DNA of 64,000 nt. Source: Massalongia carnosa (Eukaryota). Location of the stretch: the NCBI GenBank assembly GCA_965645245.1, contig OZ287069.1:806001-870000 (forward strand). The letters run 5' to 3'. The position numbers were made by a program, and so were the translations under genes. This document shows, piece by piece, positions 1 through 64,000 of the stretch. Positions within the stretch are counted from its first letter, which is position 1; each line of letters opens with the position of its first letter. The notes beneath the pieces were generated by a model that made no database searches, had not been told where the DNA came from, and was given only the letters and a program-made list of their open reading frames with translations.

Positions 1-970
1 GCGTGATGTTGACAAATGGTATGATCCGAAACATAGGCATTGCTTGTTTCACTCCTATCTGCCGGCTAGTTAAGAATTTGACTTGAGCCAGCTGTGTTGA
101 AGCAGCTCTTTCGCTGATCGGCGCTCCTTCTAGAACCTATCGCAACATCGACTTGATGAAATCAATAAACCGAGGTAGCTCCATCCCTTTCCTTCATAAT
201 CCCTAAATCGAGATCCTTTCAGCGGACGAAGACCCTCGACGCTCCCTATACTCTATACCACATACATCAGAAACCTATCAGGAAAGAACTTTCATGTGGG
301 GGCTTTCGTACCGTCAGCATTGAAATTATTTTCACCAATTCTAGAGCGCTGAATGAGCTGAAATTGAGTCTGATGTATCATCTCTTGTAGATGCTCTTTG
401 GCAGCCGCAGGACGTATCCTCTGCTCAGCAAACCGAGTAGGGCAGGATTACCCGACCCTACCCATGCTTTCAACTTTTACCGATGTTTCTATTATGGACT
501 AGCGGGATATAAGCAAAGGCATGTACATGCAAATCAACGGCCACCATCACACTTAGACTGGAAAGTGACCAATCAACGTGCTGAAGATAGAGTAAGAATT
601 ATCGTAGCGGCACAAGGTAGCGAACTACAAGTGCTACATGTATGTGCTTATTTCTCCCATACAGCCATACAGATGGCCGTCCACGCTTCTTCATCTGCAT
701 CTTCGCGGGCGGTTAGGCACACTGCACCTATAGGCGCTCGTTCCATGCCTCAAGAAAAAGCACTCTGCGTCGAGGCCTAGAACATTTTGTCGCCCCCAAC
801 GGAATCGCAAAGTCTGCTGTGCCTCATTGCGAACGACCTCCTCTCTTTGCTTATTGCCAGCTGACTAGTATCTCGAGTACGACTTCGACGACCCACGACA
901 TCCCTGGAAGATCTGGATAACGGGTATCGTGCGATAGCAAGCAGAAAAGAGCAGCCTCCAACTATTCAAA

Positions 971-2016
971 ATGAAGGTGCCCTCCTTCCTCCGAGCCATC
1001 CCACGGAAGTGGCGGACCCCAAAAATAATCATAGCCTTGTTCGTGCTGGAGCTCTTCCTCACCGTCCCCGCTCTCGCGCTCTATGGGATTGCATCGCCGG
1101 ATTTGTATCGCACCAGTTTGTGGCAGGAAGGGTCGGACCATGGGTGGAACAGCAATCCAAACGAGATCCTTTACGCATATGCCAACCACAGGCCCATCCA
1201 CTACCCTCTACCATGGAGCAATTTGTAAAACCTTTCAAATTCCTCGACTAGCCCCGTACTTTCGAATGATAGGGCTGATATATGTTGAACAGCGTCACGT
1301 ACTACAATGTCATTATTGCCGTGCTCTCCGTCTTCCTCCTCTTGACCAAAGGAATCATGTTCATCACCCACGTCTTTGATCCAATCGTGTCTGCAATCAT
1401 TCATTCCGCCCTCATCGCTATCTTCGCCGTCAGCCTCCACGCCCAGGCAGCATCTGATATGAGTGATCCCAAGCATCCTCAGCCCGGAGCGCCATGGTAC
1501 ATCACCAAATCATGCGGAGCCCCGGTCAACCCGGCTCTTAAAGGCTACTGCCAGCAAGCGAAAGGAGTATTCGCAATAACGATTTTGCTCATGTAAGTTT
1601 TTCCAACTCAACGTTTCATTCCCCAAACTTGCCTATAATAGGCTAACCTACCCGTCTAAAGCATACTCTTTTTCACCTACCTTGTCCTCTCCCTTATCTC
1701 CCTCTACCCAACCAAATCCCACCGCGCTTCCCACACTTCTCACAGTACAGATCCTGAGTCCCTCCAACTCGCGCGGCCCTGGGAAACAGAGGACGCAGAT
1801 ACTTTAGAAGGCGGCGGTGGTGCGCTGAAAAGTCCCGCCACCCCGCGTACCATGGCCTTCAACACCCTCTCCAGAAACGGAAAGAACAAAAATAAGAAGA
1901 TCAATAATGGGAAGGCACCGGTGAGGCAGCCACAGCCGGGCAGCAGCCCGTTACCCTTGCGACATCATATCAGCATGGGAGACGAAACGTATAACGGACC
2001 CAGCGGTGCGAGATGA
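971..2016 (+). CDS. Multi-pass membrane protein (about 4 TM, MARVEL-like topology), conserved fungal hypothetical; 3 exons (971-1224, 1293-1592, 1662-2016)
   Basis: ORF pieces 971 and 1282 join through GT..AG introns 1225-1292 and 1593-1661 with frame preserved; hydrophobic segments; PWYITKSC..C loop; stop TGA at 2014-2016. Confidence 0.75.
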
Positions 2017-5000
2017 TCGTGTTAGTGCAGATATTGTGGGACGCCGTGGTTTGAGTGGTTGGGCCGGGGTCTAGTTTTTTTCTGTTGTAGAATATCTAAA
2101 TCTCCAAGGAGTTGGTTGGTGTAGTAGGACTGTCGGATGGTTTGTTCGGGGGGGAGGAGTTCGGCTACGTACCTATCTAGAACTTAGGAATACAGCAAAA
2201 AAAAAATACGTCAAATGATATCTCACGCCACCAACTCTCTTTTCGGTTCCATTTCCTGAAAGCTCCAGATTGAGGGGTAGGTATGGAATAAAGTAGGAGG
2301 GAAGAATCTGGATCGTTTCGTTCGTTCGTTCGTATGTGTTTCTTTGGGGGAAGGGGGAGCTCGAGGCGAACGAACAAGTATGAGGAGGCACTTGCTTACC
2401 TACCTACTATCTATCTTGTTTCTCTGTTCCTACATACGAGGAATGAAACCGAACGAATATACTCATCATCATCATCATCATCCATTCATCTATTCTCCCA
2501 CGTCCGAAATGATGAAGAGAGGAATATATATATGCACGCCATTATATTTTATTTGTATTTTTTTATACAAAAAAAAGAGAAAGGCCACGAGGAAAAGAAC
2601 AGTTATCCCCCCTCCTCTCTCTCCGTTTCATTCCCATGCCATCCATCCATCCATCCATTGCGTCTGCCAATAAGCGAGTAGAGTCGCAAGTCAAAACTCC
2701 AAATTGGGACCAGTCGGGATCCACATATCTTGAAAAATCCACAATCCTATCCTGGTCTATCCTTTTCCCTCTCTCTTTTTCATGCCATTTTTATTTACTC
2801 GTCTGGCAGTCTTCTTCGCTTCATTGCCATCTTTATGTTTATCTATTGCTCGCTTTCGTTATTTGTAGGATGGAAAGAAAAAAAAAAGGGGGGGTCCTGA
2901 AGATTTCTCCATCTATATATATGTGTGTGTATGTATAGGTATTAATTTAGGGAGACAGAAGACAGACAGACTAAATCATGAGAAATTGAGAGAGAGAGAG
3001 ACGCCAGCGGAGGTAATAGAACAGATTATGTAAAAGCAAAGGAGATAGCCAGAAAGGACGAATACTTAGATAACAGAAATACATAGGAAGTCCGTTGCTC
3101 CGCCACTCTTTCTCTCGTCTCATTATAATTTTACCTAATCATACATAACATATACCTACTTACTATACAATCTATTACTATTCATGCCTACATAACCCAG
3201 CCCAACGTATTCCCGCCGAGCTTCATACGTATTTCCTCTCGGTCCGGGAGGGGGATTGGGAAGACTGAGAGAAGCGGGAGGGAGTAGATGGATAAATGGG
3301 TGGATAGGTGGTAGAAGGGAGAGTTTTTATTGCATTAAATAGATCTACCTGCCCCTTTCGCAACAGGGGCTTTCCTCCAACCCCCCCAAAATTGGGACAA
3401 TTGGGGAAATGAGAAAAGGACCGAACCATGCTCCCAAATCCTCAAAGACTGTAAAAACCCATGAGTACCACGGCGCGGTCTTAGTTTCCCTACCACACCA
3501 ACTGGAAACTCCTCTCCTTGCAAGGAGGAGATATTTGGGTTCCTTAAAGGAAGCTGAAGAGATAGAGAGGTTTTGCAAGGAGTTTGGAGGTAGATGGATA
3601 GATAGGCACGAAGGTGGGTAGGAAGGAAATAGGGAGGGAGGAGGAATATAGAGGTGGGAAAGTTGGAAGGAGGCTTACTTTTTGGACTAAGGGGGTAAGG
3701 CTTGAGAGTTTTCGCTGCAGCGAGTGGGGAACTGGGCGAGAGGGGTTGAAGGTGTGGATTCAGTGCATGATTGAGGTTGCTGAGCACTCCATCTAGCGCT
3801 TTAGGAGAGTTGGGGTTCTTGTAACATGAATTATTTACTAATAGTTCTTTTGCTAGGATGTCTTTATAGATATTTTCTTGATTCTCTTCTAGCGAGGAAT
3901 TTATCCTCGGAGGAGGCTTATGTGAGCTGTTTCTCGGAATTTTTTTTTTCAAAACACGACTGAGCCGAAGGTTGAGTGCGAGTGAGAACCGAGGATACAA
4001 CGAGCAAAAGTTTAGAACGAAAGAACAAGGATAAGTAACACAGAGAAACGAGGAGTTTTATGGTTGGCGTATCAGGTAGAATCACCTAATACACACTTAC
4101 TTTGGTCAAAAGAGTGAGAAAACAACCGCTCTGAATGCGGATTAGTAAACTTAATAGTATAAGCATGTTCTAGAATAAATCTCTTTCAACAGACTTCAAT
4201 GCATCAGTGGCAAGGCCCGATATTTTGAAACATTAAGGCGGATTGGTCTTCCGTGACGTCAAGGTATGTCTTGATTCAGGAAGAAGCTTCATCCCTGGTA
4301 GGGATTGAGCTGAAAAGCGTGCCTAGACATTAGCGGGGGAGAACCATCTAGTGAACCCATGTTTGCGCGATGGGTTTGCAAGTCCTCATTCTGGTATCCG
4401 ATAGGAGAAATTGCTCTGGGAGTCAAGTTCAAACATGTGGCGCCATGTGATGTCGGAAAGAAACATCGGAGTTGAGACGTAAAGGAATACAAGGACAGCG
4501 CAAATGACCTTGTGTATCCGATGGACGGTAGATCCAATTGTTTTAGTGGCTCAGGCCCGGGGGGTTCATGAGATCTCATCAAGAGCAAAACGGTTGAATC
4601 AGTGAACAAGCAAACAATAGGTTTGAGAGATGATTTTAGACAGTCGATCATTACGAATAGACGCAAAACCCCAGCAAAGCATGGTAGATGGAGATATATG
4701 TGCATTGAGGAAAGCCAGCTTGTAATTTGAAGAGCTGGCTTTTGTTCGCGAGACAAACCTTGAAAGAGAAAGGAAAGCAATTGCTCCTACTATTGGTGGT
4801 GCAAGAAATATCATAGCAGAAAAAGCACACTGTGCCTATTGTAAAAGAATGGGATGTTCAGAACGCACAATGGACAACGGACAATGAATAATGAATAATG
4901 AACAATAGCGGCTGGAACGGATCAATCGGCCTTTAACCCTTACGTTATCTCTTCCCTCTCTTCAGGGTTCAAATCGCTAATGTAAGTCAGGTCGATTCCG

Positions 5001-7715
5001 GCTGGAAGTAGGGTCAACTCGGCTACTTGAAAAGGCATTTGTTCTCCGAACGTGTGACCCTTATGTTATTGCCATGCTGAAACGTCCCGGCCCTTTAGCT
5101 TGACCGCCATCAAATCTTACCGGACCAAAGGAACGGCTGTCCCTTATCCCGTACGATGTCTGAGATATCACTGTCCTAGATCTCGATAGACCATAATGCG
5201 AATGCTCGTGGTTAACGATGAGAAAACGATGTGTCATTCGAAACTAATGGTTTCTGACGAAGCCCACGCGATTGCGCCAACGCTAGAAAATCGGGATTTC
5301 TGCACAGAATCTTTCCTCTCACGTTGCTAAGCACGTATAGAGTATAGAGTAATAGGTACTGGATACTTTGCATACTCTCGCCACGGCGGGGCTATTGGTA
5401 TTTGCGTCTGGCGTGTAGGAAAGCTTCGATCCTTTGCATAGAGTTCGCCGCTAGTTTAAGAGCAAGGCACCAAAAGGGTTGGAATTGCTCAATCTTGAGG
5501 TACAAGTATCAGCTGGGTAAGGCCATGTTGCGGTGAAGAACATTTCGAGTCGGGTCTTCTACGCGTCAGGTAGTACTGCTAGTCATTTCCAGGACCGCAA
5601 TTCTGTGATGCGGAAAGATTTCTCGAAGCGCTGCAATGCTAACATAAAGTGCATCGTGGTGGATGGTAAGCGGTGATGGAATCTATATGTACACAGTACT
5701 CTGTAATTATTCTTCCTGAGGTGACTGACTCGCCCCCAACCCCGGGACAGCATTCACTGGGAAAGGCACCTGTTCATCTGCCGTCTTTGCTGGGTTCTAG
5801 TTGACAATCGCAACTTCGGTAGACGGGGAGGAATCATACGACCTTATGCAAGAGCTGCTTCCTGAGAATCGTTGGCAAATTACTCGACCAAGATCAAGCA
5901 GAGGCGAAAATCACCAAGTTCATAATTCCAACATCGTGCTCGCTGCTCCCTTGATAGGTATTGTAGCAGCAGCAAAATTTCTGCCTGCTATAATCAGTCG
6001 CTCTTGATTTTCTCTGTCGGCCCGGACCACAATGAGAGAATTATCGATTGGTTCCTGGTCTGATTTTCCTTTCGGCCCTTGTGCAAGCCGCGAATGCTTT
6101 GCAGGACGTACGTCAGCAAGTGATTCAGGTACCACAAATAAGGCTGTGACAAACCATCATTGGCTCTCCGGACCTAACTTACTGGCCAGCGGCCACCGTA
6201 CGGGAGTGAATTGGTATTGGTCTGCTTGTAGGATTGAAGAACCGGTCTAATCCGTCGCGACTTCGGACATACTTGCTGCCCGAAATCGGTCACTCTGGTA
6301 AGTTTCTCATCGCTCGCTTGATGGATATAATCAGACTGAGCATAAGAATTCTCACCCCGAACGGCTACGAGAGAAGCTCGGTTCTGTTTGTTATCTATGG
6401 GCAGTTCATGCCCCTCTATCAGTATAAGGTGCACAGTCATCAAGGCACAAGAGTACCTAATCCGTACCCACGTACAGCGTACTGAGTAGACAAACATGGT
6501 CGAATTACATCGCTATAAGAAGCCGAACCGTACCCTTCATTTTGGGAAATGTTGTTTCTTCTTCGCTGTCTTGATACCCTTAACGATCTCGATGCCTAAC
6601 GAATACAAATCTTTCATCACTCCTTTGAAGGTATTCATCCTCTACATGAAGAACGACGCCCACGATTGAACGATACGTCTACGGTCATTCCCCATTGTCT
6701 TTGAGTGGCAGGGAACAGTAAGCTTTGTTTCGTCATCTCCGGCATAGCATCTCTACGATACCAGAGTTCTTCCTGTACACTTGAATTGACGCACCCGATT
6801 GAATTGAACTAGAAGACTGTTGTCTCAAGGCTTGATTCCTACAAATCCTCTCCGTTGTATGTGGCTGTCATTTCGCTTTCCTGTGAGGAGCTTGTTCACT
6901 TTTGCCGATTTTCCCAAGGCGTGGAATGTACCGTTCTCTGTTACCCCCTCTCCCCTTTTCGGTTAGTAAGATCTTACTGGGATTTGATTGCGCGCTTGGG
7001 TCAAATAATAGGAAATCTCCCAGTTCGACGATCCGATTGGTTCGGCCCCTGAGTTGTTCCTGGATTGTTCTCTAGCGTTCCTCCATTCATCTCCCATGCC
7101 TGTCACGGCCCCTGCCCCCTGCCCCCACCCCAGTCTACTTCCCCCCATTTTCTTGGGCTGGTTTTCCCTTTTCACCTTTCCAAACATCTCACAACTACAT
7201 CCAACAACCACTCTCACGTTCTTTTGCTGCTTCAACACCATCACGCTCATTTTTGTGTGCGCAGGATAGCACTGGAGGAAGCCGGCCCGAGCACTTCCTA
7301 CCCACATTCCTTTGGAACACTGGACAATTTGTGATTGCACCCACTTCATCTAACTATCCTTGAACATCACACATTCTTTTACAAACACACGCCTCAAAGC
7401 CTTATCGTCTAATCCCACCAAGGTCTGGCTGTAAGTCCTCCGCCGATGTGAACCCTCTGTTTCTCAGACGATTGCAATGTTTTGATTTCAAAGACCTATT
7501 TAATGCGCGCGAAAGCCCTGCGAAGCTGTATAAATCAATCCATTTCCGCTGTCTGTTCATCGTTACTGCAAGGCAAGAACTGACAGTTCGCGCTTCACTC
7601 CAGGATCCTAGGTTCAAACCTCATAGTTGCCGTTCTTTGGATTACATAACAAAATCGCTATCAATATCCTTTCATCCGAGTCTTTGATAGATTCTGTGCC
7701 GTTCCTTGAACCGTA

Positions 7716-9275
7716 ATGGTTCGTCAAATTATGGGACTCAATGTCGCTGTCTTGGCTTTTGGTCTATTCGCGGCCGGGATCGCTGCTTCTCCTTCGATGC
7801 ATCGTCATGGACACCACCATCGGGCGGAGAAACGCGACCACGTGGTGGTGGTTCATCAATATGAAGTGAATCACAAAGAAATGACACTTGATAAGGTCTG
7901 CGCTGGCTTAAAGGCAGGAACCCTGCGTTTGGGCGATGGATCGACTACTTTGGACGCCTGTAATACCGAGGTGCCCGTGGAAAATTACAACGACTCTACG
8001 CACAAGGATCCTGTCGTTGTCCCTATCAAGAAGGCCGCCTCAACTATTACGATCACCTCGGTATCTTCCTCTGCAACGGCGACGCCCGAGGTTCAAGCAA
8101 CCATTCAGAGTGAAGCATCTATTACTGCCTCATCGAGCTCTGTGTCGTCCTCGTCCGCATCTACAGCGCCGGCCTCTGAGAATTCATATTCCTATGGCTC
8201 GCCCTCGGCTACTTCTTCAGCGCCAGCTTCTACGTATTCCAATTCATACGATACGCCTTCCTCGTCCGATTACAGCTATCAAGGTCAAGGTTTGGACAGG
8301 GAATTTCCGGATAACGAGATTGATTGCAGCGACTTTCCGTCCGATTATGGCGCTATTGATATCCACTGGATGGGGATTGGTGGATGGTCTGGGATCCAAT
8401 ATCCCAAGTATGATGGCGACTCCGTGGTAGACATGGACACCGCTGTTCCAGGTGGTAAGAACTGCACCGCAAATGCAATGTGCTCGTACGCATGTCCTCC
8501 AGGCTATCAGAAGTCACAATGGCCATCGACGCAAGGTGCAACAGGTCAATCGGTTGGCGGCCTGAAGTGCAACGATCAGGGCAAGTTGTGTCTCACAAAC
8601 CCTGTGTTGTCCAAGACACTTTGTGTCAAAGGAACTGGCGCAACCACGATTCACAACAAGCTCGAAAAATCTGCAGCAATCTGTCGCACGGATTATCCTG
8701 GTTTGTACCTGACCTCTAGCTTACAACCCCTTTGCTAATGCTACCTAAGGCACCGAGAGTCAAACAGTCCCTTTAGACACCAAGCCCAACTCAGTCAACC
8801 CTCTGACCTGTCCAGACGCGAAGAACTACTATAGTCACCAGGGAGCTGCGACTTCAGCTCAGTATTACATTAACAATAAGGGCGTTTCTCAGACGGAGGC
8901 GTGTGTTTGGAGCAAGGATGGGTCTCACGAGGGAAACTGGGCTCCCAGCTTCCTTGGTGTTGGAAGAGACGACTCCGGGAGGACTTGGCTATCAATTGGA
9001 ACAACAAGCGACAATAAGCCTACCGACTACCAGCCGTTGGACTACGTTGTGGAGATTGTTGCTGCTGAAGGTGGCCAGCTCGGAGATACATGCAGGCTTA
9101 AAGACGGTCTATACTGCTCATCTGACAGCACTGGAAACCCTTATGGGAAATGTAACCAGAAGGGATGCACAGTACGTAATGATACTATCTGTTTCTCTCA
9201 TTTGGTATGCTAACCTGCTCGTGATAGGTCGAGTTACAAAAAGGGGAAGCTATCTATGTCTTGACAGAGTCTTAG
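7716..9275 (+). CDS. Secreted SUN-family (GH132) beta-1,3-glucanase-like cell wall protein
   Basis: Signal peptide, His-rich HRHGHHH, Ser/Thr-rich linker, SUN motifs CSYACPPGYQKSQWP, GQSVGGLKC and AICRTDYPG; introns ~8702-8749 and ~9172-9227; stop TAG at 9273-9275. Confidence 0.9.
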
Positions 9276-10405
9276 GACCTTGAAGCATCATCGGAGACTT
9301 TTCAACACGACTTGACCATGTCCGGCTCTGGATAGCTATCTTTTCATTGTAACAACCAACATGCTCTCGTGGTATTATCCTGTCTTGCTCTGGTCTGATG
9401 GGCCGCATCCTAAGGCCCTTTCTTTGATGTACAATCTTACTCAATAGCTATGGATGACTAGCGTCTCATTGCCTTCTTCTACCGAGCATGCGCTCAGGCA
9501 TTGGGTTGTATATCCGGAGATCTGATCTAAGCTTGGGTCCTAGGGTCCGGTTTCCTTTTTTTTACTTACGGTCTTGTTCTTCGATTCTAAAATTTTCACG
9601 ATGGCAGCGACTTTAGATGGTCCGGGGGTGGCGGAAACCAAGCTTCCAGCCTGAAAGTGATCACCGGTGGAGGCAGCGTTACAAACCACCTATCAGTTAA
9701 ATGTCACCGAGATTCGATGGCTATCGGAGCCGTATTTCATACATCTTTGATGGGTTTATCACAATCTCGTGGGTTTGGGTTGTATCTCGCGCTGCTCGGT
9801 CCAGCTAGTACTGTTCGGTTCTAACTAGCTTGCCGGTGTGTTCGTTGCTACCGCTCGTCTCGCTGGCGGAGAAGCAAGGCCTCATCATATGCGCTGGGAT
9901 TGATGAGGCTTATGGGCAGCTTGGCAACACCGTTCCACCCGCGTCTTTTGTTTAATAATCATGTACATAGTTTGGTACCGGCAATCTCCTTTGAATGAGA
10001 AGATATCAAAATGCCCAGCGTGCAATCTGAGAACAATCTGAGACAAGATGCCGCGCCTATAGCTTGTAAGCTTCCATCGCACTTGATTGATCTCATAATT
10101 TCTCGATTGAAGGAATCATTTGAGTCTTCGAGGTTAGAGAAGGGATCATAATGAGACAAAGGTGCAAATATGTAACCTACCTATCTGTTCCAGGGAAAGC
10201 GGTTTGTGGCCGGCAATTGGGCGTATGCCGTCTCGTGGGGCGAGTGCGGTCTCTCGGCTCGCATGTGGAATAGCTGTCATCTTCCAAATCTTCCTTCCAG
10301 CGCAACGTTTTCTTCCTCAGCATTGCGATTCTAATTGATGAAAATAAGGCACGAGACTCGTTACAGCACGGTTTCTCATGGCTCAATGAGCCTTCGCATA
10401 CTCCG

Positions 10406-11981
10406 ATGAATGGTTTTGCGGATCGCGGCTTAGATGATGCCGCCTTTGGGGAGAAGGGAGGCTTCACCGAAGGCCTGAGGACGTTCGATGCCTTTCGTAT
10501 GCCCTTCTTTTCATATTCTATGCGCCGTATCTAATCCCCCTATAACTCTCATTTCTCACACGTTCTATTTCACTTACCCCAACGAATTCCCTCCCGGCCC
10601 CTCCATCAGCACACCTCCTGGCGCAACCAGCCATGCAATCTAACCTTCCATCCCAGCCAAAACCAAACCCACTTACACCCGCCGCACCTCCATAGGCGGG
10701 TACACGACTCTCGTCCTCCTCCTCCTCTCCTTCCTTCTCTCACTTACCGAGCTCCGCCGTTGGTACCGCGGCCACGAGACCCACATTTTCAGCGTAGAGA
10801 AGGGCATCTCGCACACGCTGCAGATAAACCTTGACATCGTGCTTCCCATGGCGTGCGCGGATCTACACATCAACGTGCAAGACGCGAGTGGCGATCGTAT
10901 ATTAGCGGGGGACATGCTGACGCGTGACCCGACCAATTGGCTGCAATGGGTTAATCCTCGCAGCGGTGCGCTGCACGCGTTCGAGAACACCAACGCTGCC
11001 CAAGGCGGGGCGTGGGAGGCCGAGGCCGAGAAGGACACACATGTGGGGCATGTGCTGGGGGAGGCGCGGGGGAAGAAGAAGTTCCGGAAGACGCCGAGAA
11101 TGAAGGGGGGAAGGACGGTGGTGGCGTGTAGAGTGTTTGGCAGTTTGGAGGGGAATAAGGTGCAGGGGGATTTTCATATCACGGCTCGAGGGCACGGGTA
11201 TTGGGAGTTTGGCGATCATTTGGATCACAATGGTAGGTTTTTGTCCTCATCGTCTTCTTTCCCTCGATCAATCTTCCATTTTCCTGATTATGCTCCCTCC
11301 ATTCCTCCCGTTCTCTCTCCTAACCCACTTCCCATTCTTTCCTCTCATCTAACCACCAGCTGACCTCTTCAAACAGCCTTCAACTTCTCCCACATCATCA
11401 ACGAGCTCTCCTTCGGCCCCCTCTACCCCTCCCTCATAAATCCCCTCGATAGTACCATCTCCACCACCCCTCAGCACTTCTTCAAATACCAATATTACCT
11501 CTCCATCGTCCCAACCATATACACCCGCACTCCCTCCCCCTCCCCTTCATCCTCCACCCAAACCACCACCATCTCCATCCTCTCCTTCCTAAACCCCCTC
11601 TCCTATTTCCCTTTCTCCTATCTCCTTCCCGCCGCGGATTCTTCCCGCCGCGCCTCTTCCGCCAATACCCTCATTACCAACCAGTACGCCGCCACGTCGC
11701 ACGCGACCCCCATCTCCGAGCGCGCCGTCCCGGGCGTCTTCTTCAAATTCGACATCGAGCCCATCCTGCTTACGGTGCGCGAGGAGCGCGAGGGCTGGCT
11801 GCGCCTGCTGGTGAGGGTCGTCAATGTCGTCAGCGGCGTGCTGGTGGCGGGCGGGTGGTGTTATCGGATCGGGGCTTGGGGCAGAGAGGTCTTGGGGGGA
11901 AGAAAACGGGGTGGAGATGTGGGCGTGTTGCATGGCGGAGGAAAGGGAGGGGAGGAGGAGGAGGAGGAGGAGGAGGATTAG
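10406..11981 (+). CDS. ERV41: ER-Golgi vesicle protein Erv41 (ERGIC2 family), 3 exons
   Basis: LRTFDAF/KT N-terminus, MACADLHINVQDASGDR, CRVFGSLEGNKVQGDFHITARGHGY, FNFSHIINELSFGP, PGVFFKFDIEPI and a C-terminal TM. Confidence 0.9.
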
Positions 11982-12143
11982 TTTGCTGGCTGGTTTTGGG
12001 GGTTTTAGGGAGGCTTGGGGCGGGGAATGTGGATGTCAGTAGTATAAATCCCGTTACATCCGTCTATATTAAGAAATACTCAGTTTCCGAATCGAGAGTT
12101 ATATGTAAAATCAAGCCGTGGCATGGGATGGATGGCATCCAGG

Positions 12144-12197
12144 TTCTTCTTCTTCTTCTTCTTCTTCTTCTTCTTCTTCTTCTTCTTCTTCTTCTTC
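12144..12197. repeat. (TTC)18 microsatellite within a low-complexity intergenic tract (~12.1-13.3 kb)
   Basis: Directly visible perfect trinucleotide run; nearby (GTC)n, (GA)n and poly-C/poly-G runs. Confidence 0.95.
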
Positions 12198-13678
12198 CTC
12201 CTTCCATCTCCCCCCTCCCTCTTGATCAATACATACGTTAATTTAACCAGCGACCGTGTTACTCACCCTCCACTTCTCCATCTATTTCTTCTTTCTTTTG
12301 TTGTCTCTCGACTTTCTCTCTCGCGCGAGAGTCCCTCGCTAGAGCAAGAAAAAAACAAACAAAAGAAAAACATTGAAAATCCGAGAAAAGTGATAAATAT
12401 CAGGAAAATGGAAAAATTCGAAGAAATAGAAATTGCTGGTATTGCTGCTACTGCGACACTTTGCCGCCTCGATCCTCCACCACTCCAATCCTCCAAAAAC
12501 CCCAACTATCATACAACAGGAAACCAGCCAATATAGTGAGATGGGGATATATCTTGGTGGTTTTTTGTCTTCGGTTTTGGTTTGGTTTTGGTCATATGAT
12601 AGTGTTGACGTCGTCGTCGTCGTCGTCGTCTTTGTTGTTGTTGTTAAAGAGAGAGAGAGAAAGAAAGAGGTTGAAAAACGGGAAAGGATGTGAAGGGAAG
12701 GGAGGCGGGTAGGGGACTGAGAGTGAAAAAAAAAAGGGGAGAGAGGAGAGGGAATGGGAAACTGTAGAGGAAGCCGTAAACAGGCAGCTATTGACATGAA
12801 AAGCTAGTTAGTATACAGACAGACATACATACATTGATATATACAAGTAAACCCCCCCCCCCCCCCCCAAAAGGCAGGGGTTTCCTTTTCACCACCCCCA
12901 CAGAAAGGACAAGGAAAGAGAAAGATTCCGTCCGACCGGCTGGTCATAGCTTACTTGACGGGGAATTATACGTAATCATACCAATATCAGGCTCCTCACT
13001 CCATACATCGCTATAAGTATATATATATCTAGCAGATAAATGTGTGTGCAAAGGAAGGGGGGGGGAGGTTTTGTTCTCTCGTGGTGATAGCATTAAGTTG
13101 TGGATGGGGTTGGGGAGGAGAGGGAAGGTAAGGAGTTGGATACTTTGATAGAAGAAGGTTTCTTGATTTTTTTTCTCTGAAAAATAAAAAAAATTAATAT
13201 TTTTGCCGGAGGGGGGGGGGCAATATGAGACAAGATTGATCTGGGCTTCTGGGGATGGATGTGGAGTTCTTTTAAATTGCTGAGATATGTTCAGTGCATG
13301 ATTAATTACATTTGAGACAGTTAAGACCCCAAAATCCGAGACTTATACGAAAGGAAACGCTCAGTTTCATCCGATCTGATCCGTAGAAATTGAAAATCTT
13401 GTTTGGATGCGAGACTCTCTCACCTCCACGCATTTGGAAATCCAGAGCGAAGACCGACTAGTTTGCCCCTACGCAGTTCTCCTTGACGCTCGGAGCAGAC
13501 GATTTCGCCGCAAGAAAAAAAAAAAGCTTGCATCCCGTGCGCCGTGTAAACAGATTTTCCGGGGGGGGGGGGGGGGGTTCGGAAAGCTAGGAGATATTGG
13601 GAGTGAGGACTTTTGTTTAGAGAAATGTATGTTGGTCGGGGAAGTGATATTTACACGATGTCCTGTATGGCGTCGAGG

Positions 13679-14812
13679 TTATCGCTTAAAAGCGCTAGGG
13701 CTGATAACGACAACAAGGACAAGGCTGGTGACTATTAAAGCGGCGGAGATGAATGTAACTAGGAAGATACTGCCTCTGCTGACAGGAAATTTTCCGCGGA
13801 TGATCCAGTACTGTTCAGCTGTTAGAATGGATTTTGGATTGTTTGGAGGAGCAATGATGATTGATGCGCTCGATCCTCCCATATCTCTCCTTTGACACCT
13901 CTCAAGGCATCGAGTCTTATTTCAATGGCCTGTGCGCAGGTCCCAGAATCCAATGCATGTTGACAACAAAGAACCTGACGGCACGAACCTGACTTTCGAA
14001 ATACCGCCTTCCGCCAACAATTAATACCAGCATCGCAATGCCCAAGAATGTAGCTCCCAATGGCTTCCCCAATTGGTGTAGGCGTATGGAACCACTGTTA
14101 GCTGGATCGGAAGGCCTGAATCCATGGCCCTCTTGAATCGTAGTATTGAGCCTAAAGAGCTGGGTGATGGCGATGCCGATTGACGCAAAGGCCAAGGAGG
14201 TCCGCAGCCAGGCGAGAAAGGTGCGTTCTGAGAAGTGCGATGTTAGCGACTGACAGCCTTCTTTTCCATAGAATGGGCTATATTCGGGAGAATTGTACGC
14301 GCACTCCAATCCAGGATGGACAGGGAAAGGATGAAAAGCTTAGAATAAAAAGGCTCCGCACCAAGGGCAAGATGATCTCTCGCAACGCTTCCTTTGTTGT
14401 CCAACTCCACGCTGCCATACTTGTCCACAAAATCTCTCCACCAACCGCCCGGTTCCCCTTGGCTACTTCGACTCTGCCTTGATAAGCCTCGACTTCCCTG
14501 CCTCCTGGTGGCAGGGCGACTGTCTTTCGACCAGTTGCGGGCTTCATTCCCACTCGCTTTTGCTGTCGCCTCGTAACTCTTCATCGCTCCTCTCTCTCGT
14601 CCCGCAATGGGTGTGATCTCATCGGCGGAACTTTCAGCGCGGTCGTGGTATGCACCATCTTGATCACGAGGCCGAGACATTGACGACTGCGAAAATTGGA
14701 CGCTGCGTGATCTCGTGGGTTGAGGGGGAAGCGCTACGGTAGATTGCGGGGGGTTCGGCACATCTGAAGTACGCGGGGAGAGCGACGGGGAAGCCAAGGC
14801 GGGGAAGGCCAT
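13679..14812 (-). CDS. DUF202 (YidH/Vtc1-like) membrane protein, 3 exons
   Basis: YGSVELDNKGSVARDHLA + ERTFLAWLRTSLAFASIGIAITQLFRL + RRYFESQ/YWIIRGKFPVSRGSI joined across two introns; start ATG inferred. Confidence 0.85.
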
Positions 14813-15640
14813 GCTATCGGGAAGAGATGACGGCGTCAAGGCATAAGCCAGAGAAGTGGGTTCGTCGTCTTAGGATGGACGAGGCTAAATTAAAATATTT
14901 TTTCATGCAGTTTGAAGGGCGGGGGAGAAGGTTAACCGGGTTATCGGGTTTGGGTTTGCATTATGAGGAGTCTTCTGGACCGAGTAGCCTGGACCGAACA
15001 GAGTAGAGTAGTTTGAATCTGTATAGAGCGCTCTATATTCTGTATTCTGTACTCTGTACTCTGTAACTGCCGAGAACGAATCGCTACTAACGAATTCAAA
15101 CGACAGCACGCAGATAACTGGCCACCGCAGGGGGGCAGACGAGTTATTCCATCATGTTTAGCGAAGGGACATGAAAGGGGGAAGGGGGAAGGAGAAGAAA
15201 GTCGACTTGACGACGAAAAGTTGATTGATAGATGGATGGATAGGTTGGCACTCTGTTGGAGAGTCGCTTGATCTGACCTGCGCATGACATGACGCATGCA
15301 TAGTTATATCAATATACACCACTCCCTTTCACCCATATTCCACATTAGCCCATACAGCTTGATAAGAACTCAATGACTAGATAATCGAATAGAGAGCTGA
15401 TTGATTAGTTCATGGAACATCTATACGTACAAGCGTATGTATAAGGCGTCTGGAGTTATTTACAATCAGAAGATTCGAACATCCTCCAGTAAGTCCTTGC
15501 TTCTGGGAGCCATAAAATTAGAATGATGTCTGTTTATAGATGAGATGGTTCTATGTCACGTGAGGCCCCTGAGTCAAAGTAAATTAAGAATCACCCTCTG
15601 AAAATTCTTTCCTCATCCACTTCTTCTCACTCGGCCTCAT

Positions 15641-15779
15641 CCATCTCACTGACTCGTCGTCGACCCCACGTTGTCTCGGTGCCCCTACCTCGCTGTCAGT
15701 GCTTGCTGCTTTTCCCATCTCACTGACTCGTCGTCGACCTCACGTTGTCCTCGGTGCCCCTACCTCGCTGTCGGTGCTT
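15641..15779 (+). repeat. Tandem duplication of a ~64-bp unit in the retroelement 5' leader (15641-15704 and 15715-15779)
   Basis: CCATCTCACTGACTCGTCGTCGAC...CTACCTCGCTGTC[A/G]GTGCTT occurs twice, with 2 substitutions and a 1-nt indel. Confidence 0.95.
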
Positions 15780-15786
15780 TTTCCCA

Positions 15787-16800
15787 ATGACGAACACCCG
15801 TTCCCAAAGCACCCCGATGGACGACATAGTCCCCGACTCCCAGGAGATTGTCGGATTGACGCAGGCCCAGTCCAATCAAATCTTCGCCCTACAAAAGAAG
15901 AAAGCCGAGGCAGAAGCGAAGGCGGCCGAGGCTGAGGCCAGAATTGCCGAGTCCAAGGCATTGGTCGCCGAGAAGGAGGTGGAAAAAATGCAGCTAGAAA
16001 TCGACTGCATGCGCCGAGAATCTGACGCCCGAATAGCGGCCGTCATTCCTGCTGGCAAGCCGAGTCGTGTCGTCGGCGATGACGACGAGGACCTAGGTGA
16101 GATCCCTCTCGAAGTAAGAAGTATAGCACCCCGTTTCGCGGGCCTACCACAGGACGAGATCATCAAGATCTTTTCAAATAAATTCAAAGCCATCAACCTC
16201 TCCCGCCTCCGACACATGCACGGCATGCAATACGAGTCCTACAAGGATCAGGACCGCATCGGCATCGAAGACGGCGCCTTGAGGTTGAGAAAGGCATCCG
16301 GGACCTACAAAGATTTCGGAAAGACAGTTCATGACGTCTGGACCGAGAGCTTCATCAACTACACCTCGATCATGGTCAGTCTTTTCGGGAAATCGAGTCA
16401 ACAGCTTCACGCCACCATGTCGGCATTCCACGGAAAAATCCTCACGCTGGCCAAGGTGTACGAGTGGCAGGAAGCAGTCCTCCCCCTCGCCATCGAAACC
16501 CACACTCACATCATCGCGTCTCAGCCATCCGACGCATCCCAATGGAAAATGCCCGACGAATTCCAAGCTCGATTCTGCACCCCCCTCACAGTCCTACGCC
16601 GTCGCCGCTCACGATCCCCGCCGTCCCGGCGACCGACCCCGAGAGGAGACAGGGCCGATAGGGCCGAGAAGGCAGCGGGGGAAATCTGCGACAAGTACAA
16701 CAGCGGCACCTGCACCTGGCCGTCGTGCTACCGACAGCACAAATGTAAATCGTGCGGCGCGGCTGGGCATGGCCAGAAGACATGCCCAACGAAGAAATAG
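15787..16800 (+). CDS. Gag-like protein of the YR retrotransposon (337 aa)
   Basis: N-terminal coiled coil (KKKAEAEAKAAEAEARIAE), Arg/Ser/Pro-rich tract, C-terminal tandem zinc fingers C-x7-C-x4-C-x3-H and C-x2-C-x4-H-x4-C; first ATG at 15787. Confidence 0.85.
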   Translation: MTNTRSQSTPMDDIVPDSQEIVGLTQAQSNQIFALQKKKAEAEAKAAEAEARIAESKALVAEKEVEKMQLEIDCMRRESDARIAAVIPAGKPSRVVGDDDEDLGEIPLEVRSIAPRFAGLPQDEIIKIFSNKFKAINLSRLRHMHGMQYESYKDQDRIGIEDGALRLRKASGTYKDFGKTVHDVWTESFINYTSIMVSLFGKSSQQLHATMSAFHGKILTLAKVYEWQEAVLPLAIETHTHIIASQPSDASQWKMPDEFQARFCTPLTVLRRRRSRSPPSRRPTPRGDRADRAEKAAGEICDKYNSGTCTWPSCYRQHKCKSCGAAGHGQKTCPTKK

Positions 16801-16845
16801 GGGGTTGGTGCAGGAGGCAGTAGAATAGCTTCAATAGCTGAATTC

Positions 16846-18549
16846 ATGACGTCCCATCCCTGCTTACCTGCACCAATCAGACCAAATACAATCCCTTCGT
16901 TTCAACTCGTAGACGCATCTCGTCAGCGTTTGAAAGACAGCCCATCTCCCCTCGTACCGTCCGCATGGGCAACTCTACTTCAAGAGTATCCGGGCCCCCT
17001 CCGAGTCCATCTGCCCATGATCCTTCGTTTCGGAGTACAAATCGGATACGAAGGCCCCACAGACATCCTTCGGATCGAAAAAAATCTGACATCAGCGAAT
17101 GAGGACCCGGAAACGATCGAGAATAAGCTCCAAGAGGACCTCAGGAAGGGCCGAGTCAGACGAATAGCCGCCCCGAGTCAGCCATTTGTGGCCTCCCCCC
17201 TCGGCTTGGTCCCGAAACATGACGGAGGATGGCGACGCATTCATCATCTGTCTCATCCCAATCAAACATCAGTCAACGACAACATTCCAGAAGAGGCATC
17301 CAAATTACAATACGCCAGACTCGACGACATTATTCAATTGATTCTGTCAGAGGGCAAAGGTGCTGTCATAGTGAAAAGAGACGTCAAAGACGCCTTTCGA
17401 AACGTTCCCGTCGCACCTCATCATCAATGGCTTCTGGGTTTCGGATGGAATGACGAATTCTACACCGAGACATGCCTTTCGTTCGGACTGTCGACGGCCC
17501 CGTTCATCTTCAATCTTTTTGCGGAAGGCTTTCATTGGATTTTGGAATCCTTTCTACAATGGAGATTACATCACTATCTAGACGACTTCGTTGCAATTTT
17601 CCCATCCGAGACATCGTCAGAACGATTGCACCAAGAAACAAAAGCCTACAACATTCTCACCGACATTCTTGGCATCCCGAGAAACGACTCAAAAGACGCC
17701 GAGGGAACGACAGCGACAGTCTTCGGACTCGAGGTCGACACCATCAACAGTCTTATTCGTCTGCCAGCGGACAAGCTGGAAAAAGCGAGAATCATCACTA
17801 CAAAGGCACTAAACGAGACGACAATCAGCCTCGGCGACATGCAGTCAATAGCGGGCTTCCTAAGCTTCTGCGCACAGGCAGTCAAATTGGGCCGAGTCTT
17901 CTTACGATTATTCTGGAATTTTATAGCCTCATTTCCCTCGGGCAGTCATCGTCGGGTCAAAAGAAGAATTCCCACATGGGTCAGACAGGATCTCATCTGG
18001 TGGAACAAACTTCTAGTGGACTTCAACGGTATTGTCTTCTTCGAGACGTCAACACGAGACACGATCAAGGTGCATACGGATGCATGCCTCACGGGTCTCG
18101 GAGGCTATTTTCAACAAGACAACGAGCTCGTGAATCAAAAAAACGCATGTAGGGCCCGAGTCCTAGTCCTCAATCAGGAAGGATCACCGAGCATAAACGT
18201 CCGAGAAGTCGAAGCTATCCTTCTAATCCTTCAGAAATGGGCGCCGACATGGCGACATCGACAGATCCTTGTCTTTACCGACAGCAACACAGCATACACA
18301 GGATTCACGAATCTAACCCTCAAGGGACCGGCCAACGCGCCTCTACGAGAAATACTGTCCATAGCTGCAAAGTGGGACATCGTACTACGTTGTCAATGGA
18401 TCAGTGGCACTTCCAATGGACTAGCAGATGCCCTGTCACGTTTTGATGATGAAAGATTGGCTAACTTTTGCCCTCATTGGCAGAACCCATACAATTCGAT
18501 GAACCTCCCTCCACCTACCTATCCTCCACACCAGGGTCAGCCCTGGTAA
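16846..18549 (+). CDS. Reverse transcriptase + RNase H (DIRS/Ngaro type); open frame extends back to the gag stop
   Basis: SPLGLVPK, DVKDAFR, LSFGLSTAPFIF, YLDDF; RNase H TDAC, INVREVEA, FTDS, NGLADALSR. Confidence 0.95.
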   Translation: MTSHPCLPAPIRPNTIPSFQLVDASRQRLKDSPSPLVPSAWATLLQEYPGPLRVHLPMILRFGVQIGYEGPTDILRIEKNLTSANEDPETIENKLQEDLRKGRVRRIAAPSQPFVASPLGLVPKHDGGWRRIHHLSHPNQTSVNDNIPEEASKLQYARLDDIIQLILSEGKGAVIVKRDVKDAFRNVPVAPHHQWLLGFGWNDEFYTETCLSFGLSTAPFIFNLFAEGFHWILESFLQWRLHHYLDDFVAIFPSETSSERLHQETKAYNILTDILGIPRNDSKDAEGTTATVFGLEVDTINSLIRLPADKLEKARIITTKALNETTISLGDMQSIAGFLSFCAQAVKLGRVFLRLFWNFIASFPSGSHRRVKRRIPTWVRQDLIWWNKLLVDFNGIVFFETSTRDTIKVHTDACLTGLGGYFQQDNELVNQKNACRARVLVLNQEGSPSINVREVEAILLILQKWAPTWRHRQILVFTDSNTAYTGFTNLTLKGPANAPLREILSIAAKWDIVLRCQWISGTSNGLADALSRFDDERLANFCPHWQNPYNSMNLPPPTYPPHQGQPW

Positions 18550-19631
18550 AACGTCTCGTCTGGCACGGACACTCGGCGGACACGAGAAAAGGGTACGGGA
18601 CGGCGATCGACTCATACGAGGCATTCTGCGCGACGACGGGACGCACGTCGTGGCCTGCAACAACCGAGTCCCTCGAGGAATGGCTAGCCGGTCGACTATA
18701 CGGGGGCGGCACACCCAAGCAGGGAAAGATAAAACCAGAGACGGCAGCGAGCTACCTCGCCGGCCTCAGATCATACCATGTAGACCGAGGATACGGCCTC
18801 ACCCCATTCGAGGGGCCGAGACTTCAATTGATGCTGAAAGGGGGAAAAAGGATCTTTTCTCAGACAAAAAGAAGACGCCTACCCATTTCAAAAGAATTAC
18901 TGACAAAAATCACCAGTATTCCCGCTCATTCGGCCGAAGACCTCAACATCGACGCGACATTCAAAGTTGCATGGGCAGGGTTCCTCAGACTCGGGGAAAT
19001 CACCTACACTGTCGCTGATCGTAAGAAGACATCTTTTCAGAGATTGAAACCTACACGAGGTGACATCTCATTCGCCGAGAACGATCAATACGCGACATTA
19101 CGTCTCAAAAGAAGCAAAACAGACACAAATCACTCAGGAGTTCAGATAGTGCTGGCAGCGACCAATGAGAGCACTTGCCCCGTGACAGCACTACGGCGTC
19201 TTTTCAGAAATGATCCTCAGCCATCTACATCCCCGCTTTTTCGTCTCGGCACCGCATTCACCAGAGCCTCCGTCATAGCATCCCTGAAAAAGAGACTGAT
19301 AGCCGTCGGCATCAACGACTCGGCATACTCGGGACACAGCTTCAGAAAAGGAGCAGCACAACACGCCGCCGACCACGGGATGCTGGATGAGAGTATTCAG
19401 AGACTCGGAAGATGGTCATCAAACGCGTTTCAGCTATACTTTCAGACGTCCCAGGCCTCACTATTCAATTTGAACCTCAGTTTTCAAAAAGGCATCCCTC
19501 TAGCAGTCCCACGTGCTGTCGTCGCCGAGACGAATCCTACAAACTCCTACCCCTACTCAATTGGGCATTCCATTGGGCGTACAGGTCAACCAGGGCATCG
19601 ATCCGGAGCGCCGCCGGGCACCTCCATCTAG
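18468..19631 (+). CDS. Tyrosine recombinase (Cre/lambda-integrase fold) of the retroelement; no N-terminal ATG
   Basis: Core-binding domain (TRKGYGTAIDSYEAFC, TAASYLAGLRSYH) and complete catalytic set FLRLGE, KRSKTD, GHSFRKG, LGRW, FQLY; overlaps the RT ORF by 82 nt in the -1 frame. Confidence 0.95.
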   Translation: MPSLAEPIQFDEPPSTYLSSTPGSALVKRLVWHGHSADTRKGYGTAIDSYEAFCATTGRTSWPATTESLEEWLAGRLYGGGTPKQGKIKPETAASYLAGLRSYHVDRGYGLTPFEGPRLQLMLKGGKRIFSQTKRRRLPISKELLTKITSIPAHSAEDLNIDATFKVAWAGFLRLGEITYTVADRKKTSFQRLKPTRGDISFAENDQYATLRLKRSKTDTNHSGVQIVLAATNESTCPVTALRRLFRNDPQPSTSPLFRLGTAFTRASVIASLKKRLIAVGINDSAYSGHSFRKGAAQHAADHGMLDESIQRLGRWSSNAFQLYFQTSQASLFNLNLSFQKGIPLAVPRAVVAETNPTNSYPYSIGHSIGRTGQPGHRSGAPPGTSI

Positions 19632-19887
19632 ATCATCGCCGTCGGGCACTGCCGTCGGGCATCATCTATCGGATCGTTGAGCGTCAGCAGACGCCTCGGG
19701 CCTAGAAGATGAGGTTCTCACCTCAGCACCGACCCCGAGTCACGTGCCTAGGCCTGCCCGGGCTGACCTGTGTCGTTCCCATGCCCAATCAAATTCAAGC
19801 ATTCAAATCAATTCATCCAATTAAAAGCCCCCCCAGCGCAAGCGAAGGTAACGGCACCGATAAGGGTCATAGAAATATATTCTCTTC

Positions 19888-22022
19888 GCGAAGGTACCCC
19901 CCCCTCGCACTAGTAATTAGCTGCTTTGCATTAGTAATCAGAACATCAAAATTTTGTTTACCTTTTTAACCCCAAGCATCACCATTCTCAACCTCACGAA
20001 CTGATTTAATTGCTCATCAATTACTGTGATTATCATCTCATATTTAATTGCAAAACATGGGACTAAATGAAGAAGAGCTTCCTAGTGTTTCAGATAAATC
20101 TCCTATCTTAGCAAAGCAGCACAAAATCAATAGCAAGCGCACCGTCGAAAGCATTTTGGCCAATATTCCACCTCCCTCCCCCAATTACACTTCCGTGTCA
20201 GTTGATGACAGACCCCCTAATCACTGGCTAAAGGCCTTGCTGATTCACCTCTTGAATTGTTTCAACTGTTCATTTCAGCTCAGCACTGTCGCACCATCGC
20301 GTATCATACCAATAACAAGGCACACGACTATATAAAGCAGGAGAAGGAGAATAATCATCGCGCATGGAATGACGTTATTAGGCCTGAGATCGAGGTGTTT
20401 CTAGGCATTCTTTTGTTTATGGTCTTGTATCATGCGCCTTCGGAGAGCGACTATTGGAATACATGTTCTGATAAGCCTGTTTTCGTGTCTATTCAGGAGG
20501 CTATGTCTCTGAATCGATTTGAAAATATCAAACGATTCTTGAAAATAAACAACGGACGTACAGAGCCTTCAGACATGGGCAAAGGACCTGATTGGTGGAA
20601 GAAATTTGGAGCCGCTTGCTACTGATTTTCAAACGGCTTCGTTGAAATATTATCAACCAGGAAGCATTGTTTCAGTTGATGAGCAATTGATTAAGTTCAA
20701 AGGTCGATCACGTCATACTTTGCAAATAGCTTCCAAGCATGCCTGCAAAGGGTTTAAAATATATAGTCTTTGTCAGAATAATTATTTGATATCGTTCCTA
20801 TTTGCCTCCAGAATTACCAAAATCAGTCAATTAAAAACCGCCAGACAGCTAGGATTTCTGATCAAACATGGCCTTTCTAATAGTGCTTTGGTGGTAACTC
20901 AGCTCTGTCAAACACTTCCCGAACCACTGAACTATGTTCTTTTTTGCGACAACTTCTTTACCAGCACAAAGCTATTCAAAGCTCTTCGATCAATAGGAAT
21001 TGCCGCCTGTGGAACAGCCAAGAAAGACTGGATTTCCCTCGGAGTTGCTAGCCCTGAGAGATGTGGCCACAAAAGCGAAACACTGGGGCCTTCGTACCAG
21101 TACGACTGTCGATGATGAAGTGCTTTGTTTAGGCTGGGTGGATAACAATACTGTTCAGCTTATGACTACGTTCCATGACCCTCGAGAGCTTGATCGTTCA
21201 TACTATTTACATCCTTTCAAAGACATGGAATTCCAGAAGGCTCGGTTGAACCGATTATATCCTATTATCCATCAATTCATGCACACACCACTTTGCTGCC
21301 TGATCAAACGCCTTTATGGCCTTTAGGATTACCGGTTCCTGTTCCCATCAGAGAATACAATCTTCACATGGGAGGTTCAGATGAAAATGCTCAGCAAAGA
21401 GCAACTTATTCATATGAACGCCGAAGTGATCGTTATTGGTGCCTTTGTTTATTTTTTGGTTAGATGCTGCTGCGTTAAATGCATACAAGCTCTATCTGTT
21501 GAACAACTCCGAAACAACGGAAAAATTCCTCGATCGTGCTGACTTTATTCGTCATCTTTCTCTTCATCTTCTGAGAAATCCGCTGGTCAAAGACGACGAT
21601 ATGAGCCTCAAACAAGCGTTCAAACCACAACTGATTGTTTTGTCAGTCCTCCTGAGCATCATTACATTCATTTGAACAAAAAACAACGATGTGTGCATTG
21701 CAATGTCAATAAAATAAGACCTTCCAAGCGAAAGAGGGAACCACTGACTGAAAGAGACGCTAATGGAAACAAAAGAAAGCGACGAGGTGCTCAGACAAAG
21801 TAGGCATGTGGAGGATGTCATCCGATTAAGCCTTGCTGTAAAAATCAGGACTGCTGGCAAGCAATTCATATGAATTGAAAGGGGTGAATGGAATATATGT
21901 AAATAGTAATTGATTGGACACTCTGGCAAATAGGGGTAGCAACATCTAGACTTGATTGGTCAATATTTAAGTTTCGGGAGGTGTAGACCATTACAGTTAG
22001 TGCGAGGGGGTGGTGCCTTCGC
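19888..22022 (+). mobile_element. Decayed piggyBac-like DNA transposon with 25-bp terminal inverted repeats
   Basis: GCGAAGGTACCCCCCCCTCGCACTA (19888-19912) matches the reverse complement of 21998-22022 at 23/25; encloses transposase fragments. Confidence 0.8.
20057..21878 (+). pseudogene. piggyBac (DDE_Tnp_1_7-like) transposase pseudogene with multiple frameshifts and stops
   Basis: EIEVFLGILLFM, MSLNRFENIKRFL, VSVDEQLIKFKGRS, LFCDNFFTS, ACGTA, WVDNNTV, YNLHMGGSD and C-terminal CxxC...CxxC..C..C motifs spread over at least 4 frames. Confidence 0.88.
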
Positions 22023-22235
22023 AGCGATAGAGCGTACCTACTGATCACCTGATTTAAGAGGAAATTTATGCCGACCATCCACGACATTTTAGCGCGTTTA
22101 GTTTACGATTTATACTTATTACTTTTGTTTCCATCACTGCTGCTACCTTTAGCCACTTCTTGCTGCTATCTAGCTAGTGCAAGAAGCTCTTTCGCTTCGT
22201 TCCTTCACAGTCTTTCTCGGACTTAGTCAATCAAT

Positions 22236-24246
22236 ATGGAATCATTCGAAGGCATACACCTAGAACTCTCACAACAACCCGGCAAGTGCAAAATAATCGA
22301 GAGCGGACTGGGTTGGAAACCTTCGGGTAGTGGTGATACTTTCACACTTGATGGGAACAATATTGGAGGCGCGCAATGGAGTCGTGCTGCCAAAGGTTTT
22401 GAGTTAAAAATCCTCTCAAGAACGTCGGGAGTTATACAGTTAGATGGATTTGACGCCGAAGTGAGTGGCCTACAACACGGTGCATGAAGGATACAACTGA
22501 TATCAATAGGACCAAGACCGAGTCAGTAAAGCCTTTAAGCTCTTTTACGGAATTAACATTGAAAACAAAGAGCATGCATTACGGGGCTGGAATTGGGGAA
22601 AGGCCGAGTTTGGGAAGGCCGAGCTTGCATTTAACGTCCAGAATCGACCAGCATTCGAAATCCCCTATTCCGAAATCTCGAATACCAACGTTGCGGGGAA
22701 GAATGAGGTAGCGGTCGAGTTCTCGCTACTAGCGGGTGGAAGTGAAACTGGAACCAATGGCCATCTAGGTGGGGCCCGGAGTCGAGGGCACAAGGCCGGC
22801 GCGGCGAAGGACCAGTTGGTAGAGATGAGATTTTACATTCCAGGGACTGCTGCAAGGAGGGAAAAGGGCGAGGATGGGGACGACAAGAGCCCCGAAGGGT
22901 CAGATGTAGAAGAACAGAGCGCCGCCAACTTGTTCTATGAGACACTCATGGATAAAGCTGAGATTGGCGAGGTCGCGGGAGACACCTTTGCAACTTTTCC
23001 TGACGTCCTCCATCTTACTCCAAGGTTGGCACTTCTGGCACACCTTCCAAAAGAAATGAATAACATATTCCAGAGGACGGTTTGCTGTTGATATGTACGA
23101 AAGCTCGTTTCGATTGCGTGGCAAAACGTACGATTATAAGATTCAATATGAACACATCAAAAAGTTTATGGTCCTTCCGAAACCCGACGAACTTCATACC
23201 CTAATTACAATTGGTCTCGACCCTCCCCTTCGTCAAGGACAGACCAGATACCCTTTCCTAGTAATGCAATTCAAGAGGGAGGAGGAGGTTAGCATTGACC
23301 TAAACATGACTGAGTAGGTTGGAAAAAAGCTGAGGATTGTGGACGCGACTAACAAGGGTTTAGAGAACTTTTGGAGGAAAAGTACAAGGGCAAACTAGTG
23401 CCTCACTACGAGTCACCGCAGCACCATGTGGTTGCTCAAGTATTCCATGGTCTCGCTGGCAAGAAAGTTCTTAAGCCCTCCAAGGATTTCGCTAGGTACC
23501 TTATTTTTTATGTGAGCAACTCGAAAAAAATGCTAACAGTCACAGCCATCATCAACAATACGGGGTCAAGTGTAGCATCAAAGCTAACGAGGGGCATCTC
23601 TTCTGCCTTGATAAGAGCTTTATGTTTGTACCAAAGCCAGCAACATATATTGCCTTTGATAATATATCAGTCATTGTGATGTCGAGAGTAGGTGGCGCCA
23701 TATCCGCAAGCCGTACTTTTGATATTACAATCACAACGAAAGGAGGAGGGCCTGAGCATCAGTTCAGCAACATTAACCGGTAAGTCATTTTAGTGCTCGC
23801 AACCCGATAATACTGAATCTAGTAGTGAGGAACAAAAGCCTCTAGAAGAATTTTTTCAGGCAAAAGGGTTGAAGGCCAAAAATGAGATGCTCGATGACGT
23901 AAATATTCACTCTACAAAATCCAAAAGATATGATTTGCTAACCAAATACTAGTCGAGCGCTCTCATCGCCGCTGCTCTTAAAGACGCAGACATGGCCTCT
24001 TCGGACGAGGAAGTAGTTGCAGCTCGCGCCGACCGCGGATCCGCCGATGAAGATGAGGAGAGCGTTGACGAGGATTTCCGCACAGACTCCGAGTCAGACG
24101 TCGCGGAGGAGTACGATTCGGCGCACGAGAGCAGCGGAGGGTCCGACGAGGAGATGGCGGATGGAGGTGGAGATGCGGATGCAGCCGGAGACTCGGATCC
24201 TCCGGCCGATGAGCGGCCGAAGAAGAAGGCTAAGACCGCGAAATAG
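22236..24246 (+). CDS. POB3: FACT complex subunit Pob3/SSRP1, multi-exon
   Basis: GLGWKP, LRGWNWG, VEMRFYIPG, LTPRGRF, GLDPPLRQGQTRYPFLVMQF, VKCSIKANEG and an acidic tail ending PKKKAK. Confidence 0.95.
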
Positions 24247-24767
24247 GGGCTTTCGAGGGGGGATTACTGGTCATCTGCTTGCATTGCGTTGGCGTTCTTG
24301 AAGGTATAAAAATTAGGGGCTTTTTTAAAAGTCGTGATTGATGTCACGAACACCCTGTATCGAATGAACGATCTGCCGTCCTCAATGTAGAGCCTAGATT
24401 ATGGTTGGGCTTATTATCTCGAGAAACCTAATTCTCGTTGTTGGCCGTCTTGGCTCCTCACCATCCAGACTATATCAAAGCATGCATTGAAGCATCTCTG
24501 CAACCCAGAGATTAACGGAACAAGTTCGAATCATCCAACGCAGATATTCAAATTAACCGGCATTACATCAGTATAGGGTCAAACGCATTATTTTCTTCCA
24601 GGCGGTCGCCGCAATCGTATCCAGCATAGGATAGGTTAGAGCGTCACCGAAAGAGGAGACACTACAGTCTCAACAAGCTAAAAGTTTAGCTCTTTGATGA
24701 GCTTTTCATTCAAGAATAATAGGCGGTTATCTGAAGCTAAATAAACCTCCCTCCTTGAATCCCCTTC

Positions 24768-25491
24768 CTACTCGTCATCATCGTCCTGGTCCTCATTCGC
24801 CACGTTGAAGAACCTCAGCTCGTAGACCCCCTGGCTTGTGCTGACCACCCGCAACCAATCCCGTAATTGCTGTTTCTTCAGGAATTTCTTCGTCCTGTTG
24901 TCCCTCGGCAGTTAAATTTAGCCTCCACCCTTCAATGACCTTTTTAGGCATTATGTAAAAAGAACCGGGATCTGCATAAACCACCACTAGAGAAAAGGAC
25001 TCACAAGTATTTAAGATAGCGTCCGGAAAACTGAATGTGCGTGATCACCTCGATCTTGCCGTCGCCTTGTTGGCTAATTTGCACGGCGTCGCCGAGGTTG
25101 CCGACGCGGTTGTCGACTTTGATCTTGTCGTGGAGGAACTTTTCAAAAGCGCTGACATCGAAGATTTTGTCTGCGGCGGGTTGCGAGGCGTTGATGATGT
25201 ACTGTGTGACCCATTAGACCAAGCGATGTAGGAGAAGATTATTGGCTTTAGAAAGTATAAGAGAGGTGGGCGGGCGGGGAGGTTTATAGGAGGGGCGGGA
25301 AAAGGGGAATGAGAGATAGAAGAAGACTTACCTTCTTGGTGATTTTGGGTTGCTTGCCTTTGGAACCGGCGCGGTTGGTTTTCTATATTTTTCGTTGCAC
25401 TTAGCCTACTGCTGCTCGAAAGCCCACACGAAGGGCCTTGGAGCGGACAGCAAAGCGGTGCGAGTTGGATACGTACTGCTACGGGAGCCAT
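24768..25491 (-). CDS. RPL22: 60S ribosomal protein L22 (eL22), 4 exons
   Basis: Spliced translation MAPVA...[34 protein letters not shown]...[36 protein letters not shown]. Confidence 0.95.
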
Positions 25492-25915
25492 TGCGGGGAG
25501 TGTAAGAAAGGGTCGCAAATGTGTATCCTGCGCCTGGTGGAGTTTTCTTTGATAAGGTGGATGAGGATTTTAGGAATACCTTATTGAGGTATAATTTCCG
25601 TGGGCAGAAAAGCTCGCTTAAATTTACACCAATGCTGATTGGGCGATATCTCGCTTTAGGGCAAGGATGAAAACGCCTTGAACGTGAACCTGCAGCTTTT
25701 GTGTACCAGTTTGTCTAGTCAATTGGGTCTCTATGTTTACATCTTCAACATGCTGCCATGTTTGGATTTTCCTGCTATATTCTCAAATTTCAATCCAGCT
25801 GTGAATTAAAGCTTTGCACTCAAGACAATTCACATTCAAAGACTCAATCTCTCTTCGTTTTTGTCTCATTTCATAGTGGAAGAATTATCGTTTACTCCGA
25901 GGAGGCTTCGTTAGC

Positions 25916-26968
25916 ATGGGCACCTCTACGCAGCCTGCTTCGTTTGACCTAGTCGATCCAGCCATCTTTGAACATCTTCAGGCCAAAATTGATGAGGATT
26001 CTTCGGCTCGAGAGGAGCTGAAGAATATCTTGCAGACCCTGGAAAAGCAAGGTATGAGCGGCTTTGGTTGCTTCGACTTCAGTTTCTCTAATTGACCATC
26101 TGCAGGACGAGCCACCTCGTCCATCTTATCTCGTGCACATTCAATACCTTCGGCAAAGTGTATGTTGTCTCGGGTTGAAGCTAAAGGATCAGGCCGCGTT
26201 AATATGTTCAAGCAGTACAAGACACTCTGACCGACGCATGGAACTCTGTTGCTCAGCAAGCCGAAACTATCTTGAAGCTTGGAGAGGTAGCATCAAAGCA
26301 TCCCTACTACAAGTACAACAGTCTATGGACGAGGGATATCCAGAATGCTGTACGGGTGCGCGCTGCTGTCCATTCAACTCCAATACTAAATTATCTTAGA
26401 TCTTCGCAATAGTGTTATGCGGATGGCTTGGTGGCTTTCCTCACGAAGAGGCTGAGGCTGAGAGTGGAAGGCTTCTTACGATTGAAGAGGTTGGCGAGAT
26501 TCTCGAAGGTATCCCGCTCGCGTGTGAAGTAGGCGAAGAGGGTAAGCTAAAAGCTTCTGGTAGTCCCGGTGAACCTCAAGGATCGCGATGCCTTCCATCT
26601 GACCATCGAGGAGTACCTCCAAGCTCTCATTAGCCTGATTGAAGAATTGGTATGCGCAAAACGACCTTTTACATTGAAACCAGCTGAATAGCGGACAGGC
26701 AAGATTAGCTGTCAACTCAGTGACATTAGGAGATTACCAACGCCCGATCCAGATCAGTCAATTCGTCAAAGATCTCCACGCCGGGTTCCAAATTCTCAAT
26801 CTGAAGAATGACTCGCTTAGGAGGCGCAGCGATAGTATCAAGTACAATGTTAGTGTCTCTTTGATTGCCCTACGTGAAGTAGCTTAACCATGGATTTTCT
26901 AGGTTAAGAAAATCGAGGATGTTGTCTATGATCTCTCGTTGCGGAATCTAATTCCAAAGGATTCATGA
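25916..26968 (+). CDS. TSN1: Translin (C3PO subunit), many short exons
   Basis: VDPAIFEHLQAKIDED..REEL, ASKHPYYKYN..W, PVNLKDRDAFHLTIEEYL, LAVNSVTLGDY, GFQILNLKNDSLRRRSDSIKY, VKKIEDVVYDLSLR. Confidence 0.9.
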
Positions 26969-27493
26969 GATTGCCTGGTTTGTTGCAGCCACCAAAGTTT
27001 CTAGGAACTTCCATACGTTCTTGTTAAATTCTCCTTTCTTTCGCGAAAAAAAGCAGATATGCAAACCAGAATAGGCCGAAAGGACATAGACAGGTAACCT
27101 TAGAACTGTGGCAAAGATCACATCTCATTCGAAAGCGGGAAGAAGGGTTAAGCTGCTGAAGAGAAAAACGAAGGATTTTATTTTAAAAAATGAAAAGGTA
27201 TCCTTGACCCGAGGGAGTTCTCAACGCTTCTATGAAAGTGAGGATACCTTCTAAATACAATGAAGATATTGGTCATGAGCATGCGATTCTCGTCTACATT
27301 GACCTCTGCACGTGCACGTGACCTAGATTTCGCAGAGATGCCCCGAAAAGTAAATATTCGTATCCAATCGCACCCTCACCCCAACTAACCCTTCCATCAA
27401 TCCTACCATTTGCAATAATCAAGTTCCAAGAGGCCAACCTAAACCTCCTCCCTCCGCCTCCCCATCCCTCTCCACAATCTCCTCCCCCCAAAA

Positions 27494-28270
27494 ATGCCCA
27501 CAGCTACAACCATCACCACCTCCACCTCTCCACCTCCACCAGCAGCGTCCCCTTCCCCCCCACCTCCCCCCCCGATCCCCCTTACGCCCGGCCCCCGCGC
27601 TTCAAAACTCAGCACACTCTTTCACAGCGCGCTCCAAAAAACACTCTCGGCGATCCCGCTCTCGAAATTCAGCGCTTGCTTCCCCACGGCGGCGGCGGGC
27701 GCCCCGCACGTGCTGGCGGCCGTGCACGCACAGATCACGGCGGCGATCGAGGCCCGCGCGTGCGCCGAGTTCGAAGCCATCCTCGTGGAACGGGATGTGG
27801 TGGCGGGGCTAAACGAGCTGGAGCGGTTGGTGGGGGAGGCGAGGGCGAGGAAAGAAAGGGGAGACGGGAGACGGGGTGACGGAGATGTCGCGTAAGTGTT
27901 CTTCTACTTTTTTTCTATCTTCTCCCTCCCCCTCCCCTTTTTATCCCTTCCTTTTTTGCCCCCCCCCCCACAAAATTAACTAAACAAACCCCACCCCAAA
28001 CCCCACAGCCCACACCTCCTTTCGCCCCCCTCCCTCTACCTCGCGCACCTAGCGCCCTACCTCGCTACCATCGACGCCCAGCTGCGCGCCGAACTGCAGC
28101 GCACCGAGACCGCGAACGGGGAGCTGGCGCGCACGATCGCGGCGCAAGGGATGGAGGCAGATAGGTTGCTGGGGGGGCTGGAGGCTGTGGTGAGGGATCT
28201 AGAGGGGGCGAATGTGGTTTTGGGGGGGGCGATGGAGGGAGAAGGGGAAGAGGGCGAGGTTGGAATTTGA
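27494..28270 (+). CDS. NNF1: Kinetochore MIND/Mis12 complex subunit Nnf1, 2 exons
   Basis: TPGPRA..L...F..AL..TL, FSACFPT, EFEAILVERDVVAGLNELERLV, then PHLLSP..LYLAHLAP after an intron starting at ~27892. Confidence 0.8.
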
Positions 28271-28852
28271 TGGGATGGGATGTGTGTCTGGGCGGTTTTT
28301 AAAAATGGGGGAGATGTGAAGGAAAGAGTGGGAAATGGGGGGAACGTGGATTTTTCGGTTGGACAAGATGGGATTACCCAGGCGTTATTTTTCCGAACGG
28401 AAATGGAGGGTGGTGGAAGGGATGGTTTGCTTATGGGACTTGCGGGAAGTTGGCTGGCTGGCTGGTGTACAATACCCATTGATGATGGATGTATGCATGG
28501 ATGAATTCAGCCCCCGAGGATCAAGCTGGGACAGGTCAATAACCAATAAAGACCTGCTATAGACTCAAGAGGGGGAGGTCAAGGATTCATTGACGGATAC
28601 GGTCGGAATAGGTGGTTGTTATTATACGTGTGATGGGTCGCTAATGCATTCATTCACTCGCATATTGAGATACAGCCGGCCAGGTAGGTAGGTAGGTAAG
28701 TAGCTGAGTGAACGAACTAAGCAGCCACCTGACGGGGTGTCACCGACTTATCGGCCAATCGGCGACGCATCCACAAATGATCATATCCCGTCCCATCTAA
28801 TCCAATCCAATCCATCTACCCTTCTCCTTGCCTTCGACCCCTCCCCCGACCA

Positions 28853-30612
28853 TCACTCATCCGACCCCTTCTTTCCACCCACAAACCCCCAGACCACCCG
28901 CGCCTCCTCCCCGCTCAGCAAAGCCTCCTCCACCATCTGCTCCACCACCTCTGTTACCCCATCCCCTTCCCGCCGCATCAACACTTGCAGGCGCTTGCTG
29001 TCACCTCTTAGTCCGCCTACGACCGCCTCCTTGACTCTCGCCTCCCCCGCCTCTTCGGCGGTGGCTTCACGCCCTGCCAGCTCCACCGCGTGGCTGTAAT
29101 GCCCCGCGGCGTTTTTGAGCAGCGTAACGGCGCAATCGACCGCGAGGTCATAAAACGCAGGCGCGTCGGCGAGCCTTCGGCGCAGAAGCTCGCAGTCCCC
29201 GCGGCGAAGGTCAATCCGTTGGAGGTGCTGCACGCGCGGGAGTTGGGACGCCGCGGTCAGGCCGTCGAGGGCGGCGCTGAGGTGGATCCAGCGCAGAGCG
29301 CTGAGGGAATGCTGCGGGTGGGTTTGGAGAAGGGTGGGAAGTGCTGCGCACACGCTGTCATGGAAGGCTAGATCGGCCTCAGCACGGTCGCAAAGTGCTT
29401 GTGGGTCGCTAGCGAGGGAGGGGGCTTGAGTGAAGGCGGCGCCGAGGTCATAATCGTAGGTTTGGAGATCGAGCTGGCCGGCGCGGAAGGCGGCGTTAGA
29501 GAAAGCGCTGGCGAAGTTGGCGTTGGTGAGCGCGATCTCGTGGTGTTGAGTGGGGTTGGCGGGGTTGCTATAGGCGGACAGTTTGTCGCGGATAGCGGAG
29601 CGGTGGTATTCTTCTATCCAGCCGAGCCCGGGGGTGCCTTGGGAGCCCAACACAGTGCAGAGGGCAGTTAGGGTCCCCAATTGCGCGATGGCAGTGTCGA
29701 CAAGCGTATCTTTGCTCACAAGCTCAACAACAGTGGCCCATCTTTCACCATCCGATGGATCGGACGGGCTGCTAGGGACCATGTCGATATCGTCATTCTG
29801 GTCCGGGGTTGCAGGCTCTACCGGCCGGCTTGCTTGCTTTTCAGACTCCGTGAATTGGAATTCTTGAACCTCAAGACAACGCTGGAACAACTCTAGAGCC
29901 TCCTGAAGCATTCGCACGGCAGCCTTGCGAGTGGCATCTGTGGCAGCTCTGCCCTCGCTAGTGGCCTCGGCGAGACTTGTCAGGGCCTGGGCAGTGTTAC
30001 TGCCATAATTCAACAGGCGATACAGGATGATTTGATCCTACAGAAACTCACAATAGGAGATCTGCATTGTCTTGATCAATATCCAAAGCTGTCTTATGTG
30101 AATCAATTGCAACTTGTAGCAAATCGATTGAGGAGGCTGATAGGTGAGCAAGCAGCCGGGGCTGTTGGGCCACTTCGTATTGCAGGCGGGCCCTAGGCTG
30201 TTTTTCAGCGACAGTGAGGGACTTCTACTTGACAGTATCTACTTGTTGTATGCGAGGTCGAATGAACGCGGGAACTTCTGCAACCCGGCGTCATAGTTTT
30301 CTATGGCACGAAGGAAAAATCTGGCTGATTTGGCAGCATCGCCAGCCCGCCATTTCCCTCCAGCTTCTTCTAGGTCAACCCCAGCTGATAACAAAGGTCA
30401 GCGCAGCTCTACGATCATGATTTGCAAAACGCCACGGCTGTTGAGACCTGCAAGATATTCATTTGCCGTATCGGGGCCCTGATGTGAGCTGTCAGTTCCT
30501 CTGGCCTATCAATGGCCTTCACCAGCGTTGAGAGGAAGTTCCCACTAACTTTGAGTTTGGCGGCGGTCTTTTTGGTCCTGGGGAGCTGCTGGAGCTGCTT
30601 CTTATTTGGCAT
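28853..30612 (-). CDS. Conserved hypothetical helical-repeat (TPR-like) protein, multi-exon
   Basis: 386-aa terminal ORF plus upstream short exons (MPNKKQL..., GVDLEEAGGKWRAGDAAK, SFDLAYN, ARLQYE...NADLLF/NTAQ); family not firmly recognised. Confidence 0.7.
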
Positions 30613-32657
30613 TTTGGCCGATGGACTACTTGTAGCGTACAAGCTTGTGCACATCGAGCAGCTCAATTCTCGATTCTCGGTGAATTGGTAAGCGACTGGT
30701 GGAAGTGGAAGTGCGGGAGGAATCTGTGTTACAGAGTCTACACACGAGTACATACACCCACACCATCAAAAGCAATGGATATCCTTGACATGGGCGTTTT
30801 GATAGTATTGAAAGATGTAGGTATGTTTGGACGTATGGTATTGCATGCAACCCACACACCAAGGGACCTGACCTTTACCATCTGGACCTCGAGGTAAACG
30901 ATTTCCAATCACAGCGATTGGGTCTTGGCGATAGTTCGTTGAATGCCGAAGCGACAACGAAGTCACGAGCCAGCGCGGCACCGAAGCAATGAAGCAATAA
31001 AGCAGAAAAGCAAATACAAATACAAGCACCTTGGGTCTTGAAGGCTGGTTAACTAGCTACGCAAGCAAAATACTAAGTCATGGTGGGTCAGCTAGAGTAG
31101 ATAATTAGCGATCACCACTCGCCCACCGAGTATCTGGATAGAGATGAGAAGGAAAAACCCAATCACCCCCCTTTTATCTTGATTGTGACGAAGGTAGGAC
31201 AGGATGGGGCAGGGAATCCGACTGACTATCCACAAGCAGTGGGCCCTGTGCACACTGTAGATACGTTGAAGTACTTTGAAGTTCCACCGAGTACTGTAGC
31301 CTAGTTATGTACCTCCTTCGGCTCCTCCTCCCCTCACAGGGACTGAAATCTGTGATTCCCTTTGGCTGACGACGGGTTGATGCGCGCCATCACACGTGGT
31401 GGATATTTTAAGACCCATAGACGCAGCTCGCGAAAAAGATCCTCGAACTTGCGACGGGGGAAGGTACGCTGAAATTAACTGGCTCCTTTCCACCCCCCCT
31501 ACTTTGCCCCAGAAGCCTCAAAAACGTGGCTTCACACCACCTCCACACCCCCCAAAAGTCCTCTTCTCCAGTGCTACCGTGCTCCTCACTACGGAGAATG
31601 GTGCTGGAATGTGGAGAAACGCACATATAACTACGGTGAGTATGACCCGAAGGTTTGTCCATCATGGTTGGATGGAGAATTAGAACATGTCCTCGGTATA
31701 GAGTAATATTGAATAGGGGGATAAGTGGATAGAAGGATAGGTGTGATGTTGTTACTCTGTATAGAGTACACTGTATTCTGAGTACCGTAACTTTCATAGG
31801 ATCAAGCACACGAGTCAAGGCCGTTTAATGGTCTAATGGATAACATACTTCTAACTGTAAATGGAGCGTTTCCCCTGAGTTCTGGGATGTGACGGGTGGT
31901 AGCGGACTGGCGCTTTAGCACCTAGCTACCTAATAACTCCGTACCGGTAATATGGAGCTAGCTTGGAATGCTCTCTGTACCCCGTACCCCGTACTCCGTA
32001 CTCTGTACAGAACACTGCACTTCCTGAGTCTGTACAGAATACCTACTTTGTACTCACTCCGTACTCCCGTAACTTAGGTGCTCTAGTCTGTACTCCTCAA
32101 CTCATCTGTCTCCACACCCACAACCCGTCACAATGGCCCTCCCTTCCCCTTTCATGCCTGATGCCTCGCCTCCAAAAGGCCCCGGGTAGCTAAAGCAAGT
32201 TTCACGTTCTGACTCGCCTTTTATCTGCCCAATACCCCCCAAAAGTCCATCGTCCAAGGCACGGATGCACCCTACACAACCCAATTGATTATTCACAGCC
32301 TTTTCAACCCCCACAACTTCTTCGTTCATCCGTATCACTCAAATCCTCCCTCAAGTATTCCTATACATACATCATCACCCTCGTCCGTCCCTCATTGATT
32401 TCTCTATACTTTGCTTGCACCCTGGGAAGCGCGATTCGTTCTGCCATCGGTAATCATTTCAAAAGTCTACGTCCCGTTGTTGACGTCAGCTCCTTGTCGG
32501 TAGCCTCGACCTGTGGAACGATAGAGTCGCACATCTCCACAGAACATCAGTTTCCCCAAAGGAGGTCATCGATACCGTCAGTTCTGATATACAAATATCT
32601 GGACGACGGGTGGAAAAAGTTATGATGGGACATTCTATTGAATCTTCACGGCCCATC

Positions 32658-33150
32658 ATGGCCCCAAGCGTATGTCCTTACTCCTTCCAGGCTTGTTTAC
32701 TATCGCATCTTCGACAAGGTGTTTCCTGTTGATCGCAAAAAAGTCTACATCAGGCATTGTCGCCCACTGATTCACAAATGTTGACTTGTGTACGTTTAGG
32801 TTAACTCCAAGCGTACCTCCAAGCGATATTCTACTTACAGCGGCCAACCGTCATTTGCGGCGTCAGAGAACACCTTCAATACCCACTCATCATCCACCAC
32901 CAACGGGGATCCACGCCTTCAAGAGATCAAGGAATGGACCCAAGGATTCGATCGCCTGGAGAGCAAACGTTTGCAACAACAGCGGTACCAGCCAACTCCC
33001 GAGAAAAGTGAGAACCTCAGCAAGCTAGCCTTGGGTGCAAAGGTGGAACGGGCTTTGGACCGAAGGATGACTGACCAAGATGCGGCTATGAAGCCAAAAA
33101 TCCTTAGCGAAAAACCTGGGATTGGTAGGGCTGTTACTACTGTTGTATGA
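32658..33150 (+). CDS. Small hypothetical protein; 5' exon structure uncertain
   Basis: Open exon 32841-33150 after a TTACAG acceptor: ...GFDRLESKRLQQQRYQPTPEKSENLSKLALGAKVERALDRRMTDQDA...; upstream ATGGCCCCAAGC|GTATGT donor. Confidence 0.6.
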
Positions 33151-34223
33151 GGCTGGAGGGAATGCCCTATTGGCACCGAGTTCTGCATTTCATATACCGA
33201 AAGCATTTTTCAATGTATTTCATGCGGGATATAAAGGTTGGCGGCTTTAGAGAGCTTTTTTGTAGGCGCTGTGATCTGGACTTGTGCTCATTTATTTCAT
33301 GCGCGAACACCAATACCCGTGGCATTTCATCTGCGATTTTCCTTGGCCTAGCATACTCTTACCGATCGTTAAATGCTCGAATATCAAACGGAGAGCAAAT
33401 GGCGGCTAACCATGCCTCATTGTTTTTCGCCTTAGTGTAGCTACATCATGTATGACTATGCGTACTCCAACAGGACGAGCCTCCTTTACTTGCTAGCATG
33501 TATAGAGGCATTTGCAGAAAATAATTAGATATTTACCGATCAAAGTGAAGCTGGGACGTGTTCCTGACCCCTCGCGTTTCTTGAATCAAAAATGGCGTTG
33601 CATATCTGCTATTATAGTACCAAACCCCGTGACAGCAACTGGTTAATCCCTGTCACGGGAAGGGCGAACGGGTTTGACTTCCGCTTAACTTACATAAGAC
33701 CCAAGTTTAAATTTTTGAACTGCATGCTCACTCAGAACATCATAGAAAAGACACACTTGAGAAGCAAGCATATCAGCATCTTTCAAACCCATCTAATTTG
33801 TACTAGTCTCGCCTGTTCTTCAGTACAACCAAAGCGGTGGCCCTTTTGAGCCTCATCGCATTTAAGCTCCTTCAATCAAACATAATAATTTTAATCTCCC
33901 CGCACATCAAGATCATTACACTTTTCTATTTTTCCCATTCGATTAAGCATTGCGTCTGCCACGACGAGTGGACATTACCTAATCATCTTCTCAGCTGTGG
34001 CTTTTGACTTCGATCTCTAATCTGTATGTTATTTAACCTCAGTAAAAGAGCTCCTAAGAATTTTTCAAAGAACTGACCGCATGATCGAGCAGGCCATATA
34101 AAAGCCAACTTATCTCTGAAATTTTCACTTAGACCCTCTCGCATCTATCCTTAGCTCATACGTCACAATAGCTAGCACTTTGAACAGCTTTAGTCGAGGG
34201 CCATAACAGTTTCGAACATCAGC

Positions 34224-36118
34224 ATGGCCTCTGAAACTACTTCCAAGACAGTGAACGGCAACTACGGTAACAATCAGTCATATGGTGTTCATGACCAACC
34301 CTTGCCTTCACAAGGCACGCAAAGTACTGCGGGTACCGCTGCTGCAGGATCTTTTGGGGACGATGCTGCTAGTCCGCCTAATCCTGGAAACCGCCCAAAC
34401 ACTGGGGAGAGCGGAGGGAATACTAGCGTACCGAAAGATGAGGTTGGCTGGTATTTCGTCGAGCAATACTACACTACTTTGAGCAAGACTCCCGAGAAAT
34501 TACATGTGAGAGTTCCTCCCGGCTGAGAGTCACAATATTCTCTAATAGATACTTGCAATAATACAGCTCTTCTACTCAAAGCGATCTCAGTTCGTGTCAG
34601 GCGTGGAAACTGAGAAGGTATCTGTTTCTGTGGGTCAACGGGTGAGCACCCAATCATTTCCCGGGAGATTTGCAGCTGCTGAAGCTCAATAACAGGCAAT
34701 CAATGAACGAATCAAGGAGTTGGATATTCAAGATTGCAAAGTCAGAGTGTCTAACGTAGACTCCCAAGAGTCTTTCAAGAACATTGTGGTCCAGGTTATT
34801 GGTGAAATGTCGAACAAAGCAGCGCCACACCGTAAATTTGTACAAACATTCGTTCTCGCCGAACAACCTAACGGCTACTTTGTACTAAACGATATCTTTC
34901 GCTATATTAGCGAAGACGAAGAAGAGGAGCCTGAAAACGAGGAACCGACGCAAATCGAAGCTTCAGCTCAACCTGCTGAGGAGGTGGAAGCGTCCACACT
35001 CCCCGAACCAGCTAACTCCAAGCAGCAGATCGATATTGCGCAGGTTGATGAGGGGCTCGAGGAGGAGGTACCTAAAGAAACAGATGTTTCGGAAAAGGAT
35101 GTTTCGGAAAAGGAATCCTCTGACCCCGACGTGCCAAACGATGAGGGCAGTCACGAGACATTAGAGGTAGTTGAAGCCGAAGATGCACCTGCCGCCGCCG
35201 TTACTGCTACAGCAGAAGAGCAAGTCGAGGAACCTGAAGCTGGTACGGAAGCTGTAGCGGCGGTGGAAGAAGCGCAGCCCGAAAAGCCAAAAGAGCCCGA
35301 CCCCACCCCGGAGGCGACCCCACCGCAATCCGCCAAAGCCACCTCAGCCCAAGCCCCTCCTCCTATAGTACCAAGCAAGCCAGCGGCCCCGAAGACTTGG
35401 GCCAATCTTTTAGCTCCAAATCGTGTCGCCCCACCGGCTGTACCGGCTCAAGCCGCTTCAGCCTCCCCGGCTCCATCAGCTACCAAGGCTAACCCTGCAG
35501 CTGCAAGCAGATCTGTCACTCCACCTTTCTCTCCCGAAGATGACACCGTGGGCCGTCCTCAGCAAAACGGTAACTCTGGATGGCAAACGGCAGGGCAGGA
35601 GAGCGGTAAAAGACAAGGCCGTCAACAGTCAGTGTCCGGTAATAACGACAAAGAAACCGTCCTTGGATACGTCAAAAATGTTACCGAGCGAGTGGATGCG
35701 TCTCTACTGAAGAGTATGCTGCTACAATACGGAAAGCTGGTTTATTTCGACGTCAGTCGCCAAAAGGTAAATCGACCCCAATTGCTTCGTTGTTGGATAA
35801 CACTCATCACATATTTAGAATTGTGCATTTGTCGAATTTGCCGATGCTGCTGGGTATAATAGTGCCGTTGCAGCGAATCCCCACTCTATAGGTGGTGAAC
35901 AGATTTTTGTTGAAGAGCGTAGACCTCGACCGAATGCCTATGGAGGTGGCTATGGCAGTCGAGGGGCCATGCGCGGTGGACGTGGTGGTACTGACACCCG
36001 TCCCGGTAGTCAAGGTAGAGGCAACTATCCGAAGGATGGAGGTCGGGGTGGTTTCATACCTCGAGGGAGAGGAGGCAGCCTGACTCCGCGAGGTCGCGGT
36101 CAGCCACAAGCCGCATAG
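34224..36118 (+). CDS. NTF2 + RRM + RGG protein, G3BP/Bre5/Nxt3 homolog
   Basis: VGWYFVEQYYTTL, VVQVIGEMSN, KFVQTFVLAEQPNGYFVLNDIFRY, acidic/Pro linker with PKTWA, RRM (CAFVEF) and an RGG tail. Confidence 0.92.
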
Positions 36119-37304
36119 AAGGTGGTTCTAGACATATCTTGCGCTTCGAATCCGCTGGCAAGAGCACCATTACCCAGGCCCACTGTACCCTCCAAGAAGG
36201 ATGTCCTTATCAGAGCCCCTCCGAAACTCATGGGATCTAATCTTCCGCTTCCTTCCTTGTACTCTATTCTTACGATTTTCGAAACACCATGCGCCAGGCT
36301 CCGGAAAAGCATCTGGAATTTGCGCTTCATGTCCAAAATCGGCTTTTCTGGCTATGCTTCCTCCTTTGCATAGCGACAGTGGTCCTTGCTTGGCGGACAT
36401 GTCTTTTATCCCTATGCACCCCATTACGATTCTTCTTTATTAGTGCCACCGTTGATTGGTTGGAACGGTCCAATAACCATCAAGTATTGCAGTAGCCATG
36501 ACCGAACTTAGTGATAGCGGACGCATTTCGAGTTGCTAGAGGTGCAGCTTGAAGTGGTTTCTTTGGTGGTGCGGATATGGTTCTTTGATCGTTGGCCATT
36601 TCCAACATCTGCTTTCATCAATCTCCTGCATCAACATAAAATCTCATGTACACAACATCAGATCTTTTCTCTAGATATGGCGAGCTCAGCTTCGGAATAT
36701 GAACAGTTTTATTGTTAATGTTTGCTTGTCTTCCAAGGCAATTCTTGTGTTTTTGCACGAGCTCATTCGTACATCTTATCTATCTATATCCATGAGCGGA
36801 AATGTGGCCTTGGATGTTGATAGACTAAAGGTAGATAGACACCAACTGATCGGCGATGTAAAAGATTTATGACCCATCATCGCGTAATGTGCGTTATATC
36901 TTAATGGTACCCAACACAATCTATACGTTACATCTCGAATCCCTTTGGAATCTTGATAGTACTTTTACTTCTAGCCTTATATTCTAACACGCCGGTACTC
37001 ATCTTCGCTTGATTTCTTTCAAAATCAAGAGAATGATATCCCCAGCTGGCTTCTCTCTATTTTATTTTTTGTGAAAAAAAAAAGAAGAAAATAGGAAAAA
37101 CCCGTGATCCTAATCGATAGGTAAGCCGTAGTGGGGTGACGACAACGTTGGGGTACTCTAGGCCACCATATCAGGCCACCACATCCGATGACAGCACCAT
37201 AACAATCCTCCTTCTGTACCTGTTCTGATTTTTTACCGACGTCATAATGTGTCCAAAAATACTCTGAAGAGTTGAATCAAATTTATGGTTGTTAGTGAAG
37301 AATC

Positions 37305-39578
37305 ATGCGTCCAGGTGGCGACGTCCTTGGGGCTCGTCCTCGCAAGGACCTCGAAACCGCCGTACCCACCACTCCTCCAAGTAGCGGTACGCCCATTTCC
37401 TTTTTCATGGCTACGGAGAAAATGCTCGAAAGACCTATCAGACAGCCCATAACTTCAGGAAGTCTGAGCGCTTTCGGTGTTGGGAGTTTGCAAGAAACGG
37501 TTTACATTGCGGACACAAATATTCATGATCAGAAGAGTGACAGCGACAGCCAGGATGATAGGAAGTTCGATGGTCGAAGGCGCTCTACCATAAAGCCTGT
37601 ATACTGCGATCAACGTGGTTCTCCCGAGTGTCTTGGAAAAGCCTCACAGGCCAAGGTCGGAGATGCTTCGCCCATCCATTCAAGCAATCGACAACCTTCG
37701 CCACCTGGTACCTCCGAGTCTATGACATCTCTATCACAGATTTATCAAGTCCAAGGCTTGTCACTTCCAAGCAGTCCGAAGTCAGCATCCACTCGCTCTT
37801 CTAGACCCTCGGACGAGGAGTCTATGGATGAAGTAGCAAGCCAAGCCATCATATCAAGCGACGACGAGGAGGACTTGTCTATATCTGAGCTTCAAGACAG
37901 TGCCCCACAGCTGATTATGCCAAGTATCAAGATGCCAAGTCGAAGGCCGTTCACAGAGAGGGGAAAGGAGATGGGTCGGCTAAAGATCTTAATTGCTGGT
38001 GATTCAGGTATGTCTTGCTAGACCACGTCAGAGGCGGGGGGCTTGCTAAGGTTTATAAAGGCGTTGGTAAGACGTCTCTCATCAAGTCGATAGTGCAAAC
38101 TTGCGAGGATATTGTTCATGTGGACCCATTATCCTCAAATCACCCCTCCATTGAACAGTTACGACCACACAAAACCAAACCCACGAAAATGAAGACTAGG
38201 GCAAATTCAACAAATCGAATAACAGAGGTTTATGCAAGCACAAGAGCTTACCCGCCGTGGTGGACCGACATCGAGGAAAATAAGATTCTTCGGAAACGCA
38301 AAAGCATGGGGGAATCTGTATTAGAAAGGAATGTCTGCTTCGTCGACACACCCGGTTATAGCTGCAGCTATTCGACGATAGAAAATATTGAGTCAGTCTT
38401 GCTATACGTTAAGACTCAACTGAGCAAAGCCACATCCTTTGCAAACGTTGGCGAGGGTGAGCTCGTGAGCATGCTTAGTGGGCGAGGTGGTGGACAGGTC
38501 GATATTGTTCTTTATATGATCGCTCGAGGTACGCCCCTCCCCGCCCCCAATATTAGATCCTAAATGTCTCTTAACCATAATTATAGAACTCAAGTCCGTT
38601 GATCTAGACTTCATACGACGCCTATCTAGTCTCACGAATGTGATCCCCCTTATCGCGAAATCAGACTCTTTAACTCCAGAAGAGGCTGGAGCTTTGAAAG
38701 AATCCGTTGCAAACGAGCTCAGCGCTGCAGGACTACAGTCTTTCCCCTTCAAAGCAGATGACCTTCCAGCATCAGCACTATATACTGTTTGCTCAGCTCC
38801 CTCTAACGACGATGAAAACATGGATGCTAGCCTACTCATGTCTCCAGAATATGTCCGACCGCTTGTAGCGTCCGATCTTCCCGCACTGGTGCGTTATATG
38901 TTTGAAAAAGATAACATTTCATGGCTTAGATACCTTGCGGCTAAAAAGCTTGTGCGTTCTCAAAAATATATAGAAAACCCATTGGTGCCAGCTCCTTTCT
39001 CCACCTCACCCACCACGTCCAAGCCTTTGCAGAGTTCATTTCAATCTACCCTTGCTTCACAGACATCTTCCACAACCTCACAAGCTATGATCTCCTACGC
39101 TAGTGGCGCATCGTCTTATGTTGAAGCAAGGATAGCAGATCATACGCAAAGGGAAGAGAGGCTTGCACAGATAAGGCTTGCTAAGTGGGCTGGAGATCTA
39201 CAACGGTGTTTGCGCAACGAACGGGCCAGATATGAGGCAATCTCTCGCGGCGAGAGGGCTGTGTGGTTAACTCAGAGACTAGGTGAATGTGTGGATGATG
39301 GCTCCCTGGTTCCAATCCGCAGGTATGATAATGATTCCATGTCAATGCGGATGGAACAGAGGGACACCACTATCTCTTCAGGCTTACTGAACACTCGTGA
39401 CCCGCTTGGGCTTCTCAGATGGAGCGAGACAATGAGAAGAAGGGGATGGGTTGCTTTTCAGGTCGTTGGGGGGGTTGGTGTTCTAGGAGCGATGGCAGTT
39501 TGGATGATTAGGGGCTGGGTTTCGGGGGCTGATGCATATTCATATTGGACGTGGTCATGGTGGGCAGGGAGGGTATAG
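37305..39578 (+). CDS. Septin-like P-loop GTPase with disordered N-terminus and C-terminal TM helix, 3 exons
   Basis: G1 LIAGDSG|VGKTS split by an intron at ~38008-38060, G3 FVDTPGY, G4 PLIAKSD; hydrophobic C-terminal VAFQVVGGVGVLGAMAVWMI. Confidence 0.8.
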
Positions 39579-39896
39579 GCATTGACTTGTTGAGTAGATA
39601 CCCGGATTTAATAATATTTTGAGTCGAAGATCAATGTCCGCCTGGATGTTAATCTATCTATCCATATTCTAGTCACTCGACGGATTTGTCTTCCGACGCT
39701 ACTTTCCCGCACGCTTCAAACGGCGGCAACTCCCTATGTTATTAAATTATGAATACAGAACGTTTTGTGCTCTGGGCGCGTCGAATATACTGTATCCAGC
39801 GATTTAGTTGTTAGTAAGGTACGTGCAGGGATTTTACCCTCTTCACCATAACCAAAAGGGCTGATGACTTCATCTGCTTCGTCCAATCAATTCTCA

Positions 39897-40952
39897 TTAA
39901 TATTTAGTGTACATCCCGTTTGCCATTTGAATAGCTACACATCGATCATGCATGGAGTCAATTAACCCTCCCAATTGTTCTGAAGATATAGCATCCCAGG
40001 ACTCCCTCACTGCCTTTCGTAGAGCATCATACGAGAGTTTATCCTCGTCTCCATAAACGTTTTGTATCCAGTCCTTCATCATTCGCCAAACAGTTTCGAT
40101 AGGATTCAAGTCGGGTGAGAAGAAGGGCCATTCGATGACTGAAACTCATCTATCGCGAAATTCTTGAAGGGTTAATTCAGTTGCATGACCTGGGGCATTA
40201 TCTTGCATGAAAAGCAGTCCCGAGTTCATTCTCATCCAGCCATGAACAATGAGAACAATTCGCTGACAATAAGAGTCTTTATTGATGCTACCCCAGTCCT
40301 TTTCCCAAAACAAACAAGATCCTTTCGTAATATCAAAAAAGCATCCCCAAAACATCCATCCACCTCGACGACGAGACTTGAAAACAACGCAGATGAGGTC
40401 ATATTCTTCATGAGCTCTTCTGATCACGAATATCTTTCGATGTCTAGAGCCTGTGACCCATGTCTCGTCGCTTCATATAATTCTCTCTCATTGTTCCCTG
40501 ATCCAATCCAAATGCTTCATCGCCCAATTCAAACGTCGAACTCGATTGACTTCGAAGATAGAAGACTTTCGACGAGCGACATGTCTCGAAAAATCTTGCG
40601 ATTTTAGTGCTCTTCGTATGACATCTTCAGAAACATTTCACTCCAGTGTCAAGGGAAATTTGACAATAAGGCATTTGACGATTTCTCATTGATGCGCATA
40701 CAAATTCAACTAATATCTCTTGAGACTGAGCATCAATGAAGAATTTTCGTCCGCATCGTTTCTTTTGCGAAGTGAGTCGATCGATAATGCAAGCATACTG
40801 AACCTGACGAGCTGTGATTCTCAATTCATTGACAATTCGAGAATAACTCCATTCAGCTACATCTTTCAGAGTTTGGATTTGAAGACGCGTATCTCGAGAT
40901 AATTCCTTTTTTTTTTGGTGAGCGAGACAGATGCAGGCTGAACGGATTCCAT
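39897..40952 (-). pseudogene. Decayed Tc1/mariner transposase (element roughly 39790-41090)
   Basis: ELSRDTRLQIQTL, I*SDETW, MFWGCF, FMQDNAPGH, WPFFSPDLNPIETVW, GMYTKY with in-frame stops and frameshifts; only a very degenerate TIR (TATCC..TAGTTGT) is discernible. Confidence 0.88.
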
Positions 40953-41527
40953 GATGCTGATGAAAAAATGAAAAAGTGAAGATGAAAGTTGTTCCAAACG
41001 TCTAAGCCATATCGAGTATAGTTAATGCAGATCGAGGTATGTATCGCCGGATAGCTTGTACTGCTCACAACTAGAGACCGAGGATATGAAGTGTTGGGAG
41101 AGGCAACTGGAAGGCTCTAGAGCAGGACGGTGTGCGGCAGCATGAATTGATGGAAGCCGATAGAAACTTAAGCGGATCTTCTATGGGTTAGCGCCGTTTA
41201 GAGCTCTCAGCGCGACTATTTCAAAATAAATTCTTCTTCATCCACAACGATTTTCTTCCTCAATTTACCACCTTCACACATATTGTAAACCTCTCAAAAG
41301 TAACCTTCAAGCATCTCCACTTAACAATCGTCTCTCAGCACCACAACAGTTGTAAGTATATAGAAGTTTACCCCACACCAGCTTTTGTATTGGAGCTTTC
41401 AGTCTGTTCTTCAACAGGCCGCCGTCCTGTTTATGATAGCCTTGCACCACTTTACTACTACTTAGATCACACTTTGTCACTTGACTAACAGCATCATCAT
41501 ATAGATTCAAGTTCATCAACCGGAATC

Positions 41528-43745
41528 ATGCCTGGCGAAACCTTTGAGTTTCAAGCTGAGATCTCTCAGCTCCTCTCACTTATCATTAACACTGTCTATT
41601 CCAATAAGGAAATCTTCCTTCGAGAAATTATTTCCAACTCTTCAGACGCTCTCGACAAAATTCGATATGAAGCTCTATCGGACCCGAGCAAGCTTGATTC
41701 TGGCAAAGACCTTCGCATTGACATCATCCCAGATAAAGCCAACAAGACACTCACTATCCGCGACACTGGTATTGGTATGACCAAAACTGTAAGTTGATTA
41801 TTGTAGGTGGATCGTTTGTATGAGCTAACAAAACTAGGAACTTGTTAATAACCTGGGCACAATCGCCCGCTCTGGTACGAAACAATTCATGGAGGCTCTC
41901 ACCGCTGGTGCAGATATCTCCATGATTGGGCAATTCGGTGTTGGCTTCTACTCCGCTTACCTTGTTGCCGATAAGGTGACCGTCATCTCAAAGCACAATG
42001 ATGATGAGCAGTACATCTGGGAGTCAAGCGCTGGTGGTACCTTCACTCTACAACAAGATGAGGAAGGTGAACAGCTCGGCCGTGGTACCAAGATTATCCT
42101 TTATCTTAAGGACGAGCAGACCGATTACTTGAATGAGAGCAAAATTAAAGAGGTTGTCAAAAAGCACTCTGAATTCATCTCTTATCCAATCTACCTGCAC
42201 GTGCTAAAGGAGACTGAGAAAGACGTGCCTGATGATGATGCGGAAGAGGTCGAGGATGAGGACGAAGAGAAGAAGGCCAAGATTGAGGAAGTAGATGATG
42301 AGGATGAGGGAAAAGATAAGAAGAAGAAGACTAAGAAGGTCAAAGAGAGTAAGATTGAAGAGGAAGAGCTCAACAAGACGAAGCCCATTTGGACTAGGAA
42401 TCCTTCGGACATCACCGCGGAGGAGTATGGTGCTTTTTACAAATCCCTCTCAAAGTATGTTTGCCTTGTACAACCCGGAGACCGCCGAAGCTAACAATAT
42501 TCTAGTGATTGGGAAGACCACCTAGCGGTCAAGCATTTCTCTGTTGAAGGACAACTTGAATTCCGCGCAATCCTCTTCGTTCCCAAGCGCGCCCCCTTTG
42601 ATCTGTTCGAAACTAAAAAGACCAAGAATAACATTAAGCTTTACGTGCGCCGTGTCTTCATCACTGACGATGCAACTGACCTTATTCCGGAATGGCTTAG
42701 TTTCGTCAAGGGAGTTGTCGATTCCGAAGATCTGCCTCTTAACTTGTCACGTGAGACTCTCCAACAGAACAAGATAATGAAAGTCATTAAAAAGAACATC
42801 GTTAAGAAGACTCTTGAGCTATTCAATGAAATCGCTGAGGATCGCGAGCAATTCGACAAGTTTTACGCCGCGTTCAGCAAGAACATTAAGCTTGGCATCC
42901 ATGAAGACTCGCAGAACCGCCAATCTCTTGCCAAGCTACTCCGTTTCAACTCCACAAAGTCTGGGGATGAAACCACGTCACTAACTGACTATATCACCCG
43001 CATGCCCGAGCACCAGAAGAACATGTATTACATCACAGGTGAATCTCTCAAGGCCGTTCAAAAGTCACCCTTCTTGGATTCGCTCAAAGAGAAGGGATTC
43101 GAGGTTCTATTCTTGGTTGACCCCATCGACGAATATGCCATGACTCAACTCAAGGAGTTTGAGGGCAAGAAACTCGTAGATATCACCAAAGACTTTGAGC
43201 TTGAGGAGACCGAGGATGAGAAGAAGACCCGCGAAGCCGAGGAGAAGGAATTTGAGGAATTGGCTAAGGCATTAAAGAATGTTCTTGGTGACAAAGTGGA
43301 GAAGGTGGTCGTAAGCCACAAGCTTGTGGGTTCTCCTTGTGCCATTCGTACCGGCCAGTTTGGTTGGTCAGCCAACATGGAGCGCATCATGAAAGCGCAA
43401 GCTCTGCGTGACACTTCGATGAGTTCGTACATGTCGTCCAAGAAGACCTTTGAGATTTCACCGAAGTCGCCGATCATCAAGGAGCTCAAGAAAAAGGTCG
43501 AGGCTGACGGCGAGAATGACCGCACCGTCAAGTCGATCACCCAACTGTTGTTCGAAACTTCTTTGTTGGTCTCCGGATTCACCATTGACGAACCAGCCGC
43601 TTTTGCAGAGCGTATTCATAAGCTCATTTCCTTGGGCTTGAACGTTGACGAAGAGGCTGAGACTAGCGAGGAGAAGGCACAAGAGGATGCCGCGGCTCCT
43701 GCTGAAGCAGCTGCAGTGGAGAGTGCGATGGAGGAGGTTGACTAA
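41528..43745 (+). CDS. HSP90: Heat shock protein 90; 3 coding exons plus a probable 5' UTR intron (41352-41504)
   Basis: [43 protein letters not shown] and C-terminal MEEVD. Confidence 0.99.
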
Positions 43746-44229
43746 AGATTTTAAGGAAATTATTGGTTGGTTGTCTACACTAATACTTTTCTGCTCTTGA
43801 TGGTACTGTGGTTCCTCTACATTCGTGCAGCTGCTTTCTCCCACCAAACTACCATAGTTGTTGGTGAACACGGAGCGGTTTGTGGCTTACCATGGGCATC
43901 TCTTAGCCTCTATTGTACCTTTTAGACTCTTCCTGTTGTTACAAAGCGAGAGCGTTTTGATAGGGCAGCGTGTATGTAGCGCGCGATCAAAAGCAAGCTG
44001 AAATGTTCTAACTCTCACTCTCCAGCATTCTTGCTGCAGGCAAAAAGCTTGACTTTGATGCTCTAAATGCCAAATGGTCAACAGGTACTTTTGGTTCCAA
44101 GGTCTCTCTCTTGTCCAATGTTCGTTTTTGAGAATGACTTGAAGGGTCCTTGTATAAACTTGTGTATTCATTCTTACGCTCGTACTTCTTATCCCTCTAC
44201 TCAATCGATGAAGTAAACGATCATGTAGA

Positions 44230-44970
44230 TCTAGCCACCTACGCTACCTTGCCGGATTCATCTGTTTGTTCTGCCACACTAGCCTTTCCTTTCTCTCCAT
44301 AAATTAACTACCTCTACTTCCTCACCTCCTCCCCCTCACTTACCACTACCTACATAAATCGCAACCCCCCCCCCCAAAAAGAAAAAGAAAAACACCTCCA
44401 AACAGACTGATCCCTCCCCTACTCGCCTACCCTCCCTACCAGTCAGCAACCACAACCCTACTAACCAACTCCGAGCTAAGCAAGTAAGTAAACATGTAAG
44501 TAGGTAGGTAGGTGGGTATGTGGGTTAAATATCTAAAGTCTCTCTCTCTCTCTGTGTGTGTGTGTGTCTCTCTCTCTATCTGTATGGGTTCCAAAATGTG
44601 AATGAACGAACGAACGGACGGACGGGCTCAGCTGTGCCGGCTGGTCGTCGGGGGGTAGGCGGGCAAGCGGGGAGGTAGGCAGTAAGTAGTAGGCAAGTAG
44701 GATCAAGGGGAAGGAGTAGAAAGGGACGAATGGATAGGAGACGAAATTTTCTATTTCCCTCGAAAGCTATCTATCTATCTAACCCCCACTCAACTTCCGA
44801 CAGGTATGTATGTAGGTAGGTAGGTAGGTAGGTAGGTACTTCCCAACACGCCGCAAACCCTCTCCATTCCCTCCACCGTAAGAACGAAAACACGTATATA
44901 CATACATACATACATACATAGGTACCTTTTCTAACGAACGAATAATTCATCTCATCCATCCATCCATCCA
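44230..44970. repeat. Microsatellite-rich intergenic tract: (TAGG)n, (TC)n(TG)n, (GAAC)n, (TACA)n, (ATCC)n
   Basis: Directly visible short tandem runs. Confidence 0.85.
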
Positions 44971-46247
44971 CAGGACTATCTCGTCCATTTTGTCCGTCGC
45001 TGCACGTTAGTTACAGCTGCAGATGATAAGGTCAAGGCAAAGCCCGGCAAAAGTCGACAGATAGGCAGATATGTGGGGTTATATAGGTTTCCTCCCAGCT
45101 CTAATCGGGTTGTTTCCTCGAGCGGGGAAGGAAGGTGGCTGCAGGCGGGGATTTGAGATCGAGAAAATCTTCGATATCAAGGCGGCGGGGAGTCAGGAGG
45201 GGACGGGGGGAGAAGGTGAGAAGGAATGCCAACCCTCCCCCCCCCCCCCAATGCAGATTATTCTTATCATGGCGAGGCAACGAACTCGACGGGCTTAAGA
45301 TAAAAACCGTCGATACCTCTTTGATATTCTTAGTATTTCATGGCTAATTTTCCTTTCCTCGTACTTCTTTCCTTTCGGATTTGACCTCAATATAGATGGG
45401 AGACATACGGATTTCGGTGAGCGTTTGCGATGTTATGTAGGCTCTTCTATTCCTTGCTTTTCTTGGGGGCACCCCGTGGGCGTGGTGATGAGACGACGAG
45501 GGAAAGGGGGCTCTGTTGGTTCGGTTCTCGAACAGGGAATGGATACGGACGTGGAAGCGGAAGGGGAAAGTACAAGATGTCGGAGTGGCGGAGATGTAAA
45601 AGCTAGAGATTAGGCAAGTGAGAAGATGCGATCCTCACACGCTTGGACGAGAGATGTATAAATAAAGAGAACTAAGCGCCTCGGCTTCTAGATCTCGACG
45701 AAGTAGCTCTAACTTCCTTGTGGAAAGCAAAAGTTATATTGTAGCAGCAATCCAACAAAAACAAAGAGAAGAAGAGTACATGAACAAATCGTGAAAACCA
45801 GCCCTTAAGCTCCTCACTTCCGAAAAGTGCCGAATAAATGCCCGAGCGCCATCCGCCGAATCTGGCCTAAATGCCCGGAAATCCTCCGCGCTTTTCCCCT
45901 CCGTTGCGTCCCAGTTATCTCACCCCTATCCCAACGATGCCCAAAGAGTAGAGAAGTTGTGAATTTAGTTTATTTTAATAGTGGTAGCCCGAAACAAAAA
46001 GCGAAGCTATCCCTTGAATGATCCCATGTTTCGGGTGGGGTTGTGAATGAGGGTGTTGTTCGTAAGAAATTGATGAGGGTGCGTGGTGAAAGACGGAATG
46101 ATTAGGTTAGAGAGAGTAGATTGATGAAGAAATAGTTCAGGATTGGTATAAGAACAGCCAAATTCTGGATTGTCCCAGTGGCAATTGTAGTGAAGAGATC
46201 GAGGATGGGAGTAGGCCGAGAATAATCTACAAAGCTTGATCTACTAC

Positions 46248-47573
46248 TCAAAGCAGATGAACCAATAACAGCACAGACGTAACACCAAACCCCACGACCG
46301 AGGATATTACAGGCCGCGAAGAACGCGGTGCCGAACTCCCAGCCCCCCCGATTGGATCAGGAAGCGTTGCATTCACAAACGTCGGTCCGCATTTCAGATC
46401 AATCATCCTTGCCGCGTCAACGTAGATCGAGTTGATGGGCTGGCTCCGATTAGCAGCCGCCTCGTTGAAGATATTCATGGTGTTGAGTTGGCACTGCGAA
46501 CACGAGGGCGTCGCAGGGGCTGGAAGTGGAATTCCTAGCGGAAGATAATAAACGAAGGAGTCGGAGCTGGACGCCAAAGTTCGGTTCAGGATAGCATTGG
46601 CATAGCAGTAGTCGTTCTGGCTGTCTTTCTCGCAACCGGCATGATACAAGGGTTCGTAGGCTACGAGGCCATTGTATGCTTGGGCGACAAGTGGGTTTTG
46701 TCTCCGGAAATCCTGACCGCAATTGCTGTCTTTTTTCAAATCCTGCGCAAATGACGACATAAGGGAGCTACACGCTGAAAAGACAACGTTGCAGGTCTTG
46801 TCGAGCGTTTGGACAAGGCGGTTGCTATTTCGGGAAGCGTCAAAGAAAGACACGGAATTCTGCATGGGGTCAGCATTCAACGTTTCCTAGAAGTGGTCGA
46901 ACTTGTATACCTGCAAGAGGAGACTGAAGGGCATGCATGAGGTGAATGTGTCGTTGCTGAGGAAGGTCTTGAGGAAGGCTGGACAGCTTTGCTGCGTGTA
47001 GTTTGTACCAATCCCTCCATCGAATGGTTTGGGCAAAGGAACATCCCCGACCGGGGCGCTGTTAACTGGAGTCGAATTTGAGTCGGAGGAAGAAGATGTG
47101 GTGGAGGCTGAAGTGTCACTCGATCGAGTACCGACGCTCGGGATTGCCGTAGCAGTTGAGTCGAAATTTTTTCGATTCGCGCTAGCAGTTGCATCTTCTG
47201 CACGAATCATCAAGGCTGGTGCCGTTGGAGGCTCCTGTCGTCTTTCGAGGTTCATCCAAGGTGCAGGTCGACGATCAAATAGTATCTCTTCGCTGCGAAC
47301 AAACTTCCCGTTGCTTGGCTCGCTTTGATGTTTTGCGTCAACCGAAGAACATAGGGATGAGAGGATTAAAAGTGTGGCCATCACCCAACATGTGAGAGTA
47401 ATGCGAGGAGGGTTAATGTTGATCTCCATGGTCCATCGCCGTCCAGATGGCCGAGATATGTGATTCCTCTTCTGCCTACTTGTTCCAACATTCCATCGCT
47501 CGCCACGGTCCTCCTCCATGACTCGGAGTTTCTGCGACGCTATCCTATCCCGCTGGCTATCGGGAAAGATCAT
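46248..47573 (-). CDS. Cys-containing surface protein, probably GPI-anchored or membrane-tethered; 2 exons; start uncertain
   Basis: Hydrophobic segment then Ser/Thr-rich stretch, LPKPFD...CPAFL...CMPFSLLLQ|NSVSFF, CGQDF...AYNGLVAYEPLY.AGC, YCYANA, YYLPLG, CGPTFVN and a hydrophobic C-terminus. Confidence 0.8.
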
Positions 47574-50500
47574 GACATCAGTCGTACGTATCTGGTTTCC
47601 AGCATGATCAAGCGGTGGGAGCGTTGCTGTCGAGAGAGCAACTTTCACTGCAGTTGACGTAGGGAAGGAACCAGTAGGTAAAGAAGAAGAGTTTGTCTGG
47701 GACAACGACGGAAAGGCTTCGAGACGGGTTCTCGAGCGGGATGTGCTGTGGAGCTGCTATGTAACCAGGTACTTCTACTCTGTCGAAGCGTCGTAATCTT
47801 TAATGCGCTAATCGAGCTATTTGAGTTGTAAACAAGATAACATAACATCCATGAGCAAATCAAAGGAATATTAACATTAACGGTAGGGACGAATGAACAG
47901 CAAAAGGACGATGAACTAGGTATATCGATGGCTGCCAAACGGGCAATTCAAGTCTCTTCACTTATCCATCCATCAAGAGCAGCCAACTGCTCACCCAGGT
48001 GAGCCTAGAGTACATATAGATACCTAACTGTACCTATATGTGTCGTACAGCGAAGAAGCACTTACACGGTTGACTCGTCAAATAATAGGCTTCATGCTTT
48101 TACTTTCCTCGCGGGTTTTCTTTCTTTCGGGTGGGGATGGAATACCTACCTAATCAAGTGCGTCCAAAGATGATCGATCCGTGAGTGCTTTGTACTTCCG
48201 TACATCTATCCGCCCCTTCTGTACAGCGTACTCTGTACTCGGTAAGCATATGCGGTTGCGTATGCGGCACGTATAGCAGCAGCAGCAGGCAACAAGCAGG
48301 CACCGTGGATCAATCTGTTCTGCTTGGTGGGTGTGCCTGCAGAACCGCTCTTGACCTTTAGGCTTATCCTCCATCTCTTCCCGCCCCCTGTAGCACCTGT
48401 CGATACCCTCCATGCCTGCTCCTTCCAGACCATGAAGGGCCAATTCGAAGCGTGAACCCTGGTGCCGGATAGCTAGTTTTAGATGGTGTGCATATTGAAA
48501 GCTGGCTCATTTAGGCTAAAAGAAGCCAACTCAAGGTTGTCACCAACTCTCCTAATCCAGCAGTCAAAGTGGTAGGACTGAGCACGGAAAGGGAAGCTCT
48601 TGCGCTCGCACCGCACCGGTGCGAAATACGAAATGTAAGTTCAGGTGGTTAAATTAACTGACAGCTGGCAAAAAGGGGAAAGGTTTACGGGGTACAACCT
48701 CATTAATGAGTGGCTTGCGGAGCAGACACTCTGGAAATGAACCTGAGGCTGAAGAGGTCGATCCGACGCAGGAGTGATAGAACCTGCTCTGTGCTTGATG
48801 ATTGGACCGCCTTGCCCGCACTGGGCTCCGAGAAAGCTAGGATTTCGAATAGTTTATTGAGTTGCTCGCTGTTGGCTGACCTATAAGGGCGCACAAATTG
48901 GATCAGATGAGTCCTAGTTGCTCCAGGATCTCGATTCATTAACGAAGCGCAGTTGCTCAATCTAATTCTTGGTTGCTTCAACTGATGAGGAAGAGCTTTA
49001 CTCCGTAGTTATTCCGACCCCTTGTTTGCCCCGAACTAGCCCTAACCAACTAGTTACGCGACTAACTAACTAACCAGAAACCCTTTCGCAAGAACCCCAG
49101 TTATTCTGTACAGAGTAGATACCCCAATAGATACCGCCGACAGGGCTGACGAGAGCTGAATGTAGAGGAAATGAATCCCGAGGTAACAACCCACACACTC
49201 AATATCAGTCAAGATTGGATGCGATAATAACTGTTCAAGAGACAAGGTGAGTGATGGGAGAGGCGCGTGTAAGGAACGAACTCGCTAGGTTCCCACGCCA
49301 CCGAATATGTATTTTGAAATTACCTCATGATCCAATCCATTGTGGACTGGTCATTTAGTTGATAACAAGCTATCAACTCATCACGAGAAAGGTCCCGATG
49401 TCAAAAGGGGCCAACCACTACTACCTAGAACTCGTCATTTCCCCCTGCTCGATTTGCTTCAATCGTCCAAATCGCTTACTACTTTTCCCTTCTTGACGTC
49501 CAGCACGATATCCATACAGAGCAACTATCAAACCATGTCTCCCAGCAAGCACCCCCCAGCCCTATCCCCTACCTAACCTGCTAGCAGGTCCCTCAACCTT
49601 TCAAGAATCGCTTAATTAGAGGCCACGGCCCGGGAAAAGTGAGGGAGAATTTGCCAATAAAGCCTTTATACGCCGCCATCCCCCATCCACGAACGCCACA
49701 TATTGGCCGAGAGCTAAGAAAACTAAGCCATTACGACTTCATTTCACTAGTTGATCTGGACATCTCGATGGAGGGGGTGTCTGTTGACTCGTGACGCTGC
49801 ACGGAGTACGTTGGAGGTTGTTCAACCCAATTTCACTGCTGCACAACTTCACTATCCATATGCTGCCCCCCAAAGCGATTGCCGGGGTTGTTTCTGATCG
49901 ATCATCTGTATGTACTCTGTACATGTTACAGCCAAAGACGTCGTCGAGCATCCCAAGGTGGGGGACCTTACTCTTACAGTAGTACATCAAGCATGTATGT
50001 AATGCGGATCGCGGGTGAACTCTCCTAGGGTTTGCCGAGGATGAACGGAAAGTAAAAGTTTCCCGCCTGCATCAAAGTGTACTCTGTACTCCGCACAGAT
50101 TGAACGAGATGCAGCTTGGGGGCGTTTTGATGTAACGCCAACCCTGTTCTCCGATAATGGGGCAAATGGAAATTTGTTTTTGTTCCAACGGTTTTCGTTT
50201 TTTGGAGGGCTTCAAAGTGCTCGTGCTCTGTCGGAATGGGCTTGGGATGAATCCTAGTTCTTGATTGCTCTTTCGGAGTCGTCATCACCCTCACCCGCAT
50301 GCACAGTTTACTGGTTAATATGTTGACTAACCAGACGGAAAACGGTATGGCCACCATCGCTTCGTAGCAGACGTCGAAACTTGGTATCAAAAGAAAGAGC
50401 AGGTCAGATCATGCAGAGGCGTTATCTAAGTACATGTATCAAGTTTCTTCCAACTACGTACATACAGTTCATTTCCGTCGTGCGTCTAGTCGGTCGCAAG

Positions 50501-50800
50501 AGCTTGAAGGAGCCACCAAAGCCCCATTGCTTCATCGAGAAGAAAAAAGCAAACGGCTCAAGGACGGAGTATGTTCTCGAGTTTTCCCCGCTCTGGGAGC
50601 AAAAATCGGATAGCTGAAAAAAAATTCTCTGCTCACAATCATCGGCTAGATTGTTGCCAGGTTGCAGGAAGAAAACGAAGAAAAGGTATAAATGCACCAT
50701 GGTCGAGGGAATAATGGCTCGTGCACTGAATGGCACTATGAATCGTGTTCTTAGGAAAACAGCTGTTTTGCGGCAAGGCAGAATCAATCGCCAAGCTTCT

Positions 50801-52949
50801 TCAAGTCTCGCTTGTCTTGCCGTCAAACTTCCTCTCCGCATTTGCTAGTTTCTTTTTGACGTCTTTTAGCTCTTCTTGGAGCGACTTGATGTATTCGATT
50901 GCCAGCTCTACCGTGGTGGCTTTGCTATTGCTTTGCTGCGCCGCAGTCCCAGCCATTATAATGTTCGTACCGCCCGGGGTTGAGCTGCCCGAGCTTCCAT
51001 CCTTGCCACAAGATCCGTTGAACCCGTTGCTCGTTGACGCTGGAGGCGGGAGAAGAGAAGCTATCTCCTGGAGAGCCGTATTTATGCGATTTCTTCGTCC
51101 TTGTTCGGCAATCTTGTGTGAAGTGCGTTTTGAGGTTAAGTTGGTAGAAAGCGCTTCCGGATAGGATACGCCAGGAAGATGGGTGCCTTCGAGAATATTT
51201 TGGTAGTTGGACTTGGATGCAAGGAGCAGCGCCGATGTTTCTGCATTTACATTTACTGATATACCTATTAGCAAGAGACTGGGTAGCAAGAGGGTCAACC
51301 GTTCTTACCTCCTTCTGGAAGAAGAGGCTTGATGCTTGGGGACATCTTTGGACGTAGAGCTGGGCTGACGTGCACAGAGCTTGTGCTACTCCTTTTCTTA
51401 TTTTCGCGGCCTGAAGTCTTTGGTTCTGCACGCTTGGCGCCTAACGGGCTCTTGGGTGAGACCAACCCGGATAACGACGGACTGCTGAAATAAGCTTTTG
51501 TTATAGTTGCGGGTGCGCTGGAAGCTGTAGAGACATCTTTTTGAACAGACATGATCGGTGTTTGGTCGAATTTCTCGTTTGACGTATCCAGCGGCGTCAA
51601 TCTTGGGTTTGTCGCAACATCTGCTGGCTCTGGTAGGGTGCTGTCTTCCATATCGTGCTGCGCCTCCCCGTTACCGACCGAAGCATGCTCATTTAGGGTA
51701 GAGGACGTAATTTGAATGCTGCCACCACTACCCGCTTGTTTACGAATTTTCATTAGCGAAGCTGGCGTCGCAGGCTCATCAATCATGGCCAAAAGCGGTG
51801 CTGACTGAGACCCAGCTTGCTTGGGATTGAGGTAGGGTGACCTGCTTGAAGAGCACGATCTAGGCGTTGCAGGTGGTGGCATCAATATCTCAGATAACGG
51901 TTCGGGTGAGATCGAGCCCGCCTCGGAACTATCCTGAGTGTAGGGCAATCCGAGCTTGTTACCAGAAGCCAGTACCTTGTTACCTGCCTTTTTGGGCCTT
52001 TGGGCATCTTCTATCATTCCCAGAATCTCCTTTGGAGGAATGGATGAGCTAAGCGACTGTTTTCGTTTGCTTTGAGGCTTCATCGAAGGCGATTGCTTCA
52101 CCATACGACCCGAGCTCTTTGCTGTAGAGGTCGTTTTCCTCCTCGATTTACGCAATTTGGCTGAATTTAGGGAAGCTAGGGGCGCGCTGAAATCGATATT
52201 CATGTCAACTGGAGAAGTAGTATCGGAAGTATCCGAGTTGCGTACAGCCCCATACACGGAATTTTGGTTCGCATGTCTTTGGGCCTCTAACGCCGGCGAG
52301 GTTAGAGGACTGAAGTATTCTCCGGGTACAGGATACTCAGGATACTGGAATTGAGTATCCAACGGCGTGACTGCTGGAGATACTAGGGGTGTAAATATCA
52401 TCTTGTAAAGATATCAGCTCATATATTGTCAGAGCTTTGTGATTATGATCTGACCTGGTCTTTCTGATTCCGCCCAAATCGTTCAAACACAGCTTGTGAC
52501 TGATGCTCCCCCGAGGATCGATAGTATCTTGTATGCTCGCCGTGCAGCTCGATGCTATTCGGGGTAGGCGGGATGATATTTTGACTTCGATAATGTGCGC
52601 TGTGAGTATGGGATTGCTGCTGCTGAAGTGGATGGAAAAGTTCGGCCCGCATATTCATTTCATGAAATGACTCGGTCGAGCCTTGAAAGCCGCCCATGAA
52701 TCGCATGGGGTCATTCTGGTTCATTTCTTCGGGCATGTGCTCTTCATCCAGCCCCAGCACTTCCCCTCTGTTTCCCATGGGTATATCCATCGCGCTGCCG
52801 GCTTCTTGCCGCAAGTCCCCTCCATCAGGCATAGGACCTTCAAAAGAAGGGAATGTAAGCTGCAAATCCCCGAACTCTAGAAAATTGGCAAACTCCTCTT
52901 CGGGTCCAGACACCATGGGCGACCACGGAGAGGCAGAGATCTGGTTCAT
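50801..52949 (-). CDS. Phosphate-acquisition bHLH transcription factor (Pho4/NUC-1/PalcA-like), 3 exons
   Basis: PPTPNSIELH, FTPLVSPAVTPL, YFSPLTSPAL, PATPASLM, LLASKSNYQNILEG, KRTSHKIAEQGRRNRINTAL, SKATTVELAIEYI. Confidence 0.92.
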
Positions 52950-55009
52950 GACAGGTCGCTAGAAGATAATTCCATTCATGAAGCGCTCAAGACCTGGGCC
53001 ACGGAATATCTCCTTACAGACCTGAATGCTCGTCGGAGAGTCTTCACTAGCCTCGGTTATGCCTCCGTTATCGGGTTGGTAGGTTGACACCGTAAGGGCG
53101 CGGGTGGCCCTTCAGTCAAACGGCCTTTATCTGAACCCAACGTGGAGTTGGGTGAAAGAGCGACAGTAGCGATATAGTATCAACCAAATGAACCAAATGA
53201 TCTGAGAACTGAATGGACCAGTCAAGTCAAGGGATGAGGTTGAAATGAAGGTTGATCGTTGATTTCCGTACGAATGAGGGGCAACGAGATCATCTGCAGG
53301 GAATCGCTTGTTCCTTGCCCTTAGGATTGCCTAAGCTGCTTCCCCGAAAATGCCTCGGAATCCTGTTCTTTCGCCGTCTTTTCGTCCCCTTCCATCACCA
53401 CGATAAGAGTCTACCAGACACGGAGGGCGTAATATGCCTATGGAATCTCAGTGAAGTTCCTCTACATTACGATCGAACTCTCGAATCACCTGTTTTCGAC
53501 GTCTCCGCACTCTGCAAGTAAGTACAGAGTAACTAAGTGACACACGCTGTATGTCACACCCGGTGGCCGATTGCCCGATCATCCCCAGCCAGACCTCACG
53601 CTAACCCTTTGGTCAACGCCATCTCGCTTGAAGGAAGGAAGGATGGTCGGCCATCTCCACGGCGTAATTACTCTGTTCACGACAAGTTCAGTCGCCTGGG
53701 GTATTTCAACTAATGATGTTCCTCGATCTTGCGATAGAACAATCGAGGTGCCACAGCCCTTCCTAATAAGGCTATCCTCTATGTAACTGATAGTGTATCA
53801 GAGTCGGTATGACTACAACCTTCCATTCGAGAATGACGAGGAAGGCGGGGGGACCTTTCACCTTGCATCTTTGTGTCACGCTTCTAGATGTCCAAGTGCA
53901 AGGGTCTGTTGGTGTTCTTTTCTCCTGCCTCTGTGCCTTATCTCCCCTCATGCACAAATGATTATTAACATGAAGCAGATACTAACGTGTTATTTGTCGA
54001 TTTGCAAACACCATATTGACCGACGAGAGAGCCCTCGGCATGAACTCAAGTCCACAGTGTGGTTACTCGAGGTGAAGGGATTTCCCTACTATCAATTCCG
54101 TCAAATCTAGGGCCCTTGGGTCTCTTAGATTGCTCCATCGATATTTACATTAACAGGTTTAAGTCTCATGCAATTTTTCCCTTGAAAATGAGGAGTTACA
54201 TACTTATTTTCCACACCACTATACACCAACCAATCGAGGGCTATTTAAACTATTTTCCTTTAAGCTGGAGCCGCAATTCTTTACCGTTTACGGCCTTCCT
54301 CTGCCAGAGATATTGGCGTTCATATGAATTCAGCAGAAGTGAGAATTCCATGCTTAACAAGAAGAGCTCAGTCAACAATATAGGTCTGCGCGATTCTTCA
54401 GCAAACACAGAGGTAGGTGGCATGACATGGAAACTCCTAAGATCTAACGATGGAGGGTTTGGGAGTTGAGATATGATACCTCTATGCTCGAATGATTTGA
54501 TTGGCTGCATCATATTTTATCGAGACATATTGTTCGTCAACCAGTTCAATTGATAATATGTGGAAATATTTATCTAGCCGAGCTCCATAAAACGCTTGAT
54601 CATTATCTGCTGATTGGAAAGCGTTATGAGCCTACTTCTTTACATTGGCTGTGCTCTTCATGCCCGTTTCCAAAAAGCACCAACAGCATTCGGTGTTACA
54701 TCAGGTGACTCAACATATTGCTCCTTCCAATATAAAGGTGTCATAGTCTCGCCGATGTGTTTGAAGCTCTATTTGTAGTCTAATTAGGGTTGCTCGCTGC
54801 TGGCTCCTTGTAGCTACGGGTGGGGGCAAAGCTTCCCTACTTATGAAGTAAAGAAAAGAAAATTTTCTTGTTTACTTCGTCTTCCGATAATTCTCTCCTT
54901 ACTCTTTCTCTCTCCTCTCTCTTCTCTTCTCTTTACTATTCATTCTCGTCGCTCTTTTGCACGATATCTTCCACGTCAACTGGCTTCTCACGTACCTCTC
55001 CTTTGCAAG

Positions 55010-57035
55010 ATGTTCACATTCGCTGTCCTTGTCTCCCTTTCAGCAGTACTCTCTCTCTGTTCCTGGCCTGTGGTAACGGCCGAAACATGTACCACGTACT
55101 TGGTATTGGAGTCGGACTTCCAATCTCCTCCAACGAGCACTTTCTACAGCTCTGTCATTACCTCAACTGGTACTGTTCCTTGCGGGCCATGTGAGCTTGA
55201 TGTGCACGTTTTCCTTCCCTATGGTTTTGCTCCGGTGAGTGTTCGAGAGTCTCTGTCATGGAGCTTCATCGTGCTAATCATTTATTGGGAGCAGCAATTC
55301 CGGACCACTGTTACGGCTGCCATTGGAACAAGCACAAGCTACGTGTGTTCGGTAGTTTCTAGCAGCACACGCATTGTGAACATCTTTGAAACTGATTCCC
55401 TGCTACCGCAAACCAAGCAAACACAAGTGGACCGATCAAGGCCTACCGTTCTTGAGCCCTCTTATGAGGTTTTAACGAAGCTCACTCCACACTCAAGAGG
55501 CTCTGCTGGATCCAAGCCAATATTTTCAGGCACTGAGGTAGCTACCAGTAAACCTACAAGCCAGCAAATTTATCACCTAGGCTCAAACAAGCAATCCAAA
55601 ATAAGGTCTTTACAATGGAAACATTTAGATATAGCAACAAATCATAGCTCGCAAGCCACTGTAAGCCCTTACCTGTGCGTCTTGATGATCTCGCTGATTG
55701 TTATTTCAGGCTACGGGTTTCAATCCAACCATAGCTAGTCATCCAGCACTGAGCTCTTTCATTAAACCTCACAGTACGTTTTCAGGAGGTCTGGAATCTC
55801 GAACGCGAGGGAACTTAGAGTCCATTACAAGCGCTGCAGCAGTGATAGCCAGTTGCACGATTATTGATCCACAATTACCGGCTCCGCAGCCTTGTGCGGT
55901 TAGTCCTGGAACTAATATCACCATATGCCCTCGATGTCCGATCACACCACTAGACCTTGGTCGATGTCCTTTCCTTTGCATGCTCTCGGGTTTTCTCGAA
56001 TGCTCTTTGACTGATCTCACTGGTCAGAGTGATCCGGCACGTTTCACTAAGGCAACTTGTCAGAGATGTCTGCCGGCCTGCAATACATCAGTATTGGCCA
56101 CAACGACCTCGCAACTGTTTCCATCATCCAGCCTCCCCACGTTTCCTACAACGCTTTCATCACACATCCAGACAGGGGAACCAACGCCTACCTGTGTGAT
56201 CGTTGATTCGAGTGCACACGATGATCCTTGTCGAACTACCTTCGACGACGACCTCCTATGTAGCGCCTGCCCAACCGGTTTTGCGACTGAAACCATCCTT
56301 TGCCCATTTCTCTGTCAAATATCTTTCAAAGAGGGGCTCTCTGCTCTCGAGTGCTCTCAGAATGATCTTAGTGGACAAAATCAGTTGTCCGTCGGCGGTC
56401 CCCCCGCAACTTGTCAGCAGTGCCTACCACCTTGTATCGATGTATTCTTTCCACCTGTGGCTGCTCCCAAGCCTCCACCTAGCACTTCAACAATCAATTC
56501 CACTTGCGTTTCCACCGCGCGAAACGCAATAGACACACCTGCTGTGGAAAACCCTAATGGAGGCATTTCTCGACTTACCTGTGGGATTACAACTGCCACC
56601 GTGGCTGAATGCCCTTTTATCTGCTCTACTATTCCGGCCGTTGGACTTCAGTCCTGTGCCACGGAAGACTTAACCAGCGCTCTTGGGAAAGCAAAATTCA
56701 TGAGTTGTATGCAATGCTTACCACCATGCAACCCGCCCGATCCCCCCGAGCCAAACCCTACGTGCACCTCTATCACTCCTTCTATGACATCCAGCCCATT
56801 CGTTAGATCTAATATTTCGGGGACTTTATACAAGGAATCTTGCGGTATCACTGGTCTCGAAGTTGCCGCTTGCCCATTTCTCTGCACGCAAGGGCTTGGT
56901 GAGGTGCTTCTCCGATGTACAGAGAATGACGAGAGCGGAACGGTGTTTGATGGTTCCCTCCAGTCTTGTCAGCCATGCTTAATGCCTTGTATTAGGGGTG
57001 ATGCTATTTTGAATGAAAGGTACCTAGAACAATGA
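55010..57035 (+). CDS. Secreted Cys-rich repeat protein (~638 aa); exons 55010-55234, 55295-55660, 55710-57035
   Basis: Signal peptide; two phase-0 introns with GTGAGT/GTAAGC donors, CTAAT/CTGAT branch points and CAG acceptors keep the frame; four CPF[LI]C...CxxCLxxC repeats. Confidence 0.75.
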
Positions 57036-57388
57036 TTTTAGAGATGGAATAGGAGCTTCCCTATGAACGATAGCCTATTGCTTATTAGCGCTGAGGATTT
57101 TCCTATTTAGTCGTGTTGCATTCTATTAACTTCTACCGTGCTTCGTTCTGTATTTATCTTGCCCATGGGGGAGTTTCGCCGCATAGTAGAATGGCCTCAT
57201 AGCATATATAGAAGTAGCTTGAAAAGCAACAGTAAACCAGATTCTTCATGTCGAGAATCAAGGGTTCTGTGGTTTTTGGGGGGTAATTAATCATAGATTT
57301 GAATTTTGAGATTTCAAAGGAGGGACAAATAGAATCACAAAAACAAAGTTCTTGAAATATTTCGGACCTTGAGATTCTTCCAAGAGTA

Positions 57389-58741
57389 CAGTCCCGTGCC
57401 AAAAGTCTGCGGCCCAACCCGTGATTTTCGTGATTTCGCGTTTTCAACTCATCAACCCCCCATCTTCCACCTCATCATTTCACCATGCTTCGTGCTTCTT
57501 TGACCCCCATAAGTGGTAATCGGCCTCGTAACACTAAATTGACGCCATATCAATATGGTATGATTGTTGGGGCCCAGGCGTTGGGGCCCAGGCGTTGGGG
57601 CACACACCGACCGAGATTGGGAAAGACTCTTAATTTCACTAAATCGATCGTGCAGAGTACCATTCAGAAGCACTCAATTCGCAACGACGGCGTGTCTAAA
57701 TCACGTTCTGGACGGCCTGAAGTGCTGTCAGAACGCGATCGACGTTATATCATCAAGCATGCACGAATCAATCCACGAATCACTTATGCACAAATCAAAC
57801 TAGAAGTGGGGCTCGGCTGCAGTCGTACGACCATTTATCGGGCACTCAAACTGTATGGTTTAACCAACTGGGTGGCTAAAAAACGACCTTTATTGACGCC
57901 TGAGGTGGCCAAGAAACGATTGGATTGGTGCTTGCTGCGGCGTGAGTGGACTTTTGAGCAGTGGTCAAGAGTTATATGGTCAGATGAGTGCTCGGTGGAA
58001 AAGGGGTCAGGAAAACAGCGTCAGTGGGTGTTCAGATTGCCGAAAGAAAAATGGAATAAAGAGATGATACAACCTGTCCCCAAAGGCAAAGGAGTCAGTG
58101 TCATGGTTTGGGCAGCTTTTTGGGGAGATGACAGGTCAGATCTTTACAAATTGGCTCGTGATTTTGCTGCGAAGAAGATGGGGTACTCGGCGAACTCATA
58201 TCTGGAATTATTGAACGATAATCTGCTTGGAATTTGGCAACCGGGCCTCATTTTCATGCAGGATAACGCACCTATACATAAGGCTAAAAAGGTGATGGAA
58301 TGGTTCAATGAGAACGGCATAGAGGTCATCGATTGGCCCCCATATTCACCTGATTTAAATCCTATCGAGCACGTTTGGTATGTGCTCAAAAAGCTCGTCT
58401 ATCAAGTCAACCCGAAAATAGATTTGGTGATCGGCAGTGATGAAACTGTTCGTGAGTTACTTTGGAAAGCGTTAGAAGAAGCCTGGACGTTGATAGATGT
58501 GAAAATGATGAGGAGGTTAATAGAGAGCATGAATAGGAGGATAAAAGCGTGTATAGCGTCGGAAGGATGGTATACTAAATATTAAAAATCAATTTTTGGG
58601 GGAATTCTTGTTTAGTATGTATGTAATCATTATGTAAAATTCCAAGACATTTCAGCAATCATGACGTGGTTGATTGTTGATTGAATAGAATGATTGAAAT
58701 GTTGGTGGGGTGCGGGGCCGCAGACTTTTGGCCTAGTACTG
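57389..58741 (+). mobile_element. Tc1/mariner DNA transposon, 1353 bp, ~27-bp imperfect TIRs, TA target duplication
   Basis: Left TA|CAGTCCCGTGCCAAAAGTCTGCGGCCC; right end reverse-complemented TA|CAGTACTAGGCCAAAAGTCTGCGGCCC. Confidence 0.95.
57485..58585 (+). CDS. Tc1-type DD34E transposase (366 aa)
   Basis: RSGRP linker, KKRPLL, WSDE, MVWAAF, FMQDNAPIH, WPPYSPDLNPIE (34 residues between D and E), GWYTKY. Confidence 0.95.
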   Translation: MLRASLTPISGNRPRNTKLTPYQYGMIVGAQALGPRRWGTHRPRLGKTLNFTKSIVQSTIQKHSIRNDGVSKSRSGRPEVLSERDRRYIIKHARINPRITYAQIKLEVGLGCSRTTIYRALKLYGLTNWVAKKRPLLTPEVAKKRLDWCLLRREWTFEQWSRVIWSDECSVEKGSGKQRQWVFRLPKEKWNKEMIQPVPKGKGVSVMVWAAFWGDDRSDLYKLARDFAAKKMGYSANSYLELLNDNLLGIWQPGLIFMQDNAPIHKAKKVMEWFNENGIEVIDWPPYSPDLNPIEHVWYVLKKLVYQVNPKIDLVIGSDETVRELLWKALEEAWTLIDVKMMRRLIESMNRRIKACIASEGWYTKY

Positions 58742-58941
58742 TAGATCAAAAAGCGCAGGCTATGTTTTCGCATACTTCACGAGAATACCACTCAAACGAT
58801 TCCATGCACTCCCGGCCCCTCCCCTTTTGCCACAAACCCCCCCCCCGACCAAATGAATGCAACCAATCGATGCCACCCCTCAAAACCCACCATTCTCCAA
58901 GACTACCAGCACATACCAACCCAACCCTCCAAACCCCACTA

Positions 58942-61900
58942 CTAAACCCGCTCCTCGGCAAAATCCACCACCTCGCAGTCATCTTCGAAAAACTCTTCTT
59001 CCTCCGCTCCTGCATCATCCCTCATGGCGGGTCCCTTTTTGACCCCGCGTTTGCGCCTCGTGGTCACGACGACCTGCCGCCCTTCCTCATCGTTGCCTTC
59101 TACGCTAATGAAGTTCTCCATCTGAACTGCTGGTACGTCGGTGGCGATGGCGCCGTCTTCGTCCCGCGTACTGGCCGAGAAGGAGCCAACGCCAATTTTA
59201 GATATGGGGATAGGTTTGCCAAAGGCCCAGGGAACGGGATCCGAAGGGTGATGATTGGATTCTGATAGGGCGCTGAGTTGGTTGTAGATGTAAAATGTGA
59301 TGCGGCGGTCGGTATGGAAGGGTTGATAGGGAGCATTGGTTTCGATCTCAGCGCAGGAAAGGGGGTGAGCGGTATTTTTGGGGGGCTTCGATGCCGGGTC
59401 TATGATGTATGGTAGCCAGTAGCTCTTTGGTGATGCCGAGAGCTTCTGAATTGCTGGATCAATGGCTGAGCTGTGGTTTGGAACCATCCTTTCCGAGGGT
59501 TGCGAGGCGCTTGATAGGCTGAACTCGATAGGTTTGCTGCCCAAGACAGATGGACGTCGCTTTGAAGCTTTTTGGTTCATGCTCTGTCGGATGCTATGGA
59601 TCCGGAGAAGCCCTCCTCCGGTCACGGCTATGAGTCCTTGATCCCTCCCCCCAAGCCACCTGATACAGCCAGGTGCCACTGCAGAAGATGATCCAGGCAA
59701 AGCAAGCCGATTCTCTCCCATGTGACGGATCGTGTTGACAGTACCGGTAGCCGCACCGACTGACTTGTTGAAGCCTGCTGCGACAGCTTTACCGCTTTTG
59801 GCGCCTGCCCCAGCGCTGAAAGCTAGTCCACCCAAACCGGCCAAAGCGTTGCTGATGTTGGGAGGCCGACCACGTACTGCTGCCAATAGGGGCTGGGTCT
59901 TGACTGTCACTAGATCTAGAGCAGCGCTCAGCGCTGTGCTCGTTGGTAATGGTGGTACGACATTTTCAAAATCATTACTCGAGGGGCCTGGATTACTCGG
60001 GAGGCTGACGGAGCGTTTCGTTCGCCGCGGCGGTGGCCACTGAAATACAGAAGGTGGTAGATCAAATATATGGACGGTACCTCTTTCTGTGAGAATGGCA
60101 AACCTTTCTCCTCTTGGCTCCGTCCAAACTACGTCGATAATCTTAGCGACGGTCATACGGGTAAACCGGGCAATTTCGCGCACGCTTCCTCTTTTCTCAG
60201 ACATTGGATTATCTTTCCCTGTGGCCGTCACGATTTCTCCGTGTATCATCCGCAGTAAGTCCCAGACATGTTGCACGTCACCCTTCGCGCTCGCGGTCAA
60301 CAAACTTAAACCGTTTGGAGAAAACGACACCAAGCTGCACCCATACGGTAAGGCGAACGTGGCAATCGGTTGTAATGCTACAGAAGGTTTGAGATTTTGA
60401 GCTATCGAAAGCTTCTCCAAATCTAGGATCGCTACCAAAGCTGGTTGATTGCCCGGACGGTGTGATAAATCATCATGGGCATGAGTTGACGGAAATACCT
60501 GGTGTGGATTTGGCTCCCATCGAGAATGATTTGCAGGGTAGGGTTGAGGAGTATGCTGGTCAGGCGCTTTCGTCCAGTAATTATTCCAGGCTTGTTTCCC
60601 TTGATCGCCAACCCATCGTGCCCCCTTGATAAACTCCTGCGTTACATCTCTGGCTACTTTGCTGAGCACACTTTCCCCATCCGGAGTTTCCAGATTACAT
60701 GTGATTGGAGGTTCTGCAGGAGACGTGTGAGAAACGAGTCCAGGAGGCTTTGGAGTGCGCACAAAATCGACAGTTCCATGTAAAGTAGTTTGCGCCGAGG
60801 ACATAGGTGGCACAGTAGCCAGCCATCGCGGGCTTAGACTGAAAGTTGCTGCATCTGATTGCTTGAATCTTGTGGTTGCGTGATGTGAAATATCTGCCTC
60901 CGAGGAACTTGAGGAGATCGAGAGACTTCTTGCCTTCCTGGGAGATATTCGCGTCCAGACCTTCCCGATGCATTTGAAATGACTTGCTGGATCATCCAGT
61001 CTGCCGCTTTGAGCTTCAAAGATGTGCACTTCTCCACTAGTACCCGAGCCAACAACCAGAAACTTCCCTTTGGCTTGTAGACTGATATTCCCATTAGGCA
61101 AACACTCCACAGGACCCGAATCCCCTCGAGGAATATCCACATCAAACTTTGGACTTCTAAACAGAGTAGTAACATGGCGACCCTTTCTCAAGGAGTACAC
61201 CTCGACCGTAGTCTGATAGGAAACGCTCCGTTTTGGAGCCCCGGCATCGGCATTGTTGAGAGCCTGTAGCATGGAGCTCGAAGGATCGAATGCCGCATCG
61301 TCAGAATGACTCGTTCCAGGTCTCGAAGTTTTCTCTGGCTCATCGGAGCTATGCGGGCCAAGGATTATTAATGCGACCAAAGGTCGTAACGATCGAAGAT
61401 CATCCGGCCTTGAAGTGGATGGTAATATCTTTGCACCGTAGACGGACCCCCGAAGCTCCTTTAGGCGGCCAATCAGATCGATCTTCTTTTTGTCCATGCG
61501 ATAAATGTGAAGTTCGTGTTCCGAACCAACCAAAAGCACATTATCAGCGCTGCTGGAACCCTCATCCCCAGCCCCTGCCAGGCTGTCAAAGACGCAACAG
61601 AACCTGTCCCCTGCGCTGCTGTCGCTCCGTGCCTGGTACACGCCAAAGTCAATGTCTGGAGCCCCGTAGAAATGAGCTTGCGTTTGGTGAGGGAGAGGTA
61701 ACGACTGGGGCGGGTGGGAATGCATTGATATGGGCCTTCCTCGGCTTGGCGACGAGCCTAAATAGTCCCCGAAGCTCTGATATCCGTTTTTTCGACGCAC
61801 CGACTGGCAATATGCAGCTGACGGCGAAGTTGGAGGAGATGCATTATTGAATCCACCTCGCAGGTCATCATAAGGCTGGAGAGGTTCCGGGGGTGACCCC

Positions 61901-62398
61901 GCTATACTCGGTCCGTTGCTGCGATTTCCCGGAGGACTTCTGCCGAATGGAATATTCTTCGCCCACTCTGTGGTAGATTCGGCTGAAGCGGTCCGATGCT
62001 CTGGAGGCGGAAAAGCGCCTAAAGCTTTGAGCAAGGGCGAAGAGATGTTGTTCGGTGGTTCTGGGGCTGGGGAAGTTGAAGCATGAATTTGTGACAGAAT
62101 GGAAGGAGAAGACGTTCTAAAGGGAATAATCTCGGTCAGCACCATATCATTGCGTCCCTCACAATTATTGCACTATAGTTGCCTAGATATTGATCGAGGC
62201 GACTCACAGCTCTTTGGGCAATATCTTGGATACCCTTTCTTTGATCTCATTTTCCGCTGCGGGCTCGTGCCTTCTCCGCGATCTCGTCGACGATTTGTTA
62301 CCAGCCGATCGCCTCTTTGGGTACTCTTCCTGCAAGTATGGACTGTAATCATTCGCTGGGTGGGGATGTTCCAAAGGTTGGTCCGACGGTGAGGGCAT
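58942..62398 (-). CDS. BCAS3-like beta-propeller protein, 2 exons (intron 62117-62207)
   Basis: VSFSPNGLSLLTASAKGDVQHVWDL, FTRMTVAKIIDVVW, TERGTVHIFDL, LSCAEIETNAPYQPFHTDRR; the intron joins 62398-62208 in frame. Confidence 0.8.
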
Positions 62399-63478
62399 TC
62401 ACCAATGTGCTACAGTTTCAAGGCAATATAACGTTTTTCGTTGTGGTTTGCAATGCTATGGAGTGAACTGTTTGTTGCCTTGAGCTGCAGGATGTCTTGT
62501 GTTAAAGAACGACGAATCCGGTCAGCTGGACGGGGCCTTCAAGGACCCAGAGGGCAAGTTTTGGTGAAACAATGCCGCTGACAGCAGCAAACGGAATCTA
62601 ATTAGTTTTTATGATATAACTTGGCAGAGTTTGCGGGTTTTGCAATTCTAACAAACGATTCAACGCAAGCAGTACTGTCTCTCCAAGATTATATGTGGGT
62701 AGGCGGTACGGTGGTGAACTGGGGAGAGGAGTGGAGGGGCAGCCAGAGCTGGAGCTTTAGGTACCGGTATGAAGGGCATGTAATATTACAAGGTGGAGGG
62801 GTCGGAGAGCCAATAAATGATCTGAGCGAAAGGGGGATTTCTTCTCCAAACAGCGTTTACAGAGTATTGCAATCCGCTCCTCCATCGTACGTTACTGTAC
62901 TCTGTACCCATGGAATCTTTCGATGTCCTCGGTATTCCTGGAGGTATTCTCTACGTATCTTCCTTTGGTACAGGGAGATTGAGTATGAAGCACGAAGATT
63001 ACTGCGGCACAGAATGTCACGTATGGTACATGATGTATGTATGATGTAAGATATATGATGTAAGATGTACCATGTGCTCTGGAGGTGCCTGAAAGACGTC
63101 TCCGATTCCAGGGGAAAGCTGCAAGCGGCGCAGTGAAGCGGCGCAAACAGTGCATAATTCCCGATCGAATCAGCGATATGCTCAAAGTAGGTGCTGTACG
63201 GAGTACTCCGTAAGTACCCCTCCCACAACCATAGGCAATGCTGTCTATGATCCGTTAGATACATGTGATTCGAGGGCATTCTTCTGACTCTGTTGGAGGT
63301 ATAGGAAAAAACCGGAAGAGAAGTGAATGGATACTGAGCCTTTTTGTGCAACTGCGTGTACGCAACCTGCTCCCTTTCGATAAATACAACAAGCCGTTGA
63401 CAGCGCATGACAACAAAGCTCCAAAACACCGCAACCAAATTAATCCCCTAACCCATGATGATAAATTTCCCCATCCGT

Positions 63479-64000
63479 TCAGCTGTAACTCCGACGCCGA
63501 TGATCACGACGATCACGGGACCGCGAAAGGGAACGTGACGGGGTCCGGCGCCGCCTATCACGGGAGCGGGATGGAGAACGTGATTGCGAATACGACCGGG
63601 ACGAGCTGGTGTATGACGAGTAGCTCGAAACAGAACTTTGCGAATCCGAGTTGGATTCCGTCGCCGGCATCACCACCGGTGCCGGCTTTGGTGCGCTCTT
63701 CAGGTGTTCGCGCATTTCATCCGTCAAGCCGCCCATGCCAATGCTGGTAAAGTAGTTGATCGAGAAGCGTGTGTTTCGCGGGTTGTCGGTGGGGAAGATC
63801 CCTTCGTAGTTGGAGCGGAGAACGTCATCCTTCAGGCGCGCTTGCAGCATAGACATGCCGAGCGCCTCGGCAAGATCCTGGAAGAGGATCTTGATGAAGA
63901 TGCGACTGCTGGAAGTGGTCTCATCCTCGTTCAGGTGGATGATGGAGAGGACGTGCCATCCGATACCGTCGGTGCTGAGCATATGACCAAAGAACCGAGC
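63479..64000 (-). CDS. CWC22: Pre-mRNA splicing factor Cwc22, 3' part only (continues beyond the window)
   Basis: [38 protein letters not shown] and an RS-rich tail. Confidence 0.93.

Follow-up and report, generated by a model that had tools for sequence, protein, structure and literature searches.

Probable stop-codon readthrough between gag and reverse transcriptase in a Ngaro-like retrotransposon of Pezizomycotina

An intact and apparently recently active Ngaro-like retrotransposon probably makes its reverse transcriptase-RNase H (RT-RNase H) as a Gag fusion, through readthrough of a UAG codon at the end of gag. The element lies in a 64-kb stretch of DNA that we analysed as a whole (hereafter, the window). 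An initial annotation had proposed that RT is produced as such a fusion; comparison with related elements supports the proposal, and none of the tests that the annotation named for refuting it, applied to 80 related loci, did so.

Results

The element and its coding frames

The whole retrotransposon copy spans 15541..19857 on the forward (+) strand, as do all features given below (~4.3 kb, boundaries approximate), and is single-copy inside the window (blastn). Copy variation was taken from contigs of three sequencing runs (X1, X8 and X9, three coded organism labels), in which the match to the window sets in at 15536-15541; the X8 contig is unlike the window upstream of 15541, and the X1 match stops at 19857. 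The 5' leader carries two tandem copies of 64-65 nt at 74-75-nt spacing (15641..15779), adjoining the gag ATG and 97% identical in the repeat search (families D1 and D2) or 95% identical as a blastn self-match.

The genes follow on one strand in the order gag, RT/RNase H and tyrosine recombinase (YR), which is also the order in related loci. The gag ORF (15787..16797, 337 codons) was read from the translation and has tblastn matches at the gag region of 40+ loci. Its product comprises a coiled-coil N-terminus, an acidic tract, a conserved core and, at the C-terminus (16687-16785), a CCCH finger followed by a CCHC knuckle, which read as C-x7-C-x4-C-x3-H and then C-x2-C-x4-H-x4-C in the translation. 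Gag gives a weak zf-CCHC_6 match (E 0.0024), and the main domain search returned no Pfam family for it at E<=0.01. The RT-RNase H frame (16801..18549, 582 codons plus TAA) contains Pfam domains RVT_1 (E 1.7e-12, residues 137-281, RT domain ~17209-17643) and RT_RNaseH (E 1.6e-4, residues 420-498, RNase H ~18058-18294). The YR ORF (18465..19631, 388 codons) lies in the -1 frame relative to RT, overlaps it by 85 nt and has its first ATG at codon 122. Its Pfam matches, Phage_integrase (E 0.0054) and Phage_int_SAM_1 (E 0.025), are both weak and below the Pfam cut-offs; the motifs HxxR, GRW and a C-terminal Y can be read from its translation, and 275 YR relatives were found.

We found no aspartic protease, DDE integrase or Dam-like methyltransferase, RVT_1 and RT_RNaseH being the only Pfam families in the 582-codon frame, and since the YR ORF stands directly 3' of RNase H there is no room for a further domain. 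A methyltransferase is the feature that separates DIRS1 and PAT from Ngaro. Split direct repeats of the A1 ... B1-A2-B2 type were not found at the termini by blastn self-comparison or by local alignment of 15521-15800 with 19561-19900, the best terminal alignment being a 13-16-nt match (score 17), and Rfam gave no matches at E<=1 across 15500-19900. Judged by these sequence features, the element is a Ngaro-like YR retrotransposon (gag, RT/RNase H and tyrosine recombinase, without a methyltransferase) of a filamentous ascomycete host (Pezizomycotina); we write "Ngaro-like" rather than Ngaro because the split direct repeats were not found and the ends are only approximate.

Passages of a survey by Muszewska et al. 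(2013, PMC3783388) describe a YR frame shifted against RT in Ngaro, and report a single remnant Ngaro from Ascomycota. Our element resembles Ngaro in gene order, in lacking methyltransferase, protease and DDE integrase, and in its shifted YR frame, and differs from it in that no A1-B1-A2-B2 terminal repeats were found. Unlike the lone Ascomycota remnant of those passages, it is intact, multi-copy and situated in a Pezizomycotina genome.

A single amber codon separates gag from RT

As the initial annotation had read it, gag ends in TAG at 16798-16800, within the context AAG AAA UAG GGG GUU, and this codon is the proposed site of readthrough. The segments 15727-16800 and 16801-18549 share one frame with no second stop between them, such that the claimed 920-codon Gag-RT-RNase H frame indeed runs for 920 positions from the ATG at 15787 and is interrupted only at position 338. 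The next ATG in the RT frame (16846) lies 15 codons 3' of the stop.

The stop is not private to this copy. Across the junction, the contigs of the three runs are >99% identical to the window and keep both the TAG and the two arms of the stem-loop described below, and of their 15 differences from the window elsewhere, 9 are synonymous, 5 are non-synonymous and 1 is a nonsense change. A sense codon at this position, which the annotation had named as evidence against its proposal, was seen neither in these near-identical copies nor in any of the 40 groups of relatives considered next.

Relatives share the frame and a leaky stop context

Among 80 related metagenome loci (RT 33-52% identical), 43 were assessable and formed 40 groups. 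A scripted call, which required 130 or more gag codons running up to one stop in the RT frame, was positive in 31/40 groups (p 1.3e-8); with L035 moved out by eye, 30/40 groups have gag in the RT frame with just one intervening stop (p 8.5e-8), where one third would be expected by chance. An uninterrupted gag-RT frame occurred in 0/40. In the 10 non-conforming groups, gag was in another frame in four (L019, L023, L035 and L038) and the rest were decayed or unclear.

These counts bear on the reading that the copy is dead, its TAG being a nonsense mutation, and that the arms of the stem are complementary by chance or because of the protein sequence. Three distant predicted proteins (P0004-P0006, 41-45% identical) do cross the junction without a stop, as that reading would have it; all three are cut short and have YLDE or YLDN in place of the YLDD box, and because of this altered box and the shortened ORFs we read them as decayed copies. 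Against a dead copy stand the three open ORFs of the element, the TAG kept in the copies of all three runs, and the single stop, present in 30/40 divergent groups and missing from none. Moreover, the element's RT and YR proteins fall into clusters (90% identity) of 59 and 54 sequences, which start 3' of the stop. Together with the folding results below, these observations leave a dead copy with a fortuitous stem extremely improbable.

The identity of the stop, whose conservation the annotation had put forward for testing, varies, the 31 junction stops being 16 TGA, 12 TAG and 3 TAA. On a quick RT tree this amounts to at least 8 changes, and the sister pairs L005/L006, L003/L004 and L014/L017 carry different stops. 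Of the 31 bases directly 3' of the junction stop, 23 are C, 6 are G and 2 are T, and none is A; at the 25 terminal stops of the RT frame used as controls, A follows 15 times, G and T 4 times each and C twice (Fisher p 5e-7 for C and 2e-7 for A), and AA precedes the stop in 12/31 junctions versus 1/25 controls (p 0.003). Individual relatives carry UAG-CAA-UUA (L005), CAA-CCA after the stop (L021 and L058), UGA-CUA (six loci) or UGA-CGG followed by a stem (L003), all of them classic leaky readthrough contexts. The corresponding plant-virus and alphavirus signals, UAG-CAR-YYA and UGA-CGG or UGA-CUA with a long 3' stem, were defined in RNA viruses; relatives of our element carry exactly such hexamers, here at the gag-pol junction of DNA-integrating retroelements, whereas the window copy has a G-type context. 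Stop identity drifts among TAG, TGA and TAA while the context remains of the leaky type.

In three relatives (L033, L040 and L049), differences in the post-stop peptide fall at the three codon positions as [13,4,30], [15,5,25] and [15,3,21], indicating that this peptide evolves as coding sequence.

We weighed whether the stop could be bypassed by another route, with RT made from an internal promoter, internal ribosome entry, a non-AUG start near 16846 or some other non-canonical means. The ATG at 16846 is present in this copy, 15 codons past the stop. A caution comes from Tca2, a Ty1/copia element of Candida albicans: according to passages of PMC2194720, it has an in-frame UGA between gag and pol with a predicted pseudoknot, and its pol is made from gag-pol RNA, yet the junction alone gave no readthrough in an S. 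cerevisiae reporter and a junction promoter was found, so that an in-frame stop with a 3' structure need not imply junction-driven readthrough. Tca2 resembles our element in being fungal, in having gag and pol parted by an in-frame stop and in its 3' structure, and differs as an LTR element with another RT lineage and an integrase; by this comparison it seems better taken as a warning than as a model. Initiation at 16846, which the annotation had listed as a refuting possibility, fares poorly among relatives: the ATG is not conserved, and 17/30 of them carry no ATG in the stretch from the stop to the RT core. Furthermore, separate initiation would not demand a common gag/RT frame, a coding-type peptide after the stop or the C or G that follows it in 29/31 junctions. 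We therefore consider a bypass of this kind quite unlikely, and readthrough the better account of the junction.

A stem-loop follows the stop

The 18-bp stem claimed by the initial annotation is recovered by ViennaRNA, which pairs 16803-16820 with 16860-16865 and 16867-16878, including two G-U pairs and leaving A16866 bulged; the RT ATG at 16846, which the annotation placed in the loop, falls towards the apex of the hairpin. The minimum free energy of 16798-16885 is -34.5 kcal/mol, compared with a mean of -21.7 (sd 3.2) for dinucleotide shuffles (z -4.05), and 0/200 shuffles fold as well, which counts against a stem formed by chance. In this minimum-energy structure the 5' arm (16803..16820) sets in 2 nt past the stop, and its best partner within the element is its own 3' arm (16860..16878) when compared with 272 control windows. 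The 3' arm lies on the P-C-L-P-A-P-I codons at the start of the conserved RT sequence, and the 8-bp core of this stem falls on the conserved P-A-P codons, as a protein-driven complementarity would have it.

Bases after the stop that pair with the C-x-P-A-P codons form a stem in 6-7/12 near relatives, with strong hairpins of the same layout in L016 (-44.2, z -4.27), L022 (z -3.07) and L004 (z -3.56). The 100 nt past the stop fold better than control windows (mean z -0.85, n=36, vs -0.22, n=249; p 0.0075). The stem is missing in 5/12 near relatives (L001, L024, L025, L026 and L058), and also in the TGA-CUA clade, and is therefore dispensable at the scale of the family.

Covariation of the classical kind was absent: strict column-wise counting in the window, L016 and L022 left 83% of cells paired with no excess over shuffles, and there were no double-sided pair changes in these three closest sequences, where 8/18 pairs are invariant. 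As the column-wise approach gave no signal, we compared arms directly. Arm sequences and registers differ widely between subfamilies, and arms of different sequence still pair in near relatives: cognate arm pairs outscore non-cognate ones (12 loci, p 8e-5; 10 non-redundant loci, p 0.004), and the true partner ranks first or near-first of ~270 within-locus windows in the window, L016, L022, L007, L006 and L004 (combined within-locus rank test, Fisher p 1.6e-4, 10 loci). Given the conserved P-A-P codons under the 3' arm and the 8/18 invariant pairs, stem conservation is partly protein-driven.

The stem may act as a stimulator of readthrough. Alternatively, readthrough may be real and its leakiness due to the linear context alone, with the stem serving packaging, dimerisation, priming or RNA stability. 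Many relatives with a CAA or CUA context have no significant structure, the nearest trio shows no double-sided covariation, and the helix sets in only 2 nt past the stop, where classic readthrough cases have a stop-to-helix spacer of ~8 nt. Another role would, however, leave two regularities unaccounted for: a helix is present in 5/6 tested members with the weaker G-after-stop context (the window, L016, L022, L004 and L007; not L024), and the 5' arm always starts 2-14 nt past the stop although the arm sequences differ. We regard a role confined to other steps as unlikely, though it is the least improbable of the alternatives weighed here.

A model for Gag-RT expression can be outlined as follows. 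Full-length RNA would be translated from the gag AUG at 15787, and the majority of ribosomes would terminate at the UAG at 16798, releasing Gag. A minority would decode the UAG with a near-cognate tRNA and continue in the same frame to yield a ~920-residue Gag-RT-RNase H fusion, which would set a low RT:Gag ratio and bring RT into Gag assemblies. The stop has a purine-rich UAG-G context and is followed 2 nt on by the 18-bp stem, which small hairpins cap. With the UAG in the A site, the stem's outer pairs would necessarily be open, and the residual helix at the mRNA entrance may favour miscoding over release-factor binding. The occurrence of readthrough, its efficiency and its stimulation by the stem are inferences of the model; sequence comparison strongly supports the first of them.

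Candidate splice sites and the recombinase frame

The YR frame lacks an early ATG. A candidate 5' splice site, G|GTGAGA, occurs within gag (16096..16102), splitting the Gly104 codon after its first base, and a donor-like motif is found at the homologous place and phase of gag in 18/26 loci. Where the YR ORF begins there is a candidate 3' splice site, GCTAAC followed after 19 nt by CAG| (18459..18483), with exon 2 starting from 18484; an acceptor-like site occurs in 22/25 loci, in one phase throughout, and its third codon positions are constrained (Ala codon GCT in 19/19, Gln codon CAG in 23/23). Removal of the candidate 2387-nt intron would fuse the N-terminal 103 residues of Gag to the recombinase. 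Two database proteins, P0405 and P0471, have gag-like N-termini that lead directly into the recombinase at that point, and P0484 and P0444 show the same layout less clearly. The N-termini of the fusion proteins gave no tblastn matches in related loci, because these regions diverge fast.

Several candidates were set aside. Frameshifting by -1 was rejected as a likely route to the YR frame, since no slippery X XXY YYZ heptamer occurs in the window's 85-nt RT/YR overlap or in 12 of the 14 overlaps listed. P0262 was dropped as a Gag-YR fusion, its N-terminus being a doubtful match to gag (E 0.13) and partly aligning to YR frames. Many of the YR matches that open with M at the ORF start were read as TTG or GTG starts from prokaryote-style gene callers.

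Splicing might also be invoked at the gag-RT junction itself, either to remove the stop or to join RT to the gag N-terminus through the recombinase's candidate donor. The donor-like site at 16096-16102 is conserved, and the TAG of this copy might formally serve as a YAG acceptor. On the other side, TGA, with which no intron can end, makes up 16/31 of the stops at the junction, there is no GT from the zinc knuckle to the stop and no pyrimidine tract 5' of the stop; on these grounds removal of the junction stop by splicing was rejected. As splicing accounts neither for the common frame nor for the base bias after the stop, we regard this whole set of routes to RT as very improbable and retain readthrough.

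Retroviral env and Drosophila copia are expressed from spliced subgenomic mRNAs, with an early donor and an acceptor ahead of the downstream gene. The candidate sites here have a similar arrangement, with an early donor and an acceptor before YR by which one transcript would yield a further mRNA, and differ in that the donor lies inside gag and the predicted product is a Gag(N)-recombinase fusion. It is conceivable, at somewhat under even chances, that in this lineage of YR retrotransposons a single transcript yields three products in a retrovirus-like manner: Gag by termination, Gag-RT/RNase H by readthrough and the recombinase from a spliced subgenomic RNA. If so, both enzymes would be tethered to Gag sequence, and confirmation of a spliced Gag(N)-YR message would account for the shifted, start-codon-less YR frame that has long been noted.

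Discussion

Readthrough between gag and pol is textbook knowledge in gammaretroviruses, and some LTR retrotransposons are known or proposed to use it. The signal of Moloney murine leukaemia virus consists of UAG-G and a 3' pseudoknot ~8 nt past the stop. Our element shares with gammaretroviruses the common gag/pol frame, a single UAG with G and a purine-rich stretch after it, a stable 3' structure and the expected product, a minor Gag-Pol fusion. Unlike theirs, this structure is a predicted long bulged stem-loop 2 nt past the stop rather than a pseudoknot, and the element lacks both a protease and a DDE integrase and relies on a tyrosine recombinase. In gammaretroviruses, as passages of PMC4178896 describe, stop-codon readthrough yields a minor Gag-Pol fusion.

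To our knowledge, the control of protein ratios in YR retrotransposons (DIRS, Ngaro and PAT) has hardly been addressed. The initial annotation knew of no description of readthrough for fungal YR elements, and our literature searches agree, with Goodwin & Poulter 2004 as a possible exception. The literature searched linked DIRS or Ngaro elements neither to readthrough nor to natural splicing, either of which may be mentioned in Goodwin & Poulter 2004 or Poulter & Butler 2015; look-ups of these terms in PMC3783388, PMC3266345, PMC9210276, PMC8547959, PMC5009743 and PMC7192593 returned nothing, nor did a look-up in PMC3783388 return the gag-pol junction.

For annotation, the RT frame of such elements should be joined to gag over the stop rather than begun at the next ATG, which is where public protein sets now cut RT (P0003, for instance, starts from ATG 16846). 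If our reading is true, an entire fungal lineage of YR elements depends on recoding, and one homologous codon has tried all three classic signals, namely the hexamer, UGA-C, and G with a stem. The lineage would then constitute a natural series on the replacement of one readthrough signal by another.

A stop codon and a stem-loop between gag and RT

In the window's copy of the element, the gag-RT junction (16792-16820) reads AAG AAA TAG GGG GTT GGT GCA GGA GGC AG, and the stop-to-stop frames on its two sides (15727-16800 and 16801-18549) are one and the same reading frame, such that translation from the gag ATG at 15787 through the stop spans 920 positions, with the stop at position 338. The region 16798-16885 folds with a minimum free energy of -34.5 kcal/mol, forming an 18-bp stem between 16803-16820 and 16860-16878 with two G-U pairs and a bulged A16866, topped by two small hairpins, one of which contains the ATG at 16846. 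Dinucleotide shuffles (n=200) gave a mean of -21.7, and none folded equally well (0/200; z -4.05). The initial annotation had described the stop, shared frame and stem in this way, and sequence, translation and fold agree with it in all details. It had further proposed programmed readthrough of the UAG, which would yield Gag and a minor Gag-RT/RNase H fusion.

We found no statement on readthrough or natural splicing in the literature on tyrosine recombinase (YR) retrotransposons, in a search that did not extend to Goodwin & Poulter 2004, and the accessible portion of a large recoding review (PMC5009743) mentions neither DIRS, Ngaro nor tyrosine recombinase. According to the available part of another report (PMC2194720), Tca2, which carries an in-frame UGA and a predicted pseudoknot, showed no junction-driven readthrough in a yeast reporter; by analogy, this would counsel caution in reading the present junction as a readthrough site.

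The element, its copies and its genomic setting

The element spans about 4.3 kb, as contigs from other sequencing runs match the window from about 15541 to 19857 (+ strand), and it is present once in the window. Its 582-codon frame matches Pfam RVT_1 and RT_RNaseH, while the 388-codon YR ORF (18465-19631) gives weak Phage_integrase and SAM-like Pfam matches and contains the motifs HxxR and GRW together with a late Tyr. Protease, DDE integrase and methyltransferase are all missing from the element. Gag has no Pfam family, and its C-terminal end (16687-16785) encodes a CCCH-type finger and, immediately after it, a CCHC knuckle, of which Pfam sees the knuckle only, weakly (zf-CCHC_6, E 0.0024). 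Since no split direct repeats were found for the element, we call it Ngaro-like by gene content rather than a proven Ngaro. The 5' leader contains a tandem duplication (15641-15779; two 64-65-nt copies, 95-97% identical, spaced 74-75 nt apart) that ends 8 nt upstream of the gag ATG and from which the copy in run X9 lacks 1 + 17 nt.

Neighboring frames in the window encode a SUN-family protein, NTF2, a septin and Hsp90. The fragment of Hsp90 shares 88-94% identity with Pezizomycotina proteins, versus 67-72% with Basidiomycota proteins. Judged by sequence, the host is a filamentous ascomycete; the accessible text of Muszewska et al. 2013 (PMC3783388) gives a single remnant as the only Ngaro known from Ascomycota. 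The window also contains a Tc1/mariner-type DNA transposon (57434-58585, + strand; 383-codon frame with HTH_Tnp_Tc3_2 and DDE_3 domains) and long open frames without a Pfam family at E<=0.001, at 28853-30037 (- strand, 394 codons), 51295-52413 (- strand, 372 codons), 55698-57035 (+ strand, 445 codons) and 58942-62172 (- strand, 1076 codons). Upstream of the element, a C17 run and a G17 run (12849-12872 and 13556-13579) form an inverted repeat, 683 nt apart.

Part of the element (at least a tenth of the sampled words) occurs in 13 runs from 11 studies. Near-identical copies (>99%) of 15541-19857 are found in runs under several differing coded organism labels, and may reflect close relatives or an element that moved between hosts. 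We compared four of the 13 runs in detail (X1, X8, X9 and X10). The TAG and both stem arms are unchanged in X1, X8 and X9, which carry three organism labels, at a junction identity (>99%) where three conserved bases are weak proof alone; the X10 contigs do not span the junction. The 15 differences elsewhere in the element (9 synonymous, 5 non-synonymous, 1 nonsense) form a pattern that fits a young family under purifying selection. In one X1 contig, G>T at 17101 converts an RT Glu codon to TAG, and RT is broken in that copy or allele.

Shared frame and stop in diverged relatives

JGI metagenome contigs were scanned with an alignment (A2) of 34 RT proteins, and the best 80 of 327 stretches encoding relatives were kept (RT 33-52% identical). 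A script then traced the RT frame of each locus back to its first upstream stop and inspected the sequence beyond. With >=450 nt of upstream sequence and an RT frame of >=380 codons required, 43 loci were assessable, falling into 40 groups at >=85% identity. In 31/40 groups, the script detected >=130 open codons in the RT frame directly upstream of that stop, and most of these groups had an in-frame gag match by tblastn, a terminal zinc knuckle or the two together. In one of these, L035, a 406-codon gag with a knuckle lies in a different frame from RT, and the count of groups with gag behind a stop and in frame with RT is therefore 30/40 (chance 1/3, p 8.5e-8). Among the 10 exceptions, gag is in another frame in L019, L023, L035 and L038, owing perhaps to decay of the copies, to indels from assembly or to a switch to frameshifting in one lineage; of these, L035 and L038 make up a small subfamily in which CAT TAG precedes the RT frame. 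The other six (L018, L020, L050, L055, L060 and L072) are decayed or unclear.

An uninterrupted gag-RT frame was found in none of the 40 groups. Three predicted proteins (P0004-6, 41-45% identical) do cross the junction without a stop; all three are shortened and have the catalytic YLDD box replaced by YLDE or YLDN, and we read them as probably decayed copies. That the stop is a private mutation of the window's copy is excluded by the TAG in the X1, X8 and X9 copies and by the stop in diverged relatives.

Across 31 junctions (the window and 30 loci), the stop is TGA in 16, TAG in 12 and TAA in 3. The identity of the stop changed at least 8 times on a maximum-likelihood RT tree built by a quick search with SH-aLRT support. 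Well-supported sisters differ (L005 TAG and L006 TGA; L003 TGA and L004 TAG; L014 TAA and L017 TAG), as do L046 (TAA) and L056 (TGA), at >=85% identity around the junction. Immediately 3' of the junction stop, 23 junctions have C, 6 have G, 2 have T and none has A, whereas after the stops closing the RT frame at the same loci (n=25) A predominates (15, with 4 G, 4 T and 2 C; Fisher p 5e-7 for C, 2e-7 for A). AA directly precedes the stop at 12/31 junctions versus 1/25 RT-frame stops (p 0.003). Junction hexamers include UAG-CAA-UUA (L005), CAA-CCA (L021, L058), UGA-CUA (six loci) and UGA-CGG (L003), contexts known as classic for readthrough in plant viruses, alphaviruses and yeast. By these comparisons, the junction stop appears to behave as a selected stop. 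Its removal by splicing is unlikely, because TGA makes up half of the junction stops and no GT occurs in the window between knuckle and stop.

Downstream of the stop, 12 to 519 nt precede the RT match, and the sequence of this spacer is highly variable. Within L033/L040/L049, differences in the first 40 post-stop codons number 15, 5 and 25, 13, 4 and 30, and 15, 3 and 21 by codon position, with about half of the altered codons synonymous; the third-position excess is milder in the TAG-CAA subfamily. The spacer thus appears to evolve as coding sequence within subfamilies, implying that it is translated.

In public protein sets, the RT frame starts at ATG 16846 (P0003, cluster of 59), and no fused form >90% identical was found among proteins of 506-1610 residues. 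In 17/30 loci, no ATG occurs from the stop to 20 codons into conserved RT sequence, and the nominal RT start at 16846 is therefore not a conserved one. Initiation of RT independently of gag leaves four observations unexplained: the common frame, the lack of ATGs, the coding spacer and the post-stop base bias. Programmed readthrough, as the initial annotation proposed, is supported by strong comparative evidence from the relatives (frame, stop, context and coding spacer), and would be the simplest account of frame, stop, spacer and stem together.

The stem-loop in relatives

In relatives with a hairpin, a gap of 2-14 nt separates the stop from the 5' arm, and the 3' arm falls on C-x-P-A-P codons just upstream of the conserved RPNT motif. 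This layout occurs in L016 (-44.2 kcal/mol, z -4.27), L022 (z -3.07) and L004 (z -3.56), and also in L007, L003 and L006. When the 36 nt after the stop were paired with the 42 nt around the C-x-P-A-P codons, duplex energies averaged -23.5 for cognate versus -18.2 for non-cognate pairs across 12 loci (permutation p 8e-5; p 0.004 for 10 loci, with the window alone kept from its trio). To remove the composition effect, every 42-nt window of a locus was tried as partner for that locus's 5' arm. The cognate partner came first of ~270 at three loci (the window, L016 and L022) and near the top at three more (L006, p 0.0075; L007, 0.011; L004, 0.036); it reached 0.11 in L003 and was unremarkable in L001, L024, L025, L026 and L058 (Fisher's combined p 1.6e-4, 10 loci). 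Over the 100 nt after the stop, 36 junctions had a mean z of -0.85 versus -0.22 in control windows (n=249; p 0.0075), with no structure there in the UGA-CUA clade.

The predicted stem thus recurs in near relatives, yet strict column counting across the window, L016 and L022 gave no double-sided changes, with 83% of cells paired. In these three, 8/18 stem pairs are invariant, forming a core GGUGCAGG/CCUGCACC whose 3' half codes for P-A-P; no Rfam family matches within 15500-19900 (E<=1). In our reading, the stem is real, recurring with differing arm sequences and registers, and goes with the weaker, G-type stop context in 5/6 loci tested. A function in stimulating readthrough is plausible but unproven.

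Expression of the recombinase

Relative to RT, the YR ORF is shifted to frame -1 in 40/43 loci; it overlaps RT by 22-1180 nt (18465-18549 in the window), mostly without an early ATG; the first ATG of the window's YR ORF is codon 122. Many public protein records begin YR at TTG or GTG, and the window's YR frame appears in public sets as P0243 (cluster of 54). A canonical slippery heptamer is absent from the window's RT/YR overlap and from 12 of the 14 overlaps examined. Conservation shifts from the RT frame (C-P-H-W-Q) to the YR frame directly after a conserved TGG CAG.

In 22/25 loci (within L001-L067), both clades included, the YR ORF carries at its start RCTRAY, 13-19 mostly pyrimidine bases and YAG in a constant YR-frame phase, resembling a fungal branch point and 3' splice site (window 18459-18484, + strand); the T-R-A of this candidate acceptor doubles as the -1-frame stop that opens the YR ORF. 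At this site, the RT frame uses the Ala codon GCT in 19/19 (background 24%) and the Gln codon CAG in 23/23 (background 46%), while adjoining third positions vary freely. A donor-like G|GTGAGA or G|GTATGA occurs in gag in 18/26 loci (candidate 5' splice site at 16096-16102, + strand, in the window), at a homologous position on the boundary of the variable acidic N-terminus and the conserved core, and in the phase that would join the gag frame to the YR frame. The intron predicted in the window (16097-18483, 2387 nt) would join Gag residues 1-103, through Glu, to PIQFDEPPS...

Of 10,408 representatives that match the YR exon, the best 150 include four predicted proteins (P0405, P0471, P0484 and P0444) with N-terminal extensions of 67-132 residues, in which the YR match begins within the first 28 exon residues. 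The P0471 extension resembles window Gag residues 52-108 (35% identity, E 0.002) and is followed by YR (48% identity, E 2e-51). In P0405, a coiled-coil and acidic N-terminus ends ...DEDDE-G, and homology to the L006 YR frame starts exactly at the predicted junction codon. These proteins suggest a gag-like N-terminus fused to the recombinase, and would derive from either RNA assemblies or intron-less DNA copies. No Gag-YR fusion was found among the best 120 of 275 closer YR matches; P0262, which at first looked like one, was rejected.

Whether a spliced Gag(N)-YR message makes the recombinase is, from these motifs and proteins, a roughly even call. Such a message would be compatible with readthrough, because unspliced RNA would still serve Gag and Gag-RT.

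Follow-up and report, generated by a model that had tools for sequence, protein, structure and literature searches.

How is the recombinase of this element expressed? The window, that is, the whole stretch of 64,000 nucleotides analysed here, holds one copy of an intact, multi-copy Ngaro-like retrotransposon of a host of basidiomycete type, in which gag, an in-frame TAG and RT/RNase H are followed, all on one strand, by a tyrosine recombinase (YR) in the -1 frame. The reading frame of the YR extends from 18465 to 19631 (388 intact codons). It opens at the stop TAA 18462-18464 and, as an earlier reading made from the letters of the window (the sequence-only reading) had seen, it has no early ATG: its first methionine is codon 123, after 122 codons without one. 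That reading had proposed that the YR is joined by splicing to the N-terminal part of Gag (GagN), and the present analysis supports a spliced Gag-recombinase mRNA with a probability of about three in four, on the strength of signals conserved in relatives and of contiguous GagN-YR open reading frames (ORFs) in databases. The features concerned are collected in Table 1.

Table 1. Features of the retrotransposon and of its proposed spliced mRNA, in window positions; a slash marks an exon-intron boundary.
Feature	Position	Strand	Remarks
Ngaro-like YR retrotransposon, entire	15536..19873	+	about 4.34 kb; flanks differ beyond the ends in contigs of other runs
Tandem direct repeat, 5' untranslated region	15641..15779	+	units 15641-15704 and 15715-15779; period 74-75 nt
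gag ORF	15787..16800	+	337 codons plus TAG
Coding part of proposed exon 1	15787..16096	+	103 gag codons plus G, the first base of the junction codon
Proposed 5' splice site TAG/GTGAGA, phase 1	16094..16102	+	gag Gly-Glu codons GGT GAG
Proposed intron	16097..18483	+	2387 nt; C-terminal two thirds of gag, gag stop, nearly all of RT/RNase H
gag TAG stop, candidate readthrough site	16798..16800	+	in frame with the RT ORF
RT/RNase H ORF	16801..18549	+	582 codons plus stop; same frame as gag
Branch-site-like GCTAAC	18460..18465	+	holds the TAA that opens the YR frame; Ala-Asn in the RT frame
Pyrimidine-rich tract TTTTGCCCTCATTGG and proposed 3' splice site CAG/	18466..18483	+	tract 18466-18480, CAG 18481-18483
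Proposed exon 2	18484..19631	+	last two bases of the junction codon, 381 YR codons, stop
3' untranslated region	19632..19873	+	

The extent of the element is given by contigs of other runs, which diverge from the window at 15536 and at 19873/19874 and have different flanks; because the two ends both carry ATAGA (15536-15540 and 19869-19873), neither border is fixed to better than 5 nt. The element shows the Ngaro traits of a gag, pol, YR gene order, a Ty3/gypsy-related RT plus RNase H, and a tyrosine recombinase in place of a DDE integrase, with no protease; Pfam identified no protease or integrase domain in the gag or RT ORF. It differs from DIRS1-like elements in that RNase H is not followed by a methyltransferase domain: some 10 codons separate the ADALSRF motif from the YR frame, and the 582-codon ORF has two Pfam matches only, RVT_1 (E 1.7e-12) and RT_RNaseH (E 1.6e-4, 22.2 bits, under the cut-off of 24.8), the RNase H end carrying the ADALSR motif. 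Gag has no match in Pfam. Its N-terminal part has a charged helical stretch; further on come the acidic DDDEDL and a conserved core, with a Cys/His knuckle in the C-terminal part. It was matched by tblastn in 13 related loci. Gag and RT have a common frame with one TAG between them in the window, and a single in-frame stop separates the two in 11 of 13 loci, which is consistent with the production of Gag-RT by readthrough of the TAG. The YR of the window gave a weak Phage_integrase match in Pfam (E 5.4e-3) and a PDB sequence search with profile A1 returned no match; among 20 aligned YR relatives, Phage_integrase was found in 9 and SAM_1 in 5, and FLRxGE, HSFRxG and W...Y form near-invariant columns of the alignment.

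In the proposed mechanism a single full-length transcript would serve three purposes. Unspliced, it would give Gag, terminated at TAG 16798, and, by occasional readthrough of this in-frame codon, Gag-RT/RNase H. A fraction of the transcript would be spliced from G/GTGAGA (16096/16097) to CAG/ (18483/18484) by way of the branch site CTAAC 18461-18465, and the resulting mRNA, shorter by 2387 nt, would encode a 485-aa protein made of 103 Gag residues (helical, then acidic), a junction Glu and the whole YR. Given such a fusion, the recombinase would need neither a start codon of its own nor a frameshift, and its amount would be set by the inefficiency with which a long intron is removed. Both splicing in the source organism and readthrough for Gag-RT are presumed steps, and the common Gag N-terminus may bring the YR to the particle or the cDNA; a predicted complex of two copies of Gag 1-103 scored 0.02, which is evidence neither way. 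The signals lie where the sequence-only reading had placed them, GCTAAC 18460-18465, TTTTGCCCTCATTGG and CAG 18481-18483 on the 3' side, and CTAG/GTGAGA on the 5' side, with intron base one at 16097, in phase 1 of gag and after ...VVGDDDEDL. Its fusion of about 485 aa with a 103-aa GagN was likewise recovered, deletion of 16097-18483 giving ...DDDEDL-E-PIQFDEPP... over 485 codons (103 of gag, 1 at the junction and 381 of YR).

The window by itself does not show that these signals exceed chance; the relatives, which keep them, do. The relatives come from 79 metagenome loci that were fetched, and signal counts are given over 35 lineages. CTRAY (NCTRAY) is present at the YR-opening stop in 31 of the 35, and in those 31 the codon that precedes Asn/Asp in the RT frame is GCT (24), ACT (5), GTT (1) or TTT (1); its third base is T without exception and AAY or GAY follows it, a combination that produces CTRAY. 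At the four-fold degenerate codons GCT, ACT and GTT this T is found in 30 of 30, a frozen synonymous position, the CAG being frozen as well, and in the neighbouring Ile, Cys, Pro and His codons every synonym is in use. A phase-compatible YAG lies 13-19 nt past the frame-opening stop in 34 of the 35 lineages, the acceptor being CAG in 33 (one of them at 55 nt) and TAG in 2; the junction codon may encode E, G, D or V but invariably begins with G, and conservation in the YR frame (F-D/N-x-P-P) begins directly past the acceptor. Given that the 3' signals overlap the conserved RT residues A-N/D-x-C/F-P-H/Q-W/F-Q, and the donor a conserved gag G-E, only synonymous sites argue for constraint at the RNA level. 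The sequence-only reading had named as refuting it homologues that lack the acceptor, or a CTAAC accounted for by RT residues alone; the former is not so, and the latter is contradicted by the invariant T.

On the 5' side, the donor codon pair is GGT GAG in 9 of 10 aligned loci (7 lineages) and GGT ACG in L017, and the codons flanking it vary among the ten. L008 has G/GTGAGG at the homologous gag position, and each of three distant families has one phase-1 G/GTATG or G/GTACG after the helical N-part and ahead of the gag core. Since GGT accounts for 0.23 of the Gly codons of these elements, and GAG for 0.45 of their Glu codons, the chance of such conservation would be about 8e-6 for GGT (8 lineages) and about 4e-3 for GAG (7 lineages with Glu), values that are naive because the lineages share ancestry. 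Both sites are present in 12 loci, the window included, and each of these has a phase-1 G/GT donor in gag (G/GTGAG in nine); removal of the intron (2369-2594 nt) gives a continuous GagN-YR frame in all 12. The phase between donor and acceptor is conserved where the relation of RT to YR is not, because L023, with its YR in the +1 frame, also fuses in frame. Conservation in homologous elements, which had been suggested as a check, is thus found at both ends of the proposed intron: the 12 loci all retain donor, branch-like site and acceptor in compatible phase, and 31-34 of the 35 lineages retain the 3' signals.

The resemblance to host introns, also claimed from the letters of the window, holds for the motifs and fails for length and spacing. 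Thirteen candidate host introns were found in the window and 6 were verified by frame joining; these measure 49-53 nt, have the donors GTAAGT, GTATGT, GTGAGT, GTAGGT, GTAAGA and GTAAGC, and carry CTAAC, CTAAT or CTGAT 5-8 nt ahead of YAG. The proposed intron has motifs in common with them but exceeds them in length about 45-fold, and 15 nt separate its CTAAC from the CAG. Host introns were checked singly; a scan for the motifs gave 65 matches, fewer than the shuffle mean of 118, and thus no enrichment. The element is carried by six sequencing runs, all of unknown kind and none recorded as RNA; the 16096/18484 joint was found in no contig of runs X1, X2, X3 and X6, which as contigs cannot show absence, and a contig of X3 is unspliced through the acceptor (16316-18553). 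No spliced copy was present among the 16 of 79 loci in which the frame upstream of YR was translated.

In three database sequences, P0164, P0229 and P0022, a gag-like coiled coil and YR lie in one contiguous ORF, joined near the proposed junction. P0164 reads ...ADEDDE-G-LLLFNPP at the join, and its unspliced relatives P0078, L001 and L013 read ...LA-G-LL(L/R/H)FN.., with CAG/GG at that codon. P0229 (Logan contig, 9926 nt) reads ...KEDDLA-E-LQLGEPPFDYLSS; its N-part matches residues 66-85 of the window gag and its junction is ambiguous by two residues (LA). In P0022 (Logan contig, 11084 nt) ...GLDEDDIL is joined to G-YQTAIDSYE, the joint lying about 40 codons deeper. For P0164, AF2 models a long helix over residues 2-45 (pLDDT >90), a disordered linker over the junction and then a Cre-like fold, for which Cre gives the best PDB matches (E 5.8e-8), followed by XerD and lambda Int. 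P0229 and P0022 lie on contigs of about 10 kb, and the fused ORFs may be DNA copies, either processed or deletion derivatives, with putative GT...AG at the parental junctions. No fused ORF of the window's own family was found, a search with gag 1-110 giving two matches, both plain gag; a search with residues 1-105 of P0229 returned P0229 itself only, tblastn of the fused N-termini against the fetched loci found no matching gag, and the ESM Atlas search for P0229 gave leads under 0.9 only.

Given that the YR lies in the -1 frame of RT at 55 of 62 junctions, it is possible that programmed -1 frameshifting in the overlap yields a Gag-RT-YR polyprotein and that the splice-like motifs are by-products of conserved residues. 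However, the -1 relation also follows by geometry from splicing, because the phase-1 acceptor is itself an RT-frame CAG codon, and, read in the RT frame, the 82-nt overlap of the window lacks a canonical X XXY YYZ heptamer, a point already made from the window alone. Only 2 of the 35 lineages have a slippery heptamer in the overlap, each at a different place, the overlap ranges from 28 to 664 nt among relatives, and the RT tail past CPHWQ is conserved in neither sequence nor length. Furthermore, the YR is in the +1 frame in the families of L023, L039, L043 and L061, and in the 0 frame with stops between in L022, L024 and L030, and yet L023, L024 and L039 still keep CTAAC...TAG, with the phase-1 donor in L023 and L039; frameshifting also leaves the frozen synonymous sites and the fused GagN-YR ORFs unexplained. 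More distant relatives have gag-RT-YR or RT-YR in a single frame (P0175, 1252 aa; P0198, 1222 aa; P0252; P0061) and a same-frame YR is also reported in the available part of Muszewska 2013 (PMC3783388), so that a polyprotein route exists in the wider group. For the element of the window, frameshifting is nevertheless improbable.

It is more improbable still that the YR is translated separately from the NTG at its codon 2 (TTG 18468), by way of an internal transcript start, leaky scanning or internal entry. Gene callers begin most homologues at this codon, and an ATG precedes the acceptor at the start of the YR frame in 5 of 35 lineages; however, the codon may be ATG, GTG, TTG or non-NTG, as set by the third base of a variable RT codon, the first 40 YR codons have no Met in 25 of 35 lineages, and the codon lies about 2.7 kb from the 5' end with many AUGs ahead of it. 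Neither an ATG nor a conserved heptamer at the YR start, both of which the sequence-only reading had set against itself, is thus a property of the homologues at large. A match by coincidence is the least probable alternative: the fused ORFs would be internal-deletion derivatives, and this copy would make no recombinase and use YR supplied in trans. The contigs of P0229 and P0022, at about 10 kb, are probably DNA, and an ORF-less short derivative of the window element does exist, with a joint from 15716 to 19574 in runs X2 and X3. Against this, the YR is intact over 388 codons and belongs to a cluster of 54 member sequences at 99% identity, chance would not be expected to keep three separate signals conserved in their nucleotides, with phases that match in all 12 loci, and three independent deletions to one codon are unlikely.

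Returning to the spliced mRNA, a wider reading has odds only a little better than even: that the intron of about 2.4 kb, running from within gag to the final RNase H codons, is ancient and conserved in fungal Ngaro, that the YR is made only as a GagN-helix fusion tethered to Gag assemblies, that the C-terminal RT motif A-N-x-C-P-H-W-Q is largely the protein shadow of branch site, pyrimidine tract and acceptor, and that spliced RNAs have been reverse-transcribed and have seeded RT-less GagN-YR elements such as the sources of P0229 and P0022.

Spliced subgenomic RNAs are made by Drosophila copia, barley BARE and pea Ogre. Arabidopsis Ty1/copia likewise makes one, and according to the available part of the source (PMC5580714) partial splicing tunes the ratio of element proteins. 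The introns of LTR retrotransposons either remove pol, which raises Gag, or link gag to pol, whereas the intron proposed here would give GagN-YR. To our knowledge, no LTR-element intron fuses a Gag N-terminus to an integrase or recombinase, and none of these introns belongs to a YR element. Murine leukaemia virus, in the available part of its source (PMC5778647), makes Gag by termination and Gag-Pol when an in-frame UAG is read through, and a spliced subgenomic mRNA supplies its third product. One transcript is there put to three uses, as is proposed here. In the virus the leader holds the donor, and env starts from an AUG of its own. In the window element, by contrast, the donor lies inside gag, which would create a GagN fusion, and what is spliced in is the gene for the integration enzyme instead of one for an envelope. 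DIRS-1 of Dictyostelium and DIRS1-like elements, as far as the available parts of PMC3266345 and PMC7192593 go, are also YR retrotransposons with overlapping ORFs and leave the expression route of the YR unexplained; they differ in their gag, YR, RT/RH/MT order, inverted repeats and ICR, and 'spliced' in the available part of PMC7192593 refers to an artificial reporter intron only. For Basidiomycota Ngaro, the available part of Muszewska 2013 (PMC3783388) calls the YR frame 'frameshifted', gives no mechanism, and contains neither the word intron nor splic-. More generally, the available texts on YR retrotransposons (DIRS, Ngaro, PAT, VIPER) give shifted or overlapping frames with no mechanism of recombinase expression. 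The literature searched gave no account of a YR retrotransposon that is spliced naturally; Goodwin & Poulter 2004 and Poulter & Butler 2015, outside that search, could mention an intron.

If the spliced mRNA is real, the question of recombinase expression would be settled for fungal Ngaro, which would form a third retroelement class with partial splicing, beside retroviruses/pararetroviruses and some LTR elements, and provide the first case of an integration enzyme delivered as a Gag-N fusion. Coding sequence would double as splice signals, annotation would change in that YR ORFs called from arbitrary TTG or GTG starts would gain a defined N-terminus, and RT-less GagN-YR genomic copies would be explained.

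Ngaro is said to have been originally described by Goodwin & Poulter 2004. The window element is like the Ngaro of Basidiomycota in its gag, RT/RNase H, YR order, its lack of protease, DDE integrase and methyltransferase, its shifted YR and its fungal host, and unlike them in the conserved intron proposed for it. With respect to the A1...B1-A2-B2 split repeats of Ngaro, no direct repeat of at least 20 nt was found between the ends of the window copy, blastn-short giving 7-9-mers only, and the best local alignment of the ends (15537-15576 with 19703-19742) is marginal, with a score of 28 against a shuffled 95th percentile of 27. In the related loci L016, L018, L040 and L070, copies stand head to tail, as in Ngaro.

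The recombinase of this element would come from a spliced mRNA that joins the N-terminal part of gag to the YR frame (GagN-YR), a reading to which, on comparative evidence, we assign a probability of about 0.75. The signals named in the sequence-only reading are present in the window: GCTAAC at 18460-18465, whose TAA opens the YR frame, is followed by the tract TTTTGCCCTCATTGG and by CAG at 18481-18483, and in gag CTAG|GTGAGA provides a phase-1 donor, with the intron starting at 16097, directly after ...GDDDEDL. Removal of the 2387 nt between them yields ...DDDEDL-E-PIQFDEPP... in a frame of 485 codons, and the YR frame has its first Met, as had been noted, far downstream, at codon 123. A second donor-like site, GAA|GTAAGA (16111-16119, phase 0), lies 17 nt 3' of the proposed donor and is phase-incompatible with the acceptor; the related metagenome locus L003 has GAA|GTATGC at the matching gag codons.

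Coding frames of the element and host genes with verified introns, in window coordinates
Feature	Position	Strand	Basis or remark
gag	ATG 15787 to TAG 16798-16800	+	ORF reading
RT/RNase H frame, 582 codons, same phase as gag	16801-18549	+	RVT_1 E 1.7e-12; RNase H match weak
YR frame, 388 codons, -1 phase	18465-19631	+	Phage_integrase match weak
Hsp90 host gene (PF00183)	introns 41789-41837, 42455-42505		short, verified
SSRP1/Pob3-like host gene (PF03531)	intron 22461-22509; region listed 22461-23088		short, verified

A scan of metagenome contigs with 20 aligned YR proteins gave 79 loci, at 28-72% identity to the first of the query sequences, and tblastn with the three proteins of the window gave 62 RT/YR junctions, the window counted in, with YR at -1 relative to RT in 55, +1 in four and 0 in three. 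Twenty junctions were removed by eye as duplicates, broken copies or unclear junctions (loci L004, L016, L022, L030, L031, L038, L039, L043, L044, L048, L049, L050, L052, L054, L056, L057, L061, L065, L069 and L070), and the remaining 42 were clustered at 80% nucleotide identity into 35 lineages. When the RT frame is aligned from the S-R motif at the end of RNase H, x6-[I/L/V]-[A/T/V/F]-[N/D] is found in 31 of these. The codon 5' of N/D is GCT in 24, ACT in five, GTT in one and TTT in one, so that its third base is T in 31/31, 30 of them four-fold degenerate, and GCT makes up only 0.27 of Ala codons in the elements. With the N/D codon (AAC 16, AAT 7, GAC 6, GAT 2) this gives CTRAY. In the same codon table the adjoining Ile/Leu/Val, Cys, Pro and His codons use every synonym, which indicates that synonymous sites are otherwise saturated. 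Of the four other lineages, two (L023 and L024) carry CTAAC several bases further 3', and two (L036 and L042) have a different architecture. In 34/35 lineages the frame-opening stop is followed 13, 16 or 19 nt later by a YAG directly before position 2 of a YR codon; counted over all 35, this acceptor reads CAG in 33 lineages (at 55 nt in one of them) and TAG in two, the share of CAG among Gln codons being 0.41. The junction residue varies (E, G, D, V), its first base being G in every case, and the F-D/N-x-P-P conservation of the YR frame sets in within about eight codons 3' of the acceptor; the RT frame past it is unconserved and runs 28 to 664 nt to its end. The acceptor is therefore conserved in the manner that the proposal had anticipated.

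On the donor side, the gag region homologous to 16085-16110 is present in 10 loci from seven lineages, with donor codons GGT GAG (Gly-Glu) in nine and GGT ACG in one, GT in phase 1 throughout and flanking codons varying freely. Locus L008 has G|GTGAGG at a comparable site, and in each of three loci from distant families (L051, L053, L057) the gag frame has one phase-1 site, G|GTATG or G|GTACG, placed after the helical N-part and before the conserved core; their gag is too diverged for tblastn and, given that these donors were located by motif search and not by alignment, they carry less weight. With GGT at 0.23 of Gly and GAG at 0.45 of Glu codons, the chance of a shared GGT is ~8e-6 (eight lineages) and of a shared GAG ~4e-3 (seven lineages with Glu), figures that are naive because the lineages share descent. 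Conservation of an in-phase gag donor, also expected from the proposal, is seen in every locus with both sites: removal from donor to acceptor (2369-2594 nt) gives one continuous gag-YR frame in 12/12, including L023 although its YR is +1 to RT. The donor-acceptor phase is preserved even where the RT/YR frame relation differs, and the frequent -1 relation follows from a phase-1 acceptor that is itself a CAG codon of the RT frame.

Fused GagN-YR ORFs were sought among the best 120 of 339 database matches to YR and the best 150 representatives. Most YR ORFs listed begin at an arbitrary NTG right after the frame-opening stop and a few have another N-terminus. One of these, P0164 (324 aa), has the sequence ...RRPTADEDDE-G-LLLFNPPAAFHAW where P0078, the ordinary ORF of its family, has VPPLA-G-LLLFNPPAAFHAW; in L001 and L013, two related loci, CAG|GG or CAG|AG falls exactly on the junction codon. 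The AlphaFold model of P0164 has a long helix at 2-45 (pLDDT >90), a low-confidence linker over the acidic stretch and junction, and a two-domain fold whose best PDB match is Cre recombinase (E 5.8e-8, probability 1.00), with XerD and lambda integrase next. P0229 (255 aa, one Logan contig of 9926 nt) reads ...LEAEAEVAAEERIA...KIDLMMQKTEATISAGG...APKEDDLA-E-LQLGEPPFDYLSS, with a junction uncertain by two residues, LA, and an N-part that aligns with residues 66-85 of the window gag. In P0022 (375 aa, from a Logan contig 11084 nt long) an acidic, coiled-coil-like N-terminus (...GLDEDDIL) is joined to G-YQTAIDSYE, about 40 codons deeper into YR; the window counterpart, AAAAG|GG, is a phase-1 AG and hence a possible second acceptor. 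N-part and YR are contiguous within both assembled contigs, which at ~10 kb are probably DNA, either spliced-RNA copies or deletion derivatives. A database search with the gag N-part found no fused ORF on record for the window's own family.

Several points weigh against splicing. The element's signals had been likened to those of host introns, of which six of 13 candidates were verified by frame joining (two in the Hsp90 gene, one in the SSRP1/Pob3 gene). These have donors GTAAGT, GTATGT, GTGAGT, GTAGGT, GTAAGA or GTAAGC and CTAAC, CTAAT or CTGAT 5-8 nt 5' of YAG, and the likeness holds for the kind of signal but not for the dimensions: the proposed intron far exceeds the host length of 49-53 nt, by ~45-fold, and its branch-like site is 15 nt from CAG. 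Residues that are themselves conserved, in RT (A-N-x-C-P-H-W-Q) and in gag (G-E), account for part of the conservation. Among recorded sequencing runs, none listed as RNA contains the element. The contigs of four sequencing runs are without the 16096/18484 joint, although contigs cannot show its absence, and one contig of run X3 spans the acceptor unspliced (16316-18553). This contig terminates at 16316 in GTGGTATCAACGCAGAGTAC, which presumably belongs to a template-switch adaptor used in cDNA synthesis; X3 would then be a cDNA library, with the element transcribed there and unspliced over 16316-18553.

Alternatively, low-level frameshifting may occur in the window element. More distant relatives (P0175, P0198, P0252, P0061) have gag-RT-YR or RT-YR in a single frame and Muszewska et al. 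2013 (PMC3783388) report both YR frame arrangements, so a polyprotein route exists in the wider group. Nevertheless, the 82-nt RT/YR overlap holds, as first stated, no X XXY YYZ heptamer, and a canonical heptamer occurs anywhere in the overlap in only 2/35 lineages. Independent initiation fares similarly, with an ATG within a few codons 5' of the acceptor in 5/35 lineages and no Met in YR codons 1-40 in 25/35. Gag-RT would, as first proposed, be made by readthrough of the gag stop, which fits the 11/13 loci where gag closes with a single stop and a long RT frame is next in the same phase. The shared N-terminal helix may bring YR to Gag assemblies. Gag-stop contexts in several families (L014, L016, L023, L026; L003, L020) have CAA TTx or CAA 3' of the stop (TAG CAA TTC, TAG CAA TTA, TAA CAA TCC, TGA CAA CAA) and recall CAR-YYA, the readthrough context of plant viruses; the window context, TAG GGG GTT, is unlike these.

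Partial splicing is known from copia-type elements beyond those cited here. The closest mechanism is that of murine leukaemia virus, which combines termination with readthrough of a UAG and a spliced subgenomic mRNA (PMC5778647), and some partially spliced copia-type elements are also close (PMC5580714). Proposed as new are a spliced-mRNA device in a tyrosine-recombinase retrotransposon and a donor within gag, which would yield the integration enzyme as a Gag-N fusion. Literature searches and passages of PMC3783388, PMC3266345, PMC7192593, PMC8547959, PMC13465315, PMC4157794 and PMC6681497 yielded no account of YR retrotransposons that are naturally spliced; an earlier mention is possible in the paper that first described Ngaro (Goodwin & Poulter 2004) or the review of Poulter and Butler 2015.

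Contigs of other runs diverge from the window at 15536 and 19873/19874 with differing flanks, and the element is thus about 4.34 kb and multi-copy elsewhere, with one copy in the window. Given its order of gag, RT/RH and YR and its lack of methyltransferase, protease and DDE integrase, it is by coding content a Ngaro-like tyrosine-recombinase retrotransposon, Ngaro being the closest family; no convincing instance of the Ngaro-typical split direct repeats was found in the element. Up to E 1e-3, 339 database entries match the YR frame, of which a cluster with 54 members is nearest, at 99% identity. Because the pentamer ATAGA stands at both borders (15536-15540 and 19869-19873), each can be placed only to within 5 nt; ATAGA may serve as the recombinase's crossover core. 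Immediately 5' of the gag ATG, the 5' UTR (15641-15779) holds two copies of a ~65-nt unit, 95-97% alike, with a period of 74-75 nt, and one contig of run X6 is without 17 nt in this region. Runs X2 and X3 have contigs in which 15716 is linked to 19574 through 54 other nucleotides, a derivative of ~0.5 kb (15536-15716 plus 19574-19873) that is ORF-less and keeps both ends. A decayed piggyBac-like DNA transposon (19888-22022) starts 14 nt past the 3' end, with 25-nt inverted repeats (19888-19912 and 21998-22022, 92% complementary) and DDE_Tnp_1_7 pieces in different frames at 20221-20622 (E 4.9e-17) and 20549-21112 (E 7.4e-20). In L016, L018, L040 and L070 a YR frame is succeeded within ~0.6-1.8 kb by gag or RT of another copy, which places these elements head to tail.
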